Positions 1 to 64,000 of a stretch of DNA of 64,000 bases are shown in pieces. The notes under the pieces are model-generated. The model was not told where the DNA came from. It ran no database searches and saw only the letters and a program-made list of their open reading frames with translations. The stretch comes from Chrysemys picta bellii. Taxonomy: Eukaryota. Every line of letters begins with the position of its first letter. Position 1 is the first letter of the stretch. The stretch covers positions 8,680,001 through 8,744,000 of the forward strand of contig NC_088802.1 of NCBI RefSeq assembly GCF_011386835.1, in the 5' to 3' direction. Both the position numbers and the translations under genes were made by a program.

Positions 1-40
1 CCTGCTATTCCCACTTGGTCATATCCAGCTCCCTACTCAC

Positions 41-3000
41 CATGGTCACGAGCTTGGTCAATCGCCTGGGTCAAGCGTTTATGCTGCTTCATGCAGACGC
101 CTGCAGCGGAAGGAGAGGGGAGCGTGTCTCAGAGGATGAAGAAACTGTGGGGTTTGGGGAGCTGATTCTGGGGCAGATTGATCCTGAGGCTCCTTTTCTG
201 TTTCTAAAAGGGACAGGCAGGGCCCCAGGGGACAAAGAGGGTTTCCCAGGATGGGGCATCTCCATCTCCCTGGGAAACAGGCTGCACGGGACGATGCTGC
301 CCCATGGGGCGATGGGAAATGTCATCTCCTTGGTCAGTTTCATCCTTCTCTCCCCCTGCCCCCAACAATCCCCCTCCCACCCACCTCCTGGCACCCCCCA
401 CACAAAGACTATCCCCTGGCCTCTTGGGCTATTCTCCCTCACCTCTGCACTACTCCAGCCTTCTCACTGCCTCTGCTTCCTCTCTCTTGGGGTCCCCCCC
501 AGAACCAGGCAGATGGCTCCCCGCCCACCCCTTTGGTCTAACTGGGAAAGTGGTTCCCTGTGGCAGACTCCAAGCCCCCCTGGGCCGGGGGGCAATGTAC
601 CTGTGCGGGTGGGATGGAAGGTGACACCCGTGTGGGAGCAGACAAACTGCTCCAGGAGCTTCACGTTCTGTGGGGGGAGAGAGGCAGAGATGGAGCCGTG
701 AGCAGCAGGAGCAGGGACAGGTGGGAAAGGGGTTGGCACCGCAGAGAGGATGCCAGGCTGCTGGGGGACACCAGGTTCCCCAAAGAGCCCGGGGGGGGGG
801 GGGAGGGGAGAGGAGGGACCATACAGGCAGGGCCGGCCTGAGGGAAGAAGTGGGGATCACAGATTCAGGGCAGAAGGAATCATACAGCCAGGGCAGGCCT
901 TATGAAGGGGGTTACAGAGCTGGGGTAGAGGGTCATAGAGCTGTGCCCAGGGAGCCCAGACCACACGTGTGTTTTCTCTCCAGGTCGAGGGGTGGGGGGG
1001 TCACAGGCCCGGCCGGGGGGTCGCGAGTGGCCAGAAGGGCCTGAGTTGGGCTCAGCCCCTTACCCTGTAGTCCACGTGGAGTTTCTTGTCTCGGCAGATG
1101 GGGCAGGGGTTCCCCGCAGTCGTCTTTCCTCTCTGGGGAACCAAACAAGACTGTCAGAGCTGAGCCGCCTCTCCACCCTGCTCACACCCCAGCCAGCAGT
1201 GGTCCCCATGTACCACAAAGCAGGGCCCACGGTGAGCCAGACCCATGGGCCCATCTAGCCCGGTATCCCGTCTCTGACAGCCGTTAGCACCAGGTGAAGG
1301 TGCAAACAACCCCTAGAGGTCAGATATGGAATAGCCTGTCTCCATAGAATGGCCTTCCTGACCTTCCTCATGCCCGAAGCATCTGTCCCTTGCTATTATA
1401 ATTATCCCAAGCTCTTCCCGAGGGCTTTACATCTGGAGATCGCGAAGCGCTTTGCTGTCTTTAGCCCCATTTTATACATGAGGAAACTGAGGCAGAAAAG
1501 AGCAGCGACTTGTCCATGGTCACCCAGCAGAGGCAGGCACAGCAGCCCCTCTCCAGGGGCTGGGTATCCTCACCAGCTGTGCTCTCAAATTCCACTAGAC
1601 TCTTCTCCAGCCCCCCCTGTCCTGGTCCCTTTTCGACACTCGCTGGGGATGATTCCGACCCCTGTAGACCAGCTGCTAACGGATCTAAGTTCTCTGGGTC
1701 CTGCTGACCTTCAAACTCCTCCTTTGTTTGGTGTCACCTGCCATTTACCTTCCCATGCCTCTCATCAAACCACCCCTTTCTGATCTGCTATGGATCTCAC
1801 CAAGGCTAGCAAGACCATTGGTCTTTTCACTCTCCTCCCACTTTTATACCCCCCCACCCTCTGCTCTAACCATTAGACACCCTACTCCCCGTCCAGAACC
1901 AAGGAGTCCTGCTCCCAGGCCCTCTGCTTTAACCACTAGATCAGTGGTCCCCAAACTTTTTCTGTCGCCCCCGCCTTACCTGTAATGGAACCTGTCAGCC
2001 ACCTGTCCGCAAGGGAATTGTGGGGCTGTGGCTGAGAGTGAAGCCCAAGCTGCAGCTAGGGGCAGGGCTGGAGCAGAGCTGGATGGCGCTTTCTCTTCAC
2101 CCTTCCCCCCACTGTGGGGGATGACCTTGCTGCTTCCCCCTCCCCCCCGAAGGTTCCTCCGTGCCCCCCAGGGGGGTGCACCCCACAGTTTCAGGATCAC
2201 TGCACTAGATCCACACTTTCTTCCTGGATCGCAGACAAAATCCAGGAGTCGACTCCCAGCCCCCTTGCTCTAATCATTAGACCCCACTCTCCTCCCAGAG
2301 CAAGGGATAGAACTCAGGAGTCCTGGCTCCCAGGGCCCCTGCTCTAACCACCAGACTAAGGACCTCTTTCTTTGCTGGCATCTCTCCGACCCGCCTTGCT
2401 GAAGACAGCTCATGCCATACAGTGGGGTCTGGGTGTCCACTGGCTCCCCCATGTGTCTCCTGGAGTCTGGACAGCTGACAGGTGTGCCAGTCATTGGCCC
2501 CAAACCCTGCCCATGCTGAGGGGCAGGGCAAGGTGTGGGGCTGTACTCACTATGCAGGTCTTGCGGGTCTTCTGAGGGGGGATGGATCCCTTGTGGTTAC
2601 GTCGATAGCCGAACCAGACGGGCTTGTCGCCATATCTCTCGATGTACTCTGCAAGGGGGGAGGGGAGAGTTAGCCATTCCCAAGTGGGGTTCACACCGAG
2701 GATCCTAGAGAACATGAGTGAGTGCAGCCTCTGTTGCATCAGACCCCCCGTACGGATGGGGAAACTGAGTCACAGTGGGAGGAGGATGGCCAATGTTCAT
2801 ACTGAGAGTCTGGTCCAGAGATGGAATCCCAGGTGTCCTGACTCCCAGCCCGCCCCGCTCTAATCCACTGGACTCTCCTTCCCTCCCAGGGCAGGGGATA
2901 GAACCCAAGAATCCTGGATCCCAGGTCCGCTTCCCACCTCACTCTAACCCCTAGACCACTTCCAGGAATCCTGAGCCCCTCACAAGGTCGCCCTTGGTGC

Positions 3001-4714
3001 TGCCAGCCTGTGAAGCAGCAGGTCCAAGGCCTAGCACCAACCCCTTTGCAGCTCCTGTCCAGATACCTTCCGTCTCTAGATACTCCCAGGGTTTCTCCTT
3101 AAAGCGCGATTCGGTGTCAAAGGCGACTGGCTCTGCTGAGGCGACTGGGTCCGTCTCTGTGCTGAACACCCGGAGCAGCGGGCGCTGGAGCCGCAGGAGC
3201 GAGGCAGCAGGAGCAGCCTAAGAAAGGCCAAGTCAGGAAAGGAGAGAAAGGATCAGACCACCCCAATGAGTGGCTGTCTCTACCGCGTCTAGGATATTAG
3301 ATAAGGATCAATGAAATGCAGCCACCTCTGGGGTGGGGCAGCTAGGGAACAGCAGCAGCACAGCAACATGGCACGGGGGGAGAGGGGGTTAACTCACCCA
3401 TCACAGAAATGCAGCCACCTCTGGGGTGAGGTGGCTGGGGAATAGCCACACAGCAACACAGCATAGGGGAGGGGAGAATCACTCACCCATCACTGAAAAC
3501 AGCACCGATTGGGCTTTGCGGGCACAATGGTTTGCCCCAGTGCTCTTGCCTGAATTCTTCCCTCCACTCTGCAGAGGTTCATTATTGTGCTTCACCCAGA
3601 GAAGGCTGCATTTCAGCTGAGCCCAATGCCACTCTGTGATGAAACAGCAGGGCTAGTGCATTTGAAAGAGTTTATCCTTGGGGTTGGAAGATGCTAGCAT
3701 GATCTTTATAGCAAGCAACTTTAACGATATTTTTTGCATTTAATTTCCCGACTACTTTTAAGGAAAAAGCAAACAAACACAGAGTAAGGACAAATGGATT
3801 TGCTGTCTGCAGCTGCCCTGTCCCAAATGCTGGACACTGCATGGAAACAGCAGCAGGAAACTGTGTCTAAGGTGGGTGGCCCAGTGGGCTCGTGCCTCAA
3901 AGCCAAAATAACCTGCAGGCTCCCACAATGACAGGGCGCTGAGAGCCCACGTGACACAGCGATGCTGCGCAATGGAATAACACCACGCCAGGGGAACCTC
4001 ATACCCCGCTGTAATCCCGATCTGGTGAGGACCAGCAATCAAGTTGGCAGGCTGTCTCAGCCCCGGATAACCGTGTTGTGTTATGTTGACGTGCATGACC
4101 ACAGCACTCCAGGACAATGTCATGGCAGGGGGACTCTGGGAACACCAATAATGTCAGATCTCTCCCTGACCCACCCTTGGGGAGTCACAGCAGGACAACG
4201 CCACATCACATCATGTTGTCCAACGCCACACAGCTCCAAGACAGCATGATACCCACAGTGTCACACTGCCACCCATTAGCATGATGATCTTACAGCACAG
4301 CAGCCATGATGTCACACCACCTTGCTCCTGACATGATGACCTCATAGCACAGCAGCCATGATGTCACACTGCCCCCACCCCCAGGGGGTGATGACCTCAT
4401 AGCACTGTAATCATGATATCACACTGCCCTCTCATGGCATGATGACATCATAGCTAGTGATTTTGGTGCAGGGCAGCTCTGACATCACACTCCACCCACC
4501 CTGGCACAATGATATCACAGTGGACATTTCCGGTACAGCATAATGACGTCACCCCCACAAAGTGATACATGCAATGACATCACAGCCCATGGCCCCGGCC
4601 AGCCCCCTTAGCCCCGCTCCTCACCTGGGCCCAGAAGAGCCTCGGGAGCAGAGCCAGCCCAGGCAGGCTTCCCGCGGCCCTTCGCAGTAACATGGTGCCC
4701 CTGGAAGCCGCCAT
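41..4714 (-). CDS. MRPS18B: 28S mitochondrial ribosomal protein S18B, 3'-partial (last exon lies left of the window)
   Basis: Exons 4714-4625, 3217-3067, 2648-2551, 1132-1064, 667-601, 100-41, all GT-AG with consistent phase. Translation [12 protein letters not shown]...[82 protein letters not shown]...[21 protein letters not shown] matches the recalled human MRPS18B. Confidence 0.97.
1942..2202. mobile_element. Non-autonomous hAT DNA transposon (MITE)
   Basis: Imperfect TIRs CAGTGGTCCCCAAACT / AGTTTCAGGATCACTG and a perfect 8-bp TSD CACTAGAT at 1934-1941 and 2203-2210. Confidence 0.85.
4300..4585. repeat. Degenerate tandem array of TGAYRTCA octamers
   Basis: TGAYRTCA at 4307, 4359, 4414, 4443, 4480, 4510, 4544 and 4575; TGACCTCA at 4337 and 4392. 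Confidence 0.85.
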
Positions 4715-5434
4715 CTTGCAGTACGGTGATCTGTGCGCATGCGTGGTGACTAACAAATCAAAGCTCCCTTGGCAGCAGCCATCTTCTTCCACGTGACCAC
4801 CGCGTTGGTGCGGTCACGCCTTTACTTGTTAGTTTATTTTTTTTAACGCCACACCTGACTCGATAACTCGCTACCTCGTGGGCTCGTAAGAAATGTTGTA
4901 AGGATTAATAGTTTTCATTTGAAAAGGGCGGAATGATCACTGCGCATGCGCTGACCCACTTTGTTGGCGCACCTGCGCACAGCTCGGAGCGGAATAAAAA
5001 CTGCGCCACAAGCTGAAGACAATACCGGGCGTTGGCCGCGCATGCGCACAACCTTCAGGACGACAGCTAAGGGGAATCAGCCGACCGGACCCCCGCGCAT
5101 GCGCGGTATAGAGAGTCTCGTGACACTTCCGCAAGGGCGTTGCCTGCCAGCCAAGCCCGGTCACCCCGCCTTTCCCCTTCGCGCACGCGCGCTGGGGCCC
5201 CTTCCTAACTGCGTCACAACCGTCGCCGATTTTAAAATTGATTTTCGAGCTTGGATCCCGCCTGCCCATCGAGAGGGGACCCCGGCGGTGTGTTTCGCTA
5301 GCGGTTTTAAATCGGTTCTCGAGTAACCGGCCGTTGGGTAAGAGGGAGGAGGGGGAGCGGAGAGGACGGAAGCTTTGTTCTCGCGCCGCAGCGCGAGCCG
5401 CAGGGGGGCGGGGCCGGAGGAGGGCGGGGCCCCA

Positions 5435-5442
5435 TATAAAAA
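5435..5442 (+). promoter_or_regulatory. TATA box of PPP1R10
   Basis: TATAAAAA directly after two GC boxes and about 45 nt before a consensus donor GAG|GTGAGT at 5486/5487. Confidence 0.65.
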
Positions 5443-5461
5443 GCGCCACTCGCGCGGTGGT

Positions 5462-5486
5462 CGGCCATTCTGGGGTCTGGTTAGAG
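5462..5486 (+). other. PPP1R10: Probable non-coding exon 1 of PPP1R10 (start approximate)
   Basis: Lies downstream of the TATA box and ends at the strong donor TTAGAG|GTGAGT. The TSS is inferred only from TATA spacing. Confidence 0.55.
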
Positions 5487-7815
5487 GTGAGTACTGAGCT
5501 CTTAGGAGCGCTAGGCTGGGGTATAGGGCGGGGGCGGGGGGAGGAGTGGTTTGGGGGGCTGCTGTTAGCCCTTTTGAATGACCTTGATCATTAATAACTT
5601 CTGCTGCTAATTAACCCCCTGGGTCTGAGGCAGGGATCTGGGGCTTTTAATTGAAACTGGGCTTCAGCTGAACCAGGAAACTCCAACCCCCCCCCCCAGG
5701 GGTGGTTCCCCGATAATCCCCATTTTCGTTCCCAGACCCACCCACCCCTGTTGGTCCCACAGATTTGCAAAAATTTATAACAGGCCAGATCCCAGCGGTT
5801 TAAAAGCAAATCTGAAAAATTAAGTTTTCGCCGAATTTTGTATTTTTGTGGTTAAAAATTTGAGGGGTGGGGTGCCTTTTATGTCTAAAAATGCTCATTG
5901 CGGTGTTTTTTTTCCCTTCTCTTCTGTTCTAGGTTGGTTTGGTCTTGAGACTGGCGTCGAATTTGCTACGAGAAAGAGAAAAATCCCCCCCCACTTGGTC
6001 CTTGGAAGACACAAAAAAGCAGCCACCATATTTTCGACCGTCCTTGGGAAGCCGTTCAAATTCTTTGTGACCTGAAGGAAACTGCCACTTAAACATACCA
6101 AAAGACCAAACAAAAAATAATTAGCAACAACCTGTCCTGATCCTTTTTTTTTAAATCTAGCAACTTTTTGCATCTCTTTATCTCGACAAACCACCAAAAA
6201 TCCCCAAAAAGTTGCTGTATTTTTTTAAAGCCATGACCAAAAACAAATCAATTATTTTTTTTCTTTAAAATACACCACTTTAATCAAACAAAAAATTAAC
6301 AAACTTTGAAGCGCTGTCGACGAGAAAAATTATTGGATAGTAAGTGTCGAATTTTCAACCAACTGACCAAAAAAAAAAAATTTCCTCCTCTGTACCAAAA
6401 AGAATTAACGCCAGGAAGAAACCAAAAATGTGTATATAATTGAGAGGAAAGTAGGCTTTGTTTCAAGATGGTTAACCCTTAAACGTCAGGCATTTTGCAA
6501 AATATGAATGCATATTTATAAGGAGTACGATGGTCTCTTAGACAAATCCATCGTCTCCACGAATATGAAGGGTTAATGAGCTCCCATACAAAAGATGGCG
6601 GTGACTGAGCCATAAAGTATCGCTTCTTTGTGTGGGAGACAAGGAAAATGAGCAATCTGTACATAAAGATTGCAGGGTAAGGCTATAAGTGGCAAGGGAA
6701 GCAAGAAAGATCTATGGCATTAGACAATGATGGGTTGGTTAAAAAAATAGTTAACCTTACAGTGATCTGTCAAATCCATTTCTATATTTTTAAATTCAAT
6801 GTAATTGTTAGTTTTTTTGGTGTGATTTTATTTTTTTAGAACCCGGAGAACCACTTTAATAATGTATTTGCATATATATGTAGTAGCTGGGCAGAAAGGG
6901 CAATCTTTAAGAATTGGGTGGCAATCTAGAAATAAAGATTGCAAGAGTTGGTTTAAAAAAAAAACTTTCAAATTTTGTTAAAATTCAGTAACTTATTTTT
7001 TAAAAGATCAACATGAAATTTGATAACATTTAGACTCCAATTATAACGAAATCTAATGTGCTTTTAAAAATGTGATTCTCGCTTTCTATTTTCCCCTCCC
7101 TACTAAAGATGGCGAAGCTGTTTTGTCTCCTTGTCTTTGTTCCTGGCAAGCAGCATATTTTTTTTGTTTTTGGTTTTTGCAGGTTGATCCCATTTTTACC
7201 CCCCCTTTTTTTGCCCCTCCCATACTTTGGAGGGGGACAAATTCGCCCCCCCCATGATGATGGGGAGATTCTGTAGTGAATCTTCGGCTCACATTAACAA
7301 GAATTGGATTCCCCCTTTGTATTTTTAATAGGTGTAGCATTGTAGGATTGAGATTATAGGATACAAAGAGGGGTGTGTGTGTATATATAGATATGGTGGG
7401 GGCTGTATTGTTATATGAATTCCCTCTTAATAGATACTGAAGCCTTTTTGTTTGTGTTTTTTTTTCCCCTCCCCTCTCCCTTGTGCTTCTAAAATGGCGT
7501 CTGCCTCATTTTGTCTCTTCCTGTACAAAAGCGAGAACCCATGGGCAGGGAGGTGATGTAACGAGCTCTGAGCAAACTCCTCCCACCGACTGGCTTGCGT
7601 TTGGAGGCATGGGATGGAGGGAATGAGATGCGGGCGGGGGGGAAGAAGGAGGGGAATGCACCGAGCGCGCGTCCCCCACCCCCCCTTCCCCTTTCTAAAC
7701 TGTTCTAACCAAATTCCGCTCCTGGCTGTTTCATCTACAGGAATTCTCTAGGTACAAGTTAATATATGAGTACAAAGTATGATCCTAAGTCCACCAGGTT
7801 TCTTTCTTTTTATAG

Positions 7816-8321
7816 GTTTCAACATAACCCCTGAGTTTGGACCTCCTCTCTCTTGTCTGTCTTATCTGGCTGTATTTGTAACTTACATTGGTTTCTATCC
7901 AGCTTCCATGCTCAGTAAAGCAGACGGTCTGCTTTGTCTCCCTCCTACTTTGGGATTTCACTGGTACCTTTTTTTAGACTTTCCAAAGGGAAGTGGGGGA
8001 GCATTCCTTTTGATCAGTTAATGTAATCTGATTTGTTATAACAGATGTGAAATGCTATCACTGGACTCCAAAGGTGCTGTACATAACCCACAAATCTGTT
8101 GTCAAGGATATTCTGGGGGTGGGAGGGGTGCGTGCATTTTCTCCAGCCACACACACCCCAAGTGTCTTGTTGGGCAGGGGAAAGGTAAAAAGTCTTGTAT
8201 TCAATTAATTTGCCACATTCCACAGTGCCATAGTTCCTGTACAATGTACTAGGAAAAGAAGTGATCATTAGGAAAAAAGGGAAGCCCTCATCAAAGGGAG
8301 GGGAACAGCCACAAATCACGG
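7816..8321 (+). other. PPP1R10: Candidate long 5'UTR exon of PPP1R10
   Basis: Acceptor TTTCTTTCTTTTTATAG|G at 7815/7816 and donor CGG|GTAAGC at 8321/8322. Human PPP1R10 is recalled to have a second, long non-coding exon. No transcript data available. Confidence 0.4.
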
Positions 8322-11300
8322 GTAAGCAAACCTTTCTGGTATTAATTACATTTCACAACCTTCATTTCTGTTCCAGACCACTTTGCTTATTTCTTTTTTG
8401 ATTCTTCTTCCATTGTCAACTCCGCGCAGTGACAGCAACTGATGCATGCAGAGGCTATAAGGATATTTTGAGTCTTGATTTAAGAGCTTGCCAATCTGTT
8501 AAGACAACTACAAATTTAATTTTTTGAGACTTTGCATTAGAGAGATCTGGTTTCTTTTACCAGAGCCAACCCATTGGATCTGCATGAGCGTCCGATAGCT
8601 TTTAACCAAGGAGAGGCTGCTTTTGTGACTGAGGTTTTTTTTTAACTGCTGGATTTTTTTCTGGACTGTTTCTAACATGAAATGGGACTTCACAAGGCAG
8701 ATTTTTCAAACCCAGCAGGTGAAATACCTGCTGCAGTGTCCAGTGGTAGCATTTCATGCAATGTAAAGCAATTCAGCATTTTAGTCTCATGGGGACTGAA
8801 CAATATACAGCCTGTAGTGGCCTGATCTTGAAGCATTGAGCTGCAATCCTGTTGAAGTCATTAAGAGTTGTCCTGGGTGCTAAGTTTCTCTCGGGCTTGG
8901 GTCTTAGCTGCTGTATGTATAGTGCAGGTAGGATGAGGTAAGTTGTATGCAAGCAGCAAATTTAGCAAAGGCCTTGTAGAGATTGTGCCAGATGGGTGGG
9001 TCCACTTAAGCCTGGCACGGTGGGACCATTCGCTGTGTTGCAGTTGTGTGCACTTCTAAATTTCCAAGCGCACAGAAGACTAATGGAGATGAAATATGCT
9101 AAATAAGGAAAATAACAAAAGATCCAGCCAGAGAGGTTGATGAAAGCAGCAATGGCTCTTGCAGCCTCTTAATAGGAATAGAAAATCTATTTAATTTTTC
9201 GAGAAAAACATTCAATGAGAGGAAAAAAAATGTTTAACCAAACACTAGGAAATAGACCAGAATCCATTCAGGCATTTAAATGGACAAAATCAATTACGTG
9301 AGGGTAAATGTGGGTGAACACACAGTGGGGACTGTCAGTCAGGTAATAGGCCTGCTAAAACTTTCTCTTGCCAGAAGCCTAAATGATTGTCAAACTAGAT
9401 GTTTATTCTGTGCAGCCAGTGATCTTTATCTAAAGAGAGATCAATAAGGGTTTGGCTAAAGATGGCTTTTAAAAGTATTTTAAATACCACACTTCTTAAA
9501 AAATCCCAATACATGAAGCTTTTGTACCTTAGTAGCTCTTGACAGGTGTTAAGAGCACCTGATGTTTACTGAAAAAGGAGTGCAGCTTCTGCTAACAGGA
9601 TTTTTGTTCTAGAAGTCCTCTGCTCCTGCTGTCTTTCTTCCCTCACCTTCCTGAAGTTATAATCTCATGGTCTCACTCCTGTGGGTGAAGATACGAGATG
9701 GGGTTGGAGAAGTAAGACACTGAGATGCTAAAGGGACAAAGATACTGTGCAGAAGCTGAACCCTTTGCTGTAGCCTAGTAACCATGACAGTCACTGGCAG
9801 GTTCTCTGTCGTATTTGAAGCCTCAGTTATGCTGAGACCATATGTGGACAACATATTGTAAAGATAACTTCTGACTTGAGGTAGCTTGGCCTCTTGGTGA
9901 AACTCAGTTTAGTGTTTTAGACCCCCAGGGAAAATAATTCAGGTGTGAAGAAATCAATAGGTCTCTGAACACATGGGGGTCCAAATATTTAAATTTAAAT
10001 ATCTGGCTGAATTTAATCTTGTTTTAACTCTGCTGTAGTCACTTCAGTGACTATTTTGTCCTTTCAAAGGGAAGGGGAGTAAGTACTGTGGTTTTTTAGA
10101 GAAAAACTAATCCTAGTTTCCTTGCCATAGGTGGAAGGGGAGGATTATCCTGTTAGAGCACAACGCTGGGAGTCAGGACTCCTGGTCTGTGCCTGGATTT
10201 GGGAAAGAGTGTAGATAGTGCCAGAGGATTTGGTGCTTGGGGCTCATGGGTCGGGTGTTTCTTTTGATGGGAGTGTGGTAGTTAGGAAAAGGGACGGGGG
10301 GTCTTTAGGAGTCCGGACTCCTGGATTCTAACCCTCTGGCACTGAAATGGAGACATAAGCAGATAAAGAAAAAGCCACTAGCTCATTTTCCCCTTCCCCA
10401 AAACTACTGGGGACTGAAGTGGGAAAACACCGTGAGGCTTACTTCGTTGTTGCTAGAGTGCTTTGAGAGCCTCAGAAGGTGTTACAGAAGGGTTATTCCA
10501 TCAGGATGGTTTTAATCATGATTTAACGAACAGCTGTTTTTGTAACATTACAGTAATTGGCAGTCCTCAGTCACTCCCCAGTGTTAGGGCTTAGAATACC
10601 AAGTCTTAAAAATCCTTTGTGATATATATTAATAGGATTATAGGCTATGAAGATGTCTGTCTTCATTGGAATAAAATCCTGATTTCTATCTCTAAACTGT
10701 AAGTACAAAACAACTCTCCCGGTGGTCTCCAGTCACATGGGATCTAACATCTCAGCTGTACTGGAACGCTACTTGCGGAGGGGTTTAAATCCTAATAGAT
10801 CAGTAGCTGTGCTTTGCTTGTGGTATGTCATCTGTCCTCTGTATCTTTCTATCCCATCCAGACCCTCAAGGCTCTCTATCTGTGCCATGTCCATAGCTGC
10901 TTGTAGCCCCTCTGGATACGCTTACTTCAGTAAATCCCATCACCCATAGCATTCAAAAATTGACCCAGTCTGTGCAGGATTCCTTTGTCTTTGGAGGCGG
11001 GAGCGCACAGCTGTCTTTCTCTTAAATTGGCACAGCCGTGTAGTTTTGATGCTCTTTACGTCAATACTGACTGGCTAGATCTTGGCAGTGGATAAATATA
11101 AGTTGCTCTGAAGAGAGTCCCTGTTGTATGACCCACTGCTTAAAATCTGCTCCCTATGTCCTCCTTGGCTTATTATTGCCCATAGGCGCTCTCATTAGCA
11201 CTGGGAGAAATTAACTAGATCCCTTGCAAAGGGGTGAACAACAATTTCAAATCTAACTGGATTAAAAACTTTTCCATCTTTTTCACTCTAGGCTCTCAAG

Positions 11301-12589
11301 AGATGGAGTTTAAAATACAAGGCTGAAATCGTAACATCTAAAAATGCCTTTATCTGTGTTTAACTTCAGCTCAAACCCAAAGGATATTTTGAAATCTGTC
11401 ATGGGAAAAAGTTTGGTTACTTCCTCTATCTCACAAAGGAGCAAGCTAGTTCATATTTTGTTTCTATTCAATTTCACTTCTGGTTCTCTGCCCTTAAAGC
11501 TGCGATGTTTGGGTTGCAAATTGGTGGTTGTTGCATTTTGCTGAACTTGTAAATTTTAGTCTGCTTAAAAAATGTCTTTGTTCTTGTATCCTTTTAAGTG
11601 ATAGTGAACCAGTTCAATGATTCATGTTCTAGGATAACTTTTCTTTTTTTTGGCTAAAGTGTGTACCTAATGCTGCTCTTCCCCCTTACCAGCTTGACCT
11701 GTAATGATTTTTTTTCAGAAGGAAGTAATCTATTGACACTCATACGTTGACTGTACCTTGTAAATGATCATGCTATTTGTGTATTTACAGAAACTGCCTT
11801 TAATGTTGGGTAGAAATATGTAAGAATATTGCTTAAAAGTTCACATCACTGGAAGCGTTTCTTGCACCATATAAACTGTAGGCCTGATGTTCAGACTCAC
11901 TGACTTCAGTTGGAATCCTAGATAGTCAGGATTTCTGAACATCCATATTAGGATTTGGCAATGGAAGCTGATATTTATCACACACTCGGTTCTGCAAATA
12001 CCACAAATTGGTTTCTGCCCTGCTTCAGGACTAGTTCAGCAAATGTTGTCGATGTTTTATTGTTCAACCAGGATTAGAATTAATGCTTGGGAGACTTAAG
12101 CCACTCACAGTTGAATCACTACTTTTTTTGGTTAAATTCAGAGTGCAGCTCTACTCAGAGAAGCAACTCTGTGAAAAGGCATTGTGTGGCTTTTTGTCCC
12201 TGAACTCTAGATCCTGTTTAGTCAACTGGCAAATAAAATTGGCTTTCTGCCAGCCCTGCAAATTCAGGCTGGGATTCAGTTGTTAAGTTAGGTTCAGTCT
12301 TGTTTTCATCAGGAATAGATTGTACAAATTAAGTTCTGCCTTCATTTAACCTGATTTCAGTAAGCTTACCCACATGTGACTGCAGTTACACTGCAACTCA
12401 TGGGTGAGCCTAAAATAGAATGTGGCACACTCCCTTAAAGCCTCTTTGGTTCTCTGGGGCTAACAGGGATCAAATGTGTTATTAAAGTTAGCAGATCTGA
12501 CTAATATACACACAGGAATCAGAGAAGATGCCTTTAGTCACTTTAAAGAGTAGGGCCATGCCTCAAAGGGTTTTAGACTAGATCACCCA

Positions 12590-12745
12590 TTTCTTTCAGT
12601 GGAGGTGAACACCTAACAGACATCCTAGCCAAATTCTTACCTGTTCAGTTATATTGTGCTTACCTTTGATTAGCATTGTGTGCCATAAACAGCTACAGTG
12701 CACCACCCCAGAGGTGACTGCATTTCAGGAGCTGGAGTGAAGTGA
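12590..12745 (+). mobile_element. AmnSINE1-like 3' fragment
   Basis: CATCCTAGCCAAATTC...AAACAGCT...CACCCCAGAGGTGACTGCATTTCAG. Confidence 0.55.
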
Positions 12746-13499
12746 CCGAGCTGTAGCTTGTTTTTTCTGGGTAGCCTGCTGTCTGAGAGCAATGTTTGTC
12801 TTAAGCCTGCTCCTTCCTATGTCTGGCAGTGGAGTCTAAAGTCAAGTTTGGTTATTTCCATGGCCAACAGCAGGCCAAATTTTCCAACCAAAAATTCCTT
12901 AATTGCAGAAAGCCTAATCTATTGCTCAGTGCCCAGAACATGTGCAGATCTGAGCATTCAAATGCAATGCTTAGTGTTACTTTTAAAAATAAGACACTAA
13001 TGCCAGAGTATGACTAATACCATAGGATCTGTTTGGGGCAATAGGATGAAAATGGTAACTAGGCAACCATTTTCCATTATGTAAATTTCATATGAGGCAT
13101 TTGTTCTCCATGAAGCAGGGGTATATTGACCACACAAGTTTTGGTTTCTCTTCAGCCATTGACACTGCTTTCAAATCAAATGCCCCCTGTTGGGGAGGAA
13201 TGGACGGAGACATGCTGCTCGTGATGTGAACTTCTAGGGTGCATGCAAAAGAGAGAAACTCTGGGCAAAGTCATGAACATTTTACCTGTTTTTCTAAAGC
13301 TTTGCCAGGGGTTTCTGCTAAAACCGTTGACCTAAGATTGCAATTTCCTCAAGATAACAATAGAAAAACTGTTTTCCTATAAAAGCAACTTAAAACTGTT
13401 CTTTAAAGTGTGTTTCTCTTCTGAAGCATATTTCTAAAATGGCATCTTGTCAAATCACAGATAATGCCTTTCTCATCTAGCGCTTTTCATCAGTAGATC

Positions 13500-13680
13500 T
13501 CAAGTGCTTCACAACATTCATAGTCTCTCAACACTTCTGTGAGGTAGAGCAGTGCTATTATCCCTGTTTTACACATGGAGCGTGAGGCCTAAAGTCACAC
13601 AGGAAATCTAGTGGAGTGGGGAATTGCACAGAATTGGGAACCTTAGGTACTAGTGCTCTAACACTGCACCCATGCGCCCA
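13500..13680 (-). mobile_element. MIR/CORE-SINE fragment
   Basis: GTGAGGTAG...TATTATCCCTGTTTACACATGGAG...AAAGTCACACAGGAA...GCTCTAACACTGCACC follows the reverse MIR layout. Confidence 0.55.
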
Positions 13681-14174
13681 TATTAAGATGTCTGATCGCA
13701 GAGCCAGATTTGTTGAGCTCTTGAGACTGAGGACAGAATCAGACCAGCAGAATCTCTCTAATGGAGATGCACAAGCGATTTTTAAAAAAAAAGTTGCTTA
13801 TCTGATCCTGGGTTGGGTTTGTAAGGAGCCAGGTAGCAAAAACCTTCCTACATGTATAACCTGACATGCTTGATTGTGGATCATGGACCCACACAATACC
13901 ATTTCATAGCAGCGTTCCACTCTGAAAAGCTGCTATTTCCTTTATATCTGGGCTGGTTGACGCTGCAATAATCCAGGTTCAGAGTTCGTAACTTTGACAT
14001 GTTGCTTCAAGCCCCTTCCAGTTGACTGTGGGTCAAGCTATTGGTCCAGAGAGTGGGATCAAACTAGACATGTAGTTGGCTAAAAGTGGACTTTAGTCTA
14101 AATTAGGCTTAAATGTGTAACTGAAACCTTAAATATGCTTTTTGATGTTTTCAGAGGTGAACTCAAAGGTCTTG

Positions 14175-14370
14175 CTGGGGTTCTCAAACTGGGGGTGGTG
14201 ACCCCTCAGGAGGTTATGTGCAGGTCATGAGCTGTCAGCCTCCACCCCCTGCTTCACCTCCAGCATTTATAAGAGTGTTAAATGTAAAAAGTGTTTTTAA
14301 TTTAAAAGTGGGGTCACACTCGGGCCTGCTGTGTGAAAGGGGTCACAGTACAAAAGTTTGAGAACTGCTG
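14175..14370. mobile_element. Older hAT MITE, same family as 47036-47278 in the opposite orientation
   Basis: Ends CTGGGGTTCTCAAACT...AGTTTGAGAACTGCTG with a shared AT-rich interior. No TSD recognisable. Confidence 0.65.
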
Positions 14371-14469
14371 ATGAAGGCTTGAGTTTAGGATAGGGGGTCA
14401 GTCGTTTTAGGAGAAAAAATGCCATCTGGTTTGAGGCACAGGACTCCTGGGTTCTAATTTCATCTCTTG

Positions 14470-14592
14470 ATCAGGGAGCCTGGGAGTCAGGACTCCTGGG
14501 TTCTATTCCTGGCTTGACGACAGACTTCCTGTGTGACCTTGGGTAGATCATATATATAGATCTTTATATTTTTGTCTATAAAATGGGAATAT
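14470..14592 (+). mobile_element. MIR/CORE-SINE fragment
   Basis: GGGAGTCAGGACTCCTGGGTTCTATTCCTGGCT...TGTGTGACCTTGGGTAGATCA...TCTATAAAATGGGAATA. Confidence 0.6.
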
Positions 14593-15927
14593 TAATTTGG
14601 TTCCCTAAAGACACTTTTTCTCCCCCACTTTATATCTAGTTCTTAAAATGCCAGAAACTCCAGGCTTCTCTCCTGGGTGAAGGGACATAAGCGCTATAAA
14701 CAAGTTTAGACTTTCTATTCAAGTGTTAATACCTTGTCTATCACTGTGGTAGGAGTGCATATTGAACATTAATTCAAATGTAAGCTGTAGGGACCAATCC
14801 TGAAGAAGGAGCCTTCCATCTGACTTCCAATTTCTAACCACTGGCTTCACTCCACTTGCTTATTGTACACCCCTGTCTAGGTGGAATACCAAGAAATCTG
14901 GAGTTTGGATTTCTCTGACGCTTAGAGAGGGGGGTATCTTGTCAAAGTATGAGATTTATGTTTAAATTCTTACCAAGCCAGTTAACTCTTAACAAAACCT
15001 TTGCAGTTTGCCTTTTAAACAGATGTTCAAGTTACCTTTAAAGAGACTTGAGCCAAACTTGCCATTAATCTTTTTAAAAAAAGCTTTTAGTAAGTTTCCA
15101 TGAGTGCTATAAATTCCAGTAAGAGCAAGCATCTCTATCTGTACCATAGGCAACCCCAAATGTGTCACGCTTTAGCAGTGTGCCAAAGTGAAATTGAATA
15201 GAAACACGTCTTACTGCTTGAGCTGAGAAATATTGGAAGTAAATAGCAGAAACAGTAAAGAAAAGAGCTAGAATTTTTTTTAACTTTCTTTTGATTTTAG
15301 TCTTATTCAGGCAGGGAAGGGGTTGATAACACAGGAAATTTCTCTTAAATTGTCTAGAAACTGGTGATCTAATGTTTGCTCACAGTTGCCGAGGCTATGG
15401 TGTCTTAGTCTTTCCTCTGATGTCCTTTAGTCAAGTACTGCACTTATCAGAATAGTTGCATATGCTAATACACAGCTGTTGCAGCCTGTCATCTGTGCAT
15501 ATAAATCTGATGGATGTGTAGTCTTTATTAATAGAACTTAAAATCTTTGCTGGGAACCCTGAGCAATGGAAACTCCCACTCTTCTTTACTATGCCTGGTA
15601 GCGCCTTGGGGAATTCACATGCTCGCAGACCTTCCTGCAGCCTCAAGGCAACAAAGTGGAATCCTTATTTGTTATCTTGGTCAATTCTGTGTATTGGTCC
15701 TTATTCTGCCAATGAAGCAAAGGGATCTCTTATTTGTAGATCTGTCTAGACTTATAACTGTCTTATGTCTGTATGATTCTATCTCCTACTCTCTCATAAT
15801 CATAGTGCCTGGTCTTCCAGCATGGAGTACGATCAGGGCATCTGGTGGGATTTCCCTACTGGGATGAAATTGCCATGGCTAAGTTCTCCTGTGTACATAA
15901 CTCTGTGTTTGATCTCTTGTGTGGATG

Positions 15928-16245
15928 GTGACAGGTGTCGGATTGGCAGCCCTGGAGACTGAAGTCCTCTCTTCACCAGCAAAGCATGTCCAAGCCTGGC
16001 AGCGGCACTGCGAGCTTTTTTCCCCTGCCGAAGCGCATTTACCTTGCGTGTGGAGGAGGCCACCTCTGGGGGGTGAGAGGGGAATTCAGTCTCCATGGCC
16101 TGTCCCGCTCTCCGCCGAGGGCTGCAGGCACAGAGACTTCTCGGCATGGATGCCTTGCAACTGGACTGACACCCCGTACCCCCCAAACTGATTCCCCCCC
16201 AAGCTACCGAACGACCGTCAGCTGGTAACAACTTTCCATCGCTCC
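15928..16245 (-). mobile_element. LF-SINE body fragment
   Basis: Minus strand reads GTTGTTACCAGCTGACGGTCGTTCGGT...GGCCATGGAGACTGAATTCCCCTCTCACCCC...GAGGACTTCAGTCTCCAGGGCTGCCAATCCGACACC, collinear with the recalled LF-SINE consensus. Confidence 0.7.
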
Positions 16246-19200
16246 CTACTGTCTAGTTTTGCTCCCACTAAACTCCTCTGCCCAGTAAGTGATGGTGGAT
16301 CTCTGCAGTTAACTTGGAGAGAGACTTTATTGGGGAGGAGTTCACACCAGACCTTGGAAGAGCTGGCTGTGGTTGGATATTTTTCCCCTCCTGCTCGGAG
16401 AAAGGACTTTGCTGAAAAGGCAGCGACGAGGGGATCTCTTCCTTCCATGTTGAATCCAGTCTCGATCAGCCTGCCACAGTCAACAAAGTTCTGGAACTCA
16501 GCCATGCTGCCCATCTGTGTGTGTGTGTAAATTCTCCCTCATCGCGCCAACCCTTCTGCTCCCCTAAGCAAAGCGGCATTGGCAGCCTTACACACAGCCC
16601 CGCTTGTTTCAGTGCTGGGTCTCGGTGTCTATGCCTCACGCAACGTGTGTGTAACTTACCAATGGGGAGTATGTTGCCTTAGTGTCACTAGTTACCATCG
16701 ACACTAATCGTTCCTCGCTGTACAACACGGGGACTGTTTACGCCTAGGTAGCTACACTACACTTTCACCCCACCCTCTGAATAAGGGTAACATACAAAGG
16801 CAGATCTGTTGCGTGTTGCTGAAGCAGACCCAGCCAGTGCATCTCTAAGCAATGTCCCAGCCCTGGTCCTGCTTGTCCACTTCTGTTGTAGTTTAACCTG
16901 TATTGTGTTACAAGCTTCCCAGATAGGTAGTAGCGTAATGGCGCATTAATCTATCCACTGCTCTATACTGCAGGCAGTTTTCATTCCAAGGGGTGAGTGC
17001 AGTGTCTCCTAGTGGGAACCCCTCTGTGTTCCCTGGGGCGAGTATTAAGGGGTGGCTGTTGCCACCATTAAGGGAGGCCGAGCTGCTTAACCTCGGCTGC
17101 TGCATCCTAGTCACCTGTAAACTCTGCCATTCCTGTCTGCACCAAAACTCAAAGAAGCCTGTACTAAGGGGAAGTAGTCTCAGTGCTCTGTCACTGCTCA
17201 ATTAGTCAGTTGTTGCTTATGCATGCTCCACCTTTAAGAGGGACAGCAATAGTGTATTTATGCTTCCCCTCTTCTCCCCACCCCGCCCCCCAGACTGGGT
17301 TGACTGACACAAAATAGCCTGACTTTAAGCCAGTGATTCCTGGTCTGTGCAGTCCTCAAATCCCATTTTCTGTAGCGTAGGAGCCTGTGACAGAAATACT
17401 ACAGTGCCCGAGACTGGGCTCTGGCCCTCATGGTGGGGGTAGGAGGAATGTCTGCCTTGCTTGCTAATCAAGCCCTTTAAAGGGCCGTGGCCAAGACAGT
17501 TTCTCCAGTTAGTCTCTTCAGACTGACACGTCTACCTTGCTCCCATGGTGTGGCTGTTCTTGCACTAGGGTCTGAGACAATTTAACTAGCCTGGTCAATT
17601 TCACTTTCCCTGTCTGTTTAATTTCTCAGTTCTAGGCAGGGCATGCAATGCCTGGGAGAGGCATGTGTGTATCTATGGGTGAAGGTGTCTCTCTTCAATG
17701 AAATTAACAAGATTTATGAAAACACTTAAAGGGGACAATTTTTAAAATCAAATTTTGGGTGATAAAGCCTTTACAATGGCCTTTTAACTCAGCTCAGAGT
17801 CTTATCTGAATCTCCCACTAATTGAACTGAATTTTTTGCTGGCACCAACTCATGCACTTCAGACACACTGTTTACTGTTAGGATATCTACCTTAACCCCT
17901 TTACATGCCAGGGCTTCACACCATCATTGGTCTCATTGGGTCTGAACGACCTAACGGAAATGGTGGTGTGATGATGTGTAACATTCATGCTCAAAGTCCT
18001 GGCAAACAGGATAATTTATCCATGCATGACTTACTTTGCATCATCCTGACTTTGGGGAGAGAGTCAACTTTGTATGGGCCATTTGCCAGTTCCCCTTGAA
18101 CATTGTTTTCCCAGCATCTACCCTGAAAGATCTGGTGTAACGTACAGAGAAGAGAGCTCTGTCTGCACCCAACCCTTTTCCCTTAATATATATACTTTTT
18201 TCCTCCTCCTGGCAAACCTAAGAACCAGTTGAACAATAAAGCCAAACAGATTAGATTTCCCCTACCATGGTTGTTGAAACTAATCAGCTTGTTTCAGGGT
18301 GCCTTCCGTATCGGGATGCCGTGAAGAATTGCATGAAGGAACAACTTGGCAGAGTGTTTTCCCATTGCTTTGCTTTTGTGTCCTCTGCATTTCTTGTGTG
18401 GATCTGTGGCATTTTTGCTGTTTTAAACATGTACCTGTAACTTGGTGCATTACATTTCCTAAAAACCAAATAAACTTATTTATTTACAATTTGTAACTTG
18501 TGGATGTTGGAGGTGTTATGGAGGCAAATTAATAATAAAAAAAAGTTAATCTTTTTTTAATGGCATAGCCCAAAATACTTCCTGTTGATTATTTTTATGT
18601 CTGGGGTTTTTTTTTGTTTTGTTCTAATCAGGGCCTCTCTATTTTAAAAAGAACATTTCTTTAGTAACACAGACGGTTTACTTCTGCAATGGCTCTTTCT
18701 AACAAATGAGATTCCAACACAACCCACTACTCTCACTCAAGTAGAACCTTTTTCTTTAGTATGTAGGTAATCAAATTTAGACTGAAACTTACAGCTGCTG
18801 ATGTATTTTAGGCCCCATTCTCATAAACAACATTGCATCTCAAGTCAATATTAGCTTTGGTTATCTCTCTAAACCACTGAATATTACAAGGTTTAGACCC
18901 ACACCTCTCTTCTGATCAAGGTCTACTTGGATATAAATTCTTTAGTGTGCAATAAACTCCTAAACTAAAAATTAGTCTCAGAAAAACATCAGCATTCTCC
19001 TCTGTGGTTTGTCTAAAAAGAGAATATCGACTTGAAAACACTATTGTGTGTTTGTTCACATTTCAATAAATGGTATCTTGCCATAAACTTGTTAGTCTCA
19101 AGGTGGTTGAGTGGGAACATTACTAGATACTCCCTGCTCTGGATTTTCCCCAATTGGCTGTCCCTTTGTCCTGTACTTGGGGGATATTTGATCATAGAGG

Positions 19201-19524
19201 AGACAGATTGGTAAAGAATAAACCTCGAGTTCAGATCCATCCTGGTTAAGGCCCTAGGTAGATACATAGATATGTGCGTCTGTAACTGCGAGCGTGCGGT
19301 TAGGGGAAAGAATTCTAGTTTTCAAATGCTGGGAACTGATGATCTTTGCCAAGTGGGTTCTCTCTTGACTGGTGGCAACAATAGGATAATACTTTGTACT
19401 TGTATAGTAGCTGTACCCTTCCTAATCAAGTTTTGATTCCACTTATCAGTGCAATGATATCTCTCTGCTCTTTGAGAGTAACCCCCCTTTTTTTTCTTTC
19501 TTTCTTGCTTCAGAACTGTCCATC

Positions 19525-22500
19525 ATGGGCTCTGGACCAATCGATCCTCATGAACTCCTAAAAGGATTAGATTGCTTCCTGGGGAGAGATGGAGAAGTCA
19601 AAAATACAGAAGGGGTCACCAAGATTTTCAAGTAAGTCTCCAGTTTAAATGTGTGTTTTGAAGAATTTTTAGCATGGCAGGACACAATATAGCAAAACCT
19701 CAGTTTCCCAGAGCAGAAGTAAGCAGCTGGTGCTGTGTGAAAATGACCCATCAGAGCAAAGATGTTTGTTTTAAAGTAGCAGCCGTGTTAGTCTGTATCT
19801 GCAAAAAGAACAGGAGTACTTGTGGCACCTTAGAGACTAACAAATTTATTAGAGCATAAGCTTTCGTGGGCCACAAGTACTCCTGTTCGTTTTAAGTCCT
19901 TTCCCTTCCTATTCTTATTTATTAAATGCTGATCTGCTTGTATGATGGCTAGCATTAAAGTTGTTGGGGGTTTTTAAGGCAGTTTAGGGGTTTTAGTCAT
20001 GCAGAGGCCAGATTCTCAGCTGGTGTGCATCAAAGTAGCTCCACTGAAGTCAATGGAGCTGCCCTGGTTTAAACCACTTGGGGGATCTGGCCCCATTGAC
20101 TCCAGTGGAACCACAGCTGACTTGCACCAGGTGGGGAATTGGCCTTGGGTACCATCATCTTCAATGGGAGTTGTGCATCCAAATCCCCTAGGCTGCTTTG
20201 GAAACATCAGCCTTGCCTCTCTTGTAACTCCATCCCCTTCTTTCAGAAATGCATCCAGTCCTCTTCCTAAATGTTATTTGATCCTGGATCTCAGTGGAAG
20301 TCCCTTCCGCAGGTTGCTTGAAGGCATTTCAGTGTATTCCAAGCACGCCTAGCATTCATTCCCAAAGCTCTCCCACAACTGCCTTGTTCTTCAGGGTGTT
20401 GACGAGGCATTGGGCAGCTATAACTGCGCTATAAAATATTTAACCCCCCCACCCCCTCAAAAACCCCTCTCCAATTATAGGGAGGTGTGTGACGTTTGCA
20501 GAACATTTTAATCTGGGCTAGATCCTCAACTGGAGTAAATTAGTGAGGCTCCCGAATTTAATGAGAATCCCATCCACTCTGAGCCAGCTGTTGCCCCTGG
20601 CTGGGGCTGGATTAGAGGCAGTGCCCACTGGAGCAGAAAAGCCTCATTCCCATCCCCTCTCAGCCAGTCAGTCCCCCACCAACGGGGGGCCAGATTGGAG
20701 CCAGTGCACCACAGAAGGGAAAGAAGCCATATGCTGTTCCCACATGAGTCCTGTTAATCCTTCTTCTTGGCCCCCCAGCCTACGGAGTCTGATTTCGTGG
20801 CAGTTTTTTTTGCCATGTGCTCTGATCTCTCTGTACTGCATCAGCTGAGCTTCTCTTTCGTCTCTCCCTTCCTGCTTGCAGTTTAATGAAAGACGCACAG
20901 AAAATGGTCAGTCGCTGCATCTACTTGAACATCCTGTTGCAGACCCGGGCGCAAGACATCCTGGCGAAGTAAGAGTCGTGGAGGGTTCCGTACAGAGAGT
21001 GGGTCCTGGGAGTCGGGTTATCCCTAGCTCTGGGAGGGAAGTGGGGTCTAGTGGGTTAGAGAAGGGGGAGCTGGGAGTCAGGACTCCTGGGTTCTCTCCC
21101 CAGCTCTGCCATTCACTGTATGACCATGGTTGGGTGTCTTTTTTCCTCTGAGCTGCAAAGTGATTTCTCAGGAAGGTTATGGGGTTTTAGTGACCCATCT
21201 CTGGCAGGTGCTTGGAGATCAATCCTGGGCTGTAAGGAGTTGGCAGAGACGGTACAAAGTTCAGCTGTAGCCCATGGCGGGGGGAAGGTATGACACCAGC
21301 CCTGACTGGCTCCACTCTCATCCCAGGTTCATCCGCGTCGGGGGTTACAAACTTCTCAACACTTGGCTCACCAGCTCCAAGGCATCCAGCAACGTGCCCC
21401 TGCTGCAGCAGATCCTGCTCACGCTGCAGCACCTGCCCCTCACTGTGGATCACCTGAAGCAAGTGAGTAAAGCTGCTGGCGCCCTCCCTTCGCAGTCAGT
21501 GCTGACCCGGTGGCCCAGTGCGGCGCTAGGGGGGTCCGTGCGGCAGGGAACAAGGTGGGGACGCTGTCCCTTGCGGTCAATGCTGACCCAAACTCTCTGA
21601 TCTCTTCCAGAACAACACAGCGAAACTGGTGAAGCAGCTGAGCAAGTCGAGCGAGGACGAAGGTAAGAAACCGCCCTGTTGCGTGCATGTGCGCCGTGCC
21701 TCCTCCTGTCTGCTGGAGCTCGGTGCGAGCTGCCCTGCTCTAACCTCTGTTCTCTCTCCCCTTCCAGAGCTCCGCAGACTGGCCTCCATCCTTGTCAGCG
21801 ACTGGATGGGCGTCATCCGCTCCCAGAGCAGCGCGCAGCCTGCGGGTGAGTCCCGCCCCTGAAACACGCGTAGGAGACCTTGATTGAAATGATGGGGCCC
21901 CAGACATCCCAGCCCGGGCCCCTTGGCCCACTAATGGGCACTTCCCCCTCCCCGCAGCATCCTGGGTCTGGCCTCTCTTGCCATGGGATCCCTGCCACTC
22001 TACTGCTCAGTGGCTCCTCCCATAATACACTTCTCGCGGCCAGACGTAGGCAGGCTGCGGGCTATTCCCTGGAGCCTGAGGGTGGAGGAGCTGTTGTGGT
22101 GGCATCTTCCTTTGGGATTTGAACCCCCCAGGAGCCTAACCCTCCCCTCCCCTTCCCTGCAGAGCGAGACAAGAAAAAGCGGAAGGAGGAGAGTAAGGGC
22201 AAAGCACCTGTCCAGGAGAAGCCTCAGGAGGCCAAGGCGGAAGCCAAGGCTGAGGAGACGCCGGAGAAGAAAAAAGAGAAGCCGAAATCGCCACGCACCA
22301 CGGCGCCCAGCCATGCCAAGTTCCGCTCCACTGGTGGGTACTGGGAGGGGCATCTCTCAACTCCCGAGGGGAGTAATCTGCCTAATCGAGGGCAGCAAAC
22401 TAAGAGGCCTTGGGTGGGATTCTGTATGGCTGTTCCCCAGTTGTCGCACCCCAGAGGTGGCTGCATCTCAGGGCAACTGCTGGTCACTGTGCAGCTGTTC

Positions 22501-25500
22501 CCCAGCAGCCCAACCCCACAGGTGGCATTTCTGTATTTCTCCACTGGGTGACCGATCCCAGCATAAAAATCCTTTGGGATCCTTGCAGATGAGGTACTAT
22601 GGAAATGTGTGGGGCTTATCCCCTTGCTGTATTCTGCTAACCTGAGCTCCGCTTTGCTGTAGGGTTGGAATTGGAGACTCCCTCACTGGTTCCTCTGAAG
22701 AAGAACCCCAACGCTGTAGTGGTGTCTGAAAAATACAACCTGAAGCCGATGCCGATAAAGAGACAGAGGTAGGTCTGAGCATCCCCCCCTGCTCTGGGGA
22801 AAGCGTCCAGACCTTGCGCCTGTGGCTTCCTCTGTCTGCCTCGCCTTTACACTCCGTTCCTCAGTCCTGAGAAGCACTCTGTGTGGAACTAGGAGGCAGG
22901 ACTCCTGGGCTCTATCCCTGGCTCTTGGGAGGGGAGTGGGGTCTAGTGTTTAGAGCGGTGGGGGCTGGGAGGCAGGACTGAGTGCTGATGGGATTTGCCC
23001 GAGGCCCTGTGTGTGGTACAGGCCCAGCATTGGTAACCTTCCCCAAGCCGCCCCTGCTTGCCCCTTCAGCCCCCTGCTAAGCAGCTCTAGGGTTGTGCTG
23101 TGCTTTGCTTTCTGTGCTCTTCATGCCATATCGCAATGTGATCTGGGCTTGCCTGCTCCTTGCTCAGGGCAGCATCTGATCCCTTTCCTGGGCCGTGGCC
23201 TCAGCGTCTCAGTACCATGTCTGCTTTTCCCTCTCACAGCACGTCCGCCCCCTCTGGAGACAATCCACCAGTAGAGAAGAAATACAAACCTCTGAACACC
23301 ACCCCCAACAGCACAAAGGAAATCAAAGTCAAGATCATCCCTGCGCAACGTGAGTACATTGAGGCCCCGATAGTCAGGATGCCTGGGTTCGGTCCTCAGC
23401 AGTGGGCGGGGAGTGGAGTCTAGTTGTTGAGAGTTGCAGGGGTGGGGCTGAGAGTCAGGGCTCCTGGGTTCTTATCCCTGGCTCTGGGAGGGGAGTTGGG
23501 GTGTAGCATGGCGGAGGGGCAGGATAACACATGAAGTTGCAGGTGCTTGGAGCTTTCAGTTTGCGTAACCTCTTTCATTCCCCCCTCTCTGCAGCAATGG
23601 AGGGCTTGGGCTTCCTCGATGCCCTTAACTCTGCCCCCATCCCGGGGATCAAGATCAAAAAGAAAAAGAAAGTCTTGTCTCCTACAGCAGCCAAGGTACA
23701 AACGCCTCAAGGTGGGGAATGGGGGCTGGTGGGTTAGAGTGGGGGGCTGGGAGGCAGGACCCCTGGGTTCTGATGTCAGCAATGAGAGGGGAGTGCGGTC
23801 TGGGGCAGGGGCTGGGAGTTACTGGTTCACTTCCCATTACACTGATCCCACACTTCTCTCTGTGTCCCAGGCGAGCCCGTTTGAAGGGAAGCCAGCACCA
23901 GAAGCGAGCACTGCTAAACCATCCTCACCAGAGCCCGCTACTGCATCCGAGCCGATGGAGGTGGATCGGCCCGGTACTCCTGTGCCGGCAGTAGAGGTCC
24001 CAGAGCTGATGGAGACCGGTAAGGATGGGGAAGGCGTTGGAGCCGACGGGTTCTATTGTGCTAACCCTGGGTGGGTGGTAGGTGTCAGCCCAACATCCTG
24101 GCTGTGTTGGATCAGACTTGATGTTGCCACCCAGGAGGCCATAAAACCCCATAATGCATGTGGCCAGATGTGCCATGCCAGCTAGGATACAGCTGCCTTG
24201 GCCGGGGTGGGGGTAGCCCCTGTGTCAGCTTAACTGTGGGGCTGGGAGGACTGTCTTCACTTGGGGGTCCTGGGTTGGGCTCAGGAGGCATTGGCGCCGG
24301 TTGTTAGATCCAGGCTCCGTGGGTGGGTGTTTGTCTGATCGCTGAGCCGCTCTGTGTCCCGTCCCCGCAGCCTCGTCCGAGCAGAACTCAGACGCCAAGC
24401 CGTCCGAGAGCGCCGCTGACTCCACGCGGCTCACCAAGAAGGGCAAGAAGAAGAAGACAGTGACTTGGCCTGAAGAGAGCAAGCTGCGGGAGTACTTCTA
24501 CTTCGAGCTGGACGAGACTGAGCGAGGTGAGTACTGGGGTGGGGGCCTTTCTCTCTGGGGTCACCCGCTCCCACCCGGCACTTGGGGTATGGGACATGGG
24601 GCCTTTCCCTCTGGGGGTGCCTGCTCTGCTCCAGCACCAGGGGACTACCTGGCTTCTGCAGGTGGGAAAAGGGATACAAGGCCTTTGAACTCCTATTATG
24701 GAGTGGGGGTGTCGCACCCTTCCCATCGGCTGGACGGCAGAGGCCTGTCTGTCCCCTGACTAAACCCCTCCCCGTTTCTTCTCCTCCCCTGGCAGTCAAC
24801 GTGAACAAGATCAAGGACTTTGGCGAGGCAGCCAAGCGGGAGATGCTGAAGGACCGGCACGCCTTTGAGACGGCGCGTCGGCTCAGCCACGATGCCATGG
24901 AAGAGAAGGTGCCCTGGGTTTACCCCAAGCTCATCGACCTGCCTAGCCCCCTGGTGCAGCCGGGCAGCGGCAGCCGCGAGAAGTTCACCCAGGCCGAGAG
25001 GGAGAAGGGCATCCTGCAGGAGATCTTCCTCTCCAAGGAGAGGTGGGTGTGGCCCTGGGGGGCAGGGCGAGGGGTTGGAAGAGTACTGGGGGTTCAGGCT
25101 GGGGCACCATTTCCCAGTTGCGCAATGTAGGCTCTTTGTCCCCCCCTCTAATGGCTGCACTGTGCAACAGCCAGTGTGTTAAATTTAAGGCTGCCTACCT
25201 GAATCCAGCATGGCTCTGTCCCTCTCTAGCGGCATATGAGCCGGTTGCTGCCTCTGAACCTGTCGACCTGGTTGTTCGACTGTTTTCAGCTCCAGAGGTC
25301 CCAGCAGATGACCCCACCAGGGGCCTCTCCAGGTTGCTGGGCACCAGGATGCCCCTCTGACCCTTCTGTCTTTGCTTCCCATGGCTGGTAGATGCTGGGT
25401 GGGTGTGTGGACCAGGCCTGTGAGGCCGTGCTGGGAGCTAAGGGGTGGGGGAGTGGGGAGGCATTAGGCTGTGCTGAGAGCCCCATCAATGGGGGGCTAT

Positions 25501-28500
25501 GACCACATGTCTCGGTGCTGATTTGTGACCAGCATCTCTCCTCTCCGCAGCGTTCCAGACAGTCCCCACGAACCCGACCCGGAGTCTTACGAACCCCTGC
25601 CGCCCAAACTCATCCCACTCGACGAGGTACGTCTGGCTCAGGGCCCCGGGTTCTCTACCCTGCTTTGGGGGACAGAAGGAAGGGGCCTGTTGGGGTAGAG
25701 CAGGGGGATTGGTAGTCAGGACTCCTGGGTTCACTCCTCACTGTGGAAGGGGTCTAGGGGTTAGAGCAGAGGGTTCATTTCCCAGCTCCCTGGGGACCCC
25801 TCCCCGCTCTGTGTGTCTCTGTCTCCCCTGTATAAACAGGGATGGGCTAGAGAGAGGCAAAGGCCCGGGAACCTGAGTGCCCAGCCGCGACCCCCAGCCC
25901 CTGAGGCTGGGGCGTCCTCCCTGCCCTCAGCCCATCCTGACTCCAGTGTCTCCTCTGTCCCCTCTCTCAGGAATGCACCATGGACGAGGCCGCCTACCAG
26001 GAAGGACTCGACCCGGCCGCCGCCTCGCAGTCTCCCGACGGAGCCGGGGCCTCCAAGCTGCCCCCAGTGCTGGCCAACCTGATGGGGAGCATGGGGGCCG
26101 GCAAGAGCCCTCAGGGCCCCAACCCCAGCTCCTCCATGAACGTGCAGGAGATCCTCACCTCCATCATGGTAATTGGAGCTGCTGCGTAGCCTGACTGACC
26201 CTATAGGCTCCCCGTAGTGGGAGGGTCCAGCACCAAAAGGGTAAACGCTGCACTGCCCTGTGGGTGGGGCCTCCTTGGCCCATCTTCCCCCAGAGCAGAC
26301 CATCACTTCCCCCCCTGCCACCCCACCACTGCTGGAGCGGACCATTGGCCTGCCTCCAGCTTGGTTGAAGGTCCAGCATTTTAGCGGGAAGGGGAAACTC
26401 GGACAGTGCACCAGCTGAGGAATAGTTGGGGTGGGGGGATGCATGGGAGAGTGGGACTCTTTCCCATCACTCCATTCCCCCAAAGCGGTTGGGTCAAGCC
26501 AGCCCCTGGCCCCAGCTAGAGGGGTTAGTGGACTAGCACAGCGCCCTAGAGTTAGAGGTCAGAGAGAGCTGAGGGGGTGTAGTGTGAGTGGGGGAGAGGA
26601 GGGACACTGTCTAACCCTGCTCCGCCTCCCCCCTCTTCCCTACACAGGGCGGGCCCAACAACCACAAGACGGAGGAGCTAATGAAGCAGCCGGATTACTC
26701 GGACAAGATCAAACACTTGCTTGGCAACCTCCAGACACAGCCCCCAGGGCCCTCAGGAGGTAAGAGACCTGTGGGGGGCACTGACCCTGTTCCCACCTCC
26801 CGCTCCTAGGAGAAAATCATGTCCTGCCGGTCGCCTTCTGGGTTCTGTTTCTTTGCCTTGTCTGTCTGTCTTGATGGGGCGCCTGGGACTTAGAACCATC
26901 TGCTCCTTCAGCTCTAGGGGCTCTGGCAGGCAGGTAATCCGAAGGACGTGACCTTGCTCGGTTCGAAAGGCTGGGGCCAGGGGAGAGCTGGTGCACCCAG
27001 CATCTTGATGACATCGTGGGTGTGCGAGTGCATGTCTGTGTGATTTCCTGCTCTGGGGGTTCCAGGAGAGGTGGCCATGTCAACATATTCTGGGTTAGGA
27101 TCGGAGGTTGCTGTGAAGGGATGGGAAGTGGATCCCCCTATTCCTCTCTTTCTCCTCCTCTTCCCCCCCCCCCCCATTGTAACCCCGTTGGCTGTATTTG
27201 ACCCCTCTGCTCTCTTGTCTTCCAGTGCCCCACGGGCTGCTGGGCCCAGGGCCTCTCGCCAATGGATTCCCACCTGGACCAAAGAACATGCAGCATTTCC
27301 CTCCCGGGGGGCCAGGACCTATGCCTGGTAAGCAGGGAGCTACCATCTTCTGGGGGTGGGGCGGGACTGTCAGACTTTCAGCTGGAGTGTGCCAGAGTCA
27401 GTAGGGCCTGCTAACCCCAGTGCAGTGCTAGGAGGTGCTGTGTTGCGGGGAGTGGGGTAGAGGCTCAGTATGGGACACTGCCCTGGCAGTCAGTGCTGGC
27501 GCCAATTCCCCAGTGCGGTGCTAGGGGGCGCTGTGCTGCAGGATGGGGGGGCTCAGTAAGGGGCACTGTGTGTCATGGAGCAGGGTGGGCGTTCGGCAGC
27601 AGGTGTTTTTCTGCCCTGCGTGCTCAGACAAGGGGTCTCTAACCTTTGTGCCTCTCTCTCTCCCCTAGGTCCCCATGGTGGCCCTGGGGGTCCCAACATG
27701 CCCCCAGGTCCCGGCATGCCTGGCGGGCCCAGGATGATGGGTCCTCCCCCTCCCCAGCGAGGCGAGTTCTGGGATCCCCCTGACGGCGGCATGCGGGGAA
27801 ACCCCCACGGGGGTATGCGAGGGGGTGGCCCTGGCCCGGGGCCTGGCCCAGGCCCTTTCCACCGGGGGCGAGGCGGAGAGCCCCCCTTCCGAGGGCGAGG
27901 AGGAGGTGGGCGCAGTGGCGGCCCCCCCAATGGCAGAGGCGGGCCCCCTAACAACGGCATGGGTGGAGGAGGTGGCCACGGCGGTGGCGGCCACGGCGGA
28001 GGTCACGGCGGCCATGGTGGAGGCCACGGCAGGGGCCACGGCGGCCATGGTGGAGGCCACGGAGGCGGCGGCGGCCATGGTGGAGGCCACGGAGGCGGCG
28101 GTCATGGCGGTGGCCACGGAGGAGATCACGGCAGAGGCCACCCAGGGGATCATGGCCGGGGTCATGGTGGAGGCCACGGAGGAGGTAATTGCAGGGGGCT
28201 TGGCATGCCCTCTAGGGGGAGCAGAGGGCCATGGCTTTGGAATGGCCCTGCCCCTATGTGGGAGGGGCCTGTGAGTGCTCCCTCCCCTCCCCCGTTTTTA
28301 TCCAGCAGGTGGCGAGGGCCAATGGGGGAGACCCAGCATGCATTGCACCCATTCGATCCTGCGGGCCCTGCTCCTTGGGGGCGGGGCCCAGAGCGGCAGA
28401 GACCCCCTATGGGCCTGTGAGAACAAGGGAGACGGTTTCAGCTGCAGCATTGCATGCTGGGAGCTGTAGTCTGCTCTTGGTGGCGCAAGTGGAGCATTGC

Positions 28501-28822
28501 ATGCTGGGAGCTATAGTTAGCTCCTGGTGGCCCAGTTACGGTGAAGCATTGCATGCTGGGAGCTTTAATCTATGCTCCTGGCAGTCTGGGTTAGGGTGGA
28601 GTGTTGCATGCTAGGAGCTGTAGTGTCTCCCCCATCCCCTGCCCTGCTCTGCCACCTCTCTGGCCGTGCCCCACCGCTGTGGCTGACCTGCGCCCCGTTT
28701 TCTCTCACGCAGACATGTCGAGCCGCCCCGTGTGTCGCCACTTCATGTTGAAAGGCAGCTGCAGGTACGAGAACAACTGTGCCTTCTACCATCCCGGAGT
28801 GAACGGGCCGCCCCTGCCGTAG
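19525..28822 (+). CDS. PPP1R10: PP1 regulatory subunit 10 (PNUTS), about 870 aa
   Basis: Coding exons 19525-19631, 20882-20968, 21327-21462, 21611-21662, 21768-21845, 22163-22333, 22663-22768, 23240-23349, 23595-23695, 23871-24018, 24371-24526, 24796-25042, 25551-25626, 25971-26168, 26648-26759, 27226-27327, 27669-28184, 28713-28822 (sum 2613 nt). Starts [16 protein letters not shown]. Contains the TFIIS-N-like domain, the RVxF motif KTVTW, a Gly/His region and the C3H zinc finger [32 protein letters not shown]. Confidence 0.98.
19776..19888 (-). mobile_element. Internally deleted Penelope-like terminal fragment
   Basis: Reverse complement of the 48443-48530 sequence, followed by an inverted copy of its own segment. 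Confidence 0.7.
20006..20092. mobile_element. Short palindromic MITE-like repeat
   Basis: Terminal GGCCAGAT...ATCTGGCC and central AGCTCCA...TGGAGCT inverted repeats. Resembles a common turtle palindromic repeat (recalled). Confidence 0.55.
28446..28624 (+). repeat. Four-copy GCATTGCATGCTGGGAGCTGTAGT repeat
   Basis: TGCATG cores at 28451, 28498, 28550 and 28605. Confidence 0.9.
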
Positions 28823-29828
28823 CGCCTGGGGCCCTCCCCCCACCCCGCCGACGCCCCGTGAAACCGCCCAACACAGCCGCCCCCGCTTCATGGACTCTGG
28901 GGTGCCTGCTGTCGGACTTGGGCTGCATCCACCACTTATGGCTTCTGTGAGGCCTTGTAACGCCCAGGGGAGGGAAGGAGCAACCCCCCCTGACGGCTGC
29001 TGCTACTGAGGAACCACTGCGAGGGGAATTCCCCCCGCCACTCCGCTCCCTCCTGTGTTGTTTCAACCTGATGGAGGCGCTGATGGGACCTGACTCCGCG
29101 CCCCCCCCTGACTTTTTGCAAGCACAAGAGCTGCCACCTGCTCTGGGACCTGGGGGCAAGGGGGGCAAAGCAGGTTGTTACCACTGTGTTTATCTCTGTG
29201 GAACCAGCAAAGGTGTAAAGGGAGGGTTGCCAGGCTGCCCCACCCAGCTCCGGGCTGTGATCTGTTTGCGCATTTGCCTGCTGCAGACCTACTCTGAAGA
29301 CATTTTGCCTGGGGAGCCTTGGCCCTGAGGAGCAGCCGGCCACACTGCTCGGCTCCCCCGGAAATACTGCCCTCCTCGGGCATGTGGTCCAGAGACTTCT
29401 CTATCTGGCAGCAGCAGGATACCAATCCTTCGGTTGGGGAGGAAAGAGGTCCCTTAACCACTGCCCCCCACCCACTGAGCAAAGGGGGTGCTTAACTCCA
29501 CCTCCTCAATGGGGTTATCCCACCACGTGCGTGAGAACAAGTGGGATCAGAGCTCCCCTTGCTGTAAATACCCATCCCCACCCCGCCCACTGCGGACACG
29601 CGACTCCCCTTGGTGCTAGTGAGTCGTTGGGGGGGAGGGGGGGCGTGAAGCTGTTTTCTGTGAAAACGGACTGACTTTATTGCTGTTGGCATCTGGGGGC
29701 TTGGTTTGTTTCCTTTCCATTGTTTTATTTTTTTACGGTCTCTCCCTGAGACATGGACTGTCCTCCCCACCCACCCACCCCCACTGGTGCAGCCTCCCCC
29801 TTTTGTTTTGTATATTTTGTACATTAGT

Positions 29829-29834
29829 AATAAA
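29829..29834 (+). terminator. PPP1R10 polyadenylation signal
   Basis: AATAAA about 1 kb after the stop codon, followed by ATTAAA at 29842 and a GU-rich tract. Confidence 0.75.
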
Positions 29835-32303
29835 CATGGTGATTAAAAAATGGATCATCTAATTTAACCTTGGTGTCTGTGCTGGCTGTGTGGGGAAGGG
29901 GCCATCTCTGCGTCTGTACAGCCAACGCCCCGTGAAACACTCTGTACAGCGCCTGGCGCGGCAGGGTCAAGGTCTGTGGCTGGAGCCCGTGAGCACTGCC
30001 GCAGTACAGAGATAGAAGACACAGCAGGGCGGCACCTGTCTGATCGCTTCATTTCGTCACTGAAATAGGAATGAGCCAAATCCCTGTCACATGCTCAGGG
30101 GAGACATTTCCTCGTTCCTACAGTCCTGCTGATGGCTGGGACGCAGCAGGGTCCTGGGAGTTGGACTCAGATTCCACTGGCTAGAATCCCTCAATCCACC
30201 CTGACTTGGTACAGCGCTTGGAACGCTGGGATACCTACCCAGTGTGCAATGCAAGCAAAACTGGTAAAGTTGCCCAACGCTTCCCTTTATAAGCCCGTGT
30301 GTTCAGTTGCTTATAACTTTGCTATGCATCATCTATTTGCGTTGAAACTTCCAACACTGTGTGTCTGCCTTGGGTTGAATATTTGGGAGAAATTTCAATC
30401 GTTTCCAAGAATGAGGCTAAGGAAAAGCACCTTTTTTACACAAGCTAAAAGGTTCTGGTGACCCTGTCTTTGAGAAGTTCTGGTCTCCCCGTGTTTCAGA
30501 GCAGGGACTCAAAACTGGGCAAGGGTGTAACCTGTGTGGCAAGGCTGATGTGCTTTTAGCCATCCCTGGGAAAATTTTGCCTACATTTGGTCACATCATA
30601 ATCCTTTGAAAAATTGTGCTTTGCACAGGCTCAGCGGAGACGCTTTAGATTTTAGCTGCTAAGTTCTCCAACGATCCTGTGTGTGTGCTCCAGCCTCAGG
30701 CTGAGCTACGCTTCCCCTGTGCTTGCAGCTCTGGGAAGGCTGCTGGGCTCAGGCCTGGGAGCGGAGAGCAGGCAGCCGCTCTGTGCCCCTCCGCTGGGCC
30801 CAGGCAGTGTGGAGGAGAATCCTGCCTGGTTGGAGACAGGGGCTGAGAACCAGTCTGAAGGAGGAGGGCAGATTGGTCTAATGGGTGCTTATGCATGGGG
30901 AGGAAGAAAGGGACAGGAATGTGGGTGGAGGGCATGCTGACTGGAGGCCAGGGTGAGGGGAGGAGAGGGACAATAGAAGGGGCAGAAAGTGTCATGCTGA
31001 GGGGTTGCTGGGTGGGTGGGGGTGAGAATATGCAGAGGAGTGTGCCCGCTATGAGACACTCCCCTCCAGGCCGGGAATCATAGAGCCGAGATCCAGAGGC
31101 TCACTATACTATCAGCAACTAGCTCTGAAACCCACCTGCAAAGCATCTCCTGGCCTTCTGGTGCTAGGCTATAGAGAAGATGACAACCTACTACTGGTAT
31201 CAGTTACCCTGGTAGATCAAGTGGCAGAGGGCTGGGTGGGGGACCTAAAAGCTCCATTCTTGCTAGGTGTCAGTATGATGCCACAGGATGGAATTTGTTT
31301 TTTCAGTTTGCTTTTTAAAAAGGGGCCCTGTGCAGTCACTGTAGCAGGAGGTGCTCACCACCCCTCCCCCCAGCATGGGTTGCTCTAAGAAATTGCAGGC
31401 TGTTGGGGGTCAGAGTCTGAGGTTTAATCCTTTCCCTCCTGGGCAGCAGGATTTTGTGTTGTTGCTTCCCCCCAGCAGGCTGGAAGCCAGCATAGAGGGA
31501 CTGGCAATGAGTGATCAGAACAAGCACCAGACCATGCTAGTGGAATAGTGCACCTGATTGGCCCCTGCCAGCCCTTTTATGGCTGCAGAGAAGCTTCCAC
31601 AGGTGCCTTGAGCTACAACAGCTGCTTGTACAATGGCCAACAGATTCATGCTCTGCTGTCCCCCTTTCCAATCACCTCAGTGATCTGTTTCCCCAGCAAC
31701 CATCAGTAGGTTTCAGAGTTTTCACAAGTGGACCAGGCAGGACAGTGGTACAGTGCTGAATGAGCAAATCTCCTATACCGACCATTCAACTTGCCAGCTG
31801 TTAATCCTGAAACCTACTGTTGACAGTGCAACTGGTAAATGGGACTTGATGGGCTGCTGCCGTGGCCTGTAATAAACAGGTCTGAGATGAACAGCTCAGC
31901 CCCCTCACCTTGTTCACAGCAGGGGGTGTTGAGTCTGAAACCGACCAACGATGACTTGGCCATCCTTAACTACCTTGCAGTGAATCATGTTCACCGTCAG
32001 GGCCTGGATGGGGTCAGGGGGAAAACAGACCCCAAAACAAGGTCACCTCCAGCCTTGACTCATCCTTGCCATCTCTAGCACCTAGAGACCCTGCTGCAGT
32101 CACCTTCAGCTCTCCAACAGATGCAGGGTAACAGAAGGATGCAACAAGGGAGGGCTGAATCAGCCTGGCAGAGCTGAACATGGGGACAGCAGCTCTGAGA
32201 GCACCAGGCTAATGTGGTGGCAGGGGGAAGCAGGTGGGGGACAAGGGGGTGTCTACACTTGCCCCAGCCTGGGCTCAGCTCCCATGGACTGCTTCACTTA
32301 AGG

Positions 32304-32639
32304 CCATGGTTCCCAACCAGGGAGACACACCCCTGTGGGTGCACTCAGGTCTTCCATGGGGTACGTCAACTCATCTAGATATTGGCCTAGTTTTACAACA
32401 GGCTCCATAAAAAAGCACTAGGCAAGTGAGTACAAACTAAACTTTCAGACAATGACTTTGCACTGCACTGTAAGAACAATATTTATATTCCAGTTTAATT
32501 TATAATTATATGGTAAAAATATGAGAGCAATTTTTCAGTACTAGTGGCTGTGACACTTGCATCGGATTTTGTGAGCAAGCCATTTTTAAGTGAGATGAAA
32601 CTGAGGGGTACAGTAGCCTGGAACAGTGGAGAGCCCCTG
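32304..32639. mobile_element. Degenerate hAT MITE
   Basis: Ends CCATGGTTCCCAACC...GTGGAGAGCCCCTG. Flanks ACTTAAGG / ATTTAGGG match 6 of 8. Confidence 0.5.
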
Positions 32640-33645
32640 ATTTAGGGAGCAGGATACAGGGGCCTTTCTACACTGGCAGGCTGGGCTCTGCTCCAGCCAC
32701 TTGAGAATCAGGCCTCTGATTTTACCTAATTGAGGCCCCTGTAGGCAGCAAGTTCATTAGACTACACCATAGCAACCCTGTGGACTGGAAAAGGTCTGAA
32801 AGGGGAGAGCCCACCCCCTGGCTTAGCCCAAACCAACAGGCCTGGAATTCTAAGCTCAGGCCTGGTTAAGAACAACACTGTCAAGCCAGAGCTCCATGAC
32901 CATATACCAGTATGTCAGAAACTAGGCCCAAGGGGGGTATGAAATGAGGTGGGTGGGCTAGCCTATGCCACCCCCCCCCCCGCCCATTCCTTTTGGGGAT
33001 TCTTAAAGAGACTCGAGGGAGAAAAATTGGCTACTGTCTGGCAGCCTCCCCCCCCGGCTTCTGGGACCCTAGGCCCACCTTCACCTGAGCAGAGCAGGTC
33101 TAAGAGGACCCAAAGGACCCCTCCGCTTGCTACAGCAAAATCCCAACCCCCCACATGGGACATGACTTAGTCCCCCAACCGCTGTGTCTTTTTCCTTCCT
33201 CATCAACACTGCTGTGAGCCTGCAGCCAGAGAGGTGGCCTGAACCGCCCATTGCTGGCACAAGTTTGCCAGGTGGTGGAGCTGCTGATCAACCCCCCACT
33301 GGGCCCATGCTGCTGTGGTACCGGAGGTTGCAAGTGCCAAACCCTGCACCCCGTTCTACATGGTTCAGCCTTTCCCTCTCTGTGGCAGTAACACAGATGG
33401 ACCCATCCCAGTCAACCTTTTGCCCCATGTTTGTCACGAGTTGTGGGGGCTCAGCCCAGCCTCCAGCAGGGCAGGCGCCCCCTTCCCACCAGCCACGTGG
33501 GCAGAAATGGCCCCAGCTCCCCTCTGCCCCCTTGAAGGAGTGAGTGGGCCAGACAGACACCCTCTGCTCCCAACCTCGCCGGCCATAATGAATCCCCACC
33601 CCCCGCACAATCAAAGCCACCACCAGCCACTTTTTTCCTTCCTGT

Positions 33646-33651
33646 TTTAAT
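33646..33651 (-). terminator. ABCF1 polyadenylation signal
   Basis: ATTAAA on the minus strand about 345 nt after the ABCF1 stop codon. Confidence 0.55.
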
Positions 33652-33994
33652 TGAATCCTGTCACACAGAAGCAGAAGGCGGCTCAAACCATCTTCGGAGC
33701 AGCTGGGGGGTGAGAAGAGTCCAGCAATGGGGCACAGTCCCCTCCCCACCTGGCCCAAAATAGACCAACCATCCTCCCCCCCCCCCTTCATATAAATAAC
33801 CGGTGGCCCTTCCCAGAAAGGAAGCGGGTGGCAAAAAAAAGAGCACCCCACCTTCACAGGTTTAGCCCCACCCCATCATTATAGCCACGCCTCCTCCGCT
33901 ATCCAGCTGCTCAAAAGTCCTGCTGCAAAGGGGCAGGCTGGTGAATGTAGAGTCCATCATGGGGGGGAGGAGCTTTGGGAGGCTCCGCCCCACC

Positions 33995-36900
33995 TCACTC
34001 GCGGGGCCGGTTGATGATGACCTCGCCCAGAGCCTCCAGCACCTCGCGCTTGTAGTCATCGAAGTCGCCGTCAATCTGCTCGACGCTCTGGTCCTCCACC
34101 ACCCACAGCTGGCAATTGGTCTCCGTGATCAGCCGGGCGTCGTGGCTCACAATGATGACGGCTGCAAGGGGAAGGGGGGGGTTAGGGGAGCAGGGGGATC
34201 CCCCATTCCAAGAGGTGGGAGATACCATCCCACAGACAGGGGAGATGGGGCATATGTTTGAGGGTATCGCCCAGGAAAATGCATGCTGGGTAGTTTGTGC
34301 AGGCCCTTTTGTGGGGTGGTGTCACTCGGTGAGGGCCATTATAGGAAGTGGTTTTTATCCCTAAATAACCAACCTCCTCCCCTCGGAACAGACCAATAGG
34401 GCCCATCCAACCTCGTATTCCCTCCCTTCCCCACGGAGCAGACCAATGGACCCATCCTGCCCGGAATTCCCAACCCAGTCCCAGCCACGGACCAGACCAA
34501 CAGATTCTTCTGGCCCAGAATTCCCTCTTCCCCACCCTTGGACCAGACCAATGGGCCGTTCCAGCCTGGAATTCCCTCCCCACTAGGCCAATGGGCCCAT
34601 CCAGCCCAAGCGCCCGCTGGCATCACTCACCCCCTTTGTACTCATTGATGGCATCAGCCAGGGCATCGATGGACTCGATATCCAGGTTATTGGTAGGTTC
34701 GTCCTGGGGAAGAGACAATGGGCTGAGATGGCGAAGGAGCAGATCCCAGAGAGAACCCAGGAGTCCGGACTCCCAGCACCTCCCTGTTCTAACCCAGTGG
34801 ACCCCACTCCCCTCCCAGAGTCGGGGATAGAACCCAGGAGTCCTGGCTCCCAGCCCCCGATTCTAACCTATGGGGCCTGGTGCTCTCCAGGGCCCTGTCC
34901 CACCCCTTGCCCCAGAGACACTCACCAGAATGAGGACGTCGGGCTCCCTGCAGGCCAGCTCGGCAAACACCACACGAGCCTTCTGGCCTCCTGGGGGGAA
35001 GGGAAAGAGTGGGGCAGGGTGAGGGATGAGACAGGGGAGCCCTCTCCCCACTTGTCTGCATCATCCCTCACCTTGGACAGCCAAGCCCTTCCCACCTCCA
35101 ACCTAAGCTGCTGGGTGCCCTCCCCCATCCCGTGCCCCCCACCTCTCCTGATTGCCCAGAACCTGGCCCTCTCCCCTCCCCCAACATAAGCCCCGGCCTC
35201 AACCCCCACCTCCCCTGGGTGCCCCCTCACTTCTCCAGACCCTGCTGCTTACTCTGTATACTCAACCCCAAGCCTTCCCTAGACCCCCCCCCCAAGGTCC
35301 CCCCAGCCCTGCCCCCTCCCCGAGGCCCCGCCCCCAGTACCGGAGAGCTTGCAGATCTGGATGGTGTGGGCGTGGCTCTCGAGGCCAAAGCGCCCCAGGC
35401 ACTTGCGGGCGTCCTGGTAGGGCAGGTTGAAGTTGCGCTGCAGGTACTCGGTCGCCGTCTCCTGCATGTTCAGCTGGTCGGCGTATTGCTGGTTAAAGAA
35501 GCCGATTTTCTACGGGGAGAGAGAAAGGGGCAGAGTCACCACCCAAAGCACCGCCCCCTTGCTGCTGGTTCCCACTCCCTGTCGCACCCCGGCTCTGCTG
35601 GTACTCCTCAATTGCATCCTGCAGCCCCCTGCTATCCCAGCCCTGGGCTCCCCCCACCCAGCTCTGCCAGTGCCCCCAATGCGCAGCCCCCTGCTATCCC
35701 AGCCCTGGGCTCCAATCCCAACCTGCAGCTCCCTGCTATCCCAGCCCTGGGCACCCCCCAACTCTGCCAGTGCCCCCAATCCTATTGTGCAGCCCCCCTG
35801 CTATCCCAGCCCTGGGCACCCCCCAGCTCTGCCAGTGCCCCCAATCCTATTGTGCAGCCCCCCTGCTATCCCAGCCCTGGGCTGTCCCCCAGCTCTGCTA
35901 GTGCCCCCCAATCCTATTGTGCAGCCCCCCTGCTATCCCAGCCCTGGGCTGTCCCCCAGCTCTGCTAGTGCCCCCCAATCCTGACTCGCAGTCCTCTGCA
36001 ATCCCAGTCATGGGCTTCCCTACCCACACAAACCTCAGCATTTGGGTCCCGTCATTACTTACTAGTCTGTGGTTTTTCCTCATCTCCCCTCTTGTCTGAA
36101 AGGAGAAGAGAAAGGGGTTAATGGATACTACTTTCCTCTGCCCTCTAGTGTGTTAACAGCAGACAGCGAGCCCTCGCCCAGCACTGAAATGCAGCCACCT
36201 CTGGGGTGGGGCAGCTGGGGAAAAGCTGCACAGCAGTTTAGGACAGGAGGGAAGGGGAATCCTGTCCCCAATTGAAGACACACAGAGGCAGAACAGAATT
36301 GGACGAGTTTGGCTTGAGTCTGGATTCGGGGGGTTTCGGGAAGGGCCCCTTACCGGTGTGAGCTTCCCCGTCAGCAACAGCAGCAGTGTGCTCTTCCCTA
36401 CGCCGTTCGGCCCCACGATGCAGACTGAGAGGCGGAGAGAGAGCAGCCATCAGTGACTCAACCAGACCAGGAGGGCGGTGGGCTAGCACGGGGGCTCTGC
36501 TGGGACTGATTCATTAGCATTGGACTCCCCACTACCTACCCCACGACTGCGAGTGGGAGCTTGTTATTGTAGGGTCTCTCGAGGGAGCTATGAGGGCCGC
36601 TTCGTTAACGTCAGATCTCTCGGGATGCTACAGGGTCTGCACGGGCTGGTTTGTTATTTTAAGGTCTCTCAGAGGTGCTGGGGGGTTGTGCAGACTGACT
36701 ATTACTGTAGGGTCTTTCCTGGGGCTGAACAGTCCAATTCATTGTCGTAGGGGTGTTGGGGCTGTGTGCAGGTTTGTTATTGTGGGGTCTCTCAGGAGCA
36801 CTGTGGCTGCACCAACTAGTTCATCATCATCGAGTTGCTGGGTGAGGTTATTATAGGGTCTTGCCCACAGGTGCAGCCTGTACACCCTGGTTTGTAGCGT

Positions 36901-39900
36901 CGCTGGGGCTGCAGGCAAAGGGAGTTTTGGGGCTGTGCGCAGGTCAGTTTGTTATTGTAGGGTCTCTCAAACACCGGCCGGTCACTTACTTCTAGACTCC
37001 ATGTCTATCCCAAAATCCAGACTCTTGAACAGCAGCTGCTGTCCCTCGTAGCCAAACACGACACCTGCAGAGAAGGGGCAGGGAGGAGGGTGAGGGCACG
37101 CAACTGCTGGACAGCGCTCCAGGGGGACCTGCCCATAATGCACCACTCAGCTCTGGGGCCCCTGGGAAACCGGGGTCGGAAAGAAAACTCCTCAGCATCC
37201 TGTATCCCCAGAGGATGAAAAGGAAGCGCTCACCTGGTGCTGAAATGCAGCCACCTCTGGGGTGGGGTGGCTGGAGAACAGGCGCACCGCAATGTCACCC
37301 AACAGTTTGGGGCAGGAAGTGAAGGGGAATCCGGTGTTCAATTGTGGCCACAGGGAGGCAGAATGGACGTGGGTTGTGGGGAGGGGATTTGGCCAGGACA
37401 GCAGGGTTCACGCCCCAGGGGAGTTCTAATAATGCCACAGCGCCCCCTAGCGTCATGCTGGGGCATTGTGGTCAGCCCTGTGACGGGAGAGCACCCCTGC
37501 AAAGGCCACCCCCGACGCTGTGTGGGGACATACCGTGCAGGCCCAGAATCGGGGGGCTGAGTGACGGCGGGTTGGGGAAGGTGAATTTCACCGTGTATTC
37601 CCTGGGCCTCTTCAGCAGCTCGGGGGCCTCGTTAGCTTCTTCATCCAGGTTCTTCTTGCGGCATTTCTGCTGCTTTCGTGTCAGGGCCTCCTTGGTTTGC
37701 TTCTCCTGGAGACGAACAGAGCAACAGACCAATGAACCCATCCAGCCCAGTATCCCGCCTCCCTCCCTGTCCAGCTCATCAGATCAGGAGGCCCATCTAG
37801 CTTGGTACCCCCTAGCTCCAGACTCCAAGGAAGTACAATCCACCACACTGTACCTCAAAGGGCAGTTCAGCCCCATGGCAAGGAAGGGCTAATTTTCATG
37901 TGATACCCAGCTGGGGCTCAGCTGCCACCCCTCAGTGTGAGGAATGAGCGTTAACCGCATTGTTGTTGGGAGATTCTTAATTCAGTAAAATCCTGCAGCA
38001 GTGAGTTCCCTGGGTCAACATGATGGGGCTAAATTCAAAGTAGGAAAGCTGGATTGAAGCCAGTGGCCTCCTAGAGGGGAAAGGCCTATTCCCCAACCTG
38101 CAAACCAGCCAGTCCCCACTGCCCTGGGGCTGGATCTCAGGACTGACCGCCTGTTTCGTCGACTTCCCGCCAGCCTTGAGGTCTTTCAGTTTCTTCTCCT
38201 GTTTCTCGTACTGCTTGAGCAGCTCTTTCTGCTTCTGCTGGTACATCTTCTTGAAGGTCACTGCAGCAGAGAGGGGGTGAGGGGTTGTAGTTAGGGCGCT
38301 GCTCTGGAACCGGGGGAGAGGGGGGAGATCCGGGTTTGACTTCCCACTCGGCCACCAAAGCTCTCTGTGCAGAGACAGGGAAATGCCACTTCCCCTCCCT
38401 GCCCCGCTTCCTGCCTGGGGGATTGAACTTGGGACCCTCTGGATGTAAACAAAGTGATCTCAACTCCTAGAACTAGAGGATGAGGCCTGTGGAGGAAGCT
38501 CACCATTCAGGCTAGTCAAAAATTTCCCTCTTTTTTGGGGTGAAAACGGGGTTTTCAGCCAATAGAAAACTTGGGGTTCTCACATGCCCCTTCGGCACCT
38601 CATGGGATTTGTAGTTCAGACACCTCATGCTCTCATTCTCTGCTCTGGGCTGAGCTCCCTGGCTGGACTACATCTCCCATGAAGTACTATGACACAGGGC
38701 TCTCGTGATGCAATTTGGCAGCTCAGTGGGAGGGATGCATCATAGGAAACAGTTTGGCCAAGGAGCCCAGTCCATAGGGATGAATGGGGGTATGGGGCAA
38801 CTGAACTACAACTCCCATGATGCACCATCAACCCACAAAACCTACCCCTGGAAGGAGACCTAGGGGCAAATCAGCCTCCAGATGGGTTCAGATCTCTGGG
38901 TGACCCAACCCCCCCCTTAATCCCCACCCTGGGCAGATCAGTCCCCGCAATTGCCCCAGTCCCCATTCATATAGTTCCTCTTCCTCTCCCTCACTGTAGT
39001 TGCCCCAGCTGCTCCCCCAACTCACTGTAGTTGCCCCGGTAGTAGAAGAGTTTTTGCATGTCCAGGTGGATGATGTCAGTGCAGACGTCATCCAGGAAGC
39101 CTTGGTCGTGGGAGACGATGAGGAGAGTTTTCTTCCATGTCTGCAGGTAGCTGGGGAGGTGAATGGGGGACAGACAGAGGAGAATCAGACAGACGGATGG
39201 ACCCTGATCCGCGGCTAGGAGGGACACCCCTGCCAAGGGGGAGGGGACAGAGCTAGAACACCCAACGTACACCCCACAGTGGGATGTTGGGCAGCCTGAC
39301 TTAGCCCAGCAGTGGGGGGAAATCTACAAATGGGGGCTCTCTCCTCTGACACCCCCCCCCAAACATTGGGCCCCATGCACCCTCCCTGTCGCCCCACCAG
39401 GGGGGAATCCCAGCCAGTCCAAATCCTGGCCCTCTGCTGAGACCCCTGCCCCATAGGGGAACCCCCCAGAGCCCAAACCCTGCTCCTTATTCAAACCCCA
39501 GCCCTGACCCCCAGAATCCAAACACCACCCCCCACAGTCCAAATCCTGCTCTGTCCCCAATAAGGGAATTTCCTGCCATCCCCCAATCCTGATCATTCCC
39601 TGCCACAATAGGAAACCCCTCCCCCAACACAGCTTATAACCCACCCGACTCCTGCCCCCTATCCCGCCCCCCCATCTACCTCTGACAGCCAGTGAGACCC
39701 CTCGCCCCACCACAAGGGGCTGAGCAGAATTCCCCCACCCAGAGTCCCAGTTGTGTGAGATTCCTGGGGTCCACCCCCGTTCAGTCGCTGCTCACTGAAT
39801 GGGCTCCCCCCCGAGTGGTGGCAGCTGCTGATCTGAGCCATGGGGCCCCAGCACCGAGGGGAAGGGTTTCTCCAGGGCTGGGCACTCACTTGTTGAGCCA

Positions 39901-42900
39901 GATGACGGCGTTGAGATCCAGGTGGTTGGTGGGTTCGTCCAGCATCAGCAACGTCGGCTCCATGAACAAGGCCCTGAAGGAGATGGGGTGGGTGAATGGT
40001 GCCCCCTAGTGGCTCCTTGCAGGACTGCCCCAGGGCGAGGAGACTGGCCAGATTAGGGGGAGCAGGGAACGGGACACAGGGCCTTTCCCCTCTAGGGGGC
40101 CCCGGTTCCAGATTGGATCATTCCCATCTGGGTGTAAAGAGCTATCAGGTCTCAGGCCAGCCACCAGCAGCCCCAGTGTGTGCGTGTGGGTGATGTGTGA
40201 CACCCCCCCTCCGCCAATCGATCTACTGCATGGACTCACCCAGGTCAGCACATGTGGGATCCCAGACCCATTATGCTGCCCCCACCCCCGCCAGCCTCAC
40301 CTGGCCAGAGACACTCTCATGCGCCAGCCGCCCGAGAACTTCTTGGTCTGCCGGTTCTGCATCTCAGGGTTGAAGCCCAGACCAGCCAGGATGCGCCGGG
40401 CTTTGGCCTCCGCTGCGGCCGCCCCCGTGGCCCGGAGCTCCTCATACACCTGCGGAGAGGGAGACGGGCGGATTCACCGGGAAGCCTTCGCTTCCTCCTG
40501 ACGCTAGAGCCTCCTCCTCTACATCCCATGGCCCCCTCCATTTCCCCCCTCCCCAGACCCCTCAACTGCCCCCATGCTTTACCCCCCTGCCCACTCTCTG
40601 CTTCCCCACACTACTACAAACCTCCTTCATCCCCCTGCACGCCTGCCCCCTCTTAGCCCCCCGCCCCCCCAGCTATCTCCTTTCCCCCACTGCCCAGTAC
40701 CTTTTCCAACTGCTCAGCCACGCTGTCGTCCCCTTTCTCCAACAGAGCTTGCAGCCGCTTCTCCTCCTCCAGCAGCTTCAGCCGCTTGGTGTCGGCCTTG
40801 AGCACCGCCTGGACTGCGGGGGTCTCATCCGCTATCACCTCTGGGGGTGGGGAGGTAGAGGCGGAAGAGGACTCAGTGAGTGCAAGGTTCCCTGCTCTAA
40901 CCACTAGCCCCCACTCCCTCCTCCCAGAGGCAGGGAGAGAATCCTCGAGTCCTGGCTCCCAGCCTCCCCTGCTCTAACTAGGCCCCACTCCTCTCCCAGA
41001 ACCGGGGAAAGAACCCAGGAGTCCTAGCTCCCCACAGCCCCTGCTTACCTTGCTCACACAGCAGCACGTCAATGTTAGGGGGGATGCTCAGGGCCCGGTT
41101 TGCGATGTGCTTCAGCAAGGTGGTTTTGCCCTTCCTACAAAGGGGGAGGGAAAGAAAGGGTGAAGCCGGGAGGGAAGAAGCAAAGGGGAGGCTGCAGCAC
41201 AGCGCCCCCTAGCGTCACACGGGGGTAGCCCTAACTGCGAGGGAAGAGCGTCCCCGGGAGGGATCCACCCATGTACCTACCCGTTGGGTCCCACCAGGCC
41301 GTACCGGCGCCCGGCCACAATGTACAGGTCCGCATTGACGAAGAGCTCCTTGCCGTGAGCGGAGATGCTGAATTTCTCCAGCTGCAACCGCATAGGAGAG
41401 AGATCAGGACAAGATAGTACGACCCTCCCCCTGCCAGATGTGTCAAATCGTATGACCTATCATTGGGGGAGTCATCCCCCCAGAGGACCCCTGCCATCTC
41501 ATGGTATGACCCTCACTCCACCTAATGGTCCCCATGACCACCTCTTGGTACAACCCATTTCCTCTCCCATTGTGCAACGCCCCCTTCAGATGGCATAACC
41601 CACTCCCTGCAATCCCAGATAATCTGACCCACTCCCTCTCCCATATAACTGTGCCACTCACTCTATATCCTTGCCAGATGGTATAATCCACTCTATGCCC
41701 TCCACTGCCACCACCAATGGCCCCGCCACCTCATGGTACAACCTACCCCCCCCCCGTCCACTCCTCACACCCCCATCAGGTGGTGTGATCCACTCCCATC
41801 CCCCTCTTACCACATGGATCAACTCAATCTCCCACCCAACCCCTGCAGCATGGCACAACCCAGACCCACCAATGGAGGGAAGGGAGGGGCTTAACCCCTT
41901 CCATACTGTTGCTGGTCCTCCTTGTAGTGGGAAATACCAACTCCATCAACATGGGAGGGGAGAGGGGGAGAAGGAGAGGGAAAAGAAGGGGGTGGAATTA
42001 TGGGACATTAACCCCTTCCACGTGGCTGCTGAAGGGAAGAAATGGGAAGGGATCACAGCGGGAAACGCCAACTGCTGACCGTGTGTGCGTGTGCGTATGC
42101 ATTCAAATAAACTCGGGGGTGGGGGAGGTACCTTGATGTCGGAGGCATTCTCCAGCATGGCCTGGCGTGAGGACATCTCCGCCTGAGACACCGAGAAGTC
42201 GTTCTCTGCCGCGTTGGCCGCCTTCAGCGTTGCCACCTGCCGCTCGAACTCCAGCTGCGGGAGAGCCTGAGGTGATGCCCCGGCCAAGGGACCCTCTCTT
42301 CCCCTCCCCTCCAGCCAAGGGACCGTCCCCGCCAGTACCCAGCCTGCCTGGGTACCATCACGCCCAGCTAGGTGGGTGCCCCAGTGGGGAGCCTATCGGG
42401 CCAGGACTCGCTCTGGGGGTGGGGGACTCCCACAAAATGGATCCACATTAGTTAACAGCCTCTCCTCCCCCCGCAAGCAATTCCTATGATGCTTCAGTAC
42501 CAACCGGATGGCTGCAAAGGATTCCGGGAACACTGGCATGTGAACAAGAAGTGTGCCTATAGACAGCTGGGAGCCACCCCACTGGAAGGGGGTGATCACC
42601 ACACACAAGGGGTTGGAGGAGCCTGTTTGGCAGAAGCTCCGCCCCCTCCAGGAAGGTTCCTCCCACCCAGAGCTCACCTGCTTCTTGAGCTTCTTTCTCT
42701 CTTTCTTGCTGAGATGAGCATAGGGGTCATCGTCCTTCTTCTCCCCCTCATCGTCCTCATCCTCCTCCGACTGCTGTACCAACCACAGGAGGCTTGTTAC
42801 CAATAACACCTTCCGCCCAGAGCCAGGGATAGAACCCAAAAGTCCGGGTGCCCAGCATCCCACCCAACCACTAGACCCCACTCCCCTCCTCGAGCCAGGG

Positions 42901-45900
42901 ATAGAACCCAGGAGTCCTGGGTCCCAGTTCCACAGCCTCATCCCCTTCTGATATGCCTCAGCCCTACTTCTGCAGCGATCCCCTTCCAGGGGGCAGAGGG
43001 GAGGTCGGCTCCATGGCCGTTCACCCTGGGCCTCTCTGCTGAGGTTGCCCGTGCGGGACTGGGGGCCAGCTGGATGCTGGGAGATGAGCTGAGAACCCAC
43101 CAAGTTGTCTCACACCTGGGCCAGCCCAATTAATGCGGTTTGGTTTGACCAGCGCAAACCCACCCCCGCCGCCGAGAGGATTGTCTTACGGGCTCGCTGC
43201 CTCGCTTGGGCTTCTCCTTGCTCTTCTCTGGCTCCTCTTCATCTTCCTCCAACTCCTCCTCCTCGGACTCCAGAGCAGCAAATTTATTCTGCAGCAGAAC
43301 AGAAGCCAGCTCATCCAACCACACTGAGCAGGGACTGCTCTCCCAGCGCCAAAATGCAGCCAGCTCTGGGGTGGGGCAGCTGGGTACTGGCCACAGCGAT
43401 ATTGCACAGAGACTCTTTGTGCAGCATAGCGCCCCCCTAGTGCCGCATTGGGGCCAGCACTGACTATGAGGGGAGAATGCTCCCTACTGAGCCCGCCACC
43501 TGGTCCCTGCAGTACAGCGCCCCCTAGTGTCCACCAGTAGCAGGGAGCCCCCCATGAACACTCACTTGGGCTGGTTGATTCTTTTTTCCTTTTGTTTTTT
43601 TCCCAGCTTCACCGGATTCCGTCTGTTTATTCACAGTCTGGAAGGAGGATTGTGAAGGAGTTCAGGACACTCAGCTAACCAGTATCCCGCCCCCCTTCCT
43701 CCCCAGGACCCCAGATTACCCCAATAGACCCATCCAGCCCGGTATCACACCTCTCTGCCTGGATCAGACGAAAGGGCCCATCTAGCCTGGTATGCTGGCC
43801 TCCCTTTGCACTGCGCCACATCAGACCGATGGGGTCAATTCCGGAGTAATCATTGGAAGCCAACCCCCATAATGCTAGTTGGGCCATTCTGCCTGATGGG
43901 GATAGAACCCAGGAGTCCTGATTCCCAGACCCTCCTGCTCTAACCACTAGACCCCACTCCCCTCCCAGAGCGGGGGCTAAAACCCAGGAGTCCTGATTTC
44001 CAGTCCCCCCGACTCCAAGCCCCTCCTACTCTAACCACTAGACACTCCTCTCTCCCAGCGCTGGGGATAGAACCCAGGAGTCCTGGCTCCCAGCCCCACG
44101 TGCTCTAACCCACTAGATGCCACACGCCCAGTACTCCTCTTGCCCACCTTGCTTGCTTTGCCTTTGGGTTCCTCTTCACTCTCCTCCTCTTCCTCGCTCT
44201 GGGCCAGAACAGCAAAGCCTGATCCTCCTCCCTGGGAGCCGTGGGAGAAACAAGAGCATTTAGAGACAGCAGGGTTGGATGAAGTCAACCTCAGTTCCTA
44301 ACACCAGATACATGTTGTGCAGCACAACGCCCCCTAGTGCAGCGCTGGGGCATTGGGCCAGCACTGGCTGCGAGGGGGGAGTGCCCCCTACGGAACCCCC
44401 ATCCTGCTCCCTGCAGCACAGCGCCCCCTAGTGCAGCCTTGGGGAACTGGTTTCCACTCGCCAATCCTGCTGAATCTTGTAAATGCCAGCTTCGCACCTG
44501 CTGCCTCCCTTTGTTCTTCTCGTTTTTCCTGCTCTTCCTCTTTTTATCGTCCTCTTCTTCCTGCTGAGAGCACAGAGCAAATCCTGGCCCGGTGAGACGC
44601 GGCGTCTCTGAGTGTATCTGACCCAGCCCAGCATCCCCGTCCCACTGCCCCGATTAGACCCCTGGCCAGCGGAGCCAAAACTCATAATGCAGCTGGTTGG
44701 CTAAGCTATTCGGCCACATGGGACTCCCAGCCTCCCCCGCTTTAACCCACTGGACCCCAATTCCCTCCAAGAGCTGGAGATAGAACCCAGGAGTCCTGGC
44801 TCCCAGCCCCCCTCCCCCCCGGCCCTGCTCTCCTCTCAGAGCTCGGAATAGAACCCAGGCATCCTGGCTCCCATCCCCCACTGCTCCCCACTTCCCTCCC
44901 AGAGCTGGGCTAGAACCCAGGAGTCTTGACTCCAATCCATGCCAGACCTAGCCATGACCGTCCCGGTTAAGACCAGTGGGAACTACGCAACATGGGGGCA
45001 ATGGGAGACTGACCTGTTTTCCCTTTGGCTTGTCGTCCTTTGTCAACTTCTTCCCTGGCTGCTTCTCCTCTTTGTCATCAGGTGGGGCCTGCAGGAGGCA
45101 ACATGTCAGCCCCACAACTTGGCACTGGAAGAGTTACCCCACCCCCAGGGGAGGAGCGACCCCCACAGTCTAATCCCCTGGGCTCTGGCCAAGCCTGGTA
45201 CGGAACATCTCCAGCACCGGGGGTTCCCGGACCGTCCCTTGGGGGGGAGGGGATGATCTCCCAGGCTGTTGGGAGGGGCTATTCCCTCATTTCCTTGTCC
45301 TCCAATAGATCTGGGAATCCAGGAGTTCTGCCTTCCAGCCTCCCTATTCTAACCACTAGCCCCCGCCCCCCGCCACCCCCCGGAGCTAGGGATAGATAGA
45401 ACCCACAAGTCCTGATTCCCAGCCCTCCCTGCTCTAACCACTAGGCCCCACTCCCCTCAGAGCTGGGGATAGAACCCAGGAGTCCTGACACCCTCCCCCC
45501 CCCCCCCCCCACCACACACACACACACACTGCTCTAACCCACTAGAAGATGTCCCCACTCCCGCTCTGTGCTAGATTTCGTCCAAGCGACCTAACCTTGT
45601 TGATCTTGTTCTTGTTGGGTTTGGCAGGTCTTGGCGTCTCTTCTTCTTCCTCCTCCTCCTCTTCTTCCTCACTCTGTTCCTGGCTCAGGGCGGCAAACAC
45701 ATTCCCTCCCTAGGGGAGGGTAAAGCCAAGGTCGTTAGCAAAGAGTGGACATCTCCTCTCTCCCCATCACCAGCCCCGCCCCAGAAACCCAGGGCAGGAT
45801 CACCCCCCTACAACCTATTCCTCAAGTAGATGCCCCATCAGGTCCCATCTCAACCAGGGCAGCAGTTCCCCAGGGGCTGTCCCCTACAGCCCGTTCCCCA

Positions 45901-48900
45901 GCGCACTCTGAGTCTACACAGCAACCCCTAGGGCTCCTTCCAGCCCACCCCCAGTTACAGCCCATTCCCTTGTGTAGGGCCCCTTGCAGCCCAAGTCTAG
46001 AGAGCTCTCCTGAGCCCTATGGCTCCTTTCAGCCTAGAGTCTCACCTTCTTCTTCTTGCCACCTTTGGTGATGGGAACAGTCGCTGGAAAGGAAACGAGA
46101 GAAGGACTTTAGGGATCGATGGAACGGAGACACAACCACTCCCTCCATGGGGAGCTAGACCCATAGAAATCTTGGTCCTCCAGCACCTTGGGAGATCTGG
46201 GATGGGAGGGCTTCCTGGTGGGTTGTCATCTTTTAGCTCCCTGCTGACGCATGTGGGGCTGGGCTCTCCTGGCGTAGGGGCTGGAGCCAAGGGGCTAGTG
46301 CAATGGGGCAGGGGCTAGGAAAAGGCAGGCCATGGAGAAGAGAGGCCCGTGCTTCTCATCCCATGGGGCAGGTCTCAGGAGGGATTGGAGAGGGCCCCCC
46401 TCTGGGCTCAGTGGCAGAATGGCGCTGCTTTTTATACCCCAGAGATGGCACCACAGCCGCTGTCTACCTGCCCCCCTGCACCAGGCATTACCCACCACGT
46501 TAACCCCTCACACACCAAAAACAATCACCATATTCCAGGGCGTGGAAGTGTGGCAAGTTGAGCTCCTGCCAGCTGTCCAGATTAATTACTTGGGGGGTAT
46601 GGAACCCAGGAGTCCTGACCTCCAGGTCCCACCCCCACCCTAACAGTTAGCGCTCACTCCCTTACCAGACCTGGGAATGGAACCCAGGAGTCCTGGCCCC
46701 CAGCCTCATCCTGTCTCACCTTCCTCATCCTCATCGCTGCCCGGAGCCGACAGCTTCTTCAGCTTCTCGATCAGCTGGTGCTCTTCCTCATCCTCCTCTG
46801 CCTCCTTCTTCTTCTTGTCTTTCTTCTTTTCTCGTTTCTTTTTCTGTTGTTGAAGCTGGGGTGGGGGAGACAGAGATGAGACGTGGGGGGGGGGGTCATA
46901 TCTCCCTTGCACGCAGCCCCATGAGAATCTTGGGGCGGGGGAGCCCTGGTTAAGCAAGGCATCCCTTTCTAGCAGCATAGTTATTGTAGGTCCTACAATA
47001 ACATCCAGCAGCCCCCCGGGGGAGTTCCTTTAGCTCAGTGGTTCTCAAACTTTTGTACCGGTGACCCCTTTCACATAGCAAGTCTCTGAGTGCGACCCCC
47101 CTTATAAATTAAAAACACGTGTTTAAATATTTAACACCATTATAAATCCTGGATGCAAAGCGGGGTTTGGGGTGGAGGCGGACAGCTCGCGACCTCCCCA
47201 TATAATAACCTAGCGACTCCCCACGTAATAACCTCGTGATCCCCTGAGGGGTCCCGACCCCCAGTTTGAGAACCCCTGCTTTAGCTGCTCACCTGTTGCT
47301 GCTGCTGCTCCTTCTCTTTAATGACAGCCTGCTGCTCGCTGACTTGTTTTTCTTCCACGGCCAACTCTTCAAAGAACTGGGGAGGGCAGCAGGGATAGAT
47401 TAGAGCTCTGCTTCCTACCCCCTCCCACCCCCCAGGAGTCTCCCTGCTCCTAGTGGTGAGGGAAGGGCACTCTAGCTGGTGACCATTCCCGTTTCACTCC
47501 CCCCACCCCCGGCAATGGGAGATTGCACTGTGCTATGGGAGATCCAGCCACCTTCCTTTGCCTGTCCCCTAGCAGTGAGATCTGAGAGACACAGCTACTC
47601 GTCCCCATTTTTAGTATTGACAAACCCCAGCTGAGATCATGGCCAGATGCTGCCCAGACACACAGCGAGAGACAGTCCCTGCCTCAGCTAAGATCAGGGC
47701 CCCGTTGTGCCAAGCGCTGCCCAGACACACAGTGAAAGACAGTCCATGTAACTAGCTATATGGTGGGAGGAGATATTAAGGCACAAAGAGAAGTGATTTA
47801 ACTCAAGTCACACAGCAGGGCGGGTGTAGAACCGAGGTCTCCTGAGTTAAAGCCCAATCCCCTGTCCACTAGGCTCCTGTACCAGAGCTCACACCTCCCC
47901 CAGCATGGCCTGGCTCAGTTCCACTTCTTACCGACTTCTTGGTCTTTTTGTCCTTCTTGCCCTTCTTCACCACTTTGTCTGAAACAAGTCAGGAGAGATT
48001 AATCCAGGCAGGCGGGAGAGAACCCAGGAATCCTAGTTCCCAGCCCCTCCGCTCTCATCCATTAGACCCCACTCCCGACGGTGAGCTGGGAATAGAACCC
48101 AGGAGTCCTGGCTCCCAGACCTCTCTATCCACAGCCACTCCCTCCACTGCACAGGCCCGTCTGGGTCCCACCTGGGGCAGTTCTCGTGGGTGGATGTGTG
48201 GGCACCTCTTGTCCTCCACCCCCACCTTAGTCCAGATCAGCCTTGGCTGAGCCTAGTTCATCCCATTGCTCCCTCCTTCTGAACCTGGTTCACTTCAAAA
48301 GTTTTTTTCCCTCTTATTTAATTGGCCTCTCAGAGTTGGTAAGACAACTCCCACCTTTCCATGCTCTCTGTATGTGTGTGTGTGTGTATATATATGTTCC
48401 GAAGTTTCTTCTATGCATCCGAAGAAGTGGGCTGTAGCCCACGAAAGCTTATGCTCAAATAAATTTGTTAGTCTCCAAGGTGCCACAAGTACTCCTGTTC
48501 TTTTTGCGGATACAGACAAACATGGCTGCTACTCTGAAACCAATGATTCACCCCAGTGTCTCACCTGGTTCAGACCCAACCCCCCTCCCCCCAAATAATC
48601 CAGCTTCGGTTCCAGCTCAGCTTCTCCCCATCTAGCCCTGCCCCAGGACTCCTCCTCCCGCCAGTCTCTTCCCCATTAACCTCCTTTCCACTCCCCCCCC
48701 CTTCCCTCCAGGGTCTCTTCCCCCACATCTCATCCCCCACTTTAGCCAGCTTAGGGTCCAGCCCCCTCTCCCCCTGCTTTGGCCCAATTCAGTCCCTCAG
48801 TTTTTATGCCACTCCAGCCCAGCCCTCCTTGGCCAGGTTCTAACCCCCCCCCCAGTCCCATCCAGTACTGTCCCGTCCCCCCCAGACCACTCCTACCCAG

Positions 48901-49376
48901 TACTTCCGCCCCCGGCACTCCCCCCACCCCCCAACCCAGTCCCCCCCGGTTCTCGGTCATCCCCCCACCCCCCCGATTCTCTGTGCCCCTCCCCCAGCCC
49001 GGTCCAACCACCTCCCGCCCCAATCCCACCCGGCCCTGTGTACCCCCCATGGACCAGTCCCCCCCCGGTTCTCTGCCCCCCCCTGGTTCTCTGCCCCCGG
49101 TTCTCAGTCTCCCTCCGCCTCCGGTCCAACCACCCCCTGCCCCAATCTCCCCCGTTCTCTGCCCCCACCCCAGGTTGTCTGTTCCTCCCTTCTCCCCCCG
49201 GCCCGGTCTGGTCCGGTCCAACCATCCCGCGCCCCAATCCCACCCGGCCCTGTGTATCCCCCCACGGCCCGGCCCAGGCCGGCCTGCTCACCTGCGGCCT
49301 CCCCAACCTTCTGCTCCCCATCCCCGATCCACTCTTCCTGCGGCGGCCGCGGCGGCTGCTTCCCCCCCTTCGGCAT
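33995..49376 (-). CDS. ABCF1: ATP-binding cassette subfamily F member 1 (ABC50), about 913 aa
   Basis: 28 exons: 49376-49292, 47978-47932, 47376-47293, 46855-46720, 46083-46046, 45709-45596, 45088-45014, 44563-44498, 44231-44148, 43637-43566, 43288-43190, 42773-42678, 42254-42132, 41381-41281, 41134-41049, 40840-40701, 40449-40301, 39973-39890, 39150-39026, 38260-38148, 37705-37534, 37064-36990, 36424-36354, 36095-36063, 35509-35341, 34990-34926, 34703-34631, 34161-33995 (sum 2742 nt). Two ABC domains: GPNGKGKT / FSGGWRMR / LDEPTNHLD and GPNGVGKST / LSGGQKAR / LDEPTNNLD. Exons 8-10 rest only on splice sites, phase and composition. Confidence 0.96.
34385..34612. repeat. Roughly 50-nt tandem repeat (ACCAATGGGCCCATCCAGCCCGGAATTCCC), CR1-3'UTR-like
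   Basis: Five degenerate copies. Related copies at 43700-43890 and single copies near 1245, 37735 and 61875. Confidence 0.7.
35615..35985. repeat. Roughly 65-nt GC-rich minisatellite, 6 copies
   Basis: GCTATCCCAGCCCTGGG anchors at 35631, 35693, 35735, 35800, 35865 and 35932. Confidence 0.92.
36550..36970. repeat. Degenerate TTGTTATTGTAGGGTCTCTC repeat, about 7 copies
   Basis: Recurrent motif in ABCF1 intron 22 at spacings of about 40-100 nt. Confidence 0.7.
37238..37478 (-). mobile_element. AmnSINE1-like fragment (Deu domain and 3' part)
   Basis: CTGAAATGCAGCCACCTCTGGGGTGG...CAACAGTTTGGGGCAGGAAGTGAAG...TTTGGCCAGGACA...CAGCGCCCCCTAGCGTCATGCTGGGGCATTG follows the reverse of the recalled AmnSINE1 consensus. 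The GCAGCCACCTCTGGGG core recurs near 3320, 3410, 12710, 22455, 36190, 43360 and 63160. Confidence 0.65.
47036..47278. mobile_element. Young hAT (Charlie-like) MITE
   Basis: TIRs CAGTGGTTCTCAAAC / GTTTGAGAACCCCTG and a perfect 8-bp TSD CTTTAGCT at 47028-47035 and 47279-47286. Confidence 0.9.
48310..48540 (+). mobile_element. Penelope-like element terminal fragment with a hammerhead-like motif
   Basis: AATTGGCCTCTCAGAGTTGG...GCATCCGAAGAAGTGGGCTGTAGCCCACGAAAGCTTATGCTCAAATAAATTTGTTAGTCTC...GGCTGCTACTCTGAAAC matches the abundant turtle Penelope-type repeat (recalled). Confidence 0.7.
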
Positions 49377-49560
49377 GGCCGGTCACCGCGCCCAGCGCTC
49401 ACATGCAGTCCCGGCCAGCAGCTGGGAAACCTCACCACTGCGCCTGCGCGGGGCGGCCCAGCCTGACCATCGAGTGCCGGAAGCGCCCAGCCCAGAGTGG
49501 CTTCCGCGGCACCATAGAGAGCCGCGGAGCAGTAGAGACGCACTGTTGTGTGGCTAGATA
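49377..49560 (-). promoter_or_regulatory. ABCF1 proximal CpG promoter
   Basis: CpG-rich, with an NRF1-like GCGCAGGCGCA (minus strand, near 49439-49449), an ETS CCGGAAG near 49478 and a GC box. Confidence 0.6.
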
Positions 49561-50929
49561 AGCCCCTTAACACCAATGATGTGGTTCAGTCCTCTATGGA
49601 AGTGGGGGCTGCTGATTGGGGGCAGGGAGTCCCCCAAGCCAGGCCCAGCCTAGGGGTCCCTCCCTGTCCTGCCAAACACAAGGGGATGCTCATAGGGCAG
49701 GTGGCACCCCAAGGCCCCATCGCACAACTGTCGCACCAAAGCCAACGCCACCATGTTACCCCCATCTGTTCCCCGCACTGGGAGCTGGGAGCCAGGACTC
49801 CTGGGTTCTGTCCCCAGCTCTGGGAGGTGGGGTGGGGGGCTGGGAGCCAGGCTCCTGTCCTTGCAGTGCTGTCTGCAGGTGCTAGGCCGGGCCAGGTGAT
49901 TTAGGGGGAGGAACCACGAAAGCGCAGCCGGGGAGAAAGCACTAGGGGGCAACAGGGACAGGAGTGAGGGTTAAAGGTTGAACATCAGGGATCTGGAGGA
50001 GGGATGCCAGGCAGAGAACCGCCGACAATGCCCGCCGCTCCTTAAAGGCGTCTAAAGAGACAGTGGATGCTGCCCAGAGGAACTCCATCCCAGGGAGGCC
50101 ACATGCCCAGGCAGGTCTCTTTTTAAAAAGTTCGTCCCTCATCCAGTATGGGGACTGCGGTGTCAGCTGGGGGAATGTGATTCCACCCCCTCTGGCTCTT
50201 AAAGAGCACGCCACCCTCCCCACATGTGGCGTGACCTCACAGGCACTGTCATTCCAGCAGGAATGGGACAGCATGCTCCTAAAAATGGTCCATTCTGTCA
50301 CCCAGTGTGGCATGACCTCGCATGTGCCATCATGCTGGCGGGGCTGGGATGATCCTGGGAATAGAATCCATGAATCCTGGTCAAACATATGAAGTATCCT
50401 ACCCTCTCTTCACAAAACTAACTGGTTGAAACATGAGACAAGGTAACATATAGTATTGGACCAACTTCTGTTGGTGAAAAATGGTCTGATTTGGACATTA
50501 AATGTTCCCAGAGCCCCAAAGAAACTGATGTGCTATCCAGCTGCCTCAGAATCAGGGTAGACAAATCTACTTTGGTTATAGTTATCTATCAATTAACAAG
50601 AGAAAAACGTATACATAATGTAAAGTTTGACATGTCCAGTGGGTTCGGAGGGGGTGGCGAGGGGCTGGGAATCAGGACTCCTGGGTTTTGTCCCAGTTCT
50701 GGGAGGTCAGTGAGGTTTAGTGTGTTAGAGCACAGAGACTAGGAGTCAGGTGCCAGGACTCCTGGGTTCCATCTCTAATCCACTCTCCCTCCTGTTCTCT
50801 TATCTTGAGTAGTTCAGCCCAGTTGCTCCCATACACCTAGACTGAAAGATTTATCATTGTCTCCGTGTTTCCTCCTCCTGAGCCTAAATGGGAAGGGATG
50901 GGATAGTTGAAATCCCTCCCCCTTTCAAA

Positions 50930-51570
50930 ATGGTTCAACCTAGTCCTAGCACACCCACCCCCAGCAACAGAATGGTTCATCCACATCTCTGCCCTGTAAA
51001 TAATTCCGCCCACTGCACCCACCTTTAACAAAAATAGTAGAGACCAGTGTTTCCCCTCTAATGGTACAACCCAGTCTCACTGCCCCCAGATCTGAATGGT
51101 TTAGCCCAGACTCCTGCCACACTGATATCCCCCCAGCTAAATGGTTTATCCCAGACTAGTCTGTTCTTAATAGTTCCTCTCCCTTCTCATTCTGCCTCCC
51201 CATATCTTTAAATGGTTTATTCTGCCTCCCTGCTCTATTGGGATCTATATGGTTTCTTCTCCCCCCACCATTCAGTGGTTTCTCCCAGTTGCCGAGTGGG
51301 TTATTCCTTCCCTCAGCGGTTGCTCCCAAATTTCACACCCACCCACCCACCCACACACACGGCTCTCGGTGGTTTATTCTGTCCCACGCTCCAAGTGGTT
51401 TATTCCCCCCTTCCTCAGTGGTTTCTCCAAGTTTCCTCTCCCCCCCGTCTCAGTGGTTTATTCCTCCTTCCGCCATGGTTTCTCCCAGATTTCTCCCGCC
51501 CGGGTTCTCAGTGGTTTCTTCCAGTCACAGTGGTTTGCTCCGCCCCCCTCCCCCTCGGGCCTGCAGAGTG
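50930..51570. repeat. Degenerate array of (A/G)TGGTTT cores followed by pyrimidine tracts, upstream of GNL1
   Basis: About 18 copies by eye, such as CAGTGGTTTCTCC and AAGTGGTTTATTCC, every 25-60 nt. Confidence 0.7.
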
Positions 51571-51620
51571 GTTCTTCCCGCTTCCCTCCCGGTGCTGCGG
51601 GACGGCGGCCGGGCCGGGAC

Positions 51621-54600
51621 ATGCCCCGCAAGAGGCCGTTTAGCGCCAAGCAGAAGAAGAAGCAGCTGCAGGACAAGAGGGAGCGGAAACGGGGTGAGGA
51701 GGGGGCCACGGCCACCAACATCGGGGCACCGACCCCTCCCCCCGCCAACATCTGGGCACCGACCCCTCCTCCCCCCCTCCCCCAACATCTGGGCACCGAC
51801 CTCCCTGCCCCCACCCATATCTGGGCACTGACCTTCACAAGCATCTGGGCACCAACCCCCTCCCTTACTGCCACTAACACCTGGGCACCGCCCCCCTCCC
51901 CCACCACCAGCAACATCTGGGCATTGACCTTCCCTCTCCCCCCACTAACATCTGGGCACTAAACCCCTTCCCAATATTTGGAGACTGACCCATTGCCCCC
52001 CCCCCCGTTCCCAACAGCTGGGGAGTGAACATTTTCCTTACAAAAAATACATCTCCCGACCCCAATATTGAGGGAACCCCCCCCCCCTCATCCCAAAACA
52101 TCTGGGCACTGACCTTTCCTTCTCCCCACCCCAACATCTGGGGGCTGACTCAATCCTGGCACTTGAAATTGCCTAGGGCCCCTGGAGCATGGTGGGGGTG
52201 GGGGATTTAATGTGGGGGAGTTAGGCAGACGAGAGGCCGTGGAGTATCCCAGCGCCCTGTAGAAATTTAGACAACCTCCCTGGGCACAAAGGCCCTCTTT
52301 CCGAGCAAAACAATTGGGTGCTCTCCCCCAGTGCTGCGCTGTGGCAATCAGGCACCAATCTAGCAAGCCCCCAGTTTAGCTTAACATCTGGGGGTAGCCA
52401 GTCCTGGAGTTGCAAGCCCTGCCCTGGGCATGTCCCATTTCCCCCCTCCCCCGCATAAGTCTGACTCTGGGCTAAGTCCCCTGGAGAGAGAGCGCATGCA
52501 GCCTGGTGCCTGTTCTTAAAGCATTGAAGACAGTAAACAAGGGAAATTGCTAGGCAAAAACTCAGCGAGAGCTATAAAATAGAGAACAGGCTATGTTAAA
52601 GTGGTATCAACTGGGGCTGGATCAGAGCTGGCACCCCTAGAGGGGAAAGGCCCTATATCCCCAAACTGAGATGCAACATTGGACTTTGAGCACCTAGACA
52701 ATAAACCAAGGCAATTCCCAGGCAAAACCGAGCTGTGTTAAAGCCCTGTTACCCAGAATTCAGCTGGCAGCCGGTCAAGAGCACAATGTGCAGGACTCTC
52801 TCATCTGTGCCTTGCCAAGGAGCTTGCCTCTGGCATGCGGCGCCAGCCCTGGCACCCTCCGAGGTCTTCACAGGGGGGCCATGGATCAGTGTGGCCAGGG
52901 CATCTGTTCAGAAGGGCAGCTGTGGTTGCCTAAGGTATTTCCAGCCGCTGTTGCCATTTGAGTGTTGGGTGCAGTGCTATGGGGCACTGTGCTGCAGGGA
53001 GCGGGATGGGAGCTCAGTAGGGGCGCTCTCCCGTTGCAGTCAGTGTGACCCCAATATGGCACATGGGAGTGCTGTGCTGCAGGGAGTGGTACAGGGGGCC
53101 CCCACACTGTGCCATGCCATGTGCTTGCCTCTGACCCAGGGCTGGGTGGACGGTGGTGCCCTGTGCTAGGGAGTCCTGACTGTTGAGGCTGAGGTAGGCT
53201 GCAAGCCAGCGTTCCTCGGCCCTGCCTCACAAACCGTCTGGGAGCGGCTGATAAGGAGCCCCACCCTGGCCACACTAATCTCCTCCCCCAACTTTCGTTC
53301 GGCCCCTGGGTGACCCTCTGCTCTGCTGCTGACATCCACTCAAGGCGCCTCAAAAATTCCTGCCTGCGGCGATCCTTCGCTCAACTCCAGCGCCTGCCCA
53401 GAGTCACACTGGTAGAGCCGAGGATAGAACCCAGGAGTCCGGGCTCCCAGCCCCCACCCTGCTCTAACCCACTAGACGCTCCTCCCATTTCATGAGGAAT
53501 GATGCCATCCCCTCTGCAGTCTCTGAGGGGGATGGAGTCTTGCGTGGGAGGGAGACTGGATCCAGCCCCCAACTCTGTTGCCGCAGACACGCGATACGCT
53601 GCAAGCGTCCCCGGCTCTGAGCAGCCCTGACGCAGCGTCATGGGCCCTGCAGGGCTGCATTGCAGAGCCTGGGTCTGACCTTGGGGCCTTGATCTGTGGA
53701 GGTGCATTATGCTGCCTTGGGCCGGCGCGCAGCCAGCGCCTCCTAGTGGGGACAGGTCCCTGACTCTGCCCTCTCTGTGCCCCAGGTCTGCCTGATGGCG
53801 TGAGGTCGAGCTCCAACAGCCGGAGTGGCAGCCATGAGCGGCGGGAGGACCACACAGACACGTCGGACAGCGAGTCCCTGTCCCTGCAGGTCCGGAAACT
53901 CAACCAGCAGCCAGCAGTCCGCAGGCTGGGGGACCGCAGCTATGACCCCAACAGGTAATGAGGGGCGGTGATCGGGGGGAAACTGAGGCATGGAGCCGGT
54001 CACACAGAGCATATGTGGCAGAATCAGGTGTAGAATCCAAGGGTCCTGATTCCCAGCTCCTTTGCTCTAACCACTAGATTCTGCTCCCTTAGACCCCATT
54101 CCCCTCCCAGAGCTGGGAATAGAACCCAGGAGTCCTGGCTCCCCCACGCCCCCTTGCTCTGTCACCCCTGTTGATAGCTGCAGTGGGATGAATTTAGGCC
54201 AACCTGCCGCTCCGGGGTTGGCTCTGAGGTCTGTCCCCTCCTGGGCAGGTCTAGCCTTGCTGCTGGACGGGGGGTTATAGTGGAGGGGGAGAGCGGTTTA
54301 CCTCGGTGGATCCGGCTGTACCGAAGGGCCCTATGGCCTGTGAGGCCCTATGCAACGAGTCCAGCCATGGCAGATCAGCTGGGGAGAGGTGGCTGCGTCG
54401 GGGGTCTCCCTGCTGGGTCGGGGAGAGCTCCCCCCAACACACACAGCGCCCCTGTTCATGGGCCTCAGCCCTGCCCCTGCAGGGATCTGCCCCTAGGGGA
54501 CAGGGAGGAGCTGGGACTCTGTGGCCGGTTCAGCCCTCAGTTTCCCGGATGAGGCTGCCAGCATGGGGGCTGGTCAGTGCTGGGTGTAGCGTGGGGACAG

Positions 54601-57600
54601 GGCGCCTGCACTGCGGGTGGCTGGGCTGAGACCCCACAACGGGTTACACTCAGACAGGAATGATCAGATCGGAGCTGGCGCCCCCTAGAGGGGAAAGGTC
54701 CCATGTCTCATTCTCCCCTGAGCCACCAGTCCCCCTACACTGGGATCGGATGGGAGCTGGCGCCCCATAGAGGGGAAAGGCCCCATGTGCCATTCTCCAC
54801 CCCCATGACCCAGCCAGTCTCCCCTGGCTAGCGCTAGATCAAGCCAGTGAGACCAACTGTCTGAGACACCTCTCATCAGATCTGAAGTTAAGCAGGGTCA
54901 GTTTGGGTCCGGATGCAGGTGGGAGACCTGGATTGGCATCTTGGCAGCGCTGGGAGCCCCCATTGGGGAGGAGAACCGGGACAATTAGGATCTCTGCCCC
55001 TGGGTCTCCCAGCTGGCCTGATGCTCTGTAACTTCCCCCCCGCTGCCAGGTACCGGCTTCACTTTGAGCGCGAGAGCCGGGAGGAGCTGGAGCGGCGCAA
55101 GAAGGTGGCTCAGGAGAAGATCCTGGAGCCCGTCCCGGAGAGCGAGAAGGAGCTGGACATACAGGACGTCTACAGATCCGGCTCCGGTGAGCAAGGGGCT
55201 GCAGTGGGGAGGGACATCGCCTGGAGGGGCCAGGACCCTCCTGAATTTTTCCCCTCCCTCTTGGCTCCGTCTGTGCAAACATCCTATGGCGGGGAGTTCC
55301 CCAGGCTGCCCTCCTCCTGCTGACGCCTTGCTTTCTGAGGAACTTGGATCTGGCTGACGTGTGGGCACAACGGGTCATGGCAGTGGTGGGAATATTGGTT
55401 GAGGACCATGTATGGGTGATGGAATCCTGGTTCCCGGGGGCCGGCTCGCATTCACTGGGGTTGCTGGAGGGCCCTTTCGCAGCTTCTCAAGATTGGGATC
55501 CCTCCGTACTGACCGCTTCTCTCCCCCGCCCCACCCTTCCAGTGCTGGATTTCCCCAAGCGCCCCCCCTGGAGCTACCAGATGAGCAAGGAGCAGCTGCT
55601 GGTGCGGGAGGAGAAGTGTTTCCGGGACTATCTGGAGGGAATCTACAGCACCTACCAGCCCAGCCAGCTAAGCTACTTCGAGCATAACCTGGAGGTGAGC
55701 GGGGACGTAGGGCCTTTCCCCTCCGGGGGATGCTGGCACCGATCCAGCCCTAGGGCAGGGTGTAGCGTGGGGACAGGGCGGGGGACTGGCTGGCTCGGGG
55801 GCACGGGGAATGGGACATGGGGCCTATCCCCTCTAGGGGGCCCCAGCTCTGATCCAGCCCCAGGGTAAGGGGATTGGCTGACTCGGGGGCTTTCCCCTCT
55901 CCGCTTGCCTTGCAGACCTGGCGTCAGCTGTGGCGGGTGCTGGAGATGTCAGACATCATCCTGCTGATCACAGACGTCCGTCATCCGGTAAGGGCCCCTC
56001 CCCTGCCTGGGATCCCAGGGCAAGGGGGCAGGGACAGCTTGTGGTGGGGGTGGGGGGTTGAAGAGCCTCACTCCCAGCCGCTGGGGTCCTGCTGTGGGGG
56101 TAGTTCAGGAGCCCTGTCCACAGGCAGCCCCCACAGGACACAGGAGATTGGAGCAATTGCCCCAGGGGCTCTTGGGGGTCCCATACAAATTGTGGGGGGA
56201 GCCCTGAGGTCTCCCTTCTCTCTTGGCATCTGGATGTGACCCAGTGGGTCATTGGGTCCCTTCCTGTGTCCCAGCGTTACAGGGTATCAAACCAGGATAC
56301 CGCTCCCTTCCCCACGTCTGTAAAGTCCCTGCGTGATCTCTGTTTCCCTCCCTCAACTGCCAGCGTCCTGGCCTAAAGCTGCTGCCGTCCCAGCTCCTGA
56401 AAGTAACGGGATTGAAGGGGTCAGCATGGATGGGGCGGTGACCACTGCTGACCACTACAACCTCCCAGAGCTGGTCACAGAACCCAGGAGTCCTGGTTCC
56501 CATCTCCTCTCCCGCCTCCCCTGGCTCTAACCCACTACACACCACTCCCCTCCCAGAGCTGGGGACAGAATCCAGGAGTCCTGGCTCCTGCCCTCCCCCC
56601 CCCCCCACTCTAACCACTAGACCCCACTCCCCTCCCAGAGCTGGGGATAAAACCCAGGAGTCCTGACTCCCAGCCCTGCCTCTCTAACCCACTGGAGCCC
56701 ACTCCCTTGGCTCAGCCGTCCCTGTCTCCGCCCCCAGGTCATTAACTTCTCCCCTGCGCTGTACGACTTTGTGACCAAAGAGATGAGGAAGAACCTGATT
56801 CTGGTGCTGAACAAGATCGACCTGGCGCCTCCGGCGCTGGTTGTGGCCTGGAAGCACTACTTCCAGACCCGCTTCCCCCAGGTGCACGTCGTCTGCTTCA
56901 CCTCCTACCCCCAGCAAAGCCAGGATCCCAGCACAGGTAACGCCTCCGCTCAGGGGCGCCGGCCCCAGCGCGGGGGAGTGGCTGTCTCGGGATGGGATAC
57001 GGGGCCGTTACCCGCTAGGAGACGCCAGGTCTGATCCAGCCCCAGGGCGGGGGACTGGCTGGCTCAGGGAATGGGATATGGGGCCGTTCTCCGCTAGGGG
57101 GTGCCAGGTCTGATCCAGCCCCAGGGCTGGGGTCTGGCTGATTCAGGGTTTGGGGAATGGGACTCTGGGCCTTCCCCCTGTAGGGGGCGCCGGCTCTGAT
57201 CTGGCCGCAGATGAATTAGTGCCTGGATATTGGGATGTGACATTGGAAAACTTTAATACTGAGCTGGGAAATAGAACCCAGGAGTCCTGTCTCCCAGCCC
57301 CCCTGCTTTAACCACTAGACCCCACTCCCCTCCCCCGTCAGGGATAGAACCCAGGAGTCCTGGCCCCTAGTCTAACCTCAGGCTTCTCCCTGTTCGTGTG
57401 TCAGTGTTTAAGAAGCGGCGGAAGCGGAGGAAGGGCAGGAGCACGGCCATGGGACCAGAGCAGCTGCTCCATGCTTGCGAGACCATCACTGCTGGGAAAG
57501 GTGAGGACCATTTATAACATTCCCCTTAGGGTCATTACTGTCTTATCCCCTACCCTGCTCCACAGCTTCTCCTGGTGCCACATGGGGGTCAGCACTGCAA

Positions 57601-60600
57601 GGGGAGAGCCTGCCCCCTGCAGCACGGCACCCCCAGAGCCATCTCCCATCCACGCATTGAGCGGAGCAAACCCTGCTTAGCTTCCTGCACACTTGCCCAG
57701 CCCTAGGGCACGTGCTGCAGAGTCATTGGTTGGCCTCTCTTTGACCCTTTTGCCCTCCCCAGTGGACCTGAGCAGCTGGAAGGAGAAGATCGAGCGGGAC
57801 GCGGCCAGCGCCCACCTGCCCGCCGAGGACTCGGATGAGGAGGACGACGACGACGAAGGGGCGGCTGTGGTGGTGGAACACCAGACTGACGTGGCCATGG
57901 ATGTCGGGGTTCCTTCCCAGGAGCTCTATAAGGACGGCGTTCTGACCGTGGGCTGTGTGGGTGAGCGCATCCTGCACTGGAGGGGGGAAAGGGGGTCATT
58001 CTCCTGATCTGCTGTTTGGGGCCCCTTTGGACTGCGAGGATTAGGGGGCAGTAGCTGGAGTGGCTGGATAATGGGTGCAGGGGAAGGGGTGTCTGGGTGG
58101 AGGACGAGGTATCTCCATGGGGTTTTTGAGGGGACATCTGAGGGGGACAGTGTCCGGGCAGGTGGGAAAATGGGGGGTGGTTGCTGTGGAAGGGGGTTCG
58201 AGGAAAGGGGTGGTGCAGGATGTGGAGGGGGGTGGTTGGTTGGGGGGGCAGTGAATGAAGGGGAGACACGGTGTCTTGCGGGTGGGTGGGGAGAAGGGGG
58301 CGTGCAGAGGGGGTGACTGGTGGTTTGGGGACAAAAGGGGGGTTGGGGGGCTGGATCGGACTTGGGGAGGACCTTGGGGGGGTGGCTTTTTCTGGGTGGG
58401 TGTTTGGGGGGCTCTGTCCACATTGTGACCCCGTCCCTTCCCCCAGGGTTCCCCAACGTGGGCAAATCGTCGCTGATGAACGGGCTGGTGGGGCACAAGG
58501 TGGTGAGTGTGTCCCGGACGCCCGGCCACACCAAGTACTTCCAGACCTACTTCCTGACCCCCACCGTGCGCCTCTGCGACTGCCCCGGCCTCATCTTCCC
58601 CTCCCTGGTGCACAGGGAGCTACAGGTACTGCCCCACAGCTGGCTTGGGGTGTGTGTGTGGAGAGTTTAGTGGTTAGAGTGGGGGGGGTCTGGGAGTCAG
58701 GACTCCAGGATTCTACCCCAGCTCTGGGAGGGGAGTGGGATCTCGTGGTTAGAGGAGAGGGGCTGAGAGCCAGGACTCCTGGGTTCTGTTCTCTTCCCCT
58801 CGCCATACATTAATTTCCCCCCATGTAATATTGGGATAACTTATGCCAAATCCCTGGTCATGGCGGCAGTGAGACATCTTCCCCCTGCTGGCGGATGCTG
58901 GCATTACACCCACGCTGTTTCCTGTCTCTCCTTGCAGATCCTGTCTGGCATCTACCCCATCTCCCAGATCCAGGAGCCCTACAACGCCGTGGGATACCTG
59001 GCTGGCCGCATCCCCATCCAAGCCCTGCTCAAGCTGCGCCACCCCAATGCCGAGGAGGGCAAGCCCGAGACCCGGTGGTGCGCCTGGGACATCTGTGAAG
59101 GTGAATGGGGTCTGAGCGCTAGAGGGGCATCATGCTGCAGGGAGTGGCACAGCAGCTGAATAAGGTGCACTCTCCCCTGGCAGTCAGTGTGACACTAGGG
59201 GGCGCTGTGCTGCAGGGTGTGGGACGGGGGCTCAGTAGGGGGCGCTCTCCCGTGGCAGTCAGTGTTGGCCCCAGTGCGACACTAGGGGGCGCTGTGCTGC
59301 AGGGAGCAGGATGGGGGCTCAGTAGGGGCGCTCTCCCCGGCAGTCAGTGTTGGCCCCAGTGCGGCACTAGGGGGCGCTGTGCTGCAGGTAGCAGGATGGG
59401 GGCTCAGTAGGGGGCGCTCTCCCGTGGCAGTCAGTGTTGGCCCCAGTGCAGCACTAGGGGGTGCTGTGCTGCAGGGAGCGGGACAGCAGCTCAATAAGGT
59501 GCACTCTCCCCTGGCTGTCAGTGCGGTACTAGGGGGCGCTGTGCTGCAGGGAGCAGGATGGGGGCTCAGTAGGGGTGCTCTCCCCGGCAGTCAGTGTTGG
59601 CCCCAGTGCAGCACTAGGGGGCGCTGTGCTGCAGGTAGCAGGATGGGGGCTCAGTAGGGGCGCTCTCCCCGGCAGTCAGTGTTGGCCCCAGGGCGGCACT
59701 AGGGGGTGCTGTGCTGCAGGGAGCAGGATGGGGGCTCAGTAGGGGCGCTCTCCCCGGCAGTCAGTGTTGGCCCCAGTGCAGCACTAGGGGGCGCTGTGCT
59801 GCAGGGAGCAGGATGGGGGCTCAGTAGGGAGGCGCTCTCCCCTGGCAGTCAGTGCTGGCCCCAGTGCGGCACTAGGGGGTGCTGTGGTCCATGCTGACCC
59901 CATCTCGCCCTCTTTCCCCAGCCTGGGCCGAGAAGCGCGGTTATAAGACGGCCAAAGCGGCTCGTAACGACGTGTACCGAGCTGCCAACAGCATCCTGCG
60001 GCTGGCGGTGGACGGGCGCCTCTGCCTCTGTCTGCGGCCTCCCGGCTACTCCACTCAGAAAGGTACTGGGATGGGGAGGGGACTGCCCTCCCAGGGCATT
60101 GTGGGTATTTACCCAGCATCCCTCTGGGAGTCTGGGCAGGAGGACCAGATCCTACCAATCCAATGGAAGGTTGCCTATAATGGCCACGGGAGGGTGAGTA
60201 GCCAATGGCAAGTCGTGTTGGGCTAGTGATATTTCTACCCCGCTTGCCCCCCTCAGGGAAAGGCAGGAATGGCTGGGAATTCACCCCAGTGACTCGGCAC
60301 CATCCTCTATGACAGAATTTTAACCTCAGCCCCTGAGCGAAAGGCTGATGAGTTTTTAAGGCTCGTTTATCCCGATATCCAACCTATTCAGAATTCTAAA
60401 ATCCTTCCCTCGCCACCTCGGCCATTATTGATGCTGTTGATATTTAGAGCAAGATCCAACGGCTGGAAGTTGACGCCAGACGGATTCAGGGTGGAAAGAC
60501 ATATGTTTTGAACAGTGAGGGGCATTGGGGCAATTTACCAAGGGCCGTGGTGGGTCACGGGCAGCTTTTAAATCAACATTGGATGTTTTCAAAGGGCTGC

Positions 60601-61596
60601 TCTGGTTCACACGCTTAAACCAGGGCCTGTGTTATGCAGGAGGTCGGGCGAGAGGATGTTGGCCTGGGAATTCGTTAATGAAGTTAGCGAGCAATGATTT
60701 TCCCCAAGGAGTAGTTTAGGAACAGTTCATAAACTCACTGATGGGCCATGTGCTGAAGACAGTTACATCAATAGTTACTCATTGCTAACGAGTCTCCGCT
60801 CCTTTGAATTCAAAATAAGTTTACGAATGATAATCAGTAGTAGTTAACAGTGACTGCTTTCTTCGTTCTCGCCACAGAAGCGTGCTGTATAAATATGTTA
60901 CCGTTCATGTACTCGTGTGTTATGGTGAGCGTGTGTGTGCACTTATAGAAAATCTAAGAGATGAGTGAAAATCAGAATTACCATTAGGCAGGAGATTCTG
61001 ATATTTTGCCTTTTTTTCTTTTTATATTGAATCAGGTTGAAAAATCAAAAAAATTTTGCAGATGGTTTTGGGGTCTAGTGGTTACAGCAGAGGGTCTGGG
61101 TGTCAGGACTCCTGGGTTCTATCCCCAGCTGTGGGAGGGGAGTGGGGGTCTCATGGGTTGGAGTGGGGGGGCTGGGAGTCAGGATTCCCTGGGTTCTAGT
61201 CCTGGCTCTGGGAGGAGAGTGGGGTCTAGTGGTTTGAGCATGGTGGTTTACCCTCGCAGCCCACCCCTGACCATCCGTCTGTCCCCCTCAGCTATGTGGG
61301 AGCACCATCCCGAGACAGCAGAGATCGCCGCCCTGCAGGAGGCTCACCGCAAGCACAGCCGGCGCAGTTCAGAGGAAGAGGAGGAGGAAGAAGAGGAGAT
61401 ATCCAGCTCTGGGGAGGAGGAGGATGAGGAGAAGGACCGTGATGCCGATGAGGAAGAGGAGGAGGAGGAGGAAGAACCAGCTGCCTCCAGTGGAGGAGGG
61501 AGCAGCGCCCCAGCCCAGGCCCCACCCAGGAGGGTGCTGAAGGGGAAACTCTCAAGCCAGAACTTGTTTGCTTTGCTGGGGGAGGACGAATGTTAG
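51621..61596 (+). CDS. GNL1: Guanine nucleotide-binding protein-like 1 (circularly permuted GTPase), about 627 aa
   Basis: Exons 51621-51693, 53786-53954, 55050-55186, 55543-55694, 55916-55987, 56738-56936, 57405-57500, 57763-57960, 58447-58625, 58938-59100, 59922-60062, 61292-61596 (sum 1884 nt). Starts MPRKRPFSAKQKKKQLQDKRERKRG. G4 NKID precedes G1 GFPNVGKS and G3 DCPG. Ends FALLGEDEC. Confidence 0.97.
51715..52145. repeat. AACATCTGGGCACCGACCCC minisatellite at the start of GNL1 intron 1
   Basis: About 10 copies with variable C-rich linkers. Confidence 0.9.
54868..54928 (+). mobile_element. 5S rRNA-derived SINE head (AmnSINE-like)
   Basis: TCTCATCAGATCTGAAGTTAAGCAGGGTC...GGGAGACC resembles the 5S internal control region but is degenerate and incomplete. 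Confidence 0.5.
56940..57210 (+). repeat. Roughly 80-nt tandem repeat resembling a GC-enriched LF-SINE tRNA head
   Basis: GGGGACTGGCTGGCTCAGGG..GGGATATGGGGCC..CTAGGGGGTGCCAGGTCTGATCCAGCCCCAGGG, three copies. Related copies at 55695-55890, 24575-24645 and, inverted, 54662-54822 and 52610-52660. Confidence 0.75.
59130..59885 (+). repeat. Roughly 85-nt tandem repeat, 9 copies, AmnSINE1-fragment-like
   Basis: CTAGGGGG anchors at 59195, 59282, 59367, 59454, 59529, 59614, 59699, 59784 and 59872. Confidence 0.95.
60450..60690 (+). mobile_element. CR1/L3 LINE 3' end fragment
   Basis: AGATCCAACGGCTGGAAGTTG (RSNGWKL)...GCAATTTACCAAGGG...TTTAAATCAACATTGGATGTTTT is similar to the CR1 ORF2 C-terminus with frameshifts. 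Confidence 0.6.
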
Positions 61597-61757
61597 TGGC
61601 TCCCCCTGTTGGACAGATTGAGAAAAGGGGGGGAGGAGGGCCTGGCTACAGGCTCCACCCCCTGCCCCTGTTACAGGCTCCGCCCCCTGCCCTGGCTGAG
61701 CTCCGCCCCCCCCCCATTCTCCATGTTCATTCCAATGCTCTATAGCCTCTGTATATG

Positions 61758-61763
61758 AATAAA
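61758..61763 (+). terminator. GNL1 polyadenylation signal
   Basis: AATAAA 160 nt after the stop codon, followed by GTGATGTTT. Confidence 0.75.
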
Positions 61764-62364
61764 GGTGATGTTTATTTCCAGACCCCGCCTCCGTCATTGG
61801 CCGGGACACTGGTCTCCCTCCCCAGCCATTGGTCCATCTATCCTGGGATCTCCACCGCCCGGCTGCATCACACCAGTGGGCTCATCTAGCCTAGTATCCC
61901 GCCCCTTCAGATAAGATCCATGGGTCCATGTAGTTCAATATCCCAGCCTGGTCCTTGCTGCCCTGGCTCAGAGCAGTGGTCTCTGCTCGGGCCTGTTCAT
62001 TTTGGATCATTTCTATCCATCAAAAAGGCTTCTTCCTTTTAGTCTTCAAACCTTGGTTTTGCTGCAGAAGCATCCTGCTCCCCATTTGCCTGTGGAACTC
62101 CCTACCACAGTATTCTCGCCCATACTGCTCATGGAAGTAGAGAGCAAAGGATAACTCGGTCTTACAGCCCATGCGTTGGATCCCTTCAGCTGTTTATTTT
62201 TCCAGGAGTTTCTTCCGCTCGCCTCAGGGCATCCTCCCAGTCTGCCGTGGGGCAACTGTTGAACTTCAGTCTGCTTGTTGTGTTTATTGTGCGGCTTTGA
62301 CACATCCAGCAAATCACCAAGAGGGCTTAGTATTAGATGTATTAGGGCAACACGTAGAGGCCAC

Positions 62365-62510
62365 AGCTGAGATGAGGGCCCCGTTGTGCCAGGTGCTGCA
62401 CAGACACACACGGAGAGACAGTCCCTGCCCCAGCTGAGATCAGGGCCCCGTTGCGCCAGGCGCTGCACAGACACACGGAGAGACAGGCCCTGCACCAGCT
62501 GAGATCAGAA
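62365..62510 (+). repeat. Roughly 65-nt tandem repeat, L2-3'-end-like
   Basis: CAGCTGAGATCAGGGCCCCGTTGCGCCAGGCGCTGCACAGACACACGGAGAGACAGTCCCTG, two copies plus a partial third. A related pair lies at 47625-47745. Confidence 0.8.
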
Positions 62511-62864
62511 AAACTTTACAAAGAAAAAAAGTCTGTTAAATCTCCACTGCACTGTAAACTAAGGGGAACCTGCACCGCCCCAGGCTCATTCTCGGATCTG
62601 ATGGAACAGACAGGAGTGAGGTGAAGACAGCAAACTGGGGGAAATGCACCGTGAAGCAGAGAGCCACTCCCACGTGCAAGCAAATGCTGGCTTTGCTGAA
62701 ATATCTGCTCCCGAGGTGGAAGCGAGGACCGATCGCTGGGGCTCTGTTTGGGCAGCATTGAAACCCCTTTCCCCTCGGGCAAACTGGTCACCTGGGACTC
62801 ACCACCCCTGCCCCTTGTCTTGTTAGAAATACTCTTTTGTGAGTGCCCTGACAGCAGCCCAAAG

Positions 62865-63035
62865 CAGGGGCGCCGGAATTACTGGCCTTAAGTGCGAGCG
62901 ACTGGCGGGGTGGGCCTCAGGGCGAAGAGGCAGCATCAGGGTGGGGCCTCAGGGGGATGGGATGGCATGAGGGGGTGGGGCCATGGTTCAGGTGCCCATG
63001 GCCTCCCCACTTTTAGGGACCTTCCGTCGCCCCTG
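62865..63035. mobile_element. hAT-type MITE
   Basis: TIRs CAGGGGCG / CGCCCCTG. Flanks GCCCAAAG / GCCCAATG match 7 of 8. Confidence 0.65.
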
Positions 63036-63705
63036 GCCCAATGGCCGCATCCAAAGCGCTCATAAATTTGCATCAGTTTTTTTTTTTTTTAAATCAGCAA
63101 GTCAATGCAGCTGCCCGTGATCTTCGCCGGTGCTTGTATCTTCCCCGCCAGTTCTGAGATGCAGCCACCTCTGGGGTGGGGCAGCTGGGGAAACAGTTGC
63201 ATGATGACGCTGCATAGGCATCACTCATCCAGCACTGAGATGCAGCCACTTCTGCGGTGGAAAGCAGCAGCTATTTAACTACCACAATTTAGGACAAGAA
63301 GGGATGGGGGAATCCTCCTAAATCCAATGACAACCACAGGATGAATTCCAGGGATGGCAATACATATTTGCCTCAGCTGGGATCGAGCCAATACAATGCA
63401 GTTAATCCAGCCTTGCAAAAAAAAAAAGGAACCAGCCATATACAGTATTATCTGAAATTAAGCAAAGTAAAAGTGCCCCCTACTGAGCCCTTGCCCCACT
63501 CCCTGCAACACAGCGCCCCCTTGGGGTCAGCGCTGGCTGCCCGAGCAGAGCGCCCCCTGCTGGAGGGAGGGGGAATGGCCAGCAGAGGGCCAGGGCTGTG
63601 CTGAGTCTCGGCTGGGGAGCAGGGGGGACCCGAGGGAGCAGGTGCAGGAGGAAGGGGTGCCCCCCCCCCGCCCCATGGTGTGCGGCAGAGCCAGGCAGGC
63701 TGGGG

Positions 63706-63720
63706 AACTACATTTCCCAG
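63706..63720 (+). promoter_or_regulatory. ZNF143/THAP11-type ACTACA-TCCCA motif
   Basis: AACTACATTTCCCAG in a CpG-containing stretch near the window end. Confidence 0.55.
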
Positions 63721-64000
63721 AGGCCTTTGCTACTGCTGCAGCTACGGTACGTCGGCTGGGCTGGGCAGGAAGAGGCTGCCGCTGCTGGTGCCTCCATGTG
63801 ACAGGTCCGGGGCAAACGGGGGAGGGGGGAAACAAAAGGGGCTGGCGGGGTACTGCTGTGAAGGGGATCTAGGGGGGCTGGAGGAAGAAGGCTGGGGGGC
63901 TGTGAGAGGAAGGGGATCTGGGGAGGGGGCTGGCAGGGGAAGCGATAAGGGGCTGGGGAAGGAGCTGGGATGGGGGTTTCACGAGGAGGTGGGGGATGTT

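What the first reader, a model, noticed from the sequence alone, without database searches (positions are those of the whole stretch)
23871..23994. Internal 3' splice site exactly 61 nt into PPP1R10 exon 12: the lncRNA-PNUTS switch may exist in reptiles
Seen in sequence: the exon starts at 23871 and contains CCATCCTCACCAG|AGC with AG at 23930-23931. Using it removes exactly 61 nt, shifts the frame after codon 316, adds [20 protein letters not shown] and stops at TAG 23992-23994, before the PP1-binding motif. Recalled knowledge, to be verified: human lncRNA-PNUTS arises from an hnRNP E1-controlled alternative acceptor that deletes 61 nt from the 5' end of exon 12. The AG needs the Pro codon to be CCA, so it is not forced by the protein. 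Inference: an mRNA-to-non-coding/NMD switch that is at least amniote-old.
Basis: partly seen in the sequence, partly recalled or inferred. Interest (0 to 1): 0.75.

Follow-up and report, generated by a model that had tools for sequence, protein, structure and literature searches.

The report
Latent splice acceptor inside turtle PPP1R10
The turtle PPP1R10 (PNUTS) gene carries, at the same codon, the AG that mammals appear to use to turn this mRNA into a non-coding RNA, but the turtle site is weaker, most birds sampled have lost it, and no turtle RNA assembly shows it in use.

Summary
Exon 12 of PPP1R10 starts at 23871 and an AG sits at 23930-23931. Using it would remove 61 nt, shift the frame after codon 316 and stop at TAG 23992-23994, upstream of the PP1 motif TVTW (24457-24468).

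The AG lies at the same codon boundary (Pro|Glu of the conserved KPSSPEP) as the best cryptic acceptor of rat and bat exon 12, so positional homology with the mammalian lncRNA-PNUTS site is likely. The figure "61 nt" could not be confirmed in the papers held.

Evidence that the turtle uses the site is missing:
- Four RNA-like contig assemblies from three studies show only the canonical 23695>23871 joint. Contigs cannot exclude a rare isoform.
- Rat and bat have 11 uninterrupted pyrimidines with CCCC before the AG. Turtle, snake and birds have runs of at most 5.
- A crude acceptor score gives 4.3-4.5 in mammals and 0.4 in the turtle.
- Three of four birds read CCG, so they have no AG. All five non-avian amniotes read CCA, a weak signal (p about 0.06-0.16).

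Best reading: an inherited, latent acceptor, a by-product of a conserved protein motif, that placental mammals later strengthened. A regulated reptile switch remains possible (about 12%).

The parts
23595..23695 (+). PPP1R10 exon 11 (9th coding exon); ends on the complete codon AAG, which is codon 316
   Evidence: Joints 23349>23595 and 23695>23871 in RNA contigs; sequence; gene model
23696..23870 (+). Intron 11, 175 nt, GT..AG, containing a repeat fragment at about 23720-23769
   Evidence: contigs from elsewhere in the genome match 23742-23769
23871..24018 (+). PPP1R10 exon 12 (10th coding exon), 148 nt, starts in phase 0, encodes ASPFEGK...KPSSPEP...ELMET
23910..23929 (+). Tract upstream of the internal AG: 12 of 18 pyrimidines at -20..-3, longest run 5, A at -5 and -11, no run of three or more C
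   Evidence: rat and bat have 11 uninterrupted pyrimidines ending in CCCC
23930..23931 (+). Internal AG at exon offsets +60/+61 (A of Pro CCA, G of Glu GAG); a latent acceptor and positional homologue of the +61 site in rat and bat
23992..23994 (+). TAG reached in the shifted frame, 63 nt after the putative alternative junction and 24 nt before the end of exon 12
24371..24526 (+). Exon 13, carrying the PP1-binding motif TVTW at 24457-24468

Best explanation
The AG at 23930-23931 is ordinary coding sequence. It is the junction of a Pro CCA codon and a Glu GAG codon inside the strongly conserved motif KPSSPEP. From general knowledge, this motif is a proline-directed phosphorylation site.

The CCA codon, and so the AG, was probably already present in the amniote ancestor. 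This makes the turtle AG the positional homologue of the alternative acceptor that placental mammals appear to use to make lncRNA-PNUTS.

In the turtle it is only a latent or cryptic acceptor. Its pyrimidine tract is broken by two A's, it has no C-run for a poly(C)-binding protein, and it scores below nearly all real acceptors of the gene. No assembled transcript uses it.

The strong, hnRNP E1-maskable site looks like a later refinement in the mammalian line. Two synonymous positions, CCA to CCT at -11 and TCA to TCC at -5, turn CCAUCCUCACCAG into CCUUCCUCCCCAG.

Shown: the sequence, the positional homology, the weaker context, the loss in birds, and canonical splicing in the RNA assemblies. 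Inferred: the ancestral state, the lack of regulated use in the turtle, and the order of events.
For: Protein constraint: KPSSPE(P) is conserved from fish to mammals, so the G and most of the tract follow from the protein.

Codon at the Pro: CCA in rat cDNA (L001; its protein is 100% identical to Rattus), Myotis, Pseudonaja, the window, Platysternon and Alectura. CCG in Probosciger, Aphelocoma and Eudromia.

Tract: the longest pyrimidine run before the AG is 11, including CCCC, in rat and bat. It is 5 in all seven sauropsids, and the turtles and the snake have no C-run there.

Acceptor PWM (built from 99 PPP1R10 acceptors, scored leave-one-species-out):
- Bat +61 site 4.3, against 4.4 for its canonical site; 2nd of 207 exonic AGs.
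- Rat 4.5.
- Window 0.4, against 2.7 canonical; 16th of 203 exonic AGs, and below 13 of 15 real acceptors.
- Platysternon 0.5, snake -2.7, Alectura -1.4.

RNA: four assemblies from three studies show only canonical joints around exon 12, although contigs as shallow as 2.6x (intron 12) were kept next to exon contigs at about 120x.

No excess of miR-205 seed matches in the turtle: 2 six-mers against 1.8 expected, and none in the 1.5 kb after the CDS.
Against: - All five non-avian amniotes sampled keep the A. Only 5 of 37 comparable four-fold sites are identical across these five taxa.
- Gene-wide, only 6 of 252 four-fold sites read A in bat, snake and turtle together, and 4 of 65 among sites followed by G. 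This is a weak hint of constraint (p about 0.02-0.16, depending on the null).
- Alectura keeps CCA although only 1 of its 22 Pro codons followed by G is CCA.
- The +61 AG is the best-scoring of the 17 AGs within turtle exon 12, and it is only about 2 bits below the modest canonical acceptor.
- Contig assemblies drop rare, NMD-sensitive isoforms, so the RNA test has low power.
- The PWM is crude, built from 99 partly orthologous sites.
- Only two placental mammals were sampled, and no crocodilian, lizard, marsupial or monotreme.
Confidence: 0.6

Rival explanations
1. The internal AG is a regulated alternative acceptor in turtles too. Using it produces an NMD-targeted or non-coding PPP1R10 transcript, so the coding/non-coding switch predates the split of mammals and reptiles.
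For: - Exact positional homology with the +61 site of rat and bat.
- CCA is retained in mammals, snake, two turtles and a megapode.
- It is the best internal AG of turtle exon 12.
- The shifted frame stops before the PP1 motif in every species with the AG, far upstream of the last exon junction, as NMD requires.
Against: - No alternative joint in four RNA assemblies.
- Interrupted pyrimidine tract and no C-run for hnRNP E1.
- PWM score about 4 bits below the mammalian site.
- The AG is lost in three of four birds.
- No miR-205 seed excess.
- No stable local RNA structure: z from -0.36 to +1.47. The same holds in mammals, so this test does not discriminate.
Confidence: 0.12
2. The site is used, but only as unregulated splicing noise. 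A small fraction of transcripts pick the internal AG and are removed by NMD, with no biological role. The conserved A reflects inheritance, CpG avoidance (CCC|G and CCG both create a CpG) or an exonic splicing signal.
For: - The site is in the top 8% of exonic AGs and lies 61 nt from a canonical acceptor of modest score.
- At four-fold sites followed by G, C is rare in bat, rat and snake (0.06-0.12) and G is also reduced, leaving mostly A and T.
- Neighbouring synonymous sites (TTT, GAA, GGG at codons 4-6) are also shared by the non-avian taxa.
Against: No junction was observed at all. CpG avoidance is weak in the turtle gene itself, where the four bases are about equal before G.
Confidence: 0.25

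Closest known systems
lncRNA-PNUTS: hnRNP E1 (PCBP1)-controlled alternative 3' splice site in exon 12 of human and mouse PPP1R10 (Grelet et al. 2017, as described in PMC6824538, PMC8005942, PMC11369213)
   Same: Same gene and same exon. The AG is at the same Pro|Glu codon boundary as the best internal acceptor of rat and bat (+61). Use shifts the frame and gives a premature stop before the PP1-binding motif.
   Different: In the turtle the tract before the AG is interrupted (longest pyrimidine run 5 against 11) and has no C-run. The acceptor score is about 4 bits lower. No transcript with the junction was seen, there is no excess of miR-205 seeds, and the stop falls within exon 12 (63 nt after the junction) rather than in exon 13 (150-153 nt in bat and rat). 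hnRNP E1 binding and TGF-beta control were not tested.
Regulated unproductive splicing coupled to NMD (AS-NMD), in general
   Same: A frame-shifting alternative acceptor with a premature stop many exon junctions upstream of the normal stop would make an NMD substrate.
   Different: Functional AS-NMD events usually show strong nucleotide conservation of the alternative site. Here the AG is lost in three of four birds and the conservation signal elsewhere is weak.
Cryptic exonic 3' splice sites (decoy AGs)
   Same: An AG preceded by a moderately pyrimidine-rich stretch that arises from Pro and Ser codons, one of 203 exonic AGs in the gene, with no evidence of use.
   Different: This one is the positional homologue of a site that is genuinely used in mammals.

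Membership tests
lncRNA-PNUTS-type alternative acceptor of PPP1R10 exon 12 | An AG inside the 5' part of exon 12, at the position used in mammals | tested here: met
   AG at 23930-23931, which is +60/+61. Rat cDNA and Myotis have CCAG ending at +61 at the same Pro|Glu boundary, and it is their best internal acceptor. The published number of nucleotides removed could not be checked.
lncRNA-PNUTS-type alternative acceptor of PPP1R10 exon 12 | Use changes the reading frame and creates a premature stop before the PP1-binding region | tested here: met
   61 nt removed; the tail is 20 residues, then TAG at 23992-23994. TVTW is at 24457-24468.
lncRNA-PNUTS-type alternative acceptor of PPP1R10 exon 12 | Transcripts with the alternative junction exist | tested here: inconclusive
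   Four RNA-like Logan contig sets from three studies show only 23695>23871 and no 23695>23932. Contigs cannot show rare isoforms, and no raw-read run was available.
lncRNA-PNUTS-type alternative acceptor of PPP1R10 exon 12 | A C-rich or BAT-like element over the site that hnRNP E1 can bind and mask | tested here: not met
   By sequence only: there is no run of three or more C in the 25 nt before the turtle AG, whereas rat and bat have CCCC within an 11-nt pyrimidine run. No stable stem-loop in any species. Actual binding cannot be tested with these tools.
lncRNA-PNUTS-type alternative acceptor of PPP1R10 exon 12 | The transcript carries miR-205 sites (sponge function) | tested here: not met
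   Turtle CDS has 2 six-mer seed matches against 1.8 expected, and none in the 1.5 kb after the CDS. Bat has 5 against 2.2. The seed was taken from memory, and the published sites may be non-canonical.
lncRNA-PNUTS-type alternative acceptor of PPP1R10 exon 12 | The switch responds to TGF-beta and hnRNP E1 phosphorylation | not testable with these tools
   Needs cell experiments.
Conserved AS-NMD event | The nucleotides of the alternative site are conserved beyond what the protein requires | tested here: inconclusive
   CCA in 5 of 5 non-avian amniotes and 1 of 4 birds. Empirical nulls are 5/37, 40/252, 6/252 and 4/65. The -5 and -11 tract positions differ between mammals and sauropsids.

The most novel reading that the evidence does not exclude
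The +61 AG of PPP1R10 exon 12 is an ancestral amniote AS-NMD site that reptiles still use at a low or condition-specific level. The well-known mammalian mRNA-to-lncRNA switch was then made by strengthening its pyrimidine tract and placing it under PCBP1 control.
Probability: 0.13. Interest if true: 0.55.

Novelty: new member of a known kind. Interest (0 to 1): 0.3.

Why it matters
If reptiles used this site, a coding/non-coding switch described only in human and mouse cancer and EMT models would be an old, physiological autoregulatory device of a core PP1 and transcription-termination factor. That would change how lncRNA-PNUTS is viewed.

The present data support a more modest point. The raw material, an AG created by a conserved Ser-Pro-Glu motif with a CCA codon, is old. 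The features that make it a strong, maskable acceptor are seen only in the two placental mammals sampled. This gives a simple, testable example of how two synonymous changes can turn a latent exonic AG into a regulated splice switch.

Tried and rejected
- Literature check of '61 nt'. The primary paper (doi 10.1038/ncb3595, PMC5578890) is not held. Six reviews confirm an alternative 3' splice site at the 5' end of exon 12 with a frame change and premature stop, but none gives the number. A phrase search for '61 nt/bp/nucleotides' with PNUTS found nothing relevant.
- Structure. Seventy-nucleotide windows around the site in turtle, rat, bat, snake and jay fold no better than shuffles. This does not discriminate, because the mammals fail too.
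- Five of the twelve contig look-ups gave no usable exon 12 DNA or were not followed up. P0025, P0091, P0126 and P0135 were not on record, probably because only the longest isoform is indexed. As a result no lizard or marsupial DNA was obtained, and no crocodilian appeared in the hit lists shown (the last list gave only the best 120 of 370 hits).
- Unlabelled Logan mammal contigs (P0058, P0075) were not fetched, to avoid a possibly human contig.
- A branch-point search by eye found only a 4/5 match (CTAAA) 14 nt from the turtle AG and none in mammals, so no conclusion was drawn.

Full report
**Observation.**
- Exon 11 ends at 23695 (…GCCAAG|GT) and the canonical acceptor AG is at 23869-23870. 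Exon 12 begins at 23871.
- CCATCCTCACCAG|AGC places an AG at 23930-23931, 61 nt into the exon. The A is the wobble base of Pro CCA and the G is the first base of Glu GAG.
- From 23932 the shifted frame reads [20 protein letters not shown] and stops at TAG 23992-23994. The normal frame reads ASPFEGK…KPSSPEP…ELMET.
- The gene model built from the Chrysemys protein P0132, together with the RNA joints, gives 948 nt of CDS before exon 12.
- The PP1 motif TVTW lies at 24457-24468 in exon 13.
- Exon 12 ends at 24018 (148 nt), as the joint 24018>24371 shows.
- The exon is the tenth coding exon. 'Exon 12' holds only if there are two 5'-UTR exons as in the human numbering, which I did not check.

**Is it more than chance?** In one species, no.
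- Exon 12 has 17 AGs and the modelled CDS has 203 internal AGs.
- The motif KPSSPE(P) is conserved from fish to mammals. The G, and most of the C/T-rich stretch (Pro and Ser codons), therefore follow from the protein.
- Only the wobble base of the Pro codon is free. In this turtle gene 9 of 36 Pro codons followed by G are CCA.

**Literature.** Reviews confirm the mammalian event. PPP1R10 gives lncRNA-PNUTS through an alternative 3' splice site at the 5' end of exon 12. This changes the frame and creates a premature stop. hnRNP E1 masks the site by binding a BAT-like element on it (PMC6824538, PMC6888083, PMC11369213, PMC8005942). The primary paper is not held, and the figure '61 nt' was found nowhere.

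**RNA evidence in the turtle.** No run on record as RNA was found, and all runs are kept as Logan contigs. I laid four RNA-like contig sets (X1 and X4 from one study, X5, X6) on 23100-25100.
- The only joints around exon 12 are the canonical ones: 23349>23595, 23695>23871 (a joint in X1 and X4; a fitting loose end in X5), 24018>24371 and 24526>24796.
- No 23695>23932 joint appears.
- Contigs as shallow as 2.6x (intron 12 in X5) were kept beside exon contigs at about 120x. Even so, a short alternative-junction branch can be lost in assembly, and the isoform would be an NMD target. This is a weak negative.

**Comparative DNA.** Word searches with exon 12, and then with longer hits, returned PPP1R10 from turtles, squamates, birds, mammals, frogs and fish. 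I obtained exon 12 DNA for eight further taxa.

The Pro|Glu boundary reads as follows:

| Taxon | Locus | Pro-Glu codons |
|---|---|---|
| Rat transcript contig (protein 100% Rattus) | L001 | CCA GAG |
| Myotis davidii | L008 | CCA GAG |
| Pseudonaja | L007 | CCA GAG |
| The window | – | CCA GAG |
| Alectura | L004 | CCA GAG |
| Platysternon | L002 | CCA GAA |
| Probosciger | L003 | CCG GAG |
| Aphelocoma | L006 | CCG GAG |
| Eudromia | L005 | CCG GAG |

- The turtle AG is therefore the positional homologue of the rat and bat CCAG at +61.
- In the bat, +61 is the best of all AGs in exon 12 and the second best of 207 exonic AGs in the gene, and it scores as high as the canonical acceptor. This fits +61 being the published site.
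- Three of four birds have lost the AG. These bird genes have GC3 of 0.83-0.97 and almost no CCA anywhere.

**Strength of the site.**
- Rat and bat have AAACCTTC(C/T)TCCCCAG: 11 uninterrupted pyrimidines ending in CCCC.
- Turtle and snake have A at -5 (codon TCA) and at -11 (codon CCA). No sauropsid has a run longer than 5, and the turtles and the snake have no C-run of three or more before the AG.
- A log-odds matrix from 99 PPP1R10 acceptors, scored leave-one-species-out, gives 4.3 (bat) and 4.5 (rat), against 0.4 (window), 0.5 (Platysternon), -2.7 (snake) and -1.4 (Alectura).
- In the turtle the site ranks 16th of 203 exonic AGs and lies below 13 of 15 modelled real acceptors. It is still the best AG within exon 12, and it is only about 2 bits below the modest canonical site.
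- The matrix is crude, so these numbers rank sites and do not predict use.

**Synonymous conservation.**
- Of 37 four-fold sites with an invariant residue in exons 11-14, only 5 are identical in rat, bat, snake and both turtles. The Pro site is one of them and the only one with A.
- Gene-wide for bat, snake and turtle, 40 of 252 four-fold sites are identical, 6 of 252 are A in all three, and 4 of 65 among sites followed by G.
- The site is thus more conserved than average, at roughly p = 0.02-0.16 depending on the null, for a single pre-specified site.
- Part of this can be mutational. Before a G, both CCC and CCG create a CpG, and C is strongly depleted there in bat, rat and snake.
- The neighbouring codons TTT, GAA and GGG are also shared by the non-avian taxa.

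**Other tests.**
- No window of 70 nt around the site folds better than shuffles in any species.
- miR-205 seed matches are not enriched in the turtle (seed taken from memory).
- The shifted frame stops 63 nt after the junction in the turtles, 6 nt in the snake, 78 nt in Alectura and 150-153 nt in bat and rat. In every case this is far upstream of the last exon junction, so NMD would be expected (established rule).

**Conclusion.** The AG is probably ancestral to amniotes. What is missing is any sign that it is used or regulated in the turtle, and the features that make it strong and maskable in mammals are absent from all seven sauropsids.
- I rate 'latent acceptor, by-product of the conserved Ser-Pro-Glu motif, strengthened later in the mammalian line' at 0.6.
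- I rate unregulated noise-level use at 0.25.

**Limits.**
- Only two placental mammals were sampled.
- No crocodilian, lizard, marsupial or monotreme DNA was obtained, because four look-ups failed on isoform ids.
- No raw reads were available.

Noticed in passing
window 24019-24370 and 24527-24795: Introns 12 and 13 are covered by low-depth contigs in the RNA-like assemblies (X1 14.5x and 12.6x; X4 25.8x; X5 2.6x), against exon contigs at 70-190x. Introns 10 and 11 are not covered apart from repeat pieces. This could be selective intron retention or pre-mRNA. Read-through of intron 12 stops at 24183-24185, also before the PP1 motif.
   Followed up: partly
proteins P0001, P0144, P0169-P0172, P0002, P0011, P0012, P0039, P0044 (other turtle loci): Turtles carry PPP1R10-like paralogues. 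Several are fused to a KRAB box: PF01352 on the Chrysemys, Malaclemys and Pangshura entries, and a KRAB-like N-terminus on the Terrapene entry P0001. The sea-turtle copies look degenerate. All keep KPSSPEP.
   Followed up: no
window about 23480-23500 and about 23720-23769: Introns 10 and 11 each hold a fragment of the same interspersed repeat. Contigs from elsewhere in the genome match both places and create spurious 'joints' such as 23500>23740.
   Followed up: no
window 23910, 23933, 23978: Run X5 carries a second haplotype of exon 12: 23910 A>G (Thr to Ala), 23933 G>A (synonymous Glu, as in Platysternon) and 23978 T>C. Neither base of the AG at 23930-23931 varies.
   Followed up: no
window about 27581-27668: A strong acceptor-like site (a long CT-rich tract followed by TAG|GTC, with the AG ending at 27668) lies inside what the Chrysemys protein model P0132 treats as an exon starting at 27581. 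The model may start the Gly-rich exon too early.
   Followed up: no
L008 (Myotis) 12259-13850; L005 (Eudromia) 8129-9171: Intron 11 is 175 nt in the turtle and 93-166 nt in snake, Platysternon and the two birds with short introns, 482 nt in Aphelocoma, but 1.6 kb in the bat and 1.0 kb in the tinamou.
   Followed up: no

Follow-up and report, generated by a model that had tools for sequence, protein, structure and literature searches.

Genes assembled from parts of older genes by partial duplication or exon shuffling are well known, with Drosophila jingwei and primate TRIM5-CypA among the examples. We propose such an origin for PRR3, which is conserved among the framework genes of the mammalian MHC class I region. 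In the bat, the published order and orientation are GNL1 (−), PRR3 (+), ABCF1 (+) and PPP1R10 (−) (PMC4753418), an arrangement that requires whatever part of PRR3 came from PPP1R10 to be inverted with respect to that gene. The duck map reads PPP1R10-ABCF1-GNL1 with no PRR3 (PMC10845735), GNL1 and ABCF1 are listed together among the framework genes of a caecilian (PMC12619710), and zebrafish PRR3 was reported as 'not found' (PMC1309616). In human PRR3 and human PPP1R10 (PNUTS) alike, the histidine of the zinc finger is methylated by CARNMT1 (PMC12275196). Full-text literature searches returned no statement on the origin of PRR3; an apparent match referred to nectin-3, which carries the alias 'PRR3'.

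The window analyzed here is a 64,000-nt stretch of the Chrysemys picta bellii genome (NC_088802.1, positions 8,680,001–8,744,000, forward strand) that contains no N and no assembly gap (Table 1). An earlier note on this DNA had observed that the ATG codons of ABCF1 and GNL1 lie 2.2 kb apart with no other coding exon between them. The two starts (49376, minus strand, and 51621, plus strand) are indeed placed head to head at a distance of 2,245 bp. Searches with wombat, deer and Tasmanian devil PRR3 (tblastn) gave no meaningful match within 49377–51620, not even a decayed PRR3 exon, and their matches elsewhere in the window fell on PPP1R10 exons and on ABCF1 exon 1. No additional spliced exon appeared in RNA-like contigs in this interval; they showed just the splice from ABCF1 exon 1 to exon 2, and GNL1 exon 1 joined to its following exon. 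The sequence here is made up of fragments of interspersed repeats together with a degenerate array of tandem motifs (TRF, motif cluster), and no gene in ABCF1 orientation, the position and direction expected of a PRR3 orthologue, lies between GNL1 and ABCF1. The absence of PRR3 between the two turtle genes is thereby confirmed.

Turtle ABCF1 exon 1 ends at a GTGAGC donor, and its joint with exon 2 (47978/49292) was seen in contigs from three RNA-like runs; the reading frame of exon 2 fixes the phase of the intervening intron. The 5' region of the gene carries ETS-type GGAA sites in both orientations, with CCGGAAGCG at 49477 on the plus strand. GNL1 exon 1 is 92% identical to its deer and devil counterparts.

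Table 1. Coordinates of the features discussed; positions refer to the turtle window except for the deer PRR3 exons.
Feature	Position	Strand	Remarks
Segment with a second copy on C12 (PPP1R10 3' half, intergenic DNA, ABCF1 3' end)	22531..35677		blastn
PPP1R10 third-from-last exon	27226..27327	+	102 nt, phase 1 on both sides; corresponds to PRR3 exon 2
PPP1R10 second-from-last exon	27669..28184	+	516 nt, phase 1 on both sides; corresponds to PRR3 exon 3
PPP1R10 last exon (CCCH zinc finger and stop codon)	28713..28822	+	homologue of PRR3 exon 4
PPP1R10 polyadenylation module	29801..29880	+	T-rich stretch, AGTAATAAAC, downstream GT-rich element
ABCF1 exon 2	47933..47978	−	joint at 47978; loose contig ends at 47932
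ABCF1 exon 1, coding part	49292..49376	−	85 nt (28 codons and one base), ends in phase 1
ABCF1 5' UTR and core promoter	49377..49520	−	run X1 contig spans 49292–49520
ABCF1/GNL1 intergenic interval	49377..51620		2,244 bp, without PRR3 exon
GNL1 exon 1, coding part	51621..51693	+	73 nt, then GTGAGG donor
Deer PRR3 exons	10001-10106, 10818-10880, 13183-13473, 13762-13865		all introns phase 1

A six-frame scan of the window for the pattern C-x(6-9)-C-x(4-6)-C-x3-H identified a single genuine CCCH finger (28733–28792), located in the last PPP1R10 exon, which bears out the observation that PPP1R10 holds the sole CRHF-type finger of the window. The second-from-last exon is Pro/Gly-rich, with RGG-like and Gly/His repeats, and the polyadenylation module follows about 1.0 kb past the stop codon. 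The PPP1R10 architecture appears to be old, as a fish-type full-length protein (P0145) has both the TFIIS-like domain and the C-terminal finger; the former was found by Pfam (Med26/TFIIS) in full-length PPP1R10. As a separate and unexplained observation, positions 29756–29773 of the turtle PPP1R10 3' UTR are identical (18/18) to the first 18 bases past the deer PRR3 stop codon, although this stretch is out of line with the remaining matches.

In the mammalian loci compared, those of deer (L014) and Tasmanian devil (L015), the gene order is GNL1 (−), PRR3 (+), ABCF1 (+), in agreement with the arrangement given in the earlier note; the PRR3 residues cited there (the MPKRKKQ start, LLGPPPMANG and the RPVCRHF-type end) also occur in database entries for eutherian PRR3. 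Splice sites of devil PRR3 are equivalent to those of deer, and introns 1–3 in both species are in phase 1 and at the positions of the last three PPP1R10 introns. In either gene the acceptor of the first of these introns lies three residues ahead of LLGP, the second intron splits the Gly codon preceding (F/P)H.G, and the third splits the Asp codon preceding (K/M)S.RPVCRHF. The comparison of phases proposed earlier thus comes out as predicted, with ABCF1 intron 1 and the last three PPP1R10 introns all in phase 1 and the PRR3 introns matching them. A retrogene, i.e. an intronless copy of a processed mRNA, is ruled out by the three introns at parental positions; both parts of PRR3 kept introns, so no retroposition was involved.

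Exon similarity between PRR3 and PPP1R10 was assessed against composition-preserving shuffles. The third-from-last turtle exon resembles PRR3 exon 2 with p = 0.008 (wombat) or <3e-4 (deer), the second-from-last exon resembles exon 3 with p = 0.008–0.025, and exons 2 and 3 combined gave p = 0.001–0.003; these two exons are of low complexity, and their sequence similarity by itself is only moderately significant. For exon 4, the observed score was reached by none of 3000 shuffles, and the last turtle exon matches PRR3 at 80% identity over 35 residues (E about 1e-15, tblastn). The likeness continues beyond the coding region: the best match of the 80-nt turtle poly(A) module in the whole 24-kb deer locus, and again in the whole 22.6-kb devil locus, is the 3' end of PRR3 (E 5e-5 and 4e-4, respectively), where it lies 1.05–1.15 kb past the stop codon. 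PRR3 exons 2–4 therefore parallel the PPP1R10 C-terminal module in order, intron position and phase, and the two genes have in common the LLGP.P.ANG motif, a Pro/Gly-rich tract, the CCCH finger (80%) and the poly(A) module. They differ in orientation, in length (about 750–940 residues for PPP1R10, about 185 for PRR3), and in the TFIIS-like N-terminal domain and long Gly/His repeat, which PRR3 lacks, its exon 3 included. The only Pfam domain above cut-off in PRR3 is zf-CCCH, the PNUTS-type C-terminal finger (RPVCRHF type). PRR3 thus falls outside the PPP1R10/PNUTS family as defined by a TFIIS-like domain and a PP1-binding region, the former by Pfam and the latter presumptively, as the PP1-binding motif has no Pfam model; PRR3 presumably lacks this region because it lies upstream of the three copied PPP1R10 exons.

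The first exon of PRR3 points to a different parent. The earlier note had likened PRR3 exon 1 to ABCF1 exon 1 from a human/turtle pair, and the resemblance is far stronger in the devil, where the two first coding exons are each 73 nt long and end in phase 1. Ungapped, they agree at 12/24 residues (50%) and 47/73 bases (64%), values equaled by none of 200,000 shuffles (p below 5e-6), with the common pattern MPK..KQ..(P)..PE..GD.E..S.A. Turtle ABCF1 exon 1 is longer (85 nt), and in eutherians a Gln-rich insert of 11 codons has extended PRR3 exon 1 to 106 nt. The marsupial PRR3 match in the turtle window begins at the ABCF1 exon 1 Met, and from its sequence this exon appears to be the turtle counterpart of the exon that gave rise to PRR3 exon 1. 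In addition, CCGGAAGCGGAA, a 12-base ETS-like motif, occurs exactly twice in each mammalian locus, 54–95 nt upstream of the PRR3 and ABCF1 starts in deer and devil; as a transcription-factor site, it could conceivably have arisen by convergence. The two genes are immediately adjacent and in the same orientation, and show no likeness downstream of exon 1. Short-word blastn of their 5' regions detected nothing besides the 12-mer and the start-codon region, and blastn of the PRR3 gene against the PRR3–ABCF1 spacer and the ABCF1 5' end of each mammalian locus gave no match.

The distribution of PRR3 is narrow. Among 5.8 billion clustered proteins, full-length PRR3 was found in eutherians and marsupials only. 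When 1.84 billion representatives were searched exhaustively and without a profile, wombat PRR3 as query retrieved PRR3, PPP1R10 and numerous unrelated CCCH proteins with several fingers; the PRR3-specific middle region had no non-mammalian match, all named matches being from mammals, and ABCF1 was absent from the matches, as expected for an exon of only 24 residues. A six-frame search of the whole turtle genome with the same query identified the PPP1R10 finger exon and one recent duplicate only. PRR3 is missing from this turtle's DNA, from the duck and zebrafish gene lists and from non-therian proteins; its absence beyond therians is judged from annotated proteins and published lists of genes, this turtle being the one non-mammalian genome compared at the DNA level.

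The recent duplicate deserves attention, as its counterpart in the tortoise Chelonoidis abingdonii (P0012) was named 'proline-rich protein 3' (PRR3) by NCBI, and a turtle PRR3 might accordingly have moved to C12:12.87 Mb. The locus does carry a second PPP1R10-type finger exon, 95% identical to the first (G000:C12:12872432-12872557). However, this exon belongs to a 13-kb segmental copy of 22531–35677 (G000:C12:12841497-12878527), 4.1 Mb away and split by about 22.6 kb of inserted DNA, with 80–91% DNA identity (about 90% to the turtle's PPP1R10) that extends to introns and intergenic sequence and is far too high for copies that separated over 300 million years ago. The copy contains at least 11 PPP1R10-type exons, many more than PRR3 has, together with the ABCF1 3' end; an ABCF1-like first exon is lacking, and a Malaclemys model (XP_053902950, 'PPP1R10-like' in NCBI) joins the locus to upstream KRAB exons. 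Its finger is 78% identical to that of PRR3, no closer than the true PPP1R10 finger, and all turtle copies have CRHFKLKGSC, a Met-to-Lys change that marks a single origin within turtles. Lacking the four-exon structure and the ancient divergence of a PRR3 orthologue, the C12 locus is rejected as such and is a young, turtle-specific segmental duplicate of PPP1R10; a relocated PRR3 is very improbable. The tortoise annotation looks contrary to the claim that turtles have no PRR3 elsewhere, and the claim nevertheless stands.

It could also be argued that PRR3 was already present in the ancestor of amniotes or tetrapods and later disappeared from sauropsids, turtles included, the turtle arrangement being secondary. 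The chimeric structure carries no date of its own, and the DNA-level sample of one non-mammalian genome without monotremes leaves some room for this view. Yet it is unlikely given the therian-only proteins, the duck, caecilian and zebrafish reports cited above, the turtle interval free of any PRR3 relic, and a 73-nt PRR3 exon 1 that has the length of therian and not of turtle ABCF1 exon 1. A further alternative, that only the PPP1R10 part was duplicated while exon 1 arose independently at the GNL1 bidirectional promoter and resembles ABCF1 by chance or convergence, draws on the shortness of the exon (24 codons), the weak match of eutherian PRR3 to turtle ABCF1 exon 1 (global score 33) and the lack of surviving similarity in introns or the wider promoter. 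Against this stand the equal length, phase and ungapped identity of the devil exons, the adjacency and shared orientation of the genes, the 12-mer at matching positions in two species, and the ranking of ABCF1 exon 1 (at the same Met) as the second-best match of devil PRR3 in the whole turtle window; we regard independent origin as improbable.

We therefore consider it probable that PRR3 is a later, mammalian-lineage chimera of ABCF1 and PPP1R10 parts and that the turtle window displays the ancestral tetrapod arrangement, a reading to which distribution, introns, exon 1, poly(A) module and 12-mer all lend support. Each part derives from a distinct older parent (exon 1 from ABCF1; exons 2–4 and the poly(A) module from PPP1R10), with parental intron positions and phases kept and a phase-compatible junction. 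In the ancestral state, PPP1R10 (+) would have stood tail to tail with ABCF1 (−), which in turn shared a 2.2-kb bidirectional promoter region with GNL1 (+) in head-to-head arrangement, without PRR3. PRR3 itself would have arisen in the mammalian lineage, no later than the shared ancestor of eutherians and marsupials, when parts of two neighboring genes were duplicated at the DNA level. The ABCF1 promoter and exon 1 would have been copied to give the 5' module of PRR3 (the ETS-type core promoter element and the 73-nt phase-1 exon), and the last three exons of PPP1R10, in inverted orientation, to give its 3' module (exons 2–4 with the poly(A) site and the end of the 3' UTR); with all junctions in phase 1, ABCF1 exon 1 would splice in frame onto the PPP1R10 exons. 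The product, a protein of about 185 residues, retains the Pro/Gly-rich tract and CCCH finger of PPP1R10, without its TFIIS-type N-terminal domain and presumably without the PP1-binding region.

The earlier note had envisaged a local duplication with inverted PPP1R10 exons. Homology of each module is shown, and the inversion follows from the bat orientations; a single local rearrangement is a conjecture, as are the number and order of steps. No inverted ABCF1 3' exon remnants were found downstream of PRR3 (tblastx, blastn) and no GNL1 exon 1 remnant upstream of mammalian ABCF1, so that neither serves to mark the borders of the duplication. We infer that PRR3 exon 1, the copy beside GNL1, sits at the original ABCF1 promoter position. 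Evenly balanced, in our estimation, is the broader proposal that PRR3, as a therian-specific gene, captured that side of the bidirectional GNL1/ABCF1 promoter which had first served ABCF1, leaving mammalian ABCF1 on the duplicated copy, and that the PPP1R10 3' module (Pro/Gly tract, CCCH finger, poly(A) site, phase-1 exons) has been a repeated gene donor, to ABCF1 exon 1 in mammals and, independently, to KRAB exons in turtles.

If PRR3 is the nucleic-acid-binding tail of PNUTS under a housekeeping promoter, without the TFIIS-like domain and PP1-binding region, it may compete with the PNUTS C-terminus or serve as a free-standing form of it. The locus would offer a clean example of gene birth, in which two adjacent genes gave parts whose matching intron phases allowed splicing in frame, and a dated marker, i.e. 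a therian, possibly mammalian, change within an otherwise very stable gene block. It also exposes an annotation error, since the 'PRR3' proteins of a tortoise and a bird are PPP1R10 fragments or duplicates.

Among comparable cases, the turtle 'PPP1R10-like' KRAB fusion (Malaclemys XP_053902950, Mauremys models, Chelonoidis 'PRR3') is likewise a partial duplicate of the PPP1R10 3' end, of independent origin and joined, in gene predictions, to foreign 5' exons. It differs from PRR3 in being confined to turtles, young, distant from its parent and about half of PPP1R10 in extent, with a KRAB-box gene rather than ABCF1 as 5' partner and predicted models as its source. Like chimeras of the jingwei and TRIM5-CypA type, PRR3 combines parts of two older genes through phase-compatible introns and with a captured promoter; unlike them, its parents are immediate neighbors and its 3' donor part was copied in inverted orientation.

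Both parent modules of the proposed chimera, ABCF1 and PPP1R10 (PNUTS), are present in the turtle window in the ancestral arrangement, and therian mammals carry the chimera, PRR3, between GNL1 and ABCF1. With wombat, deer and devil PRR3 as tblastn queries, no PRR3-like exon was found in the turtle ABCF1-GNL1 interval, where the two start codons lie 2,245 bp apart. The window contains no N, and the interval consists of high-copy interspersed-repeat fragments and a degenerate tandem array. The earlier note had claimed, from the sequence alone, that PRR3 is missing between the two genes, and the blank search across gap-free sequence confirms this at the same coordinates. The first exons on either side are well defined (see table): the intron following ABCF1 exon 1 is phase 1, its splice joint (47978/49292) is present in contigs from three RNA-like public runs, and GNL1 exon 1 is 92% identical to its deer and devil counterparts. 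The window has a single genuine CCCH finger (28733-28792), inside the last PPP1R10 exon, as had been read from the sequence.

Features of the turtle window bearing on the origin of PRR3
Feature	Position	Strand	Details
PPP1R10 last four exons	26648-26759, 27226-27327, 27669-28184, 28713-28822	plus	
PPP1R10 poly(A) module	29801-29880		80 nt; T-rich stretch, AGTAATAAAC, downstream CAT.T..TTTAA.C..GGTGT element
ABCF1 exon 2	about 47933-47978	minus	splice joint and sequence
ABCF1 exon 1, coding part	49292-49376	minus	ATG 49376; GTGAGC donor after 49292; 85 coding bases
Very high-copy interspersed-repeat fragments	48416-48544, 49706-49834, 50609-50737		core ...GGGAGCCAGGACTCCTGGGTTC...; contigs
GNL1 exon 1, coding part	51621-51693	plus	ATG 51621; donor after 51693

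Several features in and near the junction were also recorded. In the RNA-like runs, contig depth over the repeat fragments with core GGGAGCCAGGACTCCTGGGTTC was very high, and repeat-to-repeat joints were numerous. Directly upstream of GNL1, the degenerate array (50880-51580, plus strand) is built of an RTGGTTYWYYC-like motif; of the window's nine exact matches, seven fall inside it, all on the plus strand (1.2 expected window-wide); TRF reported a 57-bp period at 51394-51522, and the array is partly spanned by a GNL1 transcript contig. In run X6, from a related turtle, a contig of the GNL1 transcript has position 50105 abutting 51484 directly with non-canonical ends. The intervening ∼1.4 kb of spacer (50106-51483) is therefore dispensable or lineage-specific, and the joint suggests a genomic insertion or deletion between species.

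The distribution of PRR3 was assessed by querying 5.8 billion clustered proteins in word-indexed mode, once with the finger region and once with full-length wombat PRR3. Full-length PRR3 was recovered solely from eutherians and three marsupials (wombat, opossum and Tasmanian devil). Extending this with an exhaustive HMMER search (1.84 billion representatives) gave no protein outside mammals that matched the PRR3-specific middle region, and no monotreme PRR3 turned up, an absence from annotation only. Published maps agree with this therian-only picture: PRR3 was ‘not found’ in zebrafish (PMC1309616), the duck order is MRPS18B-PPP1R10-ABCF1-GNL1 (PMC10845735), the caecilian framework-gene list has GNL1 and ABCF1 (PMC12619710), and the bat order is GNL1(-), PRR3(+), ABCF1(+), PPP1R10(-) (PMC4753418). 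The order GNL1(-), PRR3(+), ABCF1(+) was likewise found in both fallow deer and Tasmanian devil.

The derivation of PRR3 exon 1 from ABCF1 exon 1, proposed earlier from a human-turtle match, proved clearest within marsupials. In both deer and devil, ABCF1 exon 1 contributes 73 coding bases before a phase-1 intron, and devil PRR3 exon 1 has exactly the same length and phase. An ungapped alignment of the two devil exons matches at 12/24 residues and 47/73 bases, values reached in none of 200,000 residue or codon shuffles, and the last full codon of each encodes Ala, ahead of G|GT. Eutherian PRR3 exon 1 equals the marsupial exon plus an 11-codon Gln-rich insertion, which is why the human-turtle match had looked weaker. 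When devil PRR3 was searched against the turtle window, ABCF1 exon 1 was the second-best match, sharing the same starting Met. In both the deer and the devil locus the 12-mer CCGGAAGCGGAA is present at exactly two places, 54-95 nt upstream of the PRR3 start codon and of the ABCF1 start codon; since it is an ETS-type site, its presence in both promoters is supporting evidence, not proof. Judged from these alignments, the 5′ part of PRR3 is a copy of ABCF1. GNL1 exon 1 likewise has a 73-nt coding part with a phase-1 end, as do the therian ABCF1 and PRR3 first exons, but it showed no sequence similarity to them beyond length and phase, and the likeness is probably coincidence.

The remaining exons correspond to the 3′ end of PPP1R10. 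Deer PRR3 has four coding exons (106, 63, 291 and 104 nt) with all three introns in phase 1, the devil splice sites are equivalent, and the three introns separating the last four turtle PPP1R10 exons are likewise all in phase 1. Intron positions were compared by anchoring on conserved residues: the intron 1 acceptor leaves a split codon and three residues before LLGP, a position identical in PPP1R10; intron 2 falls within the Gly codon (Ala in deer) before FH.G in PRR3 and within the Gly codon before PHGG in PPP1R10; and intron 3 falls, in both, within the Asp codon ahead of (K/M)S.RPVCRHF. The phase comparisons proposed in the earlier note, with ABCF1 intron 1 and with the last PPP1R10 introns, were therefore borne out. 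Within the window, the finger exon matches at 80% identity (E about 1e-15). Exons 2 and 3, both of low complexity, were scored against composition-preserving shuffles and gave p = 0.008 to below 3e-4 and p = 0.008-0.025, respectively (0.001-0.003 combined), and collinear landmarks common to both genes include GPPNG and a motif ending (F/P)R. In an opossum (Monodelphis domestica) PRR3 isoform, P0063, precisely exon 2 is missing (63 nt, phase 1 to 1), a skip made possible by the symmetric flanking phases.

Similarity continues past the coding region. The top match of the turtle poly(A) module is the PRR3 3′ end in both the whole deer locus (E 5e-5) and the whole devil locus (E 4e-4), and the module stands at a similar distance beyond the stop codon in all three: 1.0 kb for turtle PPP1R10, against 1.15 kb (deer) and 1.05 kb (devil) for PRR3. 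From the matching introns together with this 3′ similarity we infer that the 3′ part of PRR3 is a genomic copy of PPP1R10, introns kept and the whole gene 3′ end included. Retroposition is excluded as the origin, as the copy retained its introns. Two exact 18-base matches to the deer locus (L014) were also noted in the PPP1R10 3′ UTR. GACTGTCCTCCCCACCCA (window 29756-29773; L014 13869-13886) immediately follows the stop codon of deer PRR3 and is non-collinear with the other 3′ UTR matches. TGTTTTCTGTGAAAACGG (window 29652-29669; L014 14870-14887) lies upstream of the poly(A) module and collinear with it, at a distance of 149 nt in turtle and 117 nt in deer. It has no counterpart in the devil alignment and may represent a 3′ UTR element conserved between PPP1R10 and eutherian PRR3.

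A PRR3 orthologue elsewhere in turtles, which the earlier note held would contradict a later fusion, was not found, though a naive tBLASTn misleads on this point. A six-frame search of the whole 2.37-Gb turtle genome gave one further copy of the PPP1R10 finger exon, 95% identical and 4.1 Mb from the window gene (C12:12872432-12872557, on the same contig), and wombat PRR3 matched solely these two places. At the DNA level, window 22531-29518 aligns with C12:12878527-12871723 at 85-91% identity, introns too, and window 29518-35677 with C12:12849130-12841497 at 74-90%; ∼22.6 kb of inserted DNA separates the two blocks, within the former PPP1R10 3′ UTR. On this two-block alignment, the locus (C12:12841497-12885906) is a segmental duplicate of the PPP1R10 3′ half, intergenic DNA and the ABCF1 3′ end, specific to turtles, and it was rejected as a turtle PRR3. 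The Malaclemys ‘PPP1R10-like isoform X3’ (P0143, an NCBI model) maps to this duplicate, its PPP1R10-derived exons mostly 92-100% identical; residues 1-194 match exons farther upstream (C12:12880237-12885906) and contain a KRAB box (Pfam E = 7e-24). The locus may be a KRAB-PNUTS chimeric gene in which both the CCCH finger and a TVSW (RVxF-type) stretch are kept. For Mauremys, several ‘PPP1R10-like’ models correspond to the duplicate. The 161-residue Chelonoidis abingdonii model labelled ‘proline-rich protein 3’ (P0012) was rejected as PRR3, being a decayed PPP1R10 duplicate reading through its stop codon, as was a Cyanistes caeruleus (blue tit) protein of the same label (P0011), in which translated intron-like sequence runs into the last exon of sauropsid PPP1R10. 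A Met-to-Lys substitution in the finger (CRHFKLKGSC) is common to all the turtle duplicate copies; the duplication therefore took place once, before emydids, geoemydids and tortoises separated.

For PRR3 itself, a local rearrangement would have duplicated the ABCF1 promoter and exon 1 and placed the PPP1R10 3′ end, copied in inverted orientation, downstream of that duplicate, either by a single replication-based template switch or in two steps (insertion and tandem duplication). Every chimera junction is in phase 1. The ABCF1-type promoter copy now adjoining GNL1, at 1.16-1.21 kb from its start in the deer and devil loci, would drive PRR3, and ABCF1 would run from the other copy, 6.7-11.6 kb downstream of the PRR3 start. 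No duplication-border remnants survive in the deer and devil loci searched.

PRR3 retains the Pro/Gly-rich tract and finger of PPP1R10, without the TFIIS-like domain, and should also lack the PP1-binding region, as that region lies upstream of the copied exons. CARNMT1 methylates the finger histidine in human PRR3 and human PPP1R10 alike (PMC12275196). The most economical hypothesis is that PRR3 acts as a free-standing or competing PNUTS nucleic-acid-binding tail. Full-text literature searches turned up no published account of PRR3 origin. Names in the databases hint at implicit knowledge of the finger likeness to PPP1R10; what appears to be new is the ABCF1 contribution together with the exon-by-exon correspondence. 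The birth of chimeric genes is a known process, and the turtle KRAB/PPP1R10 duplicate shows that the PPP1R10 tail is readily duplicated in part and captured by foreign 5′ exons.
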